Assembly: GCA_051362555.1 (NCBI GenBank)
Contig: CM120642.1
Location: 26,908,001-26,972,000, forward strand
Direction: 5' to 3'
DNA: 64,000 nt
Source: Lingula anatina
Lineage: Eukaryota > Animalia > Brachiopoda
Below are positions 1-64,000 of this stretch, piece after piece. Made by a program: the position numbers and the translations under genes. The notes below the pieces were generated by a model that had not been told where the DNA came from, did not search any database, and worked only from the letters and a program-made list of their open reading frames with translations. Numbering within the stretch: the stretch's first letter is position 1; every line of letters begins with the position of its first letter.

Positions 1-458
1 GCCAATATTTCGTCTACTTGCAGTCAGACTTCATCAGGGAATGAGGTTGTGACAGGTGTGACAACCTATCACCCTCTCTGGTGTGCTATTTGGTCAGATC
101 TCCAAAGTGGAGAAATATTGCCTGGTAGGACCAGAAGAAATATTAGCTGGTAAGACCAGACAAATATAAGTAGCTATAGATAAAATAATCTTACAATAGC
201 ATAGCTAATGAAACTGTTCTACACTAAAATTGCTTCGTTTTCTGGCATGTTGGGTTCGGCATCTGTATTTTACCTTTTCACTTATAAGCATTCAAACAAA
301 ACTCTTTACAGTTCTTTGTTTTTTTTTCGCCGGTGGTTTAACTTTAATTTGCAGTTAAGTGTACCATAACTGCAGGTGTCCCCGAGGGAAAAATTAAAAT
401 AGACTTTACGCGTGTTTTTATTGCAAAATAAGAAAATAAGAGGGATATGTTTTCACAG

Positions 459-1841
459 GAAGTGATTGTGTTCGGAAACGTTGACGGAATTAGGCCGTTT
501 ACAAATCTACTGGAAGATGATGGCCATGCATTCCCAGAAAACGTTGATATTAACGTCGACGAAGACGTGTTAGCCTTACCATACAGTAGCGGTACGACGG
601 GGCTACCGAAGGGGGTTATGTTAACTCACAAAAACGTTGTCGCCAATGTTGAACAGCTAAGGTAAGTTATTCCTTGTTTTATATTTGTATAAGTATTATT
701 TGTCCTTAGGCGCACTTACATTAGAGATCGTTTGTCCCTTCTTGCTACTCTAGGGGTCGTCTGCTCATACTCAGTAGAAATTAGTGGAAATGTTGCAAAA
801 TTTATAAAAGACCTCCTGTAGTTGATTGTTTTGAATATGCAAGATTCGGAAAGAACTGTTTTTGTGCATAGGATGAAAAATAAAACGCCTTTAAACCTTC
901 TTTGCCTACTTGCATCAAATCAAGGTCCATTAAATACCAAACGACACGCATTTTTATTGTACAATTTCGGTGAAGCAAAGTCTAACATGCACATCACTGT
1001 TTTACAACTTTAGGCACCACGGTGTCATGGGATATGTCCCCCTCAGTGACTGCTTGGTGGGAGTGCTCCCGTTCTTCCATATATATGGCCAAGTGGTCAC
1101 TCTGTTCACTGGGCTTGCAGCGGGGGTAAAGATTGTTACTATGCCAAAATTTGACCTGGATGACTACCTGCACATCGTTCACAGACACCGGGTATGACTG
1201 ATTTATTATTTTTTTATTTGGTTTATTATATTTCTTTCTTTCTTTCTTTCTTTTTAGTTATTAATTAATTAATTTGTTTATTTAAAAATCTATTAATTTA
1301 TTAGTTAGTTAGATAGTTAAGTTTTGCCGTATTTTTTGAGGCAGATAAAAAGTTAAGGCCATTCTCTATGAGCAGTCATTGTAAGCTCAGGACTATGCTT
1401 CAGAATGAGTGCCAGTAGGCCTATAAGTATCTGTATTATGTTGCTGTTCCCGTAGTGACTTCTAGAGACAAGGCGCCATATTTTGTTCCATAAGCACCGC
1501 GCTGCAGATTAAAGTTAACCCATTATCGTGACAAAGCTAGTCGCTTGATTAACCGATGAATAAAACCATTGTCAATTAAATAGGGAAATAATTGATTGAT
1601 TGTTTTCCTGCCAGCCAATACTGATGTTTATGACCTCGTCATGTTTAAGTAGTTAATAGTACGTCGTGTTTGTCTTATTTATCTTGTTGAGTTTTTTTCT
1701 TTTGTGGATGTACTAGTAGCAGTCTGAGAGTGATGTTTTACAATTTGTAATACTTTTCTTGGAGTAAAGCGTATGTTAATGTTCACTGATGTTGTCATGA
1801 TTGTTGGTTTTGTTATATTACTGGACCATTGCTCATCCGTG

Positions 1842-1886
<45 letters not shown>

Positions 1887-4800
1887 TTGTTCATGGCGAT
1901 TGGACGTAAAGGTGTGTAGGCCTATTGTTTATATTGAAAAAGATCAGACATGCGATGTTTTAAGCCGATTAAAGTAAAGGGCTCATTTCCATTGAAAATG
2001 TCATTCTACGTATATCGGTCCAACTCCGCGGATATTCTCGCCGAATGCGGTAAGATAAACAGATCAACATGCCCCCTTTTGTTTCCAAAGTACTCGTATA
2101 GGGCCTATTCGCCAGCTTTTCGGTATTTCACTCAACGCCAGGAGGTTTGTTAATCTGTTTGCATTCAGCGGGAGTCCCTGCGGAGTTGAATCGATCTAAG
2201 TAAAACGATAGTTTCATTGTGAATGTGCCCTAAGACAGTACGATAACGAGGTCGCAAACACAGCGGATTTGGCTTTGCCTGACACCATACAAAATGTTCA
2301 CTAGCGTTTGCACAATTTCGTCATGAAGCCTACCGCTGAGCTGGTGACACTGTGATTGGTTATAATTGCGTAAATAGAATAGGCCTAGATTGCATTTAGT
2401 TTGTCGTTCATATTTAGGCGACATCGCTTCATGTGGTCCCACCCATAGCCCTCCGCATGGCTAAATACCCGGATATTCACAAATTCGACCTCTCCTCCGT
2501 TCGACAAGTGTTCTCCGCCGCTGCGCCTCTCTCTGATACTCTAAGCGAAGAATTCAGCACCGTTACTGGCTTAAGTGACATTAAACAATGTAAGAATACT
2601 ATATTCTATTTGATACTAAAAAAAAACTATTCTTTATGTTAAAATGATCAAGAGATTTTTTTAAAAAGTGAGGTGTTTTTTTAATAATTTCACTAAATGC
2701 ACATGAATACTGACTGTCTTTTTCTATTAACCAGATATTTGATTTGGGAGTAAATGGATATTTCCAAGAAAGTTGTGTCTGCACAAATGGAACCTGTGAA
2801 GCATAAGGCCCGCATACTGTTGCTGTCTAGTCTGTGATTTTTAACAGTCTACATATTCTCAGCATTTTGGTTTGTTTGAAATTCAGGTTATGGGCTCACA
2901 GAGACCAGCCCGGTCACTCACTGCTGCCCGCCTAGAAGCTGGAAGAGTGGGTCTATTGGCGTCCCAGTGCCGAATACCAAACATAAGGTAGTAATATTAC
3001 ATGTACAGATGCGGTGCTAATAGAAGCATCAGCTTTCTCTCTCCCCCCCCCCCCCCCCTTCTCTCTCTCATTCTCTCTCAGGACACGAAGCAGAACTGAC
3101 ACCAGATTCCACTTTTTCACAGTAGGTTGTAGACTTCAAAGTATGACAGTTTGATTTCAGTCTCAACGGGATAAAATAGATCTTCGCACTGTGTTAGGCA
3201 GTTTACATGTAAAACAAATTGATTATTTAGTGACCTCTTATTTTTTTCCTCGATTGCTAGTTGACTTTGATACATGCACTATGACCAATGGCTTATAATA
3301 TCTCTTGCTGTACTACATTACATGTAGGTTTATTACATGTACAACCCAAAGCTTGTATACTGAGTCACAATGCAACTCTGTTTGATGTGGCACTGGTATT
3401 AAAAGTAGACAGAATTTTAAATTGAAGCATTATGTTAGATACAAATGTATGTTTTGACACTGTGAATAAACAAAGACTTTCACCCAACTATGTAGATATT
3501 AAAAACATTGGGGAACGTTATGCATATTTCATATGCCTCATGAAAAGAACTCGCTGTATAGGATGAGCCGAAATAAAGGAGGTCATTGGAGTATATAGAT
3601 TACAATATTTATTGATATTTTACTTGCAATATCCCTATGGAAATACTGTGACACACAGGGCAAACAACGATGATCCACCGGATGATCATGAATAGAAACT
3701 AAAACAATTGTTGAAACCATGTTTAATTAATATTTTATATGCTAAAAGCATTCTGATAAAATTATTTCTACGGAGGGCTATTAGATGAGATTAGTTGGCT
3801 TCAATCTGGATATGGAGAAATTATACACAATTTGTCCAAGATCTAGTTAAGTATAAATTACTTGTTTGTTCAGAACGTGGGTGGTTACCTTGCCCACTGC
3901 ATCCGAACTCCCAACTGGTTTTAAATCTTCTTTTTCCGTTACAATTCCCCCTGGATTTTCTTATCCTCCAGTCCATTTTTCCAAGTATTTTGGGTAAACA
4001 CATAGCGTTGCCACGGCTGAGGTGGTTTATGGTCATTTGGAAATTTGAAATTTGGAGCTCAGTGCCTTTTTTAGAATGCTGTATGAAGTATGAAACATGT
4101 ATGTACGTTTATACAAAAAAGTTGCAAAGGCATTTCTTATTCTCTCTCTCCCTCTCTTTCTCTCTCTCTCTCTCTCTCCACTACACATCGGTCACTTACC
4201 ATTCACGACGGATATTGTACTTCCTCTTCCTGTCACTCGAAGCCCTCATTTCACATTGACCCTCATTTCTTCGGTAACGGAACTGTTCATTTACTGGTTC
4301 TGTTCGAACATCGTAGGTTGTCGACATTGAGTCCAATACTCCCCAGGGCCCAATGCAGGAAGGCGAGCTTTGTGTCCAGGGGCCACAAGTGATGAAAGGC
4401 TACGCGAACAATCCCGAGGCCACGGCACAGTGTATAAAAGACGGCTGGTTTCATACTGGTTAATATTGCTTCTCATCCCACGCTTGTTTCAATAATTGTT
4501 ATAATTTAATAAATTATCGTATCTTGTCTTGGCTTGTCTGAATGTTAAGTATTTATCTTCGTCATTTGTCTTAACCCTAGTTTCAGTCATTATTAACCCT
4601 AATAATATCACCGTTGTTGTAGAGGTAACATCAATAAAGCTTTACGGTGTATGCTTGAGCTAAAAATAAATCTTTTCTTTTGCTGTGATTTAGAAATTCA
4701 TAGCTAAGAGAAGAAAAACATGTAAAATACTATACAGTAAATAATTTAATAACACTTGTACGTGTCTTGAAAACCTGAGCTTTTTTTAATTTGACAACTA

Positions 4801-5463
4801 TAGTTTTCTTTCAATGATTTTTCTTTTTTGTAGGTGATATTGGGTATCTAGACGCCGACGGTCATGTGTTTATCAGTGACCGATTGAAAGAACTGATCAA
4901 GTTCAAGGGATTCCAGGTAAAATTTCTTTTTTATTTTATTTTAAATTAATTTTTCTGGTGTTTGATTTTACTGAAAAGAAATCTACATGCATACGTTGCA
5001 TACAACCCAATATTGCTGTAGTGCACGATTTCAATTTGACAAAAAGGACTTTTGATGCTGTTCAGAGAGCATTGCACATTAAGTCATCACTTGTCCGTTT
5101 ACATATATATTTACCATTAGCGAACACCAAATTGAATTTGCACGGGTTTTTGATCGCATTCCAACAGGTATCGATTGATAAAATCAATTTTGCACTGTAT
5201 CGTGAAGTACATTGTTACTTTTTGTTGTCAGTTTTCTTTAAAGTATCATCTTTTAAGCGATATCTTTTACAAACATTCAGTGTATGGAAATAAAGGATTA
5301 TTGGTTTATTCATGAAACTTTTATTTAGATAAGTGTATTAATCCTCTCTTATTTATAACAATTTGTTCTTCTCATCTGATGATACCTTCTAAGTTGGAAA
5401 ATCTGCATAACATTTGAAAGAATTTAGACCCTAAATTAAATGAAAGTATATTATTTATCATCA

Positions 5464-5517
<54 letters not shown>

Positions 5518-6585
5518 GAAGTCAAATTCAAAGAGGTTTTGAACTATTGGAAACTTTTGACATCGAAAATTATAATGGCTTGAAATATATTTATATATAT
5601 ATACCCCTCTTCAAGGTCCCGCCAGCAGAGCTGGAGGCAGTGATATTGACTAACCCAGCGGTTCTTGACGTAGCAGTAATAGGTGTCGACGACGAAGAAG
5701 CGGGAGAGCTTCCCAAGGCGTTCGTCGTGGTAAAACCGCACGCTCAGTTGTTAGAAATAGAGCTTCAGGATTACGTTAAAAGTAAGCGCATATCCTATTT
5801 GTGAAGTGTACGCAGTTTTTAATGGAATGTTTTAATAGTATAACAAAGCTGTAATTGCAATAAGATCAAACTTAGAAAAATTGAATTATTCACTCAGCTC
5901 TTTCTTGGAACAAGCATAGAGGCATTATTCCCCTTCATGGTTTGATATTGCATCTGCAATATAAAGACTCTGCTCAGATTTGTCAGACAGTATATTGAGC
6001 CCTAATTATATATTTGTTCCTTTCCGTAATTTGAAAACTGTTTGATGGTCAATACTAAAGCGAGTAATAACAGAGGTTTGGTGAAAATTGTCATAGAGAA
6101 ATAAGGGGAAATTAATATGTCTACTTTATGAAATATAATGTTCTTTTTAGCAAGAATGTATATTTATATCAGTGCCAAAAAACTTTTCAGAAATATTTCT
6201 TACTTTAATGTATGTAAACAAATATATATGGCTATATAGAATGGGCGTCGAGAGAGTACTACGCCATTCATAATTTACTGTTTATTTAATCATAGTGCTG
6301 TGAATTTTCGTAAGTCCTTTATTTCAAGCAAGCAAATCTGATTTGTTTATCATATAAACATCGCCATAATTGAAAATTGTATTTATCTTTGGGCATTGAA
6401 ATGAATGGATTTTTTGTTTGTTTGTTAATAACGCCTTTTTATTTATATTGTTATTTACTTCTTTTTAAGCGAAAGTGGCTCCTTACAAACGGCTGCGCGG
6501 TGGAGTGGAATTTGTTCAAGAAATTCCAAAGACACCAACTGGGAAGATTCTGCGGCGTATGCTAAAAAATCGGGATCAGAAATAA
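459..6585 (+). CDS. 4-coumarate-CoA ligase-like / firefly-luciferase-like acyl-CoA synthetase (ANL superfamily), 5'-partial, 8 exons
   Basis: Exons 459-661, 1014-1191, 2418-2589, 2887-2987, 4317-4458, 4834-4916, 5616-5781, 6470-6585; all GT-AG and phase-consistent (386 aa + stop). Motifs: [18 protein letters not shown] (AMP-binding P-loop), [81 protein letters not shown] (catalytic Lys). N-terminal exons lie upstream of the window. Confidence 0.95.
1979..2230. mobile_element. Foldback MITE family B (PIF/Harbinger-like), intron of the acyl-CoA synthetase gene
   Basis: ~80-bp imperfect terminal inverted repeats (GGGCTCATTTCCATTG... / ...CATTGTGAATGTGCCC) followed by TAA; homologous to copies at 33956-34069 and 42120-42371. 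Confidence 0.75.
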
Positions 6586-8032
6586 TACGAGCAGGAAAAA
6601 GGAGAAGATAGATGACAACACAATATTCAGATCTGTGTCCGAGCTCTGCAAACCGGTCAACCGATTTTGAGACCATAATACCCTGTTTTCACACAAGATA
6701 CAATTACTTTTTTTTGTTTGTTTGTTTGTTTGTTTGTTTGTTTATTTATCTTTTATAATTTTTTTGTCATTGAATGAAATTGTAGCCGGGACTTTGTTCA
6801 TTAAGCAATATTAAGCATTAATAAGCAATGATTACAGTATCTGCATCCAATTGCACAACGTGTATCATTGCTTAATTTGTTGATACATCGTGTCATTCCG
6901 GCACATAAACTTTAAACAACACGTTCATGTAGTTTTATAGGGTTTATTGTGTAAAATATCTTACATTAATGGGCGACTTCTTTTATAGAATTTGGTGCTA
7001 TATGTAAAAGACATAGACATACGTCTTATCCTATTGCTGCCTCCAAAAGCAAAAGAGGTTAAGGATATTGTCACCCTTCGGCCAAAATTCCTTATTTACA
7101 GCCTTATATACATTCTTCTGTTGGGTTATAGATTAATCTTCAATGTTCAGTGACTAAATTGATTAACATTTACATAAATGTCGTCCTACGGGAGAGTAAT
7201 AATTGCGATTTTGGGCTCAAAACTGAAAAATCGTTTTCTCAAATTTCTTTTTTACCCGAGTACCCACGATCGCCGCTTCATCGTCGATTTAAAGGCACCA
7301 TTTAGTACTCCAAAACCATGCCAGCGATTTATCTTATAAGTTTTAGTTCAGATTTTATCGTTGATAAAGCAAAATTTTGCCTTTATTAAATGAAAATCTG
7401 TAATAAGGCGCCCATGACTACATTGAAAAACTACATTAACCAAAATGACGGCACATGATTGTAGTCCATACACTCATGGTTAGCTCTGCCAATTTTCGTG
7501 ATAAAATCTTGTTCATGGATGAAGTTACGCCCCTTACCGATTGCTATCTCACCTCAAAATAGGAAGGTGTTAAATTGACGATTAAAGCTTTGAGTTTTCT
7601 ATGCTTATACATTGCAACGAGAAATATAAACGCCGATATTTTATATTTTCGAGGGTCTTTTTATTGTATTGAATCAGCACTAAGATAGATGCATTACTGA
7701 ATATTAAGATGCAACGAAAACCTCATTTTCGGTATCTGGATGATAATAAAGGGTTACAATATCCTTAAATGTTCTTGTTACAGATCAGGTAACAAATAAA
7801 AGTCATTTTACATTTTATTATGATTATAATTATTTGGTAATATAATTGATCAAATATTTTAAATTTTACATTCGTTTGCATTGTGTGCATTTGTTTATTT
7901 CCGTGAAATACCAGTATAGAAGTTCAAGTCCTAGATTTGTCATTTTCTCATCAAAAGTAGGCGTCAATCTGCAGTTTCAACTGTTTTCTTCTCTTGGACT
8001 CAATATTTCTTTCTTGGGATTAGAACTTCTTC

Positions 8033-8395
8033 TCATTGCCCCCTGTTGTATGCATTTTTACTGGCACTGTTCCTGCGCCAATTGCTTTGGGCCAATTGCT
8101 GAAAAGCTTTATTCATCAAAGGATGAAATGTTCTTTTCCCAAAAAACGGCCGTCGTCTGCCCTCTTCTTGTTGTTGATAGGCCAACTGTCTCTCCCCATA
8201 GTATTGGGGCAAATGCGTTTCTAAGAATGGATGGAAAGGCGCTACAATTGCATCCATTTGTGAGGGATAATTTTCTTCATTTTCTACATCTTGGGCAAGC
8301 TCTTGGCGAATCCAGTCTTCGATTGAGGCACAATTCACATCAACAAGTAACAGCAGTAAAGTGCAGCATATGATTGAGGTTGCCTTTGGAACCAT
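8033..8395 (-). CDS. Secreted prepropeptide 1 (120 aa; neuropeptide- or defence-peptide-type precursor)
   Basis: Signal peptide MVPKATSIICCTLLLLLVDVNC, acidic spacer, GRRRPFF-GKR (amidation plus dibasic site), C-terminal peptide with internal RR. Start context CAAAATG; splice acceptor (tttatgttacag) 13 nt before the ATG; AATAAA at ~7894-7899 (-). Confidence 0.85.
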   Translation of the reverse strand: MVPKATSIICCTLLLLLVDVNCASIEDWIRQELAQDVENEENYPSQMDAIVAPFHPFLETHLPQYYGERQLAYQQQEEGRRRPFFGKRTFHPLMNKAFQQLAQSNWRRNSASKNAYNRGQ

Positions 8396-9169
8396 TTTGA
8401 TAAGAAGTCTGTAACATAAAATTATAACGTGGGGATTTTAATTGCTTGAGGTTTAGTGAGATATATTTTATAAGTGAAGGGATTTTTTGGCAACGCCTTT
8501 CTTGACTAATTGTTTTCGATGCCTAGTGGTCACTTAAGAATATAATTTAGTCGAAAGAAACATGCACATACTGGAAATGGAAGGGTCAAACTACCGGCTT
8601 TTATTAGCTATAAAGGTTGTAAAGACAGATTTCGATTCATCTTTATTTTCCACTGGATTAGAGTTTTTCTTTTCACATAAAGGGCATAGCTTAACTTCTT
8701 TGTGAATATCTTAATTAGGGAATATCTTAATTAGGGAAAATGAAAGTAATGTCTCACTAAACGTGTAAGCTCCGCACGAAACACGAGAAAATCGGAAAAT
8801 CAAATTTGTCCGAAAATCACATTGTTTACAATAACGACCCTTTAAATTCTGTCTCATTTAATGGGAAAGTTATTTTATAATTTTATACTTTGCAGCCAAA
8901 AACTTAAACAAGAAATTCCTCAATCACTGAATAATTTAAACTCAGTTTATAGAAAACAGCTGAAGAAGCAGTATGCTTAATATTCCCAAACGTCAAATAA
9001 TAAAAACGTTGCTTTAATAGACTTAAATACAACAATCTTATAGAAATTTCGTAAAATATAATGTATGCTACTGTCTTTTCTTATATTACTAATTAAACTA
9101 TGGTAATCTAGCTTTGTTTCCACCAGAAGGTGACGTAAAATAATACGTCGACGCCGGGCGTGTTTGCAA

Positions 9170-9207
9170 AACTGTCTTCAGAATGCAACACCGATAACTT
9201 TATAAAA
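9170..9207 (-). promoter_or_regulatory. Candidate TATA box plus initiator for prepropeptide 1 (non-coding first exon)
   Basis: TATAAA at 9204-9199 (-) with an Inr-like ACAGTT whose A (9173) lies 31 nt downstream; CRE-like TGACGTAA at 9131-9138. The acceptor before the ATG at 8395 implies an upstream UTR exon. Confidence 0.45.
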
Positions 9208-9968
9208 GAGGGGAAATCTTGGTCATTAAGAGTTGGATTTTATCATCGTTAGTGGGCGTGCGATCCCAGTTGGTAGTGCGCTCTCCCCATAACTACTACC
9301 TTTTCTATTCATTTGTTAAATCTTTGAATGAAATGCCGAACAAAAATTACCAGAATTGCTATGCTGTAAATTGACAAGGGTACTAGCAGCGCTCACCTTT
9401 TATCAGGGATACAAACATTGCATTTTTTTAATGCGTAGATCGATTTGTTTAACATGCTATCAGAATTTATAAGAATAACGCATACAATGATAAAAATCAA
9501 TATGAAAAATGTTTAGAGAACGCGTGCAAGCATAAAACTTTCACTTTGATGAAAAGCAAATCTGATCGCGTCTCAAGGAGGGTTTTCCTAGACGAATACA
9601 GAAATTCATACTTATTTCCCACACGTAAAGATAATGTACATTTAAGACAGCTGCTGCAGTGATGAAGTTTTTTCTTGATTAAAAAATAATTATAAAGGAC
9701 ATAAGCCAACCCAAATTGTTTTTACAGCAATGAATAACGCATTACGGAAGTCTCTTGATTCCTTCCGCTCTGATTATCATATAACAATAACGAAACTCTC
9801 TGGAATCAGTTTCTCTGTCTGCTTTACAAACAAATACTATAAACGATAGTTTGGTCTGAATTGTCAATTTTGGTGTCAGCTTCTTTGGAAATTTTGCAAC
9901 AGGAAGAGCGATCAATGGCGTTTAGAGTGCCAAAGGGGAAGTTCGCGAAAACTCTGATGAAAATTCAG

Positions 9969-10385
9969 TTAATCCCTGTCAGGTGGCGAAGCTAAACACA
10001 TGGAAAGACAAGTTTTCTTTGTATTTGGCGTTGTTCCTCCAGCAAGAACATTGCACTGGAAATTACAACGGTTAGCACTCTTTTGCAGATATCCCCAAAC
10101 TCGCTTGCGCTTTCCCAAGTAACGCCGGCGCTTTTGTTGAGCCTGCATTAGGATCTCATCGTCTCTGTCGTTTTCTGCGGGACTATCATATGCAATATTC
10201 GGATAATATGGCCCAAAGGGAAGCAACACAATCCCATGATGCGCTGCGTCTCGCATGTCTGAAGCGTCGTCGCCGTCGTTAGCGTTCAACCGAAACAGCA
10301 GCTGGTCGAGTGGAAAGCAGTTCGCAGCGCCCAGCAGTAGCACGAGAAATGCGCAAAATAATTTCATTACTGGTATTGTCTTCAT
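9969..10385 (-). CDS. Secreted prepropeptide 2 (138 aa) with C-terminal CX3C-X14-CX3C domain
   Basis: Signal peptide MKTIPVMKLFCAFLVLLLGAANC, acidic pro-region, KRRRYL-GKR-KR, then VWGYLQKSANRCNFQCNVLAGGTTPNTKKTCLSMCLASPPDRD. Acceptor (ttttttttacgcatttcag) 11 nt before the ATG; same architecture as 8033-8395. Confidence 0.85.
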   Translation of the reverse strand: MKTIPVMKLFCAFLVLLLGAANCFPLDQLLFRLNANDGDDASDMRDAAHHGIVLLPFGPYYPNIAYDSPAENDRDDEILMQAQQKRRRYLGKRKRVWGYLQKSANRCNFQCNVLAGGTTPNTKKTCLSMCLASPPDRD

Positions 10386-13300
10386 CTTTGAAGCGCCTGA
10401 AATGCGTAAAAAAAACGCTGCCTAAGTTTTTCATTTGACATCGGAAGCGCATTTGGCAACAACTCATTGAATGCTTCTTACACAAGAGAGAATTTTAGCG
10501 CTTAGCTTGGCAACTCGCATGCACTCAAAAGACAATGGATTCGTAAATTTACATTTCCAGAAAAAATACTTACAGAATCACTCTAACTGTATACTAAGTG
10601 AGCTTTTATACTATTTACTTACAGTCTGGTGATATCAAGAAAAAGTTACATAAACATGCTAAAACTCTCATATACATGCAAGCGGTAGTGTGAGCAAAAT
10701 AAGTCAGTGTCGCAATAGAATTGGAAGCAATCCAACAGGAAGGACAGTTTATTTGGTTTGATGGATATGGCAACCCTTCAATCCATCCGCTAAGCAAAGT
10801 GTTTGATGTCCCGACAAGTAATCAGATCCCTTCATCGACAATCCAATCAAAACCGTTATCATTACCAGTGCGCATAATGTGTAATTTCCATTCTAGTTAT
10901 TGGGGAAATCGTTTTAATGCACTCGCCAATCATTGTTGGCATTAAACACAACATTTTACACCGCGTAAACATTCGCCTTTTGTACACTATTAGGCACGGG
11001 GGGAGGAAACAGTCATACTCATCGAAATTGATTGTGGACGCTTTGTTAAGGGCATCTGGCGACGAAGCAAACCGAGGCATCTAACTGCTTTGTGCGAGAA
11101 TCTCTTCCGCGTTTCTAGCATTTGCCCTTACCGTTCATGCTGAAGACAAACGCATCATAACGGTTCAACAATTGTAGGCAGTTTTTATTGTAACGGTGTC
11201 TTAATTCTATGCCACCGAACAAAGGGGCAAACCTTCCAATCTCTACTTTGTGTGTTTAGTTTACAACTTTTTTTCAACGGCGATGTGTGGTTATCATTAC
11301 TTTTGGCGCGTTGATGACCAGAGCTATTCTTGGTATTGAAGAATATCTTTTCATTAATGCAACCACAGTACATTTGTGTTTGTAACAATCGATTACGGCG
11401 TCGATAAACAAAGACTTAAATCAACCGTGTTAGCCAGGAACACATTCTGCTCTGCTGTAATACAACTTAATCCAGTTGTTCTCTCCATACAACTTTGCAT
11501 GGCTTTCATTGTCTATTAAAAAGAGCGAGTTCAAGTATAGACGTGAATGAAATTACTTTTCATATGGCAAAATCCTATTCAACAAAGAAATTGTTTGTTT
11601 AGCGAAATTACAATGTTAATTACTTACTACTAAAAATATTTTTCAGTGATATAAACTTAGCATCAAGTAAAGTCACTATGTTTTAACATGCTCGTATAGG
11701 CACAGGCTTTTCAGTTTGGCACATAGGTATTGCGCTGTTTTATATTTTATCTCTATAATATGCATTACGGTAAACTGCCATCTTTTGGTTCTTTTAATAT
11801 ACTATCGCCATTTACTTTTTGTGCAGTTATTCACAACGTACTTGCCACAGGCAAAGGTTAATACATCTCATTCTTTAATTTTACAGTATTTTATTTAACT
11901 GAATAAATATAGTATCTCTTCATTACGGTAAACATTGGATACGGAAATTATGAACAATGTTCTCACATTTTCCTTGGTCTTTTTTTTTTCAGTGGAAAAT
12001 CTAATTCAATGTTCAAATCGAATGCATTTCTCGTTAACTATCGTAAAAACGGGATAGATTGTTACGGCTAAAATATTTATGTAATATTAGAAAATAACCT
12101 TTATGTCAAAGTTCTCAGCAAAATTGCTTGTCGATGACATGCAGCGTCACCTTATCGCGTACATTTTCTTATTATTGGACATTTTTCTACAATAAATAAA
12201 TCTTCCCATTACCAAAATGAATTAAAGATATTGCCTGGTGCATATAAGTCAATGTGTTTTTATACGCCTGGTGCAAGATAAGTCCCAAGTCATTGAACGA
12301 ATTCAGACATTTGTTGTGAATTTGTATCGAACATTCTGGCTAAAGCCTTCTTTGTCTTTCCAAGTTAATTCAAAATTTATCATTTACCAATATCATAGCC
12401 TAAATATTTTGATCATGTCAATGCAATTTATGAATGATTCAGTTTACTGAGTAAATAAACATTAAAAACGTGATTCTATATTAAGAACTTTAAATGAGGA
12501 TTTCTTGTTATCGTGTGTGATTGTATTTTAAAAACCATATCGTTAAACTTTCCCCGTAAGTAGGCCTAGACCAACTGACATTAGATGCTCAATAATAACT
12601 TGACTGAAATGGTATACCCATTACAAAGTGCTCACCTGGCTATGTCGCGCTAGTCTATGTGTCGTCTCGGTCCTCTCAAGTGTTATTACGAGTGTCGCAC
12701 TGGTGGCTTTATAGGTGTCGTGCCAGGTAGACTTTGAATGACGGTGTTCCTGTCGCAGAAAAGGACACCGCGTTTAACAATCCTAGGTTTTGTTTTTATG
12801 TGGGAGCAATTTGTAGAGTCAAACCATTATCCGGGCCCACGGTGGCCGTTAATGAAACACTAATCTAGGCGTTTCAATCATTTAGTCAAAGCAGTCACTG
12901 AAAAGCGCCGATATCCAGGTTCCTTTATAGGCTTCAGATAGCGACGTGCTGTCATCTAATTTGCACCTTAAAAGCCAAGTGTATTAATTCATTTACTTTC
13001 ACTTTGTGGAGTTAAATGTCGCTTTTCCGTCATTGCAGGAAACGGTAATCACGTCTACGCTAACTTGAAGGCGTATAATAAGTGAATAATAACATATGGT
13101 CATTAGTGTTAGTTTAACGTTAATCGAAGACAAGCTGCGTTGTCGGCTAAACAACGTTGACTTAAAGTGTAAGTCGCGCGCATTCTGAATCTCTTAAGTC
13201 AATCGCAGCGGAACTTACAAGAATAACTTTTACTAAAACGGCAACAGTTACACGAAGCCTTTAGTACCCCTAACAAAACAGTTTTTTGATGGTGACAAGA

Positions 13301-15320
13301 GTTTATCTACCTGAAACTAAAAGACGGAATATTTGACAAATGGTATACTAACATCTCAAAGCTGTTTATTCTATGCCAGCACCTTATCGCTTGTGTAGCC
13401 ATATATAATGCTAGTCACCTAATTTTATTGTCACTTTTTGGCGTCATTTCCACACCAGTTGTCCCACCGGTCATCAAAAATTCTCTTTGTTTCTTCCATT
13501 CCTTTTTTTAACCTTTGTGATACTTTTCATCGACAAAGTCTGATAGAAATAATATTTCCTGGTAGTGTTAAATTCCACTGGGATTTTTTTTCTGAATGGA
13601 GTTGTATTGATGGTTTAAATTAATTTAACACATTTCCTCATTTTTCGCCTTAGGAGGTCGCTTCTCATTGGTTCACGTAGGAAAAATTGACACAAAAAGG
13701 TCGTGATATGCTGCATATCAATTTTGCATTTCGCTTTCGTTCGTCAACAAAATAACAATGACGGTTATATCCTCGTAGCCAATGAAAATACAGTGGATTT
13801 GCACCCAAGTGTGATATATGTATTATTGATTAGAGTGCTAATATTTAATAATTGCCTACGCAAAACGTGGGATCAAGGTGTCCAATAATAGCGACATGTA
13901 AACTTTAAGTGTGCCTTTTAAAATAAGCCCAAAGTAATTTTAGTCGTGTTACATAATTCGTAGACAAGCTCAAGTGCTGAGAAGGTAATGCCCCAAGTGA
14001 CGTATGTAGTGTCATTCAAAGACATACTAAATTTAACCAAAGGGTTGATGGGACATTCTATTAGAAGCCCTACTGTTTACTCTGATTTTCTAAATTTGTC
14101 TCTTCCTTGAGTTTAGTGTATGTAACGGGATTTTTCTATTGTAGGTCGACTGGTGAAATGCCCATTTATAACCGAGTAATTATGGTAGCAGACATTGTTC
14201 TCAATTTGCGATCATTAAGCTTTTCATCGCACGTGGACAGCTATGGTGTTGCGTCGTATCACACCTACGTGACACTATTTTTGGTTTGGTTTCTGAAAGT
14301 ATATTGTAAAAAATCTACAGTTACTGAATATTTTTTACTTTGCGATTCCATTTTATCTACGAGTCTGTCAACCGATTATTTAGGGCAGGCCTTACGAAAG
14401 TTTTGCGTTTTATTGTGTTTTGCTATAAATTCAGTGTTGAACGTAGTTAATGAATTCCCAACTTTGGTGTATTTAGATTTTGTTGTCCTTCTTCAGTTTT
14501 GACCAATACATACAAGTTGCTGTGAACATAACTGACGTGTTGGGATATCGAGTAGGAAAATAGGGTAGAACTTTGTTACAGTGGAAACCATGTCACTAGC
14601 GGCACACATGATTTTGTTTAACGATTGTATACCATAAAAGCGCGCAAATAAACACACACAAATAAACACACACAAATAAACACGCACGCGCATGTCATTA
14701 TTTACACGTGCACGTACCTATGTACGCACTCTTAACACGCACTGTCATTCATAACAAAGATGCCAACAAAGACATCCTTATCGACATTCACCTAATTTGA
14801 AGCGACATGAATCTTAAGGGTGTAAGAAAAAACCGCTGAAGTTGTCAAAAAGAGTCCCCATGCTTATATTTTGATAGAACGGTCTTTCTTGAGATAAATG
14901 CATCAAACGAAACCACAATGTCCTTTATTTTCAAGAAGGGCAGTCTTAAACAGATTTCCATAACTTTTCAATGCGCTTTACTTTGCCAAGCTGCAGTAGG
15001 AGTTTATTAATGCTAGTTTTTTTTCTTTCTTTTTTTTTTACAAATTAATCTAATTCTGCTATTCCATCCCGTGGCTTGCTTTTGTTTCTTGCTTTCATGG
15101 AATGCTGGTCACCTGTTCTCGATCACAATAGTCTACGTGTATGTACATGGCTAACAACTTTCAATTTTCATTTGGGATATTTTTATGGTGCAGTATTCAC
15201 AAAATTTATCGATGATTGGTTCATTTTGGTTTGTGGGTCATTGTATGCATTTATCACCTTAAGGTTTCTTGTGTTTCGAGTAAGTTTCAATTACTTGGTG
15301 ATCACATTTCTCTGGCACGT

Positions 15321-15513
15321 CAGTGGCGGATTTACAGGGGGGACAGGGGGTCCTAACCTCCCCCCCCCCCCTTCGGTTTTTGAAAAATTTATCGCACCAA
15401 TATCCCCCTTTTGAAATTAGATGTTTGACTAGCTAAATCATAGTTCTAACCCGTACGAAAGGCCCGTCGTTCTGGACCCCCCCCCCCTTCAAATAATCCT
15501 GGATCCGCCCCTG
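15321..15513. mobile_element. Non-autonomous DNA transposon / MITE (CAG(T/G)GGCGGAT termini)
   Basis: Inverted termini CAGTGGCGGATTT ... GGATCCGCCCCTG; flanks CACGT/CACTT resemble a 5-bp target duplication; same termini as 29991-30158. Confidence 0.7.
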
Positions 15514-17118
15514 CACTTACATGTGTACACTTCGGCCTAATTTACTATCGAAGGACTGGATGCATTAATTGAACGCCGCAGGTGGTCACACACCCAGACT
15601 GCAGTAGCCTGTAACAGTCTATCATAAACAATGAAGCAGAGCAGTAACAAAATTATTTTAGCTGTAATACACGTGTACAGACTTTAAAATTAACCAGTAC
15701 GCGAATCATTAACAGTTTGAACACATACTGTGTTTTGGGTGTCAACTGTTGACAACATACCCTCTTTTACTCTTTTTGCTTCAAATCATCATGAAATTCA
15801 ATATTAGCAGATTTCTGGCTAAAGTTATATTTGGAGAAATAAAACAATTGTATGATTTCGTTTATTAGTCACAGTAAAAAAGGGATAAAAGGATATTAAT
15901 ATAAAGTGCATCTGCAGACAGAGTAATTACGATCATTGCTATAAAGGTACATGTATATCAACAGAAGAGACAGATAAATTGAGTCAATTACTTTCTGAAT
16001 ATTCACATATGCACTGAAACATCATTGATTTCCAAATGATTAGTTCGACTGAAATAGGATTATAGTCGTAAAATTAACAAATAAAGGCGTGGGCAGTTCC
16101 ATATCCCATATGACACCTATCCCTAACTGTATTGTTGCTTGTCTCACATATGAACCATTCCGGTCAAAAATGAGATTCTTGAGTGTCATTATTTTGTCAC
16201 ATAATAGAACTTATCTGTCAAAATATTTACATATCGTGTATTCCATAATGGTGATAAACACCAATACACAGATAAAATGCAAGAATAAAGTGTTGCGAAT
16301 TAACAATGCATTAGTTGATTGCTTATACCGTTTTCTGTCTGTTATTTTTATTGTCCGTAGCATTGGTTGATATACAGTACATGCAGTTTATCATACTCAG
16401 ATAAAGCCGTTGAAGGTTATCCAAGTTTGAAACTAAACAATACCTTGGCGAAGCAAATCAAATTCCGGCATGAATTTACTTAAAATTGATACGGTATCAC
16501 TGGGAGATGCGTACGGCACGTTATACACGCAAGCGAGTCACAAATTTGACGAAAACGTCGCTAAGTTAAGGCATATGGACTGACTTTTGAAAATTAAATC
16601 ATAGCCTGCTCCAATTGTTCACGCCTACTATTTCGTTGTTATATACAGAAATGAATAAACAGTTAAAGTAAAATGTCAGCTTAACACCAAAACTGCCAAA
16701 CCATTCTTCAATATACACTGCAGCGCTTAAACAAGTAGGCCTACATAAGGCGTTCTTGGCCAAATAACAATGATTTTAGTTTATCCTTTTGTCACCAGAT
16801 GTCAGCAAGTCTGCCCTGCTTCCAAGGCAAGGTAGTTTTTACATGTCATCTATGTGCTTTTGCTTGAACCGGAATAGAGCATCACTTTTATGAGAATATG
16901 AATAATATCATAATATTCCACTGCTTTATTGAAAATGGGTGTTTTCAAAAGTTAAGCTGCGATATTGCTTAAAGCATTTTCAAGACTGATGTTTGTGAAT
17001 TGATATCCCCTTTTTCACATTCCGAATTCGGTTAAAAGCTATAAGGAAAAAAACACATTTTCACACTTTTCTGAATGTCAACTGACCCGAAATACTCGTC
17101 CTATTGAATGCTTAACTT

Positions 17119-17772
17119 TTACTGCATGCTGCAAATCTCGTCCAATGCGAGACTGCAAGAGTCAGGATTCTCCCTGCAATACAGACAAGAAAAAGTAACG
17201 CTCCAAAGCCTGTTCCATCCTCGCCTGGACAAAGCGATAGCATCCTGATCAAAAACCATGTGCCTCTTTCCTTTTTTTTCGTTGTATGTCGATCTGGGCA
17301 CGCCCTCATAGCTCCGCCATTTAGGAATAACATTGTAGGAGGACGAAGATGAAACGAGAAGTTTTCTCCAGTTACGACTATCGATATTTCTTGCGGCATT
17401 TATCTTCAAGAAGATTGGGTCACTTAAGGTGCTTTCATTGATGCCGTTGCACTGCCCTGTATAACTGCACGGGGTAGTTTCGGGAAACACTTTAGATGAA
17501 GGCCGAAGTTTTGATAACACCCAAAATCCTATGGGAACAGTTTTGCCTTTTCTTAACAAATTTAACCCGGCGAGGACGTCTCTAAGATGTCCATTCTGAC
17601 TAGGCGACCAAATATGTTTCTGTTCTCTTCGGTCCGTAAGAGCAAAAAGATCTTTTAGCTGCAAATCTTTCTGCAGCGCAAAGTTCTCAAACAGCCGAGA
17701 AGGCGAGACGCCCAGTTGCGTGGTCAACCCAATTGCAAAGAAGAAATGGAGAAGTTTACTTGTCCAGTACAT
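17119..17772 (-). CDS. Putative secreted prepropeptide 3 (~217 aa from MYWTSK; open frame extends to 18018)
   Basis: A 900-nt stop-free frame in AT-rich DNA. Signal-like MYWTSKLLHFFFAIGLTTQLGVS; basic sites RR, RK, KKGKR, RR; C-terminal 4-Cys peptide GWNRLWSVTFSCLYCRENPDSCSLALDEICSMQ. Acceptor-like tttttgcag at ~17884. Start codon uncertain (in-frame MVMY upstream). Confidence 0.6.
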   Translation of the reverse strand: MYWTSKLLHFFFAIGLTTQLGVSPSRLFENFALQKDLQLKDLFALTDRREQKHIWSPSQNGHLRDVLAGLNLLRKGKTVPIGFWVLSKLRPSSKVFPETTPCSYTGQCNGINESTLSDPIFLKINAARNIDSRNWRKLLVSSSSSYNVIPKWRSYEGVPRSTYNEKKGKRHMVFDQDAIALSRRGWNRLWSVTFSCLYCRENPDSCSLALDEICSMQ

Positions 17773-19614
17773 AATTATAAGTCCGTCTCCCAGGCAATTA
17801 ACCCAATCAGATTCCAAACCCCAACTGGCGGTGTACATAACCATGTCAAAGGATGGAAAGGGCGGCTCATCACCACATATCAGCTGCAAAAAGTATGATG
17901 AATTGAAGCTTTGGTGCTGCAGACGGACGTTATTAGTTGCGCCAAAGGGACATCCACCAGGTTCAATTGCAAGGAACAGCAGCCATGTCGAATGCACGTC
18001 CCGAAGGACTGCTCTCATCGGCGAATTGAGGATTATGAGTAGACCCGATGGCCGTAGATGATGTGAACACGTGAGAAAGTTTCACCTTGTGATTTATGTC
18101 TCAAAACCACATAAGGCTGCTATTTCTCTAAACACGTCGTGCCCCCGCCTGGCCAGGCCTGGCAACACCAAAATGCTATTTATTACTAATGCTCGCTTTA
18201 ACCATAAGGTTATCAATGTTTTTTTTCTTTTGCAAAAGGTTTCTATTTCAGATTCTTACGCCCACTTAATTAATTGCCTACCGATAGGCAAGCGCGCCGT
18301 AATTACTAATGACTTCACCTCGATGTGGAACGTTCAAATGTGTGCAAAAGGTGCTTGCAACAAGTAATTCAATATGGAAAATATATAGGTGTGTTTTTCC
18401 AGTAGCATAAACATACGCGTCTGTATTTTTGTAGGAGACATCCCAATCCCTCCCTAATTTTCTTATTTCTTTCGATTTTTAGAATTCTACCCGCCGAAAG
18501 CAGTGCGTTACGTAGCATCTATTTACCTAATCTAATGGCTTTATCCATTAATTTCTTGATTAAAAAATACATTACCCTTAACACGCAGCTCAGTTTACAC
18601 ATTTATTATTTAAAGAATAACGCAACATTCTGCACTCCCTCGATACGTTATTGTTCATAAAAATAATGTGGATCAGAAATGATTTGCAGAGCATTTTCAG
18701 AGCAATGCAAAAGGACATTTTCCGAGAAAGTGGTGCCATGCTCTTTAAGCCTTACAACAAATGAATAAAGAATCATACTATATTTGAATATTAAACCCAA
18801 TTTTGTTGCACAGAATAAACACACAGTCCTGTCATTATATGGTTTACCCAGGTGAGTAATAAAATCCGCCTTTCATACCACCTCTTTAAACCTATCATAC
18901 TTTAAGTCTCATTGCCTTTATGTATCATTGCAAACGTCCACCTTTTCGGACATGGCGTTGGCGGTTGGCAGGTAACGCGATTCTCACAGGAAACCGCACT
19001 CTGAAACTGTGTTTTCTTCCATTGAGAAACGTGATACAAAACTTAAAGTTCAGCGAGGCAAGATTAATGACACATTTAAGTAAGGTTACTAAGTAATCTG
19101 TTAGCACAGTGTATTGGATTTTCAACGCTGCCCTGAAAGTGACCTGGTGCTAATCGATTTTAAGAGATGTTACTGGACAGTAACAATAACAGAAGTATAA
19201 TGATGTGGTTGTCAAATTGTAAAACTTAAAATTAACTGTACATTAACTATATATTGATTGGTGAAACATCAATATCAACAAAAAAAAGTTGGTCGTGTAA
19301 GTAATAAGTCACGTTTGCCTCAGGTTTAAAAGAAAGCTCCAGAGAAATGCTCTTTGAGTTTCTTTTATATACCGCACCTAAAAGTATTTTCTGTCGCTGT
19401 GAATCAATGATAAATAATTTGGTCCTCTTTCTTGTTTTTTTTACTCAAATATGATAATAAAATATCTGAACCGCTTTTTCCTTCGATCATGTTTAGGTTT
19501 AGATCAATGCCACAATACAGTGTACTTGCAACGTGGATCTGCCAATGCTATGCTGGAGTATCATATGCTCGGGTTCTGCTCATCACGGGACAAATGATAA
19601 AAGAATATAAGGAC

Positions 19615-19860
19615 AAAAGGAAGAGGTCTCGTCGGGGGACTCTTTTTCCTCACCCCGTCCCCCCCTCCCCCCCCCCCCCTCTGCGGGGCCCGAGGGTCTA
19701 AATTGCCAAATTATTCTTACTCGCTCATATTAAATTTTTGAAAAAGGTCCCGCCTGGGGGGGTTCCTTTTCGTCCGCAGAACCCCCCCCCCCCATCCCCA
19801 CCCCCACGGGGTCCGGAAGGTCCCTTTTGCCAGATTACTCTTATTTTCTCACAAATATGT
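19615..19860. repeat. Diverged ~120-bp direct tandem duplication with long C-tracts (G-runs on - strand)
   Basis: Two copies of AAAAGG..GGTC..CG..GGGGG..TTTT..CCCCCC..CGGGG.CCG..GGTC..TTGCCA.ATTA.TCTTA. Confidence 0.6.
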
Positions 19861-21200
19861 GAAGTGAACAACGTGTATATAAAAAAACAAAAAGGATCCC
19901 ACCCGAGGGTTTTTTTTTCTGTCCGCATGCAGAGAAGGGACAGAAATTAAACGAAAAAGGGAGAAAATAAGGAAGAAAAGAAAATATTAAAGAAAGAAAT
20001 CAATAACAAAGAACAACTTAAAAACCATTTATTATATCATAATAAGAACAACCAAAAGCAAAATAGTTCTTTTATTCGATTTGGCGTGAGATGATGTACA
20101 TAAGAAAAACCATATCACTTTATAGTACTGGGTATTTAGATAACACCAGTACCATCATTACATAGTTATATTTAGTGCTTTATCTTAAATAATAATAATA
20201 GTTACATCTGTTAAAATGTTATTTCTGCAAACATGTCCATCGAATGTTTTAACCGTTTTCATTTCTGAATATAATACACGTTCATTGAAACGTGCATATA
20301 TAATGTGCGTTCTTATACTTTCGTACTTTCTCTATGTATACTAGTATTACTATATCTCACTTCTGTCCAATTATAATTTCATTTGCAGAATATCTACATG
20401 CATCATAGGTTTAAATAGAGACTTGCTATGTTTGCTCTGTAATATACATTGCTCTTGTTATGGGCGAAGAATCTGCAATTAAATATATCATTAACATCAA
20501 TATAATCAATACAAATGTTCTGTCACTGTCTTAAAAACTTATCACAAAATTTATTAAATCGCGTCTACCACAGCTAAGTTTCGATTTTACACGTCCACGT
20601 ACATGTACAATTACTCTGACTACACTGCACAACAAAGTTTCTGGTTGTCTTAATAATGTTTACTATGTACATGGTCCCAGAGAGCATTCACATTGAGAAG
20701 AGCCGAGGTCTAGCAAGGCCGAGACCTAAATATGGCGGACCTACACGTAATCCTTTGATAATCTCTCAATGACATTCACAGCGTTCAAAACAATTTCATT
20801 TAAAGACACAATCAAGGAACCACACTGAGCTACAGGTATGGCGCGGCTGCTGGAGGTCGTAAAAATTTCTACCCGGCTACCGAATAGATTCATACCATTT
20901 TGGAGTAAAAAAAATGTATTGTTCTGACAAAGATAATCAATTCGCCCCTGATTGATAATGTCCTCATCAGTAATTGTGATTGGCCCTCCAAGTAAAGCGA
21001 TGCCCAAAACGAAAAAGAAAAGAAAAGAAAATCCTGGATCAATTTCTGATCCCTGCTACTGCGTATTAAAAGTTTTATTTTTGAAATTCCATTTCAGTCA
21101 TTAGTGCAATAGTGTGGCTTCTCTTAATTCCCTTTGGGAAAAGGCCCTTGGCTCGATGTTTGAGATGCCTTACTTTGGAAAAGATGAATCAGGCAATGAT

Positions 21201-24200
21201 TTATACCTCATGCGGATCAGGGTCATCGCTCCCGACATCCTCTGCAATGCTTCTTATGTGGACTACGGCGGTTTCAGGAAACGAGAGTGTGGGTCCGCTA
21301 TTATTTCCTTCATACTCGGATTCGTCCACGGGACTGTCACCATTCCAAACACTGGTGGGATTGTTGTTGCAACAAACAGTCTTCTTTATGGCCTTCTTAA
21401 AGTTTTTACAAAATCTCGTCAGCACGAAAGGTTTGATGGAGCTGGAAATGCAGGTCAAACAGTGACCCAAGATGGTGAAAATATTTTTCAGTTGAGCAAC
21501 CGTGACATCGTCTGTATTGACTCCGAAATCGGTACCTATTTGAATACAGTGTATCGGAAACCAAGCCACAAAGAAAATAATGAGAATCACCAGCACAGCC
21601 TTCGCACTTTGACGTCGTGCTCGCAGGGCCCCGTCATGACCTCCCTGACTTTGAACTTGACCTTCGGTCACCTCAGATTGGTGGCCAATACGGGAGGGCC
21701 AAAGTGCTCTCCACATCTTCCCGTAGAAAATGGTGACTGTTGTAAGTGGCAAGACAAATGTAACGCAAAAAATCGAAAGTGTGTATGCCTGTCTGTGACG
21801 CTCAACTTCCCAAACCTCCGTACACGCTTCTGATTCTTTGCCTTCTTTCCAAAAGGTAACTGTAGTGGTGGCAAAGAGAGCTGGAAGAAGCAGGAGCAAA
21901 CTACCGGCCCAGATCAATATTATAACTATCAAAGTGAGATCCGCAGTTCTGAAAAAAAAAAGAGAGAAAAATTTGTAAAGCCAGAAGAAAAAGAGTAGAC
22001 CTGCCCCATACGTGCGCACCAGTAGTGCTGCCTTACAGGAATGTGTTGTAGTAGATGAAGACAGAAAGAAAGACCAATAACAGACCTTATATACGGACGA
22101 GTCGTTTACTAAGGCCCCATTCAGAATAATAATAAGGAACTTACTAGTCCGAGGGTCAAAGATGGCCGACCCACTTGAATACTTCCCCACGGGATATCTA
22201 TTTAGTGTCTTTTAGCGGATTAGAAGGCAAGCTTTGTAGTGGGTCGCCATATTTGACCCTCGGGATAGATAGATAGTCCCCTATTCTGACTTGGGCCACA
22301 GATCTTTCACCACTAACACCCATATTGACCACATAACCCACAAACTAACCAGCACTACCAAAGCGGATGAATGTTAGTGCTAGGTATCGCTTTGTACGGT
22401 GTGTTGGTTAATTCGTGGGTTTTGTGGTTAATATGGGCGTTGCTAAAAGATCTGCAGGTAGTGTTAGTAAACGCCTTATCCATTTATGAGGCCTGAATAT
22501 AAACTATGACGCGTTGTGTTCAAGTCGAGCTCCTCTCTGCCTTGTACTTATCACAGAAATAATCCCCAAGCTTATAACGTAAATTAACTTTAATGGAGTC
22601 GCGGGTATGTGCATGCGACTCGTTATATAGTATCACTCAGAAATCTCTTATCCTTCATTGCTCTTATCTAACCTAAACGAAATTTACGATCTCGCGGTCT
22701 GTCACGCAGATATCTTGCATAAAACCAGGCAACGACCTGCTAATAAACTGAGTTTTGGTTTCTTTTTTAAACCAAGTCGTGGTGTTGTGTTACTTTTTTC
22801 TCCTAGAGAAAAAACAGGTTGGGAATCGTTAACCGAATCTAGATCTTCTCTAAGTAGGATAAGAGCTCTTTGAGTGAAATATATCCAGCCGTATTTCTAA
22901 GAACTCATTACAGTACCTTAAAATAACCATTTTTTACCACTAACACTTTTTCGCTTATTTTACGTTGAATAAGCAGTCTGAAATGTCTTTCAATTATGAC
23001 AATATCTGGGGCTGACATTTTCCTGGAATTGATGGCCTAAACAAGAGCAGACCCCTGGAGATATCGCCTGACAGCTAAATCCTCAAATGCTTTCGTGTTT
23101 CTTTTCATCGGTTTTACGGTTTCGTCTTATAAATGCAAGAGTGTAAACTCAGGTAATACTCCAGGAAAGTGAGAATATCGTATGACACTGTCAGTACATT
23201 TGGCACTACTGCACATTTAACCGATAAAAAAGCCAATATTTTGACTCAGTTATATTATACTAAGTTAATGAGAAAATTGAATATTTTACTGGAACTTAAG
23301 TTGGGACACAGATCAAGAAGTTTCGACCTTATTACAAGGGCTTCTTCAGGTGAACTGATTCTGAGTTGTCACCTTTGTCACGAGGTGACAAGCACCTAGC
23401 ACGATTAAAGTGAAATTCCGCCGATAGTTCACGGCAGAGTTCCTCATTCATTTATCACGTAAAGGATATTTTTTGCAAGTACCAAACAAATCTGCTCAAA
23501 TACATTTTGTGACATTTACAATGATGAAATTACCTGTTAAAGTTCCGTTAGGCCTCATTCAGAACAGTGGACTAACTAGTCCGCGGATTAAATATGCCGA
23601 CCCCCCCTTAACAGCTTGCCGCCCAATCCCCTAATAGACATTGAATAGATTCCAAGCAGAGATTACCAGCAACAAGCATTGAAGTGGGTTGGCCATATTT
23701 TACCGCGGACCAGTTAGTCCGCTATTGTGAAGGCGGCCTTACAGTGCCTGATGGGCTGCGCATTTCCTTGTCTGCCACTGATTACAGTGTCACGTACAAG
23801 AGAGCCCCTGTGATACAGGGTCTGGGTCCCATTGCTTTTCACAACTTAGAATTTAACATATTTACGTCACGCTAACTATATATTATCTAACCTGTATGGG
23901 TGTAATGGAGGGTGGAAAAAAAGTCTCTATCACCGCGGCTAATCTATGCCGCAAACTCGTTACTTTTTTCGTATTCATTTTTGGTGAGCAGATGCTGCTC
24001 TCCACCAGGGTCGCTGAGTATTTTTTCACTAGATATGCACAGAAATGTCTTTGGCTACTTCATGCCACGATTTACGCTGAAGAAAAAAATGCATATTTTT
24101 AATCTGCGACCCTGGTAGAAGAAAAGCAGGTGCAGCGTTTGCAGACGGAGGTCGCTTAGGTCATCAAATAAAGCACATTTCTTAGAAGTCTCGCAAAACT

Positions 24201-25143
24201 GGCAGAATTTCGTGAACAGATTTAAACCAAGATGCCGTTTTATTGTCAAGAAAAACACAAAAGTCTCACATAAAGCGTGACACGTTCCAAATGGATCCAG
24301 TTTCTTTATTTATTTATTCAAAACGTACACAAATGTGGATATTCTACTTGGATAAGTGACATATATTTTAAAAGAGACAAAAATGTAACATTGATTTTAT
24401 ATATAGTAAAATTATGGTCGAGAGAAGGACTGAAAAAATAACGGTGATTTGTGACCACAGTTTAATGCAAAGAGCCGTAGTGGATAGGTCAAACAAACGC
24501 ATTAAATAACATTCCATCATTTTCATTAGAAAAGATAATTAGACATCGCGACAAGACAAAGAACGGCTAAGCTTTTGAGCGGATATCTGCCTCTGGCGAA
24601 CCGCATGTGACGAGTCAGTGTGGTATTCAAACACCACGTGGAGAGATTAAAGGGCTCTGCAGCGTATTTTATGGATCAGGTGTCTACGCAGAAAAACACT
24701 TTGCAATGCATCGTTATACAACGTATGTACAAATATCACGCAGCGAAGTATCTGGAATGGACCGGGCCTTGACAAATCAGAAAAAAAATTGAATTTAAAA
24801 AAAGGGGAAAATGTCTTTTTCATACTAATCTAATAAAGGTATAATTTTTCAAAAAAAAAAAAAAACAGATGCTGTGTGCCTAAAATCTCGATTGTAAGGT
24901 TCTGTAACGCTTTTATCCAATTTGATATCTAACTTTAATAATTCTGTGTTTATTTTAACTTAATTTGATCTTTATGTTAATCTCTAAAATTCCATTTGAT
25001 CTCACAATTTACAACTTCAGGCTTTATGTTGTAATGATTTGAAAAATACATCATTATTATATCGTTCCTCTGTTCTTGCGAGTTGTGTGTGAGTTATCCA
25101 CCTAACTTTATACTTTTGAACACAAGTAAAAAGCAATTGCAGT

Positions 25144-25194
<51 letters not shown>

Positions 25195-26823
25195 GACTTG
25201 ACATTTAATATGGAATATTTCAGTTTCGAAGGTATGCCTAGGTGAAAATGCGTTCTTTTTTCACAAACTCCGATCTCATATAAGATATGTGAATGGAGAA
25301 GTGTGTAGTCAGGTGTGTCGCTACCAAATAACTGAATACCAGGTTTGTTGTGCTGCTGCAATATGTAATATGCAGTGATTTAATTGGGTAGTGCTCCTTT
25401 AGGCAGGTCAAAGCTTGGGTTTGGCAAGGCATGGTTCTGTCACAAAAATATCCATATATCGGCAACTACTGCATAGAAGAATTTGAAATTTTGCATGCAA
25501 GTGGTCGGGTCTGCAGTGTGTAATATGAGCTATGCAGTGCTTTACAAATTTGTTAATCTGTTGCAGAATGGCGCGTAAAAACAGGCATTGCCAGACAGAT
25601 AATTGCTCCAAACAAAACGGTCCGCACAGTTTTATAGAGTAATGCCCAGACAGATGTACCTACACAGAGGCCACACTCAATATATTGAAATCTTACCACC
25701 AGGGTACAGGACCCACTGTCTTTCGGGATATGCTGTTGCAACTAAACAAAAGCCACCCAGTCCGTTCAGAATGAGGGGTAAATTACCACCAAAACGCATT
25801 TTTCAAGGCCCTTAGCCAACACCAAACTGGTTTTAGCAGGTTAGAATGCCAGACGACCTCCCAGGAACCCACTGTAAACAGCAAAACATCGTTGTATGTT
25901 CTCTAATGAATTGGGGACTTTGACTGTTTCTGGATTGAACACTGAAATCTCGTGGCTTTCTTTATTGAGGTCAGATTTCACCTGTACCGCTCAACAATCA
26001 AAACAGAGATTACAGACATCCAGAAGAGGCCAACGACGAAGCGTGTGCCGCGTCTTAAGTGACTAAAGTCATTAACAGCGTCAGTATTTGGAGTGGATAC
26101 CACATTGGTGCCAAAGCACCAATGGTAGTCATCGACGAAAACCTGAACCAGATCAAATAAAGAAATAATCTCGAGTCCACTTGGCTATCATTTGATAGGA
26201 TGCAACTGAGGAACAATTTTAGGTTGCACGGTGAGATTGCCGGTTCTTACAGAGCACTTTTAATAGCAGGTTACTTACAGAACCAAGCGAATGAGCAGCT
26301 ACCTTGGTCATCAAAATCGCCATATTTGAACCACATAGACAATATGTGGGTAGGCCATTACTCGCTGAATCAATGTCCTACAACAAAACTGGACCAAATT
26401 GAAGAGATTTTGACCGATGCCTGGAATGTTATTCCAGATTGAACTTTAAAAACCTATCCCAAGGAATGCCTTGCCAATTGAGAGCGCTGGTAGTAGCCAG
26501 AAGAGGTTAGGCGTAACTGTGACTGGACACTGACATGAGGGTCCTTTGTGGAGCATGTAACTCTTTTACAGACAATAATTTGGAAAATATGGAGGTCCAA
26601 AATATCTCTTTTAATGGTTGTCGTATGACAAAGAATAGGCAGTGTGTTTTTGTTTGCTTCTCTGGCGAATTCCATTACTGAACTGATGTCACAATGACAT
26701 CAAAGAGATAATTTAAAGTTATTAAAACACGATTTTAATCCTTATTTTCATTTATCAGTCAGCAAAATAGGAAAAAACTGATGAAAAATGATTTGGAAAA
26801 AAAATTCTATATTAAATGTCAAG

Positions 26824-26874
<51 letters not shown>

Positions 26875-28085
26875 AGAACAGTTACCGGAATATTTTTGCT
26901 CTGATAGGGTACAATATGGTGTAGTGTTTGTCGATTGTCATCGCTGTCAACGTCGCTATGGAAGTTGCCATTGTCACAATCATAAGGTAATTGGTCAACT
27001 TACCTGTAAGGAAAGATGTTCATAAGGTAAAAAGTCAACTTATCTATAAAGAAAAACGCTCATAAAGTAATTGGTCAGCTTATCTGTAAAGAAAGATGCT
27101 CATAAGCTACATGTAAATGGTCAGCTTATCTGTAAAGAGATGCCTAATTTATTTTAAAATCAAAGATCATCATTACTCTGATACATGACTTCTATCTAAC
27201 CTATGCCCCTTGAATCTTGATTACCGTTGACTGTAACCGAATAATTGCCTACGTTTTATCTTGCTTTGATTTTAATAAAAAGACTTTTAATTTCTTTCAT
27301 TCGGTATTGAAAAATTTATAAATCAATCTTTTAATGTTTAAACATACATCACTACCCTATTTGAGACTTTATACTTCGTTATCACCTGTTGCTTTGCCAA
27401 TAAGTGTGATATAATACACTGTCAGCCGAGCGAAATGTGTAAATATCGGATAAATGAAAAACGTTACGAACCTTTGCCTTTCATTACCTATAAAATTATT
27501 TATTACCAATCATTCAATAAAAATCCCTAATAATTATCTATTATTACTAATTATTTACTACTTCATGACATTGCTTGTAGTACATAAAAATTCCACAATA
27601 TCGATTTTATAACTTCCGTGTGAACATCGCTTCAAAATTCATTGATCAAAAAAAAAAAATTCACTGTAAATGTAATCAATTGAAATATTATTGTAAAAAT
27701 AGTACTTACACATCCACTGCCCAAATGGCCAAGACTCCAAGATATACACGGTGGTAGTATACGGCACACAAAACACCAAAAACACCAAATCCGCCAGGGC
27801 CAGATTGAGAAAATAAAAGTTGGTCAAAGTCCGCATGTTTTTATTTCTGATAACTGCGACCACGATGAGCACGTTTCCCACGATTCCGATAAGAAACGCC
27901 ACCGTAAAAACAAACGGAATGAAAAACTGCGTCACATTTGGCGGGCCCTTGTTCAGTTCATAATCAAAGTAATAGTAATTGGAAAATAAGTCTGGATCCG
28001 TGAGACGCGTACAGTTCTTCTCAGACGCGTTGTCTGCTGTCGCGCAGTCATCCCAATAGTAATGGTAGTAGTGGTAGTCCTTCAT
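21201..28085 (-). CDS. Rhodopsin-class peptide GPCR, kisspeptin/galanin/allatostatin-A receptor-like, with non-canonical activation motifs (413 aa, 3 exons)
   Basis: Exons 28085-27710, 27003-26886, 21948-21201 (phase-1 and phase-2 GT-AG introns; 1242 nt, no stops). TM1 GIVGNVLIV, MRTLTNFYFLNLALADLVFLVFCVPYT, WPFGQWMCK, TM3 TLTAMTIDKHY, TM4 IWAGSLLLLLP, ECL2 Cys, TM5 FVLPLTTVTIFY, TM6 FFVAWFP, TM7 SSSIKPFVL, helix 8 NFKKAI. Confidence 0.93.
22113..22297. mobile_element. Foldback MITE family C (PIF/Harbinger-like)
   Basis: Inverted ends GGCCCCATTCAGAAT.. / ..ATTCTGACTTGGGCC, preceded by TAA; related to 23551-23738 and 33200-33430. Confidence 0.7.
22299..22454. repeat. Imperfect inverted repeat (~70-bp arms), probable MITE
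   Basis: The left arm CAGATCTTT..ACCCATATTGACCACATAACCCACAAACTAACCAGCAC..AAAGCG is mirrored by the reverse complement of 22386-22454. Confidence 0.65.
23551..23738. mobile_element. Foldback MITE family C (PIF/Harbinger-like)
   Basis: TTA target duplication on both sides; TIR GGCCTCATTCAGAACAGTGGACTAACTAGTCCGCGG / CCGCGGACCAGTTAGTCCGCTATTGTGAAGGCGGCC. Confidence 0.8.
25193..26827 (+). mobile_element. Full-length but decayed Tc1-family transposon (~1.63 kb) in GPCR intron 2
   Basis: Perfect terminal inverted repeats CAGACTTGACATTTAATA / TATTAAATGTCAAGTCTG with TA on each side, flanked by (CA)n and (TA)n. Transposase relic LPWSSKSPYLNHIDNMW (cf. Tc1 WPxxSPDLNPIENxW) at ~26300-26350; the frame is broken by stops. 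Confidence 0.9.
26981..27143. repeat. 40-bp minisatellite (4 units) spanning the GPCR exon-2 splice acceptor
   Basis: Units start at 26981, 27021, 27061 and 27101 (CATAAGGTAATTGGTCAACTTACCTGTAAGGAAAGATGTT and variants). Confidence 0.9.
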
Positions 28086-28244
28086 TTTCCTATCAATAAG
28101 AATTTGGCAAAAGCCTTTTTTGTTGAAGCTGGGTGTCTTAAAATGTTAGGCAGATATGACATTAAATCTGGTGCTTGCGATCTATTCGTGTCTTTTTTAA
28201 ACTTCTCACTTATCCTGCTTCCATGCGATATATATATATATATA

Positions 28245-28697
28245 TAGTGTGTGCCGAAACCAGTAAAACACTCGCCTCATTGGTTGATTATCTTTTGGTG
28301 ACGCAGATGGCTCTGAGAATCCTAATTTGTTACTTTACAATCTGTATCGTACGAGCGTTTTTAGTCATCCATTTTCATCTGTGGGGGTATCTCAAGGAAA
28401 ATGTGTACCAGAACTACCCACAAACAATTGGTGAACTGAAGGCAGCAACCACAGCAAAAATAAGGAAGACCCGAAGGAGGAATGAGTTTGAATAATTGAC
28501 AATTGCACGACATATGCAATTGTGCCTTCAATGCCGCGGACCATAACTTTTATAAAAACCGACCAAGGAAATCTAAACTAAGCGGAATGATGCATACACA
28601 TACTGAAGTTTAAGTCCGCCAAATTTCTTGAAATTTGATGGACCTTTGTAGGATTTAATAAAATTTATGTGAATTCTCTTTTATGGTCAATCTGTAT
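28245..28697 (+). mobile_element. Tc1/mariner-superfamily transposon relic just upstream of the GPCR ATG
   Basis: Transposase C-terminal motif FHLWGYLKENVYQNYPQTIGELKAA (cf. DFFLWGYLKxxVY..P.T..ELK); begins after a (TA)n run; boundaries approximate. Confidence 0.7.
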
Positions 28698-28759
28698 CAA
28701 TATTGCCCGCAACAATAGTCCCAACGCCCCAGCATCGCCCCCACCCCAACTGACACTAA

Positions 28760-28974
28760 GACCCCATTCCCACAGATTTTAGATCGATCTATCCCTGTAG
28801 GGAGTCTCACTAGATTACTGTCAGCTTAGCCGGCTTAAGCGTCTGTCCCGCCTACTAAAAGCTGTAAGGGGGTAATTAACTGTCGTGCGCGCTCGGCTGA
28901 CTGCAATTTAGCGTGAACCCCCAGGGAGATAGGTCGATCCGGATGGATCGATCCAAATCTCTTGGAATGCACTC
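28760..28974. mobile_element. MITE family A (PIF/Harbinger-like), copy 1
   Basis: TIR ..CATTCCCACAGATTTTAGATCGATC / GATCGATCCAAATCTCTTGGAATG..; TAA/TTA flanks; four copies in the window. Confidence 0.85.
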
Positions 28975-29373
28975 TTACAATGGACAATTTCCATTGTACA
29001 AAGGTCATTTTACTTGTGTGAAATTATTACCAATGGCACAACGGATTCAATTCTATTGATCGATCACCCCTAGTTTTATAGCCGAAGTGCGCTAGAAATA
29101 GATAAAACCAAATATATTTGATCCTCGCCTTATCATCGTCTTACAAACCTGTCTCATTTTTAGAAGTTGTTTGCAAATGTTTGCATTTCCAAGAAAGCAA
29201 ATAGTGTAATTCAATTTGAGGTACTTTTGTATAGCATATGGACGTCACTTATTTCATCTAGTCTTTATTATGTGTTGGAAAAAAGTACGCGGAGAACGTT
29301 TTTGACTCCACAAATAGAGTCCAATTACGAAAAAACAGTAATCTGTGGGTTTACTAAAATGTTTCATCATTAA

Positions 29374-29599
29374 GACTGGATTCCCACAGATTTAGATCGA
29401 TCCATCTGGATCGACCTAACTCCCTGGGGTTTCCCGCTTAATTACTGTCAGCTTCCAGGAGCCGGAAAAGAACAAAAGTTAATTAACCCATTACAGCTTT
29501 TTGGTAGACGGGACAGACATTTAAGCCGATTAAGTTGACAACAATCTAGTGAGGCTCCCCATAGGGATAGATCGATCTATATATCTGTGGAAAGGGGTC
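29374..29599. mobile_element. MITE family A, copy 2 (inverted relative to copy 1)
   Basis: TAA on both flanks; reverse-complement homology to 28760-28974. Confidence 0.85.
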
Positions 29600-29990
29600 T
29601 AAGACAGAAAAACCTCAAGGCAGCATGAGTCATATATATATATATATATTTTTTTTTTTTCATATATCAGATAAAAAGCAAACAATGCATGTAAGTATGA
29701 AACACTTAATATCCTTGTTAAAGTAACAATGTTGACAGTTAGAACAAATCTATCAGTCGTAAGAATTGGTTATAAAGAAGCAATCACAATTTCTAGATTA
29801 ACGTACTCCTCTGCATTATGGAAAACGTTGACCTCTCACTGCAGTCATATCAGGTGCCTCCTTTTGAACCTATTTTTTTTTTCAAATTCACCTCTCTGTC
29901 CTCTGTAACTGTCCTAATTTGGTGTCACTCTCTCAACGAATGCCAATGTCATTGAAACCACTCTGGTTATGACGTGACAAGGGTATAAGT

Positions 29991-30158
29991 CAGGGGCGGA
30001 TTTAGGCCGTCTTCTGGGTCTTCCAGAAGACGGTCAGATTTTCAAGTTTACATTGACGGGTATCCAATTTTTAATGTTGGAAGACGGTCAAAATTGGAGG
30101 ATGAATCAACAAAGATAATTTGGAAGACTGTCAGTATATAGCTCTGGATCCGCCCCTG
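29991..30158. mobile_element. Non-autonomous DNA transposon / MITE (CAGGGGCGGAT termini)
   Basis: CAGGGGCGGATTTAG ... CTGGATCCGCCCCTG, flanked by direct repeat TAAGT; internal GAAGACGGTCA sub-repeats. Confidence 0.8.
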
Positions 30159-31631
30159 TAAGTGACTCAGCCAAGCACCTGCCACTTGAATCCGGGTGAG
30201 GTACATATACCGGATTCACGAGGCCGAAAGAAATAAACAGGTCGAATGACGGCTCTGAATACATCAAGCGCCATCAGTGGCTTATACATAATTACATGTA
30301 TATATGTGTATATAAACGTATGTATATTGTGTTAAAACATTCGATAACATAATTTGAAAGTGTTAATGCTATCTAGAATATCGTCAACAGTTAACGTATA
30401 TCCTTTGCATGATGAAAGCAGTACGTTGGTGGTTATTCGAGTTAACGATAAGATAGTTCACTTTGGGTGGAAAAGTGGATATATAAACAGGTGCATTAGA
30501 TATATTTTCGAGCATTCTTTTAAGAATGGCAATACATATGTACAAGAAAACACGTCACTGTCTATAAACATAAAGTTCTGCTAAAAGTGTACACATAACC
30601 AACTCAAAAAACATGTGGACATCAGTAACAAGATATAGATCAAGCTAAGAAGAGAAGAGATAGCTTTTCATTTGCTGACGGACTTTTTTGTCAGTAACAA
30701 GTACATCGCGACTATACTTTTCTCCTTAAATAGAGATTTGAAACGAAGTGAAGTAAACGAAAACTTAAAAAAACGTGTCCACAATTGCCGTTTAAACAAT
30801 GGGTCAAGAATAATTTTAATCATGTCCCAGTTTCAAACAGGCACGGTAATCACTGAAGGTTACTGGTCAATTCACGTATCAAGATGCTTCATATATGCTA
30901 CATGTATGTGAAAAGCTAAACCTTGAAGTTGACCACTGCACTGACAAAAATGTTTAACTATGTAAAATCACGACAAATTGATAAGTATGACGGCATGTTC
31001 TGGCTAACAGTGAATATTGCAGCAGTATTCAAGACAGTCAGCAACAAACCAGCTTTAAGCTGTTTAATTCCATGAAAGTTATTCAAAAACTCTCCTCACT
31101 GCTATTTAATTTTCTGTTCTATTCTAGCTATAAGTAGCTAAGTATACGTCTTATGATATTAGCTTGGAAAACCATGCTCATATCATATTATTAGATTTCT
31201 TCTGAGTATTACTGTTCATCTGATTACATGACATGGGTAGCTCTGATTATCCGAATACTGTTGCTATTTTTGCCCGCAAAACAGCTTTCTAAGCTGCTTA
31301 AAAATAAGCTGTTACTTACTCTAATTCCACATATCATCTAATCATCTGATTAGTAGAACAAATAAGCACAGATGCTTAGAGTATGGTACATACATGGTCT
31401 TGCCTACCGTTAGGAGACTACTCTTATGAGACATACAGTTTTCACTTTAAAAGAAAGATAATTCTAATGTCCATTGTCACTTGTGTGATGATTTTGGCAA
31501 CCAAATATTTCCACACGATCTTAATGCTGGACCACTGCTGTGATAAATCAAAACGGTGTGTCACGTGAATCCGGCATTTACTGTTTTTGTTTTTTTAACT
31601 ATATTAAACATTTAGTTGTCTTTCCACCATG

Positions 31632-34600
31632 TTATACTTTTGTATTTGCTTCTGTTTCTTTCTCTTTTTCTTTTTCAGCTGTGTCCTTGCTTCCCTGATT
31701 TCCATTCATCTCGTTTATTTTGATGACTATTTCATTGCCGTATTCTTCATCTGAGGAAAGGCCGCGGTCCAATAATTTGTCCTTTCCTTCTACATCCGTT
31801 GCATCCTCGTTCTTTTTGCCCTATATTCATAAAAATGTGGTTAAGTATGACTAAGTGAGCATTTAAAAAGATGTTAAGTTGTTTGAATCGAGTATTTGTA
31901 CAATTTGTTTTTGGTGAAAAGGGTCTTTACATACACTAAAAACATTCTTTTCACACTTTTCAATAACGAAACTTTTCTGATTTCGCTGTGACTATAAAGA
32001 TAATTCAAAAATAATCCTTACTTCTGCTTCTTTCTGCCCTGGAAGCAGATCGTCCAGCCAAAATAGTTCTCTTTGGTTAAAGATTCTCTCAAGGAACTTC
32101 CTGACTACGCACATAAGTAACACCTGCAAGAAGACAAAAACTCCGGGGTCAGCGTGCTTTTGGTTTTTTTTGTTTTTTTATATATATTTCAGGTTATTGT
32201 TATACTATATATTGTAAGGGTTCATTGCCCGCTTTTTTACTACTTTAGATTATCCCTAGCCAAGATCGATATTTTGACGTGATTGCGCTCAGGTTGACGA
32301 CAGACACATCAGGGCGCTGTTGTTTGTTTCTGCATTCCTGGAAACTTGTGTTTTAGGTGACTATATATTTGTATCCTCTAATAAGTTCCTTACATTCTTT
32401 TATTCACATTTTTTAAATTTTGTATACAATTTAAGAAGCTGATATCAGAATTTGCGCCTTGGTACTTTTGTGTTTGTGTGTGCTTAGGTGGAATCTTTTG
32501 TTGAATACATCACAAAGGGTGCATTTAAATACCAGACCGCGATGTTTCAAATAAAGATTAAAAAAACAGTTGTGAGCACACAAACAATACCATCCAATTT
32601 GGCATAAGCCCAACAATCGATATTATCATTTGAAGGGACGAAACAAAATCACAAACATTTAATGTACACAGAGGGCTGTAAAATTCTTGAGCTCAGATAT
32701 ATGTCCTTACCATCAACGGAAAAGCGATAGAAATGGCCTTCACTGACTTCACGATCCACAACAAAATCAAGCAGACGATCTGTATTAAGGTGAAGATGTG
32801 AACACGCCTCGTCTTAACGTGCCGCAAAAACATATAGTCCGGTTGGTACTTGTTGGGCATAAATACGATCAGTACTCTCTGCACAAGCTAGAAATGTAGA
32901 AATATAATTTAACATCTTTAATTTATACATTTTTCTTACATGTTTTGGTAGTCTTTCATAATTGTTTTATTATACGGTTCAACCGCTTATGGTTGCTACA
33001 CGAAGAAATAAATGTTCTTTATCAGAACTACATCTTTTACGTCATTATTACAACGCAACACATAATTTCTTTTTCAAAATCGACTAAACAACGACATTAA
33101 GTATTAAAATGTTCACAGCATGACGAATACAGAATATTTCCTTCTGATATTTTCAAGATCACTAAAATTCAGCATCAGAGGGAGTATGTGAATTAGTTAG
33201 GCTCTGTTCACAACTTAGCTGAACCGGATCTAACTAAGCCGAGGCTCAAATATAGCTCGACCCACTTGAAAGCATGCCGCAGAAACCCTGCAGGGACGGC
33301 GCATGGGAGAGGCGGGGAATCCTTTTGGGCGGGGGGGGGGGGGGGGATTACGCGGTTGCTTTCAAGTGTGCGCTATATAAGTACTGCGGCTTAGTTAGGC
33401 CGGGGCTCCAATATGCTTGTGAACAAAGCCTTCATTTCGTCACCTACCTCTTTGTCGAATAGTGCTGACACGCCCATGTATAGAAATACCCCATACAATA
33501 CTGGCATAGGGACATACTAAAACATAAACAATAATAACAGTATTTGTTACACTTTAATATGATGAATTAAGCTATCTTTATCTGAAACTAATAAAAATCG
33601 TTGGGCCTATGTATTAACCTTTTTTTATATTCTGTCTTGCTCATTATTGTTTCTCTATGTATCTTATATATTTATCTATTTTTATACTTCTTTTGTTTAT
33701 TATTCATTTCATCTTTAAGCCCATTTTTTATTTTTTAATTTTATTATATTTTCTCTACATGTATATTGTTACCATATTTTAATTCTAGTATATTTTTATA
33801 GTTATTACCGCCATGGCATGACATAAAATCGGTTTAAAATAAATTTAACTGATTTCATGTCAAGTCACTGGAATAATAATTATTTCTAAAAAAGTGTTCA
33901 CGGCTTTACTGTATAATCATGTTATACTATGAGCAATATATGAATCACAGTTTAAGGGATCATTCCCAATGAAACTATCGATAATATCTTAATCTGATTG
34001 CATTCAGCGAGAGTCCACGTGGAGTTGGATCGATCTACGTAGAACATTGGTAACATTGGGAATGGGCCCTAACGAGCGCCGCTCTTACGTTGAGGTATGT
34101 CGACATGAACACAGACAAGCCCATCAACACGAAAATCACGAATCCGGTGACGCGTTGCTCCCTGGAATAAAAGTAATGAGTTGTGACGAATAGCGTAAAT
34201 CAAATATCAAATCTTTGTAACAAGGATGCTGAGTTTCGTTTCACATGTACATTCATTTTTTAATAAACTCATTAAAAGAAACAGATTATGCTTATATTAA
34301 TCCAGTGAACTTTATGTTACTTGCTGCAGTACACACAGTTGCACGCGCGCGCACACACACACGCACACATACACACACAAATGCTAGGACACACGTGGGA
34401 CTACACACCTCACTCCTAGAAACTCAGGTTTCTCTCCAGGGGCGCTGCACTCGCTTGTCATCTTCAAGCTGTTAATATGGGTCATTGACCTCACGGTCGC
34501 CGCCACCATCCAGGGCAGCCCAAATACAGAGCAAACTGCGATCTGAATCGTCAATACCATTACGTCCAAGTGGTAGCCACAGCCTTTCTAGAAGTACAAG

Positions 34601-37600
34601 GAGTAGAATGATCTTGAAAAGACATTGACAAACAAGAATACCAATGCTTATCAGCAGCACGTGAATAAACACCCTATGAAATTGTCCAAAGTATAAAAAG
34701 AAACAAAAGTATCAAACCGTAAAGACATTTATCCCAGACTTAGCAGGAAGAAATTATTTGAAAAGGTTAACAATTATTGAGTTACTATGGGACATCAATT
34801 ATTCTAAGCACAAGCAAATACCCTATGCACATGTAGAGACAAGTTTTGAAATCAACAGTGGAGTACTTACTGCATTAAAGGAGCTTTTGCAACCCCACAA
34901 ATCAATATTTGATCATCTAGCTTGCAGTTATGTTGGAACACACGTACTGTTATTGTTATTCATAGCTATGTTCTTTTAGATTCATTCACAGGGTTTTATT
35001 CAAAATAAAGAGCGACCCGCTGCGAACCAAATACTACCACAAACTTAATGTCCTTATTTCTTTTTAATTTTATCCATTCACTAAATATTGAGTTCATCTG
35101 AATTCAACCCTGAAAATTATAGAGGGACGGGTAAGACATGAAAGGGTGTTAACAGTGGATAGTGTAAAGTGCACATGTTTAAATGCACCTGATCACCGCT
35201 TCAGTGGTCTACTTACTTATTATTACCACTGTTTTATTTTATTTGTTCGTTCATTCATTCATTCATTCTTTGCAAAGGCCATTGGGTGGAAAAAATGACA
35301 TGGCGAGCACAAGGTATCATCGATAAGAAGTTCAGATTCCAAATATGCACACACACAATAATGTAATATTACCTTCAGTTTGTTTTCTTTGCGGTTCACG
35401 ATCACGGACGTAATTTGCTGGTCCATGAAAATGAGGATAGAAACCAACAGGGCGGGGATGGCCGCCGCGAGAATGGTCCACCATGCGTTGCTGCCCAGGG
35501 GGTTGACGATCCAGTTGCGATCAATCGATGGCTACAAATGTGAAAATATATAAAAAGAGTAAAAAAAAATTGAAATTCGTGTGTCGAAGACATGGTCATC
35601 CGTTTATGCAACGCAAATCTGCAGTAATATGAAATAATGCTTACCATTTCAAATATAGGCCTACAGTATACGCAATTACCTATTAGTTTAAACTGATAAA
35701 TATGCATCAAAATGGCTGTACCTGGAATTTGGTCGGCACTGACAGTTTTGGGGTTTTGATGTCAACAATACGGTCTGTGGTGACCATGATGGCGATAGCT
35801 ATGGGAACTGCAAAGTCCCCCACAATGGAACGCACCTGAATGGGTAAAAAGATGACAGTGCTAAGCAGGCAGCAGAAATAAATATTCAATTATTTCAATT
35901 TTTGATGAACTTATTTTATCCAAATAATCCAAACAAACAAGTAATGGAGGGGAACTTCAGTTGTCTGTGTGAATGTAATCCATTGTTTTGGTCAGTGTAA
36001 TGAAATGCACACGACTAATAGTGCAATTTTAAAATATATTATGCAGTCTAAATTACGCCAACAGACGATCTGGTTGTAATCAAGGAGGTACTAAAGCGAG
36101 GTGATGAGCACCCTAACAGGGTTCCCGTGCCCGTATAAATTAAACTGAAAACGCATCTATAAAGATCAACTAAAACTTGGTAAAAAAAAAAAACACCTAT
36201 CTACTTCCTTCTTCCTGGGTCCTTAAAGAACCTAGGCATATATGCCGAAAGCCCAAGTTTAAGTTGGTTTTTATAGATTTTAGCTTAATTTATTTAGTTC
36301 TTAAGCAAGATCAACACGGTGATTTTGGCGAAGCTTCAATATGCGCATCTAGTGACGTAAGTAAGACTACTTCCGGTTTAAGTTGAGTCAGGCCGATTTT
36401 GGCCTTCAGACATTATCCCCCCTTACCCTAGAGGGCAGGTAGCCGCTTCCTCTGAAGCTCTTCAAGGCCATGGCAATTGTGAATGTCCCAATGAAAAGCA
36501 AAATGGAGAAAAGGAACACATCGGGGACGTAAGGGGAGTCCGGACATCCGTCGCCAATCAGCTCGCCTCCAAAGTCGGCGCATCCTCGTTTAACAGCAAG
36601 AACAAACCCGTTCAGATTATCAGACATGGTGTAGTTTGCCCTGCCCAAAAGCTCGTCCAAATCCAAACGTATGATTCCCCCTTGAGTTGCGTTCATGCTG
36701 CTCATGGTTGTCATATTGCTTTGAGTCACATTTGGACGGTACTCACAGAAACAACTTTCTTGCGAATAATCCGCCGAGAATGTGTGTAGTTCAATAGGAG
36801 CTTTTTTCAAGATGTGGATAGATTTCTCGACAGCTTCAACGATGAAGATCACGGAAATCAACATAGCAAAACTTTCCTCGGTGAACTTGGTGATGTACCT
36901 GACCAGGGCGCTCAGGTCAAAGATTACGATGGTCAGTAGAATAAGCGCTGTCCACATCCCCTCCCAAAATCGGAATGGTAGGTAGTCAATACCGTTTTCT
37001 CTACAAAACACCAGTGTATATATGGTAATTGAATGAATGAACAACAGCACAAAGCATAACCGTAAATATAGTTATGCAATTCTTTCAGTGACTAAATTTA
37101 TGAGTATTTTTATTCTTCAGTGTAAATAATATGTAAATATATATCGTAAATTTCAATTGATTGTGTATATCATTAAATTAAAAAGTCGAAATTATGGTTC
37201 AAACTACTACGATCGATAACCAAGCAAATATGTTTGCGTGGGCATCTTTTAGGACATCCACAATTAGGCCTGGTCTTACAATGCATTATGTCGGACTCCA
37301 GTTCACTTACTTGCAAAACCTGTACGAAACCCCTTCAAAGACCAACATTGGTCCGGTACTGCCCATGATAGTGAGCGGCTGGCCAGAAAATAGCGCATAG
37401 GTTATCCCCACAAACCCAGCGGCCACAAGGTTCTCTATATTTGCCTGAACGAACGAGCAAAAATCAGCACTATGTGAGTTTTGTGTTCGCATTGGAGTTA
37501 CATGAATAAGTGTCAATGTAAGCTTTATACGTGTACTAAGAGCTGTCGCGTGTTCACGTGCACAGGTATGTATAAGAAAGACGTTTGTGTTTGTCAGAGA

Positions 37601-40600
37601 GAAACAGAGAGAGGGAGAAGGAGAAAATGTCATTACAACAATTTCAATATCATCTGTAAACGAATACAAAGCCAACCAAAAATGTTTTGATGGTGTTTTT
37701 TAAAATGACATACAACAGAGATGATAAGTCAGTAAGGTCTTACCATATGAAGGTCAGTTGAAATGCCAAGTAGTCCCCCGAAAGTCACATTGGCTGTAAG
37801 GCAAGCAAAGTATAAAAACAAAATTGTGGCCAAACACTGGATGTGCAGAGCGTCTTTCACATCACTCACGTAAAACTTGATCTTTCTTTTTACGTCTTGG
37901 ACGAGTCCACCAAATAATCTGGAAGAAATTACACATAAAAATGTTAAATTTCTTTGTTTTCTGGGAATAAGAGACTGTAAAAAGAAACATGGTACTGTTG
38001 TTCATTTTTTCCTCAAAATTTAAGGTATGAAAAAACTGATATAAGTACAAAATGTAGACGCCCAAACACTGTTTCATGGGTTCCCCTGCGAAAAAATGGT
38101 CTCATTTAACGCTCACTTGCGGTTCTTAATCTGTCCTAGTACATAATGTTTTTCTCTTTTAACGAAAAATGTTCTTAATCTGTTCTAGGACATTCTAAAG
38201 GACTTCCCAAAAACAGTTCTAGAACTGTAATCATCATTACAGAACAACATTAGAACTGTAAAAAAAAATACACCAAATGTTCTTGAATAGATTGAGAACC
38301 GTAAGTAAAAGTTAAATTAGACACATTTTTGCAAGAGTTGTGATCGTGTGTCTCTTTATTACTTCTGGTCAAAACACTTACTTTCCAGTTCTTGACAAAG
38401 TAGATTCTTCTCCGATTCCGGAGTCTCGCGCATGCTCAGCTTCATCTTCGGAGTCAGAATGCTGTTCCTCTGGCAAGTGCTGGTGCGAATGAGAATGCTT
38501 CATCTGGCGTCGAACGACTTTCCTCCTTCTTGCCTGTATATTTTGAAAACATATTTATATTCACATTAAGTGGCATCTACAACTAAAACATGCCTTTAAG
38601 ACAATTTTCATGTAGACTGAAATTATGACAATCGTTTAAGGATAGGTATACAGAATAGGATTGCATATGTCCTAAGTATAATATTTATTACATGTACTTG
38701 TACAAACAGTACAGTGCTTATTTGTAAGTTTTGTCGTACTTTTGAATATAAAAGTATTAACAACGTGCCCATGGACAGAAGGCTAAAACACAATGTTTAG
38801 GATAGAACACTGCACAGTGTATAATCATCCTGTGGCAAAAAATAAGAAAAAACTTCGAGCAAACCAATAGAATTCGGTATCACAGAGCGTATAGGCCTAC
38901 ATGTATGTTATCGTAGAAGTGCGTGGGTACATGTGTATCAATAATTAAATTTCCATTAATTAATTGTTTTATCTAATTAATACATGTGCGTGAACATTTT
39001 ATTACATTTTCTATGTCGGGTTTATCACAACAATTGCCAGATACACCTGATGCATTATTAACATACATTATCTTATTATCATAGTGAAAATTCTTTGTTT
39101 TTAAGCAGCAGGGGCGACTTCGCCGTGTTTTTATATTTGGCTTGTCTGTTGGGTTAGACGCGCTTGTTATATAATCCTAGACACAGAAATATTACAAGCA
39201 GTGTGCAAATGGCTAAATGTGGTACAGACTACTCGGTATGTAATATCTTGGTTAACTACATTATGTTTAAGTAAACAAGCTAACGTATTTCTTGGTTTGA
39301 TGCACGTATTCTTTGCATTTTTTGAATAAATTAACAAGGGTGTCCAGCAGCTTGCTTACTATTTGTGTTGTCTCAATTGTGGGTGGTAAGTATATTTTAG
39401 AGGCAGTCTGGAAAGTTTGGGAACTGGAAAACACTGTACGAAACCCTTGACATACATGTAATAATAATAATAAGAGTAATCGAAGACGCGTGCATGCAAA
39501 CTCAATGTACATGTATATCTGTATTTAGTAAACTAACAAGGCTACTTACTTCGCCCTGATTTCACCTATTAGCAAACAAGTCTCATTACGTGATAAATTA
39601 TGAGACATTACATAACAATGATCACCTTTACTTCAAGTATCGAGTTATTATAAATTTTGTTTTTTTTATTCATATTTGATGGAAAAAGCCTTACCACAGT
39701 ATTTGCAAGTTGTGTATCTCCACGTAAATACATGCATGATTCCTTTAAAGTGTGCATGATATGCACTGTACCTGTAGTATTTGTACTATATATAAGTAAG
39801 TTTGTTTTGCTACAGAGTCTCGCTCTCCAGGACTTTACCCGATTACTGTTTCTGAGTTTCCAATAAATTAATCAAGTTATTAGTCAGCAGCTACATGTAT
39901 GTGTTGTTTTTATTTGTTTGCATTATTTATTTTTGCATGTATCTATTTATCCATCTAATTATCGAGTTATGGCTGAGTATTACAGCTAACCCTCTGATAG
40001 CAGGCCCCACTAAAATACCGTACAAAATCACACTGCTTTTCAAAATCTTTGTAACAGACTACTAGCTCACCCTGCGGTCAGAGAGAAAATACAGCTGTTA
40101 TGTACCAGGCCAGAACATACCTGTGAAGGCACACTCTGCGGGGGTTCTATCCTAATAGAAGGATCCCACTCACTAGGGGGCAGCAAAGTCGTGTTGCTCA
40201 GGAATTCATCGATGGCCAACACAACATCGTGCTTGGACCTGGCTTTGTAGGCTACCTCTTTGAATACCTGGATTAACACAAGAACAAGTATGTACCCCAA
40301 CACGGGCATCATAACCAGTCAGGAGCAATGATAAAATTACAAAGGCTTTAACATTCTGTACTGTCAGGGAACATTTCTTGTAAAACTTTTTTATAGTTCA
40401 TGTAGTTTGTTTTAATCTGTTTTATATTAAAATCTTAAGTTGTCATATGGAATTAAAAGTTGCAAAGACTATAAGTGCATATTTATATTAACACGCGTAG
40501 CACGTGTGCGTGCGTTCACGAGAGCGCGCGCGCGCGCGCGGCGTGTGTGCGTTCCTCACCTCGTCACACATCAGAGTCCCCATAACCCGACCCAGTTCAT

Positions 40601-43600
40601 GGTAGTTGATGGGGTTCTCTCCACCTTTCGGGCCGAGGAGGAAGAATATGAACCTCGTCGGCAGGGAAACCTCAGTCATATCTCCCAGAACAGTGCTGTT
40701 AGACAGACGGGCTAGAAAACAGACAGGGTGTGTCAGGAAGTCCACACCCCCGGAGAAAATGTTGCATGCCTCTGCTCCTTGGGGGATCTTGCGCAGAAAG
40801 TTTCTGTTGTGCTGAAAGACAGAGAGGGGACATGATTGTTTTCTTGTGGTGAGATTTTTACGAGAACGTCATACAATTGCAGAATGTTTTTTATCTACAC
40901 GTTACACTGTAAATTCTAAAGACTTCCATCAAGTCTATGGAAGATATATTTAAAAGTTCAGACTTATTTTTTTCTTTACCACTCTGTTAATGTAAAATTG
41001 ACTGTTACCACAGACATACATACAGTTATACGGAGATTTTAAATAAACACAGCTCTTTAATCAAGAGTCAATGCAATCAACTGAGCTTGGCCTATCCGTC
41101 CAATAATATATAAAATAAAATAAAATGAAATAAAGTAAAATAAAATAGAACAAAAGGGGAACGTCTATGTTCCTCAATTAGGTTTCTGGGGCGGCCTTTG
41201 TTAATATTACCTTGTACAGGTTACTCAGCGCCAGACCAGGACTCCCATCTTCCCCCTCCCCCTCCTCCTCTTCCCCCTCTTGAGGAGGGGGAGACTCCGG
41301 TTCCGCCTCCCCCTCGGAGTCCGCCATGAGGTCATCAGCATCCGTTTCCAGCTCGATCCCTCCATCCTCATCCGTGTCCGAGGCCAGCCGGAAGCTGTTC
41401 AGACTCTTCGAGATGGAAGAGGTCCGCGTGCGGTTGTCGCTTGGCGCTAGGGAGTGAGTGTAGAATTAGTGTAATGTGTAATTATTTCAAAATTAAATGT
41501 TCCGAAAATTTATTTCTCTGTAGCACCAGATTTAGTGAGGTGAAGTCTAGCCAGCGTAAATCTTATGAAGGTATGGTATGAAAGTTACGAATGAAAGGAG
41601 ACAAAGAAGAAATATACTGAATAATCCCCAACAAAATATGTTTACATTTAGCATTGACGATCAGAGGGGAAACATGTAATATTAATTTCCACTTCATGCA
41701 CTACGACGTCCTGTATTGGCGAATGTTTTTCAAAATCATTTTTATTAATTATTTACACAGTATATCTACTTAACACCAAACTATATTAATTTACTATTTC
41801 TACCTGGCCTAAAACACGCAGCAGTGCTCTCATACAAAAATACGATATTACCGTAGCAGTCAGCGAATCGTACGAGCGTTATTCGTGTTGTAGCTTTTTT
41901 AAGGCTGATATTGGAAGTAAGGAAATAACTACTACATGTATATAAACAGTGAAATAAATAAGGTTTTATAGCTCAGTTGTGCTGCTGTATTGCGTTGCCA
42001 TGCGCACCTGCCGCAGCATGTATCACCCCTACTGAGATAGTTGTCAGGTGATGAAGATACCAGATAGTGATGAAGTCAGTGAATGGGATAAGATCCACCG
42101 CATAGAACAATGACACTAAGGGCTCATTCCCAATGAAACTAACGCTCTACGTAGATCGATCCAACTCCTTGGGGACTCTCGCTAAATGCAATCAGATTAA
42201 CAGTTTCACCCTTTATTCAGTGACTTTTCCAAACCGTTTGTTCAGTAAACTACTTAACGCCAGATAAAGCCGTGTTAATTATAAATCTCTCTTATCTGAT
42301 TGCATTCAGCAAGAGTCCCTACGGACTTGGATCGATCTACGTAGAACGTTAGTTTCATTGGGAAAGAGCCCAAAGTAAGGCCTATTACGTCTTAGCAGAA
42401 AATGCACGGACTCGCTACGCCACTCTGCATGCATTGAACATGTATAGACTCACAATTGATAAGGCGGTTTAACGAAGCAGTCAGGTTACGACTATAATTG
42501 TGACCTTTAGACCCTCTAGACTCACAATTGGTAAGGTGGTTTAACGAAGCAGTCAGGTTACGACTATAATTGTGACCTTTAGACCCTCGTCTACCCACCA
42601 GGCTGTTCGCCCGCGAACGGTCTGAAACAGAAAACTCGGGTTAGTAAAAAGTTAGGAAAGACACTCACTAAGACCGAAGAACTAAAGTCTACAGTGCGTG
42701 AAATACAAGGAAAAAAATATAGATAGCGTCGCTGCGCTTAGACAAAATTGTATTCAATTTTGTATTTGCAACGTGACTTTTCCCAATCGTGTAACCTATT
42801 AGTCATACAGGGACATAGGTTGTAAATCTGATTTGCAATTTCCTTTTGCGTTTCGTTCGGTTCAGGAACGGTTCAAAATTATTGCGCAAACGCACCTTAA
42901 AGAAAGCATACGGTAATATGGTTAACCCTAATACAAAGAAAAGGTGAAATGTGTTTTATCCCAGTGAGGAAATAAGTGCCTTGTTCCACCACAAACTGCC
43001 AGTTTTACAATAGCTATGAGTGCACTGCGTACTAAGTAGATTGTTCTTTACGGTTTTGCTTTGTTTTGGCATCAAACGTGTGAACAACAACAATAATAAT
43101 GTAGAGTATCGAGGAAGCCAATTGGTAAAACTGAAGATATGTCCATAAATTTTACCATAAATACCACGCAGTGAATGTTGGCAGCAGTTTGGAAAATGCA
43201 CTTTTTGTTCAAGATTGCATTTTAGAGAAGTTTGAGAAACTGTTTGATTAATATCTTTAATTAATCTATATTAACCACTAAACCCCAGAAATTACATATG
43301 TTACGTTGAAAGAATCGAACTGCCTTAGTCAGAAATGGAAATTTATAACCAGGAAGTGACTGACAGCAAAGTGGATTAGTAGTTTTTCTCGTCTGACGAG
43401 GAAATAAGTATAGTTTAAGTAATTCATGATTACAGGAATAATGCAGAAAGACCCACCCCCACCCCCTCCAAATGCACAGTTTTCCTTCTTTTTGTTTCAG
43501 ACATACATGGAGATTACTCAAGGCCCTTGTACCCTCTTTTGGGGTCAGAGATTGATATTCACTAGATATTTACTTATATATGACTCTGGCTAATCTGTGA

Positions 43601-46600
43601 CACGATTCTCTGCTGGAGAAAAGTGCACATAATTAACCTGCGGTTCTGGTAGAGGGTAGGGCCCTTCTGTCATCTTACGGACATACTTAGAAAGAAATGT
43701 TACGGACATACATAGAGAAAATTGTTATGGACATACTTGGGGACTTTGGCTCTCCGCCTGGTGTATTGACGTCCACGGTAGGAGGTCGCTTTTTTGACCG
43801 CTTCTCGTGTTGGTGATGATGTTTCCGCAGGAAAACTTCGATCACCTGCTGCAGATCAATGCCGTGAAGATGGGTCTTCAATAGTCTGTAAGCCAGCATG
43901 TCTGGAATAATATACAGAGATTTATATCAGGAAAGCTATTTGATTACATATAAACGGACTGGAAAACTGCTTTGTTTTTGCCAGTTGCCTTCCTTTCTGT
44001 ACAAATGTAGTGCAGAGGTGCACCTTGTAATTGGAATAAACAATAAAACATGAATTGCGAAAACGAGAAAAAGCCAATTATAAATATATACGTTTACATC
44101 TAAAACAGGGTATATTTTTAAAGTCCCCCCCCCCAATTTTTAATTAGGGGGGATTATTACTTGATCAACGAGGCGATCATAAAATGACCAGTATTTTTTA
44201 ACAGCATAGAATCGAACTCAGAATTTCTACATTCGACCCACTACAACCATTAATTTTTTTAAAAAAATTATATTCAGGCTATTATCAAAATAATTTCGGT
44301 GAAGCCAACGCAAGTTAAACTTACCGGAAATTTCCAGCATGTTGGAACCGTCCAGGTCCAAAATGACGGACCCATTGTGCAATATGTCCTTCAGCTCCTT
44401 CAAATATTTGTATGACAAAGTGGCTACTCGGGGCTTGGACCAACGCTTCCCGCCTAACTCTAAAACTTCTTCGAATTTCACCCATCTGAAATACATTTAC
44501 GCTGGCGTTAAGTTAACTAAATCGACTACCTAATATCAAAATAGTATAATATTGTACTATATAACAAATAAGTTATAGCATTTTTTTTTAAATGTCCTAT
44601 AAGCAATAAAGAATATTTAACACAGATACAGATTTAAACTTAGATACAGATCATATGAAACGTTGTTATTTTTTTTTTAAGTTACAATGTTTATCAAATT
44701 TGATGTACTACCACTCTTTTAGGTGTTTTTTCTTATGAAGAAGTACATTTCAAGCACCTACATAATGTATTTTTTTGGCAGTAAACAATGATGCAATAAA
44801 TACCAATATGGCGATACTAAGGCGTGCACAGACTATGATAACCCTAGACGCAGTGCGTGAACTTCTCTCGCATTGATTGTGATATCATCCTATGTGAATG
44901 CCAACGAGTTTAGAGTGCAACTCGGGTTCCAACTTATTCTCACTAGCCTGGGTAATAATCAGAACATGACCTTAAAACCTTTACCCGTGCTCATCACTCA
45001 ACACTTCGTGCATATTGCATTTTTTTTTTTGTTCTTTATTGTGAGACAACCCGTATGTTTTAATAGTGTGGAATATCACTGCACGTACTGACACATACAC
45101 AGCCATTCAAGAGCAACTTAGCAGTAACCAATATTTATCTGTAAAAAAAAAAAAGAACTTCGTGCACAGGTACTAGGCCTAAAGTTGGGCTCAAATTTCT
45201 GTCCAGAAACTTAGCCTATACTTTGAAGCAGGCTTAATCTGAAGGTTTATCTAAATTGATTCAATGATATTTACCCCTCTTTGGCTTTTCCTTGCGAAAC
45301 ACAGCCAGTAAATAAAGTTATTGATATGTCTAATGAAGTCACCACTGGGTGGAAACACCTTGTCAAGACGATATCAGTTTGCTTAGTGACTTAGTTCAAG
45401 GACAAAAAAAAGCGTGAGAATCGGTGTTTTACATTATTTATGAAACCAGACTCGGTTCGAAAAGTCGTAGTGGGCAAAACTTTAGCTCACAAACTGACTT
45501 AAGGCTTACAGTGAAAATGGCCCCTGGGCTGATATCGAGACGACCTCGACTTTTCAGACAGCCTACCTTGCCGTTTCCATCCATTCTTCATGTTCGACGC
45601 CCTTGAACCGCTTCAGTTCTGATAGTTCACAAAATAGATCTTTGACTTCTAACTTAATGTGGCCGGAATCTATGTCCACGTTGAAGCCAACTTTTTTGGA
45701 AGCTTTGGGGTTCAGCCATGGGTTGGCACTCACCTCTGTAAGAATTGAAACAAAAATGCATGTATTTTAAAAGCTTGGGAAGAAAATCTAGAAGTCTAAT
45801 ATCAATATTTCAGAACAAGACAGTTCAAGTAAATTGTAGACAAGTAGAGCAGAAAAGTTAAACTTGAACCAAACGACCAATGAATGCATGGAAAAGATCC
45901 AGTCATAACAAGTTTTTCACTGGCACCTCACACAAACAATCTTGTTACCAATCATATTATAACCATCATATTATCAAAATAAATATAGACAAATACAAAT
46001 GAGACGGCATTCACGTAGACGCAACAAAGATGTAACGCTTGTATGATATCTACCCCTAAACTACAAAAATTATGTCGGAACTAGAAAAAAGGACCAAAAA
46101 GTCTCGTTTCCTTCATATTGGTGTATCGATATTTACAGTATTATATATCAGTGTGAAAATTGGGACTTTTAAAGGGAATCATCCGAGAAAACCCCAAAGT
46201 CTCGCGACTTATCGTAAAAAAACGAAACTTCGTGGCATTTGGAAAAGAGTGAAGTCAGAAATAATGGCAGACTAGCGAGTGCGATGCACCAACGAATGAT
46301 AGCTGACAGAATTTATCTACGGATATTCTGCTAATTGTTTTGTCTTTAAAGTTCCGTCAAATAACAGTCTACTGCACAGCAGTAGACCTACAAATTCGAA
46401 ATGTTTTGCTTATCACCTTAGTATTGCTTTCTTAGACGACAATTCATTAGCACAAGTTTCGATGAAAAGTTAACACCACCTCACGCGGTAAGATCTCTTC
46501 TGTGTGCATTTAAATATTTCTTATATAATTTTATATTTATTTTTCTATATATAAATCTATTTTTATCTGTCTCTTTATTTTATTTTATTTATTTATTTAT

Positions 46601-47849
46601 TTTTTTGTTTGTTCGTTTGTTTATTTTCAAACGAAAATACAGGCTGGTAATCGTACAGGCGATGTAAATAAAAGGAGGGGGTGTTCCCCTTTTCGCTTCA
46701 GCCACTGACTGTGGTAGACACATATGCCTAACGCGACCCTCGAAATATCGATCCAAACTCACCATAGTAAACCCCTGCAAGTTATATAGCATATTGGTTT
46801 TGTCTCTATCTCTATTTAAATCACATCACAGATAAGAGTTTTAAAAAAAAACATATCTCTGTTGGTAAGAAAGGACGCCTTTCTGAGTGCTGTGATTCGA
46901 CTCACGTTCCCTTTGCAAGTATAAAATCAGCCCCGGTGGGTTCGGGATGCAGATTAAAGTTTGATTAGCTCTCTTACTCCCGTGATCTGGATAAAAGTAC
47001 GGGGGGGGGGGGGGGGGAAGTGAGGAAGTGGCAAGCAGTTTGACAGCTGATAAATTCATCGCAATGTACCAGCAAGCCTGTACTTCTCACTTTAAAGATA
47101 ATTAAAGTGCAACATGTTGCAATGCACACCTGTTATCGTGATCGCCAATGTTACGCGAATGACAGTGGCCGCATGTTTTACCGCATGATCTTAAAAAATA
47201 AATACAAACACCTGTTGTATATTTACACGATGTAGAATTATTAGAGAATGGGTGGCAACGCTTGACCGACTGGATAGACAACTGATCAACTGTTTGATCG
47301 GTGATCTAACAAATAAGGCGTACAAAATGTAAAGCAGGTTTAAAACCCTGTAACAGTGTTCGTCTTACTGCTAAATCTGTGACAGCTAAATCTAAAATAT
47401 TTCAATGGCCGTTTGTTACAAAAAAATGCTTAATTATAAAACACCCTTTTTTTATTTCTCCAAATTTTTGTCTCCTTTCCTCGACACTCCCTGCTGACAT
47501 TCTACAGAAAGACTTTCATAAAACCGCGCAAGAAGGTTAGTCATCCGTTGTTCATAATTCTCACCCTTTTTCTCATTCCGTTTCCCACCTCTTTGTGCAA
47601 TGTCACTCAACGAAAACAAACAAACAAAAAACGCAAAGAAAGTAGGATAAGCCTCACAGAAAACAAAATACGCTTTTCCTCCAAAAAGCCAAAATCACTC
47701 CCAACACCGACTTTTACATTTTCGTAAATAGCTTAATCAATAATAATTTGCTAGCGCTTGGCCGATATGAAGAAGCATATTAAAAGCAAGCCAGCGGTAT
47801 ATTCACCTGGCGGTGACCGGTTCCCTAACAATGATTTCAACTCCGCCAT
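31632..47849 (-). CDS. SLC4-family bicarbonate transporter, Na-coupled (NDCBE/NBCn/Ndae1-like) scaffold, ~1121 aa
   Basis: Exons (5'->3'): 47849-47807 (candidate start, [14 protein letters not shown]), 45735-45567, 44485-44325, 43901-43737, 42621-42526 (or -42454), 41446-41211, 40811-40560, 40267-40121, 38533-38382, 37918-37744, 37444-37311, 37000-36427, 35835-35722, 35531-35373, 34587-34409, 34161-34089, 33516-33448, 32887-32711, 32123-32022, 31820-31632; all GT-AG and phase-consistent. Motifs: [67 protein letters not shown], 4-Cys glycosylated EL3, [49 protein letters not shown]. Confidence 0.96.
33200..33430. mobile_element. Foldback MITE, family C-related, SLC4 intron
   Basis: GGCTCTGTTCACAA.. 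/ ..TTGTGAACAAAGCC ends preceded by TTA; internal CGACCCACTTGAA shared with 22113-22297. Confidence 0.7.
33956..34069. mobile_element. MITE family B, internally deleted copy
   Basis: TAA-GGGATCATTCCCAATG ... CATTGGGAATGGGCCC-TAA. Confidence 0.8.
38083..38337. repeat. Degenerate inverted repeat / probable MITE in SLC4 intron
   Basis: CCTGCGAAAAAATGGTCTCATTTAACGCTCACTTGCGGTTCTTAATCT is mirrored by AGATTGAGAACCGTAAGTAAAAGTTAAATTAGACACATTTTTGCAAG; internal ATGTTCT sub-repeats. Confidence 0.55.
42120..42371. mobile_element. Foldback MITE family B
   Basis: ~80-bp inverted arms GGGCTCATTCCCAATGAAACTAACG.TCTACGTAGATCGATCCAA.. / reverse complement at 42293-42371. Confidence 0.85.
42446..42588. repeat. 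72-bp tandem duplication covering an SLC4 exon 3' end and its splice donor
   Basis: Two near-identical units encoding [16 protein letters not shown](H/R)L(T/I)NCES, each containing AAT-T|GTGAGT. Confidence 0.9.
43675..43740. repeat. 25-bp tandem repeat (3 units) at an SLC4 splice donor
   Basis: ACATAC (GTATGT donor on -) at 43681, 43706 and 43731. Confidence 0.8.
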
Positions 47850-49263
47850 GCTCTGGTGCCTTCAAAACACACACTGTGTCTGAGTTGCACGCAAACCATG
47901 CTTTGCGACCACGACAGTCGTACAACCTTTGCTCCCTCAAACGATTGTATATCTATAGAGTGGCATGAAGTCAGGCCACACAACAGGGTCTCCGTGTCTA
48001 ATCGTTACTATAAATTGACAAATCTGCATAACGTGATTTTAACCGACTTTTTTTTACATGTAATCTATGTGCAAACAACCCCCTGGCCGTGACAAGGTCG
48101 AATGCAAAAGCAGTCATGCCATTTCACATAAGAGGCATATTTGGTAAACACACGGCTTAAAACGATGTATATTGAAACGAGATATCATAATGATTACCAT
48201 GAGAGGACTGGCTTTATTAAATATTCTTAAAGCCTATACATGCTTACATGCCCTATCAAGCAGTTAAATAAAAAAAATTCGCGGGTATACATAAATGTGC
48301 GCGTGTAAGTGTACAGATTTTAGGGTCTGGGATTGACCTATCACAGATGCTTGTTATACATATAATGGCAATATTTATAACACCCATGTTAATACATGCA
48401 CATGTAGATCTATGCATGTTTTTTCGTTGTTTATATAACTCAAAGAACAGACATACAACATCACGGATAGACCTTGCCCCCAACTTGGCTCGTTCATATT
48501 CGAAGTCGTGAACACAGTGGATCACATGGTGATGAAACTTAGCTGGGTCATTCTCCATGATGTATAACCTACTGAGTTCACTTGCGTTGTGATTATAACA
48601 AGATTAGTCCCAGATTTCTTACATCACAATTAATTAATAGTCTGGGGAACAGGTGTAAGCTGCTAAAAATATCAATGTCATTTGCTGTGGAAACGCCGGA
48701 AACACTTATGGTCCATAGACGTCTTAATCTTAACCTACATTTAGGTACATTCAGATATTTCATGTTTCAAGCTTCTGTATTTAAAGGGTGACAAAAATTA
48801 CTTTTTATCGGGTTGTCACGTACATGCTCCCGATACTTGACAGTTAGCAAATAATACGAAAATACATTTACACACATTGAGCAAGAACACGTGACGTGCT
48901 TGCTTCTACTACAAGTTACCACGCTTAAATGCATAATAAGAAAATACCCACTGTCACTAGGCCATTCGCCGATCCATGATTTCATCCGTTTCATGCTTGA
49001 ATCTCAGTAATATCCTAAATCTACCAACCGCATGAAATATATTGTTATGTACCCTGGCAATTAATATACCGCGCTCTGGAAGCGCGTGTACTTGTTACTA
49101 AACTCGCTGCTACAGGGAAAATTATGCGCACCGCCTGCACCTGTATTCCGGGGACTTTGCCATGACCTTGAGCAAATGCCATGGTGATCGCTATAAGAAA
49201 TGCGGCAACCTGAGCGAAGATATAACAGGGAATAAGGTGAATTCCGTAGAGGAATACACTTAC

Positions 49264-49269
49264 TTTCAT
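49264..49269 (-). other. Candidate 6-nt microexon (ATGAAA) in the SLC4 5' region
   Basis: - strand reads ...gtcgTGCtccagttttttccttcacgtag|ATGAAA|gtaagtg: polypyrimidine tract, AG, 6 nt, perfect GTAAGT donor. Confidence 0.5.
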
Positions 49270-51352
49270 CTACGTGAAGGAAAAAACTGGAGCACGACCA
49301 GTTTATGCTCCTTCAACATCATTATTTCATGATTTATTATAACTGTTTTGCATCTGTCTGAGAGTAGGTTGCCTATTTCATCACTGCAACATAAACATGT
49401 AAGAGCCGATAAATGATTTTGATGAAATGGTTAAAAACTCATTTGTGGGCAAAATAATCTTACATTAAATAGTCATACATTTTCTTTTAATAACCCAGGC
49501 CAAAACTACCCCCACCCCCCATCCCCCCATACACGTATAACCAAGCAGACGAGCCATGACTGCCTCTAATGTGATCTACTCTTCAAGACTTGCCTTTCTT
49601 GAGCCCCTGCTATTTCTTTTTCAGGAATAACCCCATTTCTTTACCTGCCCTTACTCGCTCTCCTTTTCCCTTCAATGTGGTTCATCTGAAATCCCATGTC
49701 TACAATCCTATAAACCAGTTTTCTCAAACTAAAATATTCGGAATTACTTCTTCTTTAAACCATGTTTTTATCGTTTTATTAAGTATTTTCTTTGTTTGTT
49801 TTTTAGTCGTTCTTTTCATAGTATGCCTTTGCATGTTTATCTTCAAACTTGCATTACCTTTATTTCTTCAAAATCAGCGATTGTCATCTGCGTCATCTCT
49901 ACTCATCTTTATTCAAGATCTCTTTACTTTCGTTTCTCAAAACTTCTGTTTTTCCCAGACTGACTCAATTTCCAATTTTCAACATTTTCCTTTAACCATT
50001 AGGTTACCCTTCCAAAATGCTTCTCAACTTTTGTCTGCCAACTAATCCACTCAACAAACGCGGTAGGCTTGGCTTTTTATCTCATATTACTATAACCCAG
50101 GGTCCATCAATGTCCCCTAGCTATAGCGTACGGCAGTGACACAAAGGTCTGTGGGGACATTCTTTAATGAAAGAAGTTGAATCTAATTTGAAAACCATTC
50201 ATGCGGGTGGCATCAAGATTTAAACGTTTTTCCCGTAAGTGCGCTGCAACACAGAAGCGTCCTAAGCCGTGAGTATAGGGTCCATTATGAAAGAAGCGAC
50301 ATCTAATGCCTCATGACATTGGTGCATTGATAATGTTGGCGACAAAGTACCTCAAACTGAGCACTCTCTTTTATTCATGGGTGTCTTCTTCAGGACTTGA
50401 ATTCTTAAGAACTTCAGGTATTGATCCATATATCACCGCCCCATGCAGATGAGGCGGCCGAGAGACTCACGCCCCCGGCACACCTTGAAAAGTACTAGCG
50501 AGAGAGGAACATACATGAAAATAAAGGAGTATTTATGTTACCTTCCTTGCCTCAGATGATATTTAAAAAAGATATCAACAGTGACTGCGGTGTTCAACCA
50601 GTGAAGCATAACTATTTCATAAAGAAAATATTATTAAAAAAGTTTTTTGTATTATTTTTAATCCTGCGAAGTCTATTAGAATTCAATTAAGCTGAAACAG
50701 CACATGTTATGTAGGACTTAAGGCATTGGTTGTCGTAATAGAACCGAACTAGCATAGAGCACAGAAATAGACAATTCATCAAATACGCCGTTGGCCAAAT
50801 AACGAAATCAGAGAGAGAGATGAGAAATCCAGTTTAGTTACAAAACATGTTTGAGTAAGCATCGCGTATCAAATTCGGTAGAAATCCAACGGAAGAAAGT
50901 TCTCGTCGTTACTCAACCAGATGAAACTATCAAGGTCACTCAAGAAGCGCCCATATTAAAAGTAACAGACGCGGCGCGTTATCAATGGAAAAACTGAAAC
51001 AGGACTCGGTGGTCATTAGTTGAGTGTTGCGATAAATCGATCACGAGTCCTCAGTAAGATACCCGAATTTTAAAAAGACGTGAGCTGCGCGTGTTCCGGT
51101 CGCTTCTCTGGTGGCGACTCTCTTAATGTCCCTATGACTTCATGTAGAAACCCTTTAGGATCCATACTATTTTTAGTTGTGAGAACGCAATTGATCTCGG
51201 CTACTGCTTCGGTGTGTTTTTCATAAGTACTAAAAATAAAAGAACAGAACGGATTTCTTCTGGTGCTGTCCGTCCCTTTTTCGAGCTTTTAAGAAACGTC
51301 GCAATGGACGATCCATGAAGCCTTCGAGGGTTGGGTATACCGTGTACTTTAA

Positions 51353-51567
51353 CACCCCATTTCCATAGATTAGATCGACCTACTTTAGATCGACCTAACT
51401 CCCTGGGGGTTCACGCTAAATAGCTGTCAGCCGGGCGGACACGAAAGTTAATTACCCTCTTACAGCTTGTAGTAGGCGGGACGGACATTTAAGTCGGATT
51501 ATCTGAAAGTAATCCAGTGAGACTCCCCGCGTGGATAGATCGATCTAAAATCTATGGGAATAGAGCC
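51353..51567. mobile_element. MITE family A, copy 3
   Basis: Homologous to 28760-28974 (reverse orientation); TAA/TTA flanks. Confidence 0.85.
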
Positions 51568-53187
51568 TTAGTTAGTGATCCGTAAATGAAAGATCATTCT
51601 AGATCTTGTGACTTTTGACATCCAGGCAACGTCTTTATGTGTCTGATATTGTAGCTTGGGAAACGGGGATAGAATGTCGTACAACTAAACGAAGAATATC
51701 CGATAGAAAGACCTGTTACAATAACAAAGAAAAAAAATACATAGGCTTGGTTTTCCGACCCCCACGATCTTTCTCTATGGAAAAACACGGCTTTCAAACT
51801 GAAAATATGTCGTGTCATGTATATGATTTACGGTCTTAAGAAGTAAATTAAATTAAATTAGAACAGATTAAGGTAACTAAAAAGAAATGTTGAAGGTGCG
51901 GCTTAGCACTGATACGTGTATCGAGTGTTTACCCTGAGGGTCGATGCTCCTGTATAAAGCGACATTTGTGTGTGTTTCTTTTTTATACATACTTTGTAAA
52001 TCAAAGAAACACCTTTTTGGTGCATATCGTTTTTTCTCTGCGTGAACAAAGCGTGATACACCGAACATGTGTTTTGTGCATCCAGATCTGTGATGCATGG
52101 TCCCTTGTACCGCATGCAGTTATGTGACGAATGATACCTTTAATACAATTTGACAGAGATATTATATATATGCAAAGATATGTGAGTCAATTTTTTTTTT
52201 TTTAGGTGAAACGCATTCATGCCCATGACGAATTACGAGAGCAGGAAATACCAAATAGAAGAGACACATAAGATAGGAACGGGCGTAACTTGAAAATAAA
52301 AACACATTATGATGTTTATCTCCTACTTTTTCTAAACAACCGTATGCAACTTGTGAAAGTGTCATTTAATGGAAAAGAATCACAATGGTTTTTAAAATAG
52401 CATTTTAAAGCTTCAACTTTTAGTTCGTAATTTGTAACTCCACCCTGTCCGTGTTTTAAACCATGGTAGTTGCTAATCACGCGTGAGAGCACGTGACCAT
52501 GCATGAAAGAAAGAAAGAAAAAAAGAAAGAAAAAAGAAGGATTTTTTTCTTAAGAGACTTGTACAAAAGGCATATGAACTATACACGTCCTAACACGTAT
52601 CCTTATCCAAGGTTATCAATCGATAGCCTATTTAGATTACAAAGATATAATGATATATGTTTGGGTTTTAAATAAAATTTTCTGGTCCCGTGTGAGGAAG
52701 CGGGACGCCACACTGAGTTAACGGAGTCATCGACGCCCTCTAAAATGAAGATAAAGCCTAAAATGCTCTTATGAAAATAAATATGCAGTTTATATTCAGC
52801 TTTCTCGTAAGACTGATGTGTTCGGCTCATTTCTATTAAACTGCAGTTGAACTTGCACACATCGGGTTGTCATACCCGTCATCACCCTAAAACCCTCTCA
52901 GTACCCAAACCTCTAAAATTACAACGCCCAAATTTATTCAGCCACCATTAATAATTTTACCCATATGGACCCCCCCCCCCCCTCCAAAAGTCTGATAGAT
53001 CTTGTCTAAACCTTATTCCAATTGCTCTCCCCCCATTTTGGGTGATATTTATTTACTGTCGTGAGAAAATTGCATGTCTGCTCTCAATAATATTTACTTT
53101 AAAGAGCTATTTAGCAGTCATTATCTTGTAAGAGGGATAGCACGTATCGCGGTGACGAATCGCGGGGAGGGACGCTATAATACATAC

Positions 53188-53299
53188 TTTTGGCGACGTC
53201 GAATTCACGGACTACTGTATCCTCTTTCTGTGTAAAATTGGACTGAGTTACATCAGATGCCTCAACCAGTGAAACAGGACTTCCAAATCTGAAATTCAT
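53188..53299 (-). CDS. Candidate alternative (distal) first coding exon of the SLC4 gene
   Basis: ATG at 53299 opens MNFRFGSPVSLVEASDVTQSNFTQKEDTVVREFDVAK, ending A|GTATGT in phase 1, which is compatible with exon 45735; no homology support. Confidence 0.4.
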
Positions 53300-54816
53300 G
53301 CTTCTCTTGCAACATTCAGAGAACTCAATGTCAGCATGTTTACTTATTTATTTATTTTTTATTTATTCATATTTTTGTACTAGAGAAACATGTGCATGAT
53401 TGTGAAAGTATGCAGTGAGGCCCAGTGCAAACGACCGCTAAGAGAACAAAGAAGTTGAAAAAAATACGAAAAAAATTTAATAGAATGCCTACCACATATT
53501 TTACGCGCTCAGGAGCCATTATTTGTGTCTTTACAGATACGACATTTTAAGTGCCATCAAGATTAAAGAATCCATTCTGGATGATAATGGGTTCTAGATG
53601 TTATGCAAGTGCCAAAGCAAGTATTTTCATTGATCCAACACACCGCTGAGATGGATTCAATAAAATGGGATGCCACATTAGCGTCGTTTAGACCCATCGA
53701 AATATCCTGTTAACGTGGAGCATTCTTCACTGAACGCGTTCGACTGATGCAACAAATGGGGCAGGGTGACATAACGCGCGTTCCCCTGTCATAGCTAATG
53801 TCATAGCCAGGGCACGCGTCAGGGGGGCGAATGTGGGATCGGGTATTAAGGTTCGTTCACCATGAATCCAACGCACTAGCTACTGGGGACACTCGCTGAT
53901 GCAATCAGATTATAAGACCAACACGCTTCCTCTTTTTCCAGCATACTTGTATCATCAGCAGTTTTTTTTTAATTCTATTCATTGCCAGGAGGAGGACTGT
54001 TAGTCTGTAAACCTGACTGCATTCAGCTTTAGCATTAGATAGGCCGACAAAATTTATTGTGAACTGTCCCTTAGACGACCAAACTTAATACGACCTTCGT
54101 GGGTCATTAGTCTCGACAGAAGGTGGGGCCCATTGTTGGGTGAACGCTTGCTGGTTACTTCAAACAAATTTCGACTCTAAAAGTGATGTTTTGTGCTCCA
54201 CTGCCTATCAATTCCTGTGCATACTTTTCTTCAAATGCGTGTGATTATATAAAATATAGATATCTGAAAAGGAATATAATCTATTGTAAGTTTCTGTTTT
54301 TATCTGTTCTGATACTCTGTGCTTATCCGTCAACAGTATATGCATGTAAATATGTTTTAGCAAGAGATTTATTTTAGAAATCTTAAGAAAAATAACACCT
54401 TCAAACACCCCGGCGTCTGTAAGCACGGCCCGAAGCCATCGTCAAGGATAGTAGTTATTTTCGTCAATATCTTTTTTCTATTATTATCATTTTGTGTTAT
54501 TACCATAATCATTATCTTACCATGATATGGTTGAGTAACTAGAAGGTTATTCGCAAGTCATTTCATTCATGAGAATATAAAACATACCATGTGATACGAC
54601 CACTTATAGCAGTCTAAGGATTCTTAATGTGTATAGTCTTACATAAGTATACATTTCCTTAATCGACAAAAGTCCATTCATCTCTTTTGGAGTAAATAAG
54701 AATGGATAAAAAGATAAATCACGTTTTAGCGTGTGTTAAAAAATACAGTCCTGGTACGCACCATCCTCTCCATTAGGAATATCCTAGCTTAGCGCTATGT
54801 ATAATGCTGTAATTAC

Positions 54817-54863
54817 ACACGCTCGCACGCACGCACGCACACGCACACACACACACACACACA

Positions 54864-54955
<92 letters not shown>
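54817..54955. repeat. Compound microsatellite (CA)n-(CT)n-(CA)n
   Basis: Seen directly. Other simple repeats: (ATT)n 1842-1886, 5467-5516, 60475-60551; (CA)n 25146-25188; (TA)n 26828-26871; (CT)n(GT)n 57295-57360; (GT)n 62744-62793. Confidence 0.95.
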
Positions 54956-54957
<2 letters not shown>

Positions 54958-57293
54958 TACACCGCTGTCGTTAAAATACGGTTGATTAATGACACTTTAA
55001 TGGTGATCGTAAAAGGGCTGACCATGCCCTGGCCTTTTTTCCCCCTATAAGTATGGTTAACTATGCATTAAACTGGCCTTATCATTCCCCCTCTCTCTCT
55101 GTTCTGTAGCCCTGAGGCAGATAAAACAGTTTATGCCTTACTTAAATTTTTTCAATATCTAAAGTAATTTCATTTATGTAATAATCCGAATGTGTAGAAA
55201 AGCCATTAACCGGTAAAATCTTAGTCGGCGTATGCCATTATCGAAATAGCCTGCAAAAGTATAATAAAACCTATGGACAAAGTGCAAAAAATTCTTCCAC
55301 CAGTATCAAATATCTGGTCAGGCACTATCATCAATAGGGCTACTAGGCCATGTCACATTGGGAGAGTAGTGGGTCCACTTTATTTGAATTCAGCATCTCC
55401 ACTGTTAACAATATGAATCTAGCGACACACATTCTGACACACATTCTTTGTCTGTTTGTGTGGGGATCGCCTATGGAGACCTTTTTAAATAAGAATCATC
55501 AGAGGATATAAGATCCAATCGCATTTTATCAAGAAAAGTACATTGATTTTCCATATGACATATGTACGCTCGTGCGTGCGGGTGCACAAGCACAGACACA
55601 AACTGACAGCCAGCCAGACAGACAGACAGACAGACAGAAAAACCCTTGCACACACAGATACACACACTGGAGAGTGCGAGTGTCATGCACGTGTCCATAT
55701 ACGAGCATGTTGTCCCTTGAAGAATATTGCCCAGTTCATGCTTTCGCAACATAAAAAATAGGAACACTACATGCTGTTATGAAAAAATTTTAGAAAAACT
55801 TGTTACTGATTATATTTCAGGCTGTTCAAATCGATCCGTCAAGTTTCCTAAGCTTAATGCTTACCCTTTCTATTGTGTATATGTACAGATATATTGCGCT
55901 GCTATTTTGTTTTCTGTTTCGGCCACTAAAAATAAACAAAAAAGGACCCCACAAGGTTTAATTCAAAGTTTCTCTTTTCATACGCGCTTCTATTGCATCT
56001 CATGGGTGAGTGCATGCGTTCCCCTCTGCAATATTTAATACATATAATCTTAAGAACATGATGTTACCGTCATCGCCGTTTCGATGTCAACGGCCTCAGA
56101 GTGACGTACGGAGACCGCTCACCCCCGCCCCCCCCCCCCCCCCCAACAGCCCCTTAGCTGTTTAAGATCATGACGTTGTCATTTGTGTAAAAATTATGCG
56201 TCATGAAAGTTGTGCCCAACTTCAGCGCAGGAATATTTTCACATACTAACAATATTCTCCCCATTAGTGATGGAAATTTAACGTCAAAAGTGCACCACGC
56301 TCTTTTTCATTAGTGAGCCCCCACCCTTCAAAATGACAAAATTATAGATACTCCTATCTATGCAACGTGTCGTCACGTATGGAAGTCCCTTAAGGAAGAA
56401 AAAATCTACAGTCAAGTCACACTATCTGTAAAGGATGACCCCCCCTTCCTCATTAATAAGGATATCATTCTCTCTCAGTAACACCCGAAGCCCAATATTT
56501 CGTCACGAGATAGACCTATACCCGGCTTCCTGAAGTTAAATGAAGAGCATGCGTAGAACGCCGTCAAATTGCGTTCACGTGAAACGATCATTCTCGTCCT
56601 CCCATCATCTTTATCTAATTGCCTCGCGGACTGCTATGAATTATACAATATTGTGTGACTGTTGCAGCCTCCAGATACGGGTCATTCCTTCCGATCTCAA
56701 TTTTATCACCAAGCCCCCCTAAAGAAAAGATATGCAAAGGAAATAATATCATTAACTCTGCTAACTCTACCTTTGTAATACTCTTACTTCGCATTTGATA
56801 TTTGACCACAATGCACTGTCAGAAAGCCTTTAATTTCAAAGGTGTTACCTTTGTTTCAATCCGAATATTACGAAAAATGACAAGTGGACGATGCAAAGAG
56901 ACGCCGGAACTAGTGTCTACGTTTTTGCAGTAGGCGACATCCGTGATTGAAAAATGTATGTGCGCTAGCGTAAGAGTTCATTTTCAATAAATAGCAAATC
57001 GTTTTAAGAAATAAGAGTCTTTGTTTAGATTTTCATTGATGCAAGTTGCTTTTCTCTAGGCACCCATTCAACACTTCTGAAAGATCAATTGAATAGAAGG
57101 TTGCAAGTTGTGCGAATATTAGCCCGCAACCTGGACACGGCCTGAATGCTCGAGTTGAAATACTGGCTTTTAAAGTTCGCCATGCATTTGCATCGAAATT
57201 CGCCCCAGTGGATTGTCACGACCATGTCCCACCTTAAGCTGCAGTCTAACGTACCTCACATACCTTCATTTGCAACTTGACTTTTGTTTACCC

Positions 57294-57352
<59 letters not shown>

Positions 57353-57800
57353 TGTGTGTATAAAATTATGCAGCAATAAATTGGCCTGACCTGCGTTGAT
57401 ACGCGTCTTTTAACTCCAAAATGTGACGCATTTTCAAATAGCGCTAATCTTATCCGAGCATTCATCTGCCATACGTTTTCTATCACAATGATAGGAATAT
57501 CTTCCAATAAACCTCTCCGCTAAAATGCCATCACATTTTAGACTCAATCAACCACTTCAACGCTCATGCTTGTGTGGATCTTAAGACGTGACTGTTACTT
57601 AACCACCGATCTAAAAGATACGCGTGTTCATCAAGCTGATTTTAATTACCTTGCCACGATTTGCATTTCCTCACGGGACTGGGTGGGTCTTTTTCGGGAG
57701 AGTCGGAATCACTCAGCAGGCCCTCCCTTTCTGTCTTGTCGGATCCAAGAGACGACAGCGAGTGGGCACTGAGTCGTGTTCCCTTGTTCGCCATCCTTAC

Positions 57801-58270
57801 CTGTCGGTAGCGATATTAGCAACTGTCACCAAAAATTGTTGCCCCTGTCAGCCTGTGATGCGCAATCTCAGTTTCAATTCGGCCAAAACCGGTTCAATAG
57901 AGTCGTAAATCGTAAATGTAGTTCTGGGATCAGTGAACACGTGCGTCAACTAGGTTGGTGTTTACTTCTTGCGAGCGCCGTGTGTGAGTGTATGTTGGCT
58001 CATGTACGGGACGAAGCGAAATTCTGGCCGACTGCGTGTGCGCGTCGCGCAAAGAAGTCGTTCTCAACACAGGTGCGCCAGTCGGGCAGTTACGGCGGAT
58101 ACTTGTCACCGGCCAGATCACGGCGTTAGAAACAGGACCGTGATTTGCAGAAAGCTGGTGACAGTTTTCACTGACACGAAAGGTATAGGACACATTCTTG
58201 CAGCATGACTGACTTGGTATGACTGGGATCGTGTTACATGTTTTTGTCGAGCTCAAACGCTCGCGTTGGA
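57801..58270 (-). promoter_or_regulatory. GC/CpG-enriched segment with strong splice donor; candidate distal promoter / 5'-UTR exon
   Basis: Locally high CpG density; - strand GACAG|GTAAGG at 57801/57800; no recognisable protein in any frame. Upstream boundary approximate. Confidence 0.35.
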
Positions 58271-59314
58271 TTCACGATTCCTTAGCGTGACTTGTTACAT
58301 ATGTTTACTTTAAGTGTAAAATAAAATTAAATAAATGTTTTTTTTGTTTTTCGGCGAGTCAGTTCATGGTGGAGGGGACACTTCTTGAAGTTAAAGCCGT
58401 CATGGGGACATCTCTTGCCGTTGATGGACAAGTTCACGTGTCTGTACCTGTGACACATTGTCTTTGTTCTCTGTTGGTGTTTACAGATAATGGGAGACGT
58501 AAAAAAAACTGCAGCGGTTTGGGGTGAATTGTACTCGCTAGTTCGATACATGACCTCAAACTCTGGGCTATTCTTAAGAAAAATGGCTGCATCTTGTTAA
58601 CTGCTCCAATTAGCTAGGACAAAAAAGTACAGGGGCACTGGTGTCATTTTCCTTTGCATATTTTTGGTCTTGTCTTGTCTTGTCTTCTTTGTAAGGTTTT
58701 GTTGAAAATGAGAACGAATTGGCAACTCTCCATTCAAACGGCTTCTTTGGGTCTGGCCTTCATTTAACATCTGTCAGAACTAGGTTTGAATTTTTTTTAT
58801 CATTGTTGTTGATGGTAGCATTGGCATTTATCAATAACACCAAACATTCAGACACGTTTTGCACGTATTTGCCTATGTCGTTCTGCACCGCTGAACCTCT
58901 ATTGAATCAATGGTCTTGTGTAAGCTGGTATATGATTGAGGAATACATTTTCAACGTTATAGAATTTATAACACTCAAATCTAGCAAATATTTGGTTGGT
59001 AGTATCCGCCCCTTAAAAAAAATAGTAGGCCTATTTGATGCATCCCACTATTTTGTTAAAATGCCTCAATTTTTTCTCTTATAGATAAAGGTTTCTCAAT
59101 GGCATTGTAAAACTTAAAACCGGATAGAACTATTTGGAAATCTGGTATACTCTTCTTCCGACTCTTGTTTGAATCCTCAAATAAAAAATATTTGGCTGTT
59201 TTCTACTCTTAATCAAAACGTAAGTGGAGCGGGTTTATTGTGTCTGTTTGTATTCAGGAGAACTTGATGCGTTGACTTGAAAAAAAGACACTACACACGG
59301 ATTACTGAAAGTAA

Positions 59315-59505
59315 GGGTGCATTCCCAGAGATTTAGATCGATCCAGAGATTCAGATTTAGATGGACCGAACTCCCTGGGGGTTCACGCTAAATTGCAGTC
59401 AGCCGAGCGCGCACCATAGTTAATTACCCCCTTACAGCTTTTAGTAGGCGGGACAGACGCTTAAGCCGGCTAAGCTGACAGTAATCTAGTGATGGGAATG
59501 GGGTC
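59315..59505. mobile_element. MITE family A, copy 4
   Basis: Core nearly identical to the reverse complement of 28760-28974, with a deletion near one end. Confidence 0.85.
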
Positions 59506-60502
59506 TAGTATATTACTCCCTCCATTCACCCCCTTCAGTGAATCTCCTTTCCATAACGAAAACTGCACATGTAGGCAACAGTATTTTTTGCAGACAACGT
59601 GAAAAGATAACTTAACCCGTCAAAACAAGCCTTATTTCCGCAATGCCTGTCAGTGTCTGTGTCATTCTTATATATAGTGCTGTCCATTCCGCCAAGGTCG
59701 TGCAGACATACCAAAGACCATGTCTCATAATGCATAACCGCGAAGAAAACCGAGAGTCCGTCAGGGCTGGCTGATAGTGTTCCATGCCTCCGGTGGCTAA
59801 CCCTAGGAATCGAATTGTCCCACTGGAAATCGTTCAACAACACTGGCCGTTCACAGAGCAAAATCACCTTTTTCATTATGACCGACTTCAATAAGCTTTT
59901 AGTATATAGTGACAGAGAAACGGGACAGTGTAGAAAAAACATTTATATGACTGGAAGGGGGTGGTGTTACCGTAGGCCTATATATGCTCTTCTTATTTAC
60001 TTAACTTGAACATTACGCTGTACTTCATATACAATGATCGCTATAAAATCGTCATAGCCTACTTAGACTCTCTCTCATTACTTATATGTAAATCTGCATG
60101 TATATTATATCGTTATGTGCAAGTATTTTTTCCTCATTTTCTCATTGTGCGAATTGTTTGTGGAAGGTGTCTGTAAATCACAGTGTAGAAAACGTATAGT
60201 ATTGTTTTGTGTATGTAATAAAGTATTAAAAAAGTATATAGTGACTGGTAGAGGACACCAGTATCATACAGTGCCCCCTCGGGCATCGTACCTACACGCT
60301 ATTCAGGATGGACGTTATTTTTCATGAGAACGTTACTCATCGCCTGCATTTTGTTTGCTGGATCTTTTCATAGCTTTTCCTGACAGCTATTGCTGAAGTA
60401 AAGGTGCCCCCCCAACCCCCCATAATCATTTGATTACTAGTGCTAAATCTTTTTCTACTACTACTACTTATAGTTATTATTATTATTATTATTGTTATAG
60501 TA

Positions 60503-60552
<50 letters not shown>

Positions 60553-61683
60553 GGTGATGATGATCTAAAGAATAAGAAAGAGAAGAGCACGTGAACTAAA
60601 TTATAATACACTGCATAGTTTAACGTAGATCTTCGGATGAGATTAGCTCAATTTGTTATCAAGTTTTGAATTAAATTTCATCACATTTGATCTTTGCTCT
60701 GGTTGCCGTTGAGTGAATAAAGAAGATAGAATGACGATAAAAGGAAAGGGCGCACGCGTGCAGAAACTATATATTGGAAAGGGAGAAAATAGATCGCTGC
60801 CTTAAATTGAAAAATGAGTCAGAAAGATCATGAAGAAAAGACTGTGTATTTTGTAGCATTCGTGCATTTCTAATTTGAACTCAAAAAGAAGCCACGCGTA
60901 GTCAAAGGTGACTTTTTATGTTGCTCTTTTATCAGCACCCATTATACTCAAAACAGTTGAGTTTGGTCACGCTGGGTGCTGCAAAACAATTTTTTCGCGG
61001 CCGTCAAATGTCCTTGGGTAAGGGACAATTTTTCATTCGATCTTAGTCCAATTGTGTTCTGTCACTGACCATAATATTGGAAATATTCTGTTTTTTACAA
61101 CCTGGACTTCAGTTCCCCCATGTCTCTGCAAATATTAGTTGCGTCTATTGTGAAAACCCAGTGACATAAATCTTCTCTCATATTTGAACAACGACTTTTT
61201 TTAGCAAAGACTTACATTATGCACTGTAATACTATGCACTTCTTTATTATTTTTCTTGTTAGAAAAGGACATTCTTCTTCTTTAAACAAAATATAGTTCT
61301 GTGCATCATAACTTGATTTTGTTCTCAAAGATACTACATAGTTTCATCTACCAGTAGGCTTAACATATATATTTTATTTTTCATTACTTTCTTACTTTCT
61401 TTATAAAAAACGGACAGTCGCCCGATTTAAGTCACTATGGTCGCGACCTTTAAAAATACATAGCGTAATCTGCTATATATATAATTTTATGTATTCAGCA
61501 AAAAAAAAAAAAAAAAAAAAATGCTCGATTGGACAAACTTAATCTTACGCTTTTTAAAACCCCTTCTATTAAAACTGTGATCGTCATAGGCCTAAACATT
61601 TAGTTTTATAACCACAGGTGACAGCAGGTTGAGTTATGTTTTAGTAATGCTTTTTCTCACAACCTTTTTTTCTACTCCCGTAA

Positions 61684-61722
<39 letters not shown>

Positions 61723-62741
61723 CACACATACACACACAAGAGAATGATTCACTGATAAAACGATAAACTATGGAGAATAAAGATACAGAAAAGGCACTTT
61801 ACAGTGTTTGAGCAAGACACAGTCGGCAAATATCCAATGGCACAGAGAAAAGGTTGAACCATGTCCCTTCCACTTCCATTTACAAGCGGATATAACATGT
61901 TCATGTGCCATTAAATTAGCCTTGTGTCCGACGAAAGAGGATCATTCGTCATGTCCACTTTCATTCTAGCACGCACGGTCAATGTGAAATCCTCAAGGTC
62001 TTAACAGAGCCCTGATGCTAACGCTTAAGACATGTTATCTTAAACTGGCGTCTCGTACTTTGACCACTGGCGCAGAAATGAAAGCCAAACATCGGTATAT
62101 AATACACTCTGTATATTGACTCTTCCCTATAGTATGGCATCTTGCCATAAACACACCTTTCGAAAATGCAATAAAACCCATTGTCCTGAAACCCTGCACC
62201 TTGGATTTTTTGTTTGCTGTTTTTGAAATTCTTACACAGATGATTGTATTCTATCCCCGTATTTCGGTGTGACAAACATCTTATTGTTATGGTATGACAT
62301 AGACATGACACAGGAACGCAACGTATTTACAAAATCCGTAAATAATAAAAACATACTCACTGATGTTTACTTACGTTTACTTGCTATTATTTGTCCAACA
62401 TCAATACGACAGATACAAAAACATGTTTACGTAAGACTCGATCTCTCTTCCTCGGTTATATGTATGTAGACCCTGTCGTGTGTGTGTGTGTGTGTGTGTA
62501 CCTGCGTGCCCTCGTGTGTGTGTACATGTGTATGTGTGCACGCGCACACATTCATGAATGTCTTTGCTGTTGGTTGTTTAGTTATTGATCAGTGTACAGT
62601 GCTACCTATACTGGTAAGTTTACTGTGCTGCTTGTCCAGTTCTGTTTTATTTCTCTGTAGGTCAGATTTTTCTTACCTCAGTTAGTATAAATTCACACTA
62701 TTCTCAGCCTCTGATATCAATGTTCCTAAAAAAAAGAGATA

Positions 62742-62789
<48 letters not shown>

Positions 62790-64000
62790 GTGTTTGGACG
62801 TGGGTAAGCGAGATATTAGGCAAAACCTTGACGAAAGTAACTTACGTGTCTTGTTATCGTTCTTCTTGGACTAGAAAAATAGAAAGAGAAAAAAGTATAG
62901 ACAATACAAAGAGCTTAGAAATTTATTTAAGCAGCCATTATTGCATACGTATTTTTAAAATATTTTTAAATGTGTTTCAAAGACATTTATACAAAAAAGT
63001 CTTATGTTTAAAATATATCATAGAAATAAGAAACAATCATGAAGCAAACAAGTTAATATTAAGTGCATTATCTGTTCCTTTAATTTTTTTATTTTTCTTT
63101 TATAGACACTATTGACGTTTATAATGATAAACAAGCTAGACACACTAGGTGTATAATGACTTAGGTGAATAAAATCATCTGCAGGGTAGTGTCTATCTGT
63201 ATTCACTCAAAAACTAGATATTTTAACTGCGTATTCAATATGAGAACATGTATTTGGCCAGTTATAATTGCAGATGTATGTGCCTACTGAAATATCAACG
63301 AACTTTAGACGTAATGTTTAAAAGCAACAGAAACCGACTGTCAAAAAGTTATATTCACATTAACCCCCGGCTATTAGAAAAAAAAAACTCCTGTGACTGA
63401 GGTACGTGCATGTGATTCTATTCCAACAGTATCATTACTAAATTATTGCTATTTGGCGATATACGATAGGGTATACAATGTGATGTTACATCATATGAAG
63501 CATGCATCAATCCTATTTTGTGCACGTGAACAGTCTGTTCTTTCAGTTCTTTTAGTCCGCACTGACGACTTTTTTTATTCAAGGCTGTCAAGGGCTGTGT
63601 TATGATTTGTAATGGTGCTTTCTGTCCCGCTGTAGGGTCTTTCATTTATTCTTTTTCATTCAGTAACTATGCAAAAATTGAAACATTACTCTTTTTCTCA
63701 CCTTGTGCGATGATTCAGATGCAGATTCATCGGTTTCGCTGACGAAGAAAATAGCCTGGAATTTTAAAGAATGTCTAACATGTTAAAAGCAGTTACAACC
63801 CCCTTAACCAAAAATGTACTGACTTGTGTTTCACAAAAAAGTATTTGGTCATACTGGTAAACTATCAATAACAAAATTGGAAAAAAGAAAAAGGTCAATT
63901 TTTTTTCTAATATGCTTCTTTTTTTTTTTTACTTCGTGCATTCCCAAGAGAATGGTCTCAGATAGATAGATAGACAGACACACACACATAAAGACAGATA

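Follow-up and report, generated by a model that had tools for sequence, protein, structure and literature searches.

One gene with two alternative predicted peptide precursors beside a receptor with altered activation switches in Lingula anatina

In the brachiopod Lingula anatina, a single transcribed gene encodes two predicted secreted peptide precursors, A and B, each in its own alternative last exon; the gene lies within a stretch of 64,000 nucleotides referred to here as the window. Both splice forms and their intact frames are established, as are the clade of the receptor encoded next to the gene and the changes in that receptor's activation switches. The explanation that we favor, with a confidence a little better than even, is that a single gene yields two alternative predicted precursors and that the neighboring receptor is likely G-protein-silent and probably not their partner.

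A Gene With Two Alternative Last Exons

A preliminary description of this locus had listed three minus-strand open reading frames (ORFs) with G-K-R sites, and translation reproduced both the sites and the cysteine counts: ORF A (8033-8395, 120 aa, site PFF-GKR), ORF B (9969-10385, 138 aa, site RYL-GKR, four Cys past the site), and ORF C (17119-18018, 299 aa, site EKK-GKR, four Cys within the final 33 aa). Among the 26 ATG ORFs of more than 80 aa in the window, G-K/R-K/R occurs in four, and a strong N-terminal hydrophobic stretch accompanies it in A and B alone; the features of these two exceed chance expectation.

RNA joints and depth in runs X7, X8, and X9 define a common non-coding first exon (12636..12700, minus strand), the 3′ end of which is exact at 12636, with donor GTGAGC, while the 5′ end is approximate. 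Upstream of it stands a TATA box (TATAAA, 12708..12713, minus strand), a putative promoter element, and a sequence check found no ATG between this box and the first-exon donor. The first exon is joined either to last exon B (9969..10396, minus strand; acceptor 10396, ORF 10385-9969), whose 3′ UTR continues below 9969, or, skipping B, to last exon A (8033..8408, minus strand; acceptor 8408, ORF 8395-8033), as joints and translation indicate in each case. A canonical acceptor precedes each of the two ATGs, at distances of 11 and 13 bases. Joint 8408-12636, leading to A, was seen in six reads (four in X7, two in X8) and joint 10395-12635, leading to B, in seven (three in X7, four in X8). A variant joint, 10399-12641, with six reads (one each in X7 and X8, four in X9) is read as the same splice to B on another allele, which brings the B total to 13 and that of both forms to 19 junction reads across three runs. 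The joints to A and B are bounded by GT-AG, and their shorter side spans 34-37 letters.

In X4, a run that looks stranded, B is covered by first mates on the plus strand only, which fits minus-strand RNA. The peptide gene is expressed at a low level, with a depth of about 15-17 in X7. RNA depth stays low but present across 8548-9669, between B and A, and some transcripts may therefore include both ORFs; poly(A) hexamers occur downstream of exon B, at 9432-8605. Since A and B have their first exon in common, the cluster holds at most three transcription units, and of the four co-oriented genes proposed earlier the shared orientation of ORFs and receptor stands and the count does not.

The Predicted Precursors

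Each of A and B begins at a start of its own and comprises a signal-like leader, an acidic pro-region, and a G-K-R site; both are predicted to be secreted, and cleavage at the basic sites is likely to release signaling peptides from them. As judged by hydropathy only, the leaders reach 8-residue means of 3.12 (A) and 3.31 (B) and then pass into small residues; the pro-regions have net charges of -10 and -9. In A, the G-K-R (residues 86-88; 8132..8140, minus strand) follows G-R-R-R-P-F-F and predicts a PFF-amide, and in B, G-K-R-K-R (residues 91-95; 10101..10115, minus strand) follows K-R-R-R-Y-L and predicts a short YL-amide. The predicted amidated products are very short. Beyond these sites lie a linear, partly amphipathic C-terminal peptide of 32 aa and net charge +5 in A (8036..8131, minus strand) and one of 43 aa and net charge +3 in B (9972..10100, minus strand), the latter with the spacing C-x3-C-x14-C-x3-C and modeled as a helix-loop-helix hairpin (residues 96-138; pLDDT 75, helices 2-20 and 25-37).

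Whole-length comparison of A with B gave a shuffle p of 0.0005, and 0.02 without the leader, and the two have a layout in common, with P-F-x-P in the pro-region and Q..RR..GKR. Pro-regions alone (p 0.19) and C-terminal peptides (p 0.82) were not significantly similar in shuffles, and there was no match at the DNA level, so that paralogy leans on leaders and cleavage sites; A and B are probably weak paralogues that arose as tandem duplicates. Twelve read differences fall in the A and B frames among the best-supported 40 of 145 variant rows; seven are silent (binomial p 0.014 against 25%) and nine are at third positions (binomial p 0.004 against 33%). The three indels among these best 40 of 145 rows are all in the B 3′ UTR.

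Neither sequence was found in two lophotrochozoan neuropeptide catalogues, which agrees with the earlier view that the peptides may be undescribed. No homologues of A or B were found, a weak negative given that the three-sequence profile was poor and that short precursors diverge fast. Allatostatin-A/buccalin peptides were considered and rejected: the ending Y/F-X-F-G-L/I-amide, as given in the cited part of PMC12509031, is absent from A, B, and C. Membership of the F[V/L/I]amides was likewise rejected, as A and B would give FF-amide and YL-amide in single copies, not multi-copy F-V/L/I-amide.

Under the favored explanation, a coding exon would have been duplicated in tandem behind a single promoter. 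Ending transcription after exon B, at the poly(A) hexamers, would give precursor B, and skipping the B acceptor would give precursor A. Convertase cleavage at R-R-R and G-K-R(K-R), followed by amidation, would then produce short basic aromatic amides, [R]PFF-amide from A and [RR]YL-amide from B, together with long C-terminal products, putatively a linear cationic helix from A and a two-disulfide hairpin from B.

The same gene structure could instead have host-defense peptides as its main products, the acidic pro-region neutralizing the cationic C-terminal peptide until release, with the short amides as by-products and the receptor as an unrelated neighbor. This we consider unlikely, although several features point to it. 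The acidic-spacer layout is known from antimicrobial precursors, and here pro-regions of -10 and -9 precede C-terminal peptides of +5 and +3 that contain amphipathic stretches (moment 0.58 and 0.54) and have no sequence in common. The predicted B hairpin fits, in residues 96-138 of the model, the twin CX3C motif, C-x3-C-xn-C-x3-C on a helix-loop-helix, that defines the alpha-hairpinin-like family. Acrorhagin I and the alpha-hairpinin BWI-2c are among its fold matches, at Z 4.9 (39 aligned, rmsd 1.9) and Z 4.7 (40 aligned, rmsd 2.5), but they stand with many tied generic matches of which even the best (Z 5.4) falls short of what the tool regards as meaningful; in phmmer, a small Tim protein scored E 1.4. 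What A and B have retained in common, moreover, is a site typical of amidated neuropeptides (basic-aromatic-Gly-Lys-Arg); the gene is expressed at a low level, and the B frame, with only three differences among the best 40 of 145 variant rows, is not hypervariable. Taken by itself, the pairing of an acidic pro-region with a cationic C-terminal peptide suits defense peptides just as well.

ORF C

ORF C (17119..18018, minus strand) had been counted as a third prepropeptide gene. It lies in a stop-free stretch (17122-18081) of 320 codons that was matched in none of 2000 shuffles and none of 60 simulated 20-kb stretches, and the open frame is not due to chance. Its leader is weaker than those of A and B (hydropathy 2.36 from Met1, 2.39 from Met83), its pro-region is basic (+9) where theirs are acidic, and homology to either was rejected (shuffle p 0.27 for A-C, 0.79 for B-C). 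No family match was found, and RNA depth was zero in all seven runs examined of the nine listed, with 6-30% of each run read; C may yet be transcribed in other tissues or stages. ORF C is probably a separate orphan frame and not part of the peptide gene. The proposal of three secreted precursors from one tandemly expanded family can be kept for A and B, which look secreted and are probably duplicates as well as being transcribed and spliced; C is unrelated to them and showed no reads in the runs examined.

The Neighboring Receptor

The peptide gene lies 8.5 kb downstream of the receptor, in the same orientation. Three exons on the minus strand, with GT-AG introns, give an unbroken frame of 413 codons: exon 1 (27710..28085) runs from the N-terminus to ECL1 and ends at a phase 1 intron inside a Cys codon before TM3, exon 2 (26886..27003) encodes TM3 and ICL2 up to a phase 2 intron inside an Arg codon, and exon 3 (21201..21948) encodes TM4-TM7 and the tail. 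With 7tm_1 matches in exon 1 (E 5e-14) and exon 3 (E 8e-23) and the helix anchors N1.50, D2.50, W4.50, P5.50, P6.50, and P7.50 in place, the product is, by sequence, a rhodopsin-family GPCR.

It belongs to an orphan clade apart from kisspeptin and galanin receptors. In the tree it falls in a bilaterian 'galanin-like' clade of 17 of the 46 rows (support 95/89) that ranges over priapulids, molluscs, crinoids, and hemichordates and for which we know of no ligand. Members include proteins of Tubulanus (XP_074655558), Liolophura (XP_064613098), Priapulus (XP_014680759), Patella (KAK6196252), Saccoglossus (XP_002735583), and Anneissia (XP_033114504), and those named 'galanin receptor-like' are up to 37% identical to the window receptor. 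Both introns recur in clade loci L001 and L002, that before TM3 being seen in L001 on its acceptor side. The kisspeptin/galanin/AstA-type assignment made earlier is therefore apt only loosely, the receptor being in a neighboring clade. Kisspeptin-type receptors (nine rows, amphioxus KISS1R among them) make up a clade of their own, with support 99/97, and the GALR1-type rows P0012 and amphioxus P0077 are on another branch. The bivalve row P0067, which we take to be an AstA receptor, lies outside the clade, and the tree holds no row named AstA receptor. Kisspeptin receptor introns are given in the cited part of PMC9400282 as TM3 (phase 0) and TM4 (phase 1), whereas the window receptor has a phase 1 intron ahead of TM3 and a phase 2 intron in ICL2.

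Altered switches had also been claimed, and this held: DRY is replaced by DKH (exon 2) and NPxxY by KPFVL (exon 3), whereas the six named clade proteins keep DR(Y/F) and NPxxY. Five of 29 conserved columns are changed, the non-conservative three being R3.50K, N7.49K, and Y7.53L in a switch set picked after the data had been inspected; as many conserved columns are also changed in eight of 78 full-length homologues, and Lys at 7.49 occurs in none of 113 homologues. D2.50, W6.48, Y5.58, and the prolines are retained. With these three changes in a preserved structural core, the receptor is likely G-protein-silent with its fold kept, the combination expected of decoy-type receptors. Fold and pocket residues would be kept while Lys 7.49, facing Asp2.50, would together with the loss of Arg3.50 and Tyr7.53 hold the protein away from G-protein coupling.

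Could the receptor simply be a duplicate that is decaying into a pseudogene, with ORF C a relic frame and the A/B gene alone functional? Its RNA is nearly absent, amounting to about two reads' worth (depth 0.03/0.47 in one X7 bin) against zero in X1, X2, and X4, with no splice joint in these four runs (exon 1 lies outside the mapped stretch), and C RNA is absent. Its end branch is 1.04 against a median of 0.74, and exon 3 found no match above 35% identity among 1.84 billion representatives, so that no annotated L. anatina orthologue surfaced. Against this stand the unbroken frame, canonical splice sites at conserved positions, and structural residues retained while the switches differ, and neuropeptide receptors are often too rare for a 6-25% sample of a run. 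Decay is a very doubtful account of the receptor.

A linked ligand-decoy locus, in which the A/B products bind the orphan clade and the neighboring, uncoupled copy binds or clears them, is improbable, though slightly less so than decay, and we rate a cognate pairing of the A/B peptides with this receptor equally low. A peptide gene without catalogue match does adjoin a co-oriented receptor from a clade without a ligand found, the changes hit the activation switches, and amidated or disulfide-bridged peptides are the ligands of the closest named receptor groups in the accounts cited (PMC12509031, PMC5818035). X7, the sole run of four with receptor reads, is also the richest in peptide reads. 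The adjacency is nevertheless a single observation, and the clade is widespread while no A/B homologues were found, a weak point given fast divergence and a poor three-sequence profile. Cognate neuropeptide and receptor genes are, besides, generally unlinked. In starfish, for instance, the cited part of PMC9400282 places receptors on chromosomes 4, 10, and 15 and precursors on 13 and 22. The wider proposal, that the two-precursor gene supplies an ancient family of orphan receptors with its ligands and that a G-protein-silent decoy copy clears them in Lingula, is a shade less probable again; if true, one promoter would choose between two ligand sets beside a linked decoy.

Significance and Comparison With Known Systems

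Under the favored explanation of one gene with two predicted precursors, the arrangement suggests a simple route to a new peptide family, exon duplication. The receptor points to a clade of bilaterian peptide receptors, distinct from kisspeptin and galanin receptors and with no ligand found, and the locus supplies a short list of candidate peptides for it. The Lingula copy is itself a candidate invertebrate decoy with a lysine built in at the sodium site. Atypical chemokine (scavenger) receptors such as ACKR2 are peptide-binding class A receptors with an altered DRY-region motif, a change that the window receptor resembles; it differs from ACKR2 in family and in the additional loss of NPxxY with Lys 7.49, and scavenging here is putative.

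Lophotrochozoan F[V/L/I]amide precursors, including those of LRNFVamide and PRQFVamide, are described in the cited part of PMC8557429 as multi-copy and ending in F-V/L/I-amide. A and B resemble them in their short basic peptides with aromatic and hydrophobic residues before G-K-R, the B site being one Phe apart from a pearl-oyster repeat and the A site one Ile apart from a nemertean repeat, as printed in that source. Unlike them, A and B each hold a single copy, ending FF-amide in A and YL-amide in B, with a long C-terminal peptide behind it. In giving two different peptides by alternative splicing, the A/B gene is like the calcitonin/CGRP gene CALCA, as the latter is summarized in PMC6283891. 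The calcitonin-type motif is absent from A and B. The calcitonin and CGRP forms have signal-peptide and pro-region exons in common, whereas A and B do not have a single coding base in common. To our knowledge, known alternatively spliced peptide genes share at least the signal-peptide exon.

Two complete precursors without a common coding base on one promoter would rather be like the VAChT/ChAT cholinergic locus, transposed to predicted secreted peptides. In that locus, according to the cited part of PMC13163293, one promoter and one non-coding first exon serve both products, the first intron of one contains the complete ORF of the other, and the nested product arises when transcripts end at the first poly(A) site. 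The A/B gene has the same architecture, with a shared non-coding first exon and, inside the intron that leads to the second ORF, the whole of the first. The two loci differ in what they encode: a transporter and an enzyme from separate families at the cholinergic locus, whereas A and B are single-exon peptide precursors and probably duplicates.

Structure and Transcription of the Peptide Gene

The three minus-strand open reading frames (ORFs) of the preliminary description, A (8033–8395), B (9969–10385), and C (17119–18018), together with their G-K-R sites, were found as described when the sequence was checked. Sites of the G-K/R-K/R type occur in 4 of the 26 ATG-initiated ORFs longer than 80 amino acids in the window, and two of these four, A and B, have a strong leader. 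Both A and B are preceded by a splice acceptor 11–13 bases before the ATG. In raw RNA reads carrying the same species label, an exon ending at 12636 was spliced to 10396 in seven reads (runs X7 and X8), and to 8408, with exon B skipped, in six reads (X7 and X8). A variant of the exon 1–B joint, present in six further reads (X7, X8, and X9), is taken to be the same splice from a different allele. The shared first exon contains no ATG and is preceded by a TATA box at 12713. These joints from a shared first exon to B and to A indicate that two complete precursors are produced from one promoter; they have no coding base in common, and B is nested within the intron of A. A and B, previously taken for separate genes, are thus parts of one, and the locus is a real two-precursor peptide gene with RNA support, which differs from the earlier account.

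Read depth varied among runs. RNA over A amounted to a trace in X5, none was seen over B in X1 and X2, and in X4 the depth over B was low and confined to one direction, consistent with RNA from the minus strand. Depth between exons B and A is low but present, and may reflect long 3′ untranslated regions (UTRs) or read-through. Among the best 40 of 145 rows of differences between the reads and the window, 12 are coding differences in A/B, of which 7 are silent (p 0.014 against a simple neutral expectation) and 9 fall in the third codon position (p 0.004, likewise); indels among the rows listed all lie in UTRs. As a separate matter, RNA runs with this species label show many apparently fixed differences from the window across 7800–10400, nine of them within 185 bases of ORF A, which suggests a distinct population or a cryptic species.

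Predicted Products and Homologue Searches

A and B share the same layout: in order, a hydrophobic leader, an acidic pro-region (net charge –10 in A and –9 in B), a basic run, two hydrophobic residues, G-K-R, and a cationic C-terminal peptide (+5 and +3, respectively). Their alignment exceeds that of shuffled sequences over the whole length (p 0.0005) and without the leaders (p 0.02), although pro-regions or tails alone were not significant; this similarity makes it likely that the coding exon was duplicated in tandem to give the two. The tail of B has a twin C-x3-C pattern, and its predicted model is a helical hairpin (pLDDT 75), for which a fold search gave generic matches only (best Z 5.4). 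Established prohormone processing predicts that both precursors would be cleaved and amidated, and signalling peptides are moderately favored over defence peptides as their products. The amide sites resemble the F[V/L/I]amide repeats in the portion of the PMC8557429 supplement covered, but A and B lack that family’s motif and copy number as given there. A search of the ESM Atlas with B returned assorted neuropeptide precursors, all below 0.9, and these serve as a lead only. A likeness between W-x-x-N-S-A in A and the galanin N-terminus was rejected, being post hoc and having no cleavage site before it.

Neither Pfam nor NCBIfam gave a family at curated cut-off for A, B, or C, exact look-up of seven A/B/C forms found none in the collection searched, and Rfam had 0 matches over 5000–32000 of the window. 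An alignment profile of all three detected no homologue at E 10 among 3114 candidates, weak evidence given that the profile is poor. We also examined 80 loci from the alignment of clade receptors (see below), including three metagenome contigs with clade members, one of which (L002) offers just 1.8 kb downstream: the best E value from tblastn with A, B, and C was 0.04, and a precursor screen of 416 ORFs at these loci yielded none that was convincing. Likewise, no description of the A/B peptides was found in the literature searched or in those parts of the supplements of PMC8557429, PMC6425005, PMC12509031, and PMC9400282 that were covered, which falls short of proving absence.

ORF C and Flanking Features

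The earlier reading of C as a third prepropeptide was not sustained. Its stop-free frame of 320 codons is not due to chance; its leader is weak, its pro-region basic, and its codon periodicity weak, it resembles neither A nor B, no family matches it, and no RNA reads cover it in any of the seven runs examined. Comparison with viral contigs and with the ESM Atlas gave no match, and a model from Met83 was unusable (pLDDT 33.5). ORF C may represent either a relic or a gene that is expressed elsewhere.

The region lies between a multi-exon AMP-binding (acyl-CoA ligase/luciferase-like) gene on the plus strand (447–6587), which converges on the peptide gene, and a minus-strand SLC4 bicarbonate transporter gene (about 32700–44500). 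The SLC4 exon at 36409–36957 shares 84% identity with a Lingula anatina protein, while the other 47 matches reach at most 47%, which identifies the source of the window as a Lingula brachiopod. Two MITE-like inverted repeat pairs are present, one upstream of the receptor gene (28756–28977/29371–29603; 79% over 234 bases) and one within its intron 2 (22131–22310/23536–23726; 67% over 196 bases). An inverted repeat apparent over ORF C was rejected, as the repeat sits in receptor intron 2.

The Neighboring Receptor

The receptor with altered switches was borne out: its three minus-strand exons (28085–27710, 27003–26886, and 21948–21201), separated by GT-AG introns, encode an unbroken 413-amino-acid protein with R3.50K, N7.49K, and Y7.53L. 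A search of 1.84 billion representatives matched it best to “galanin-like” proteins from three animals, a nemertean, a chiton, and a priapulid, at 30–35% identity; a word-index search with exon 3 found no homologue at E 1e-10 among 650 candidates. In an IQ-TREE analysis of 46 of 114 rows, picked from a FastTree tree (36 of the 46 unlabelled, and a named AstA receptor absent), the receptor fell within a 17-row set (95/89) that also includes nemertean, chiton, priapulid, limpet, hemichordate, and crinoid rows; neither the kisspeptin set (99/97) nor the galanin rows belong to it. The kisspeptin/galanin/AstA-type label is accurate only in a loose sense. Among solved structures, exon 3 matches GALR1 best and exon 1 matches KISS1R best. 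Two clade members with intact motifs, on animal metagenome contigs (L001:1–1136 and L002:9238–10588), share both introns of the receptor, in position and in phase; the kisspeptin-type introns described in PMC9400282 are different. Neither a ligand for the clade nor a description of it was found in the literature and the portion of supplements covered. The window receptor is a switch-altered member of an orphan clade.

Of 29 columns conserved at 80% or more, five are altered in the receptor, two conservatively and three at the switches, a count tempered by the 8 of 78 full-length homologues that miss at least five such columns; the switch set, chosen post hoc, gives p about 0.01. Lysine at 7.49 occurs in none of 113 homologues. 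From class A receptor mechanics, a pairing of Lys7.49 with Asp2.50 in the sodium pocket would be expected, and this, combined with the other two losses, would block G-protein activation.

Over a stretch that excludes exon 1, one run of four showed receptor RNA, its depth equal to about two reads. An acceptor-like AG lies just before the ATG (28086–28110), and the gene may have a non-coding upstream exon. Just upstream of true exon 2, a 40-base tandem array (26980–27138; three to four decayed copies) repeats the acceptor and first codons of that exon, and its copies are possible cryptic acceptors. Within the receptor introns, RNA over 25042–27042 reaches a depth of about 100 per direction (X7). 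The reads there show numerous differences and loose ends; they come from a multi-copy element that is transcribed, rather than from receptor mRNA.

Relation to the Receptor and to Known Systems

Because an orphan peptide gene, matching nothing catalogued, adjoins an orphan receptor for which no ligand was found, the proposal that the A/B products and the receptor are a cognate linked pair is still entertained, but we consider it unlikely: adjacency is the sole positive evidence found, the searches gave no homologue of A or B despite the bilaterian-wide spread of the receptor clade, and in starfish (PMC9400282) precursors and their cognate receptors lie on separate chromosomes. As to gene design, the literature and the supplements, covered in part, gave no description of two precursors sharing an exon in this way in a peptide gene. 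As far as the covered parts of the two sources extend, the design of A/B is closer to that of the cholinergic locus (PMC13163293) than to that of calcitonin/CGRP (PMC6283891).
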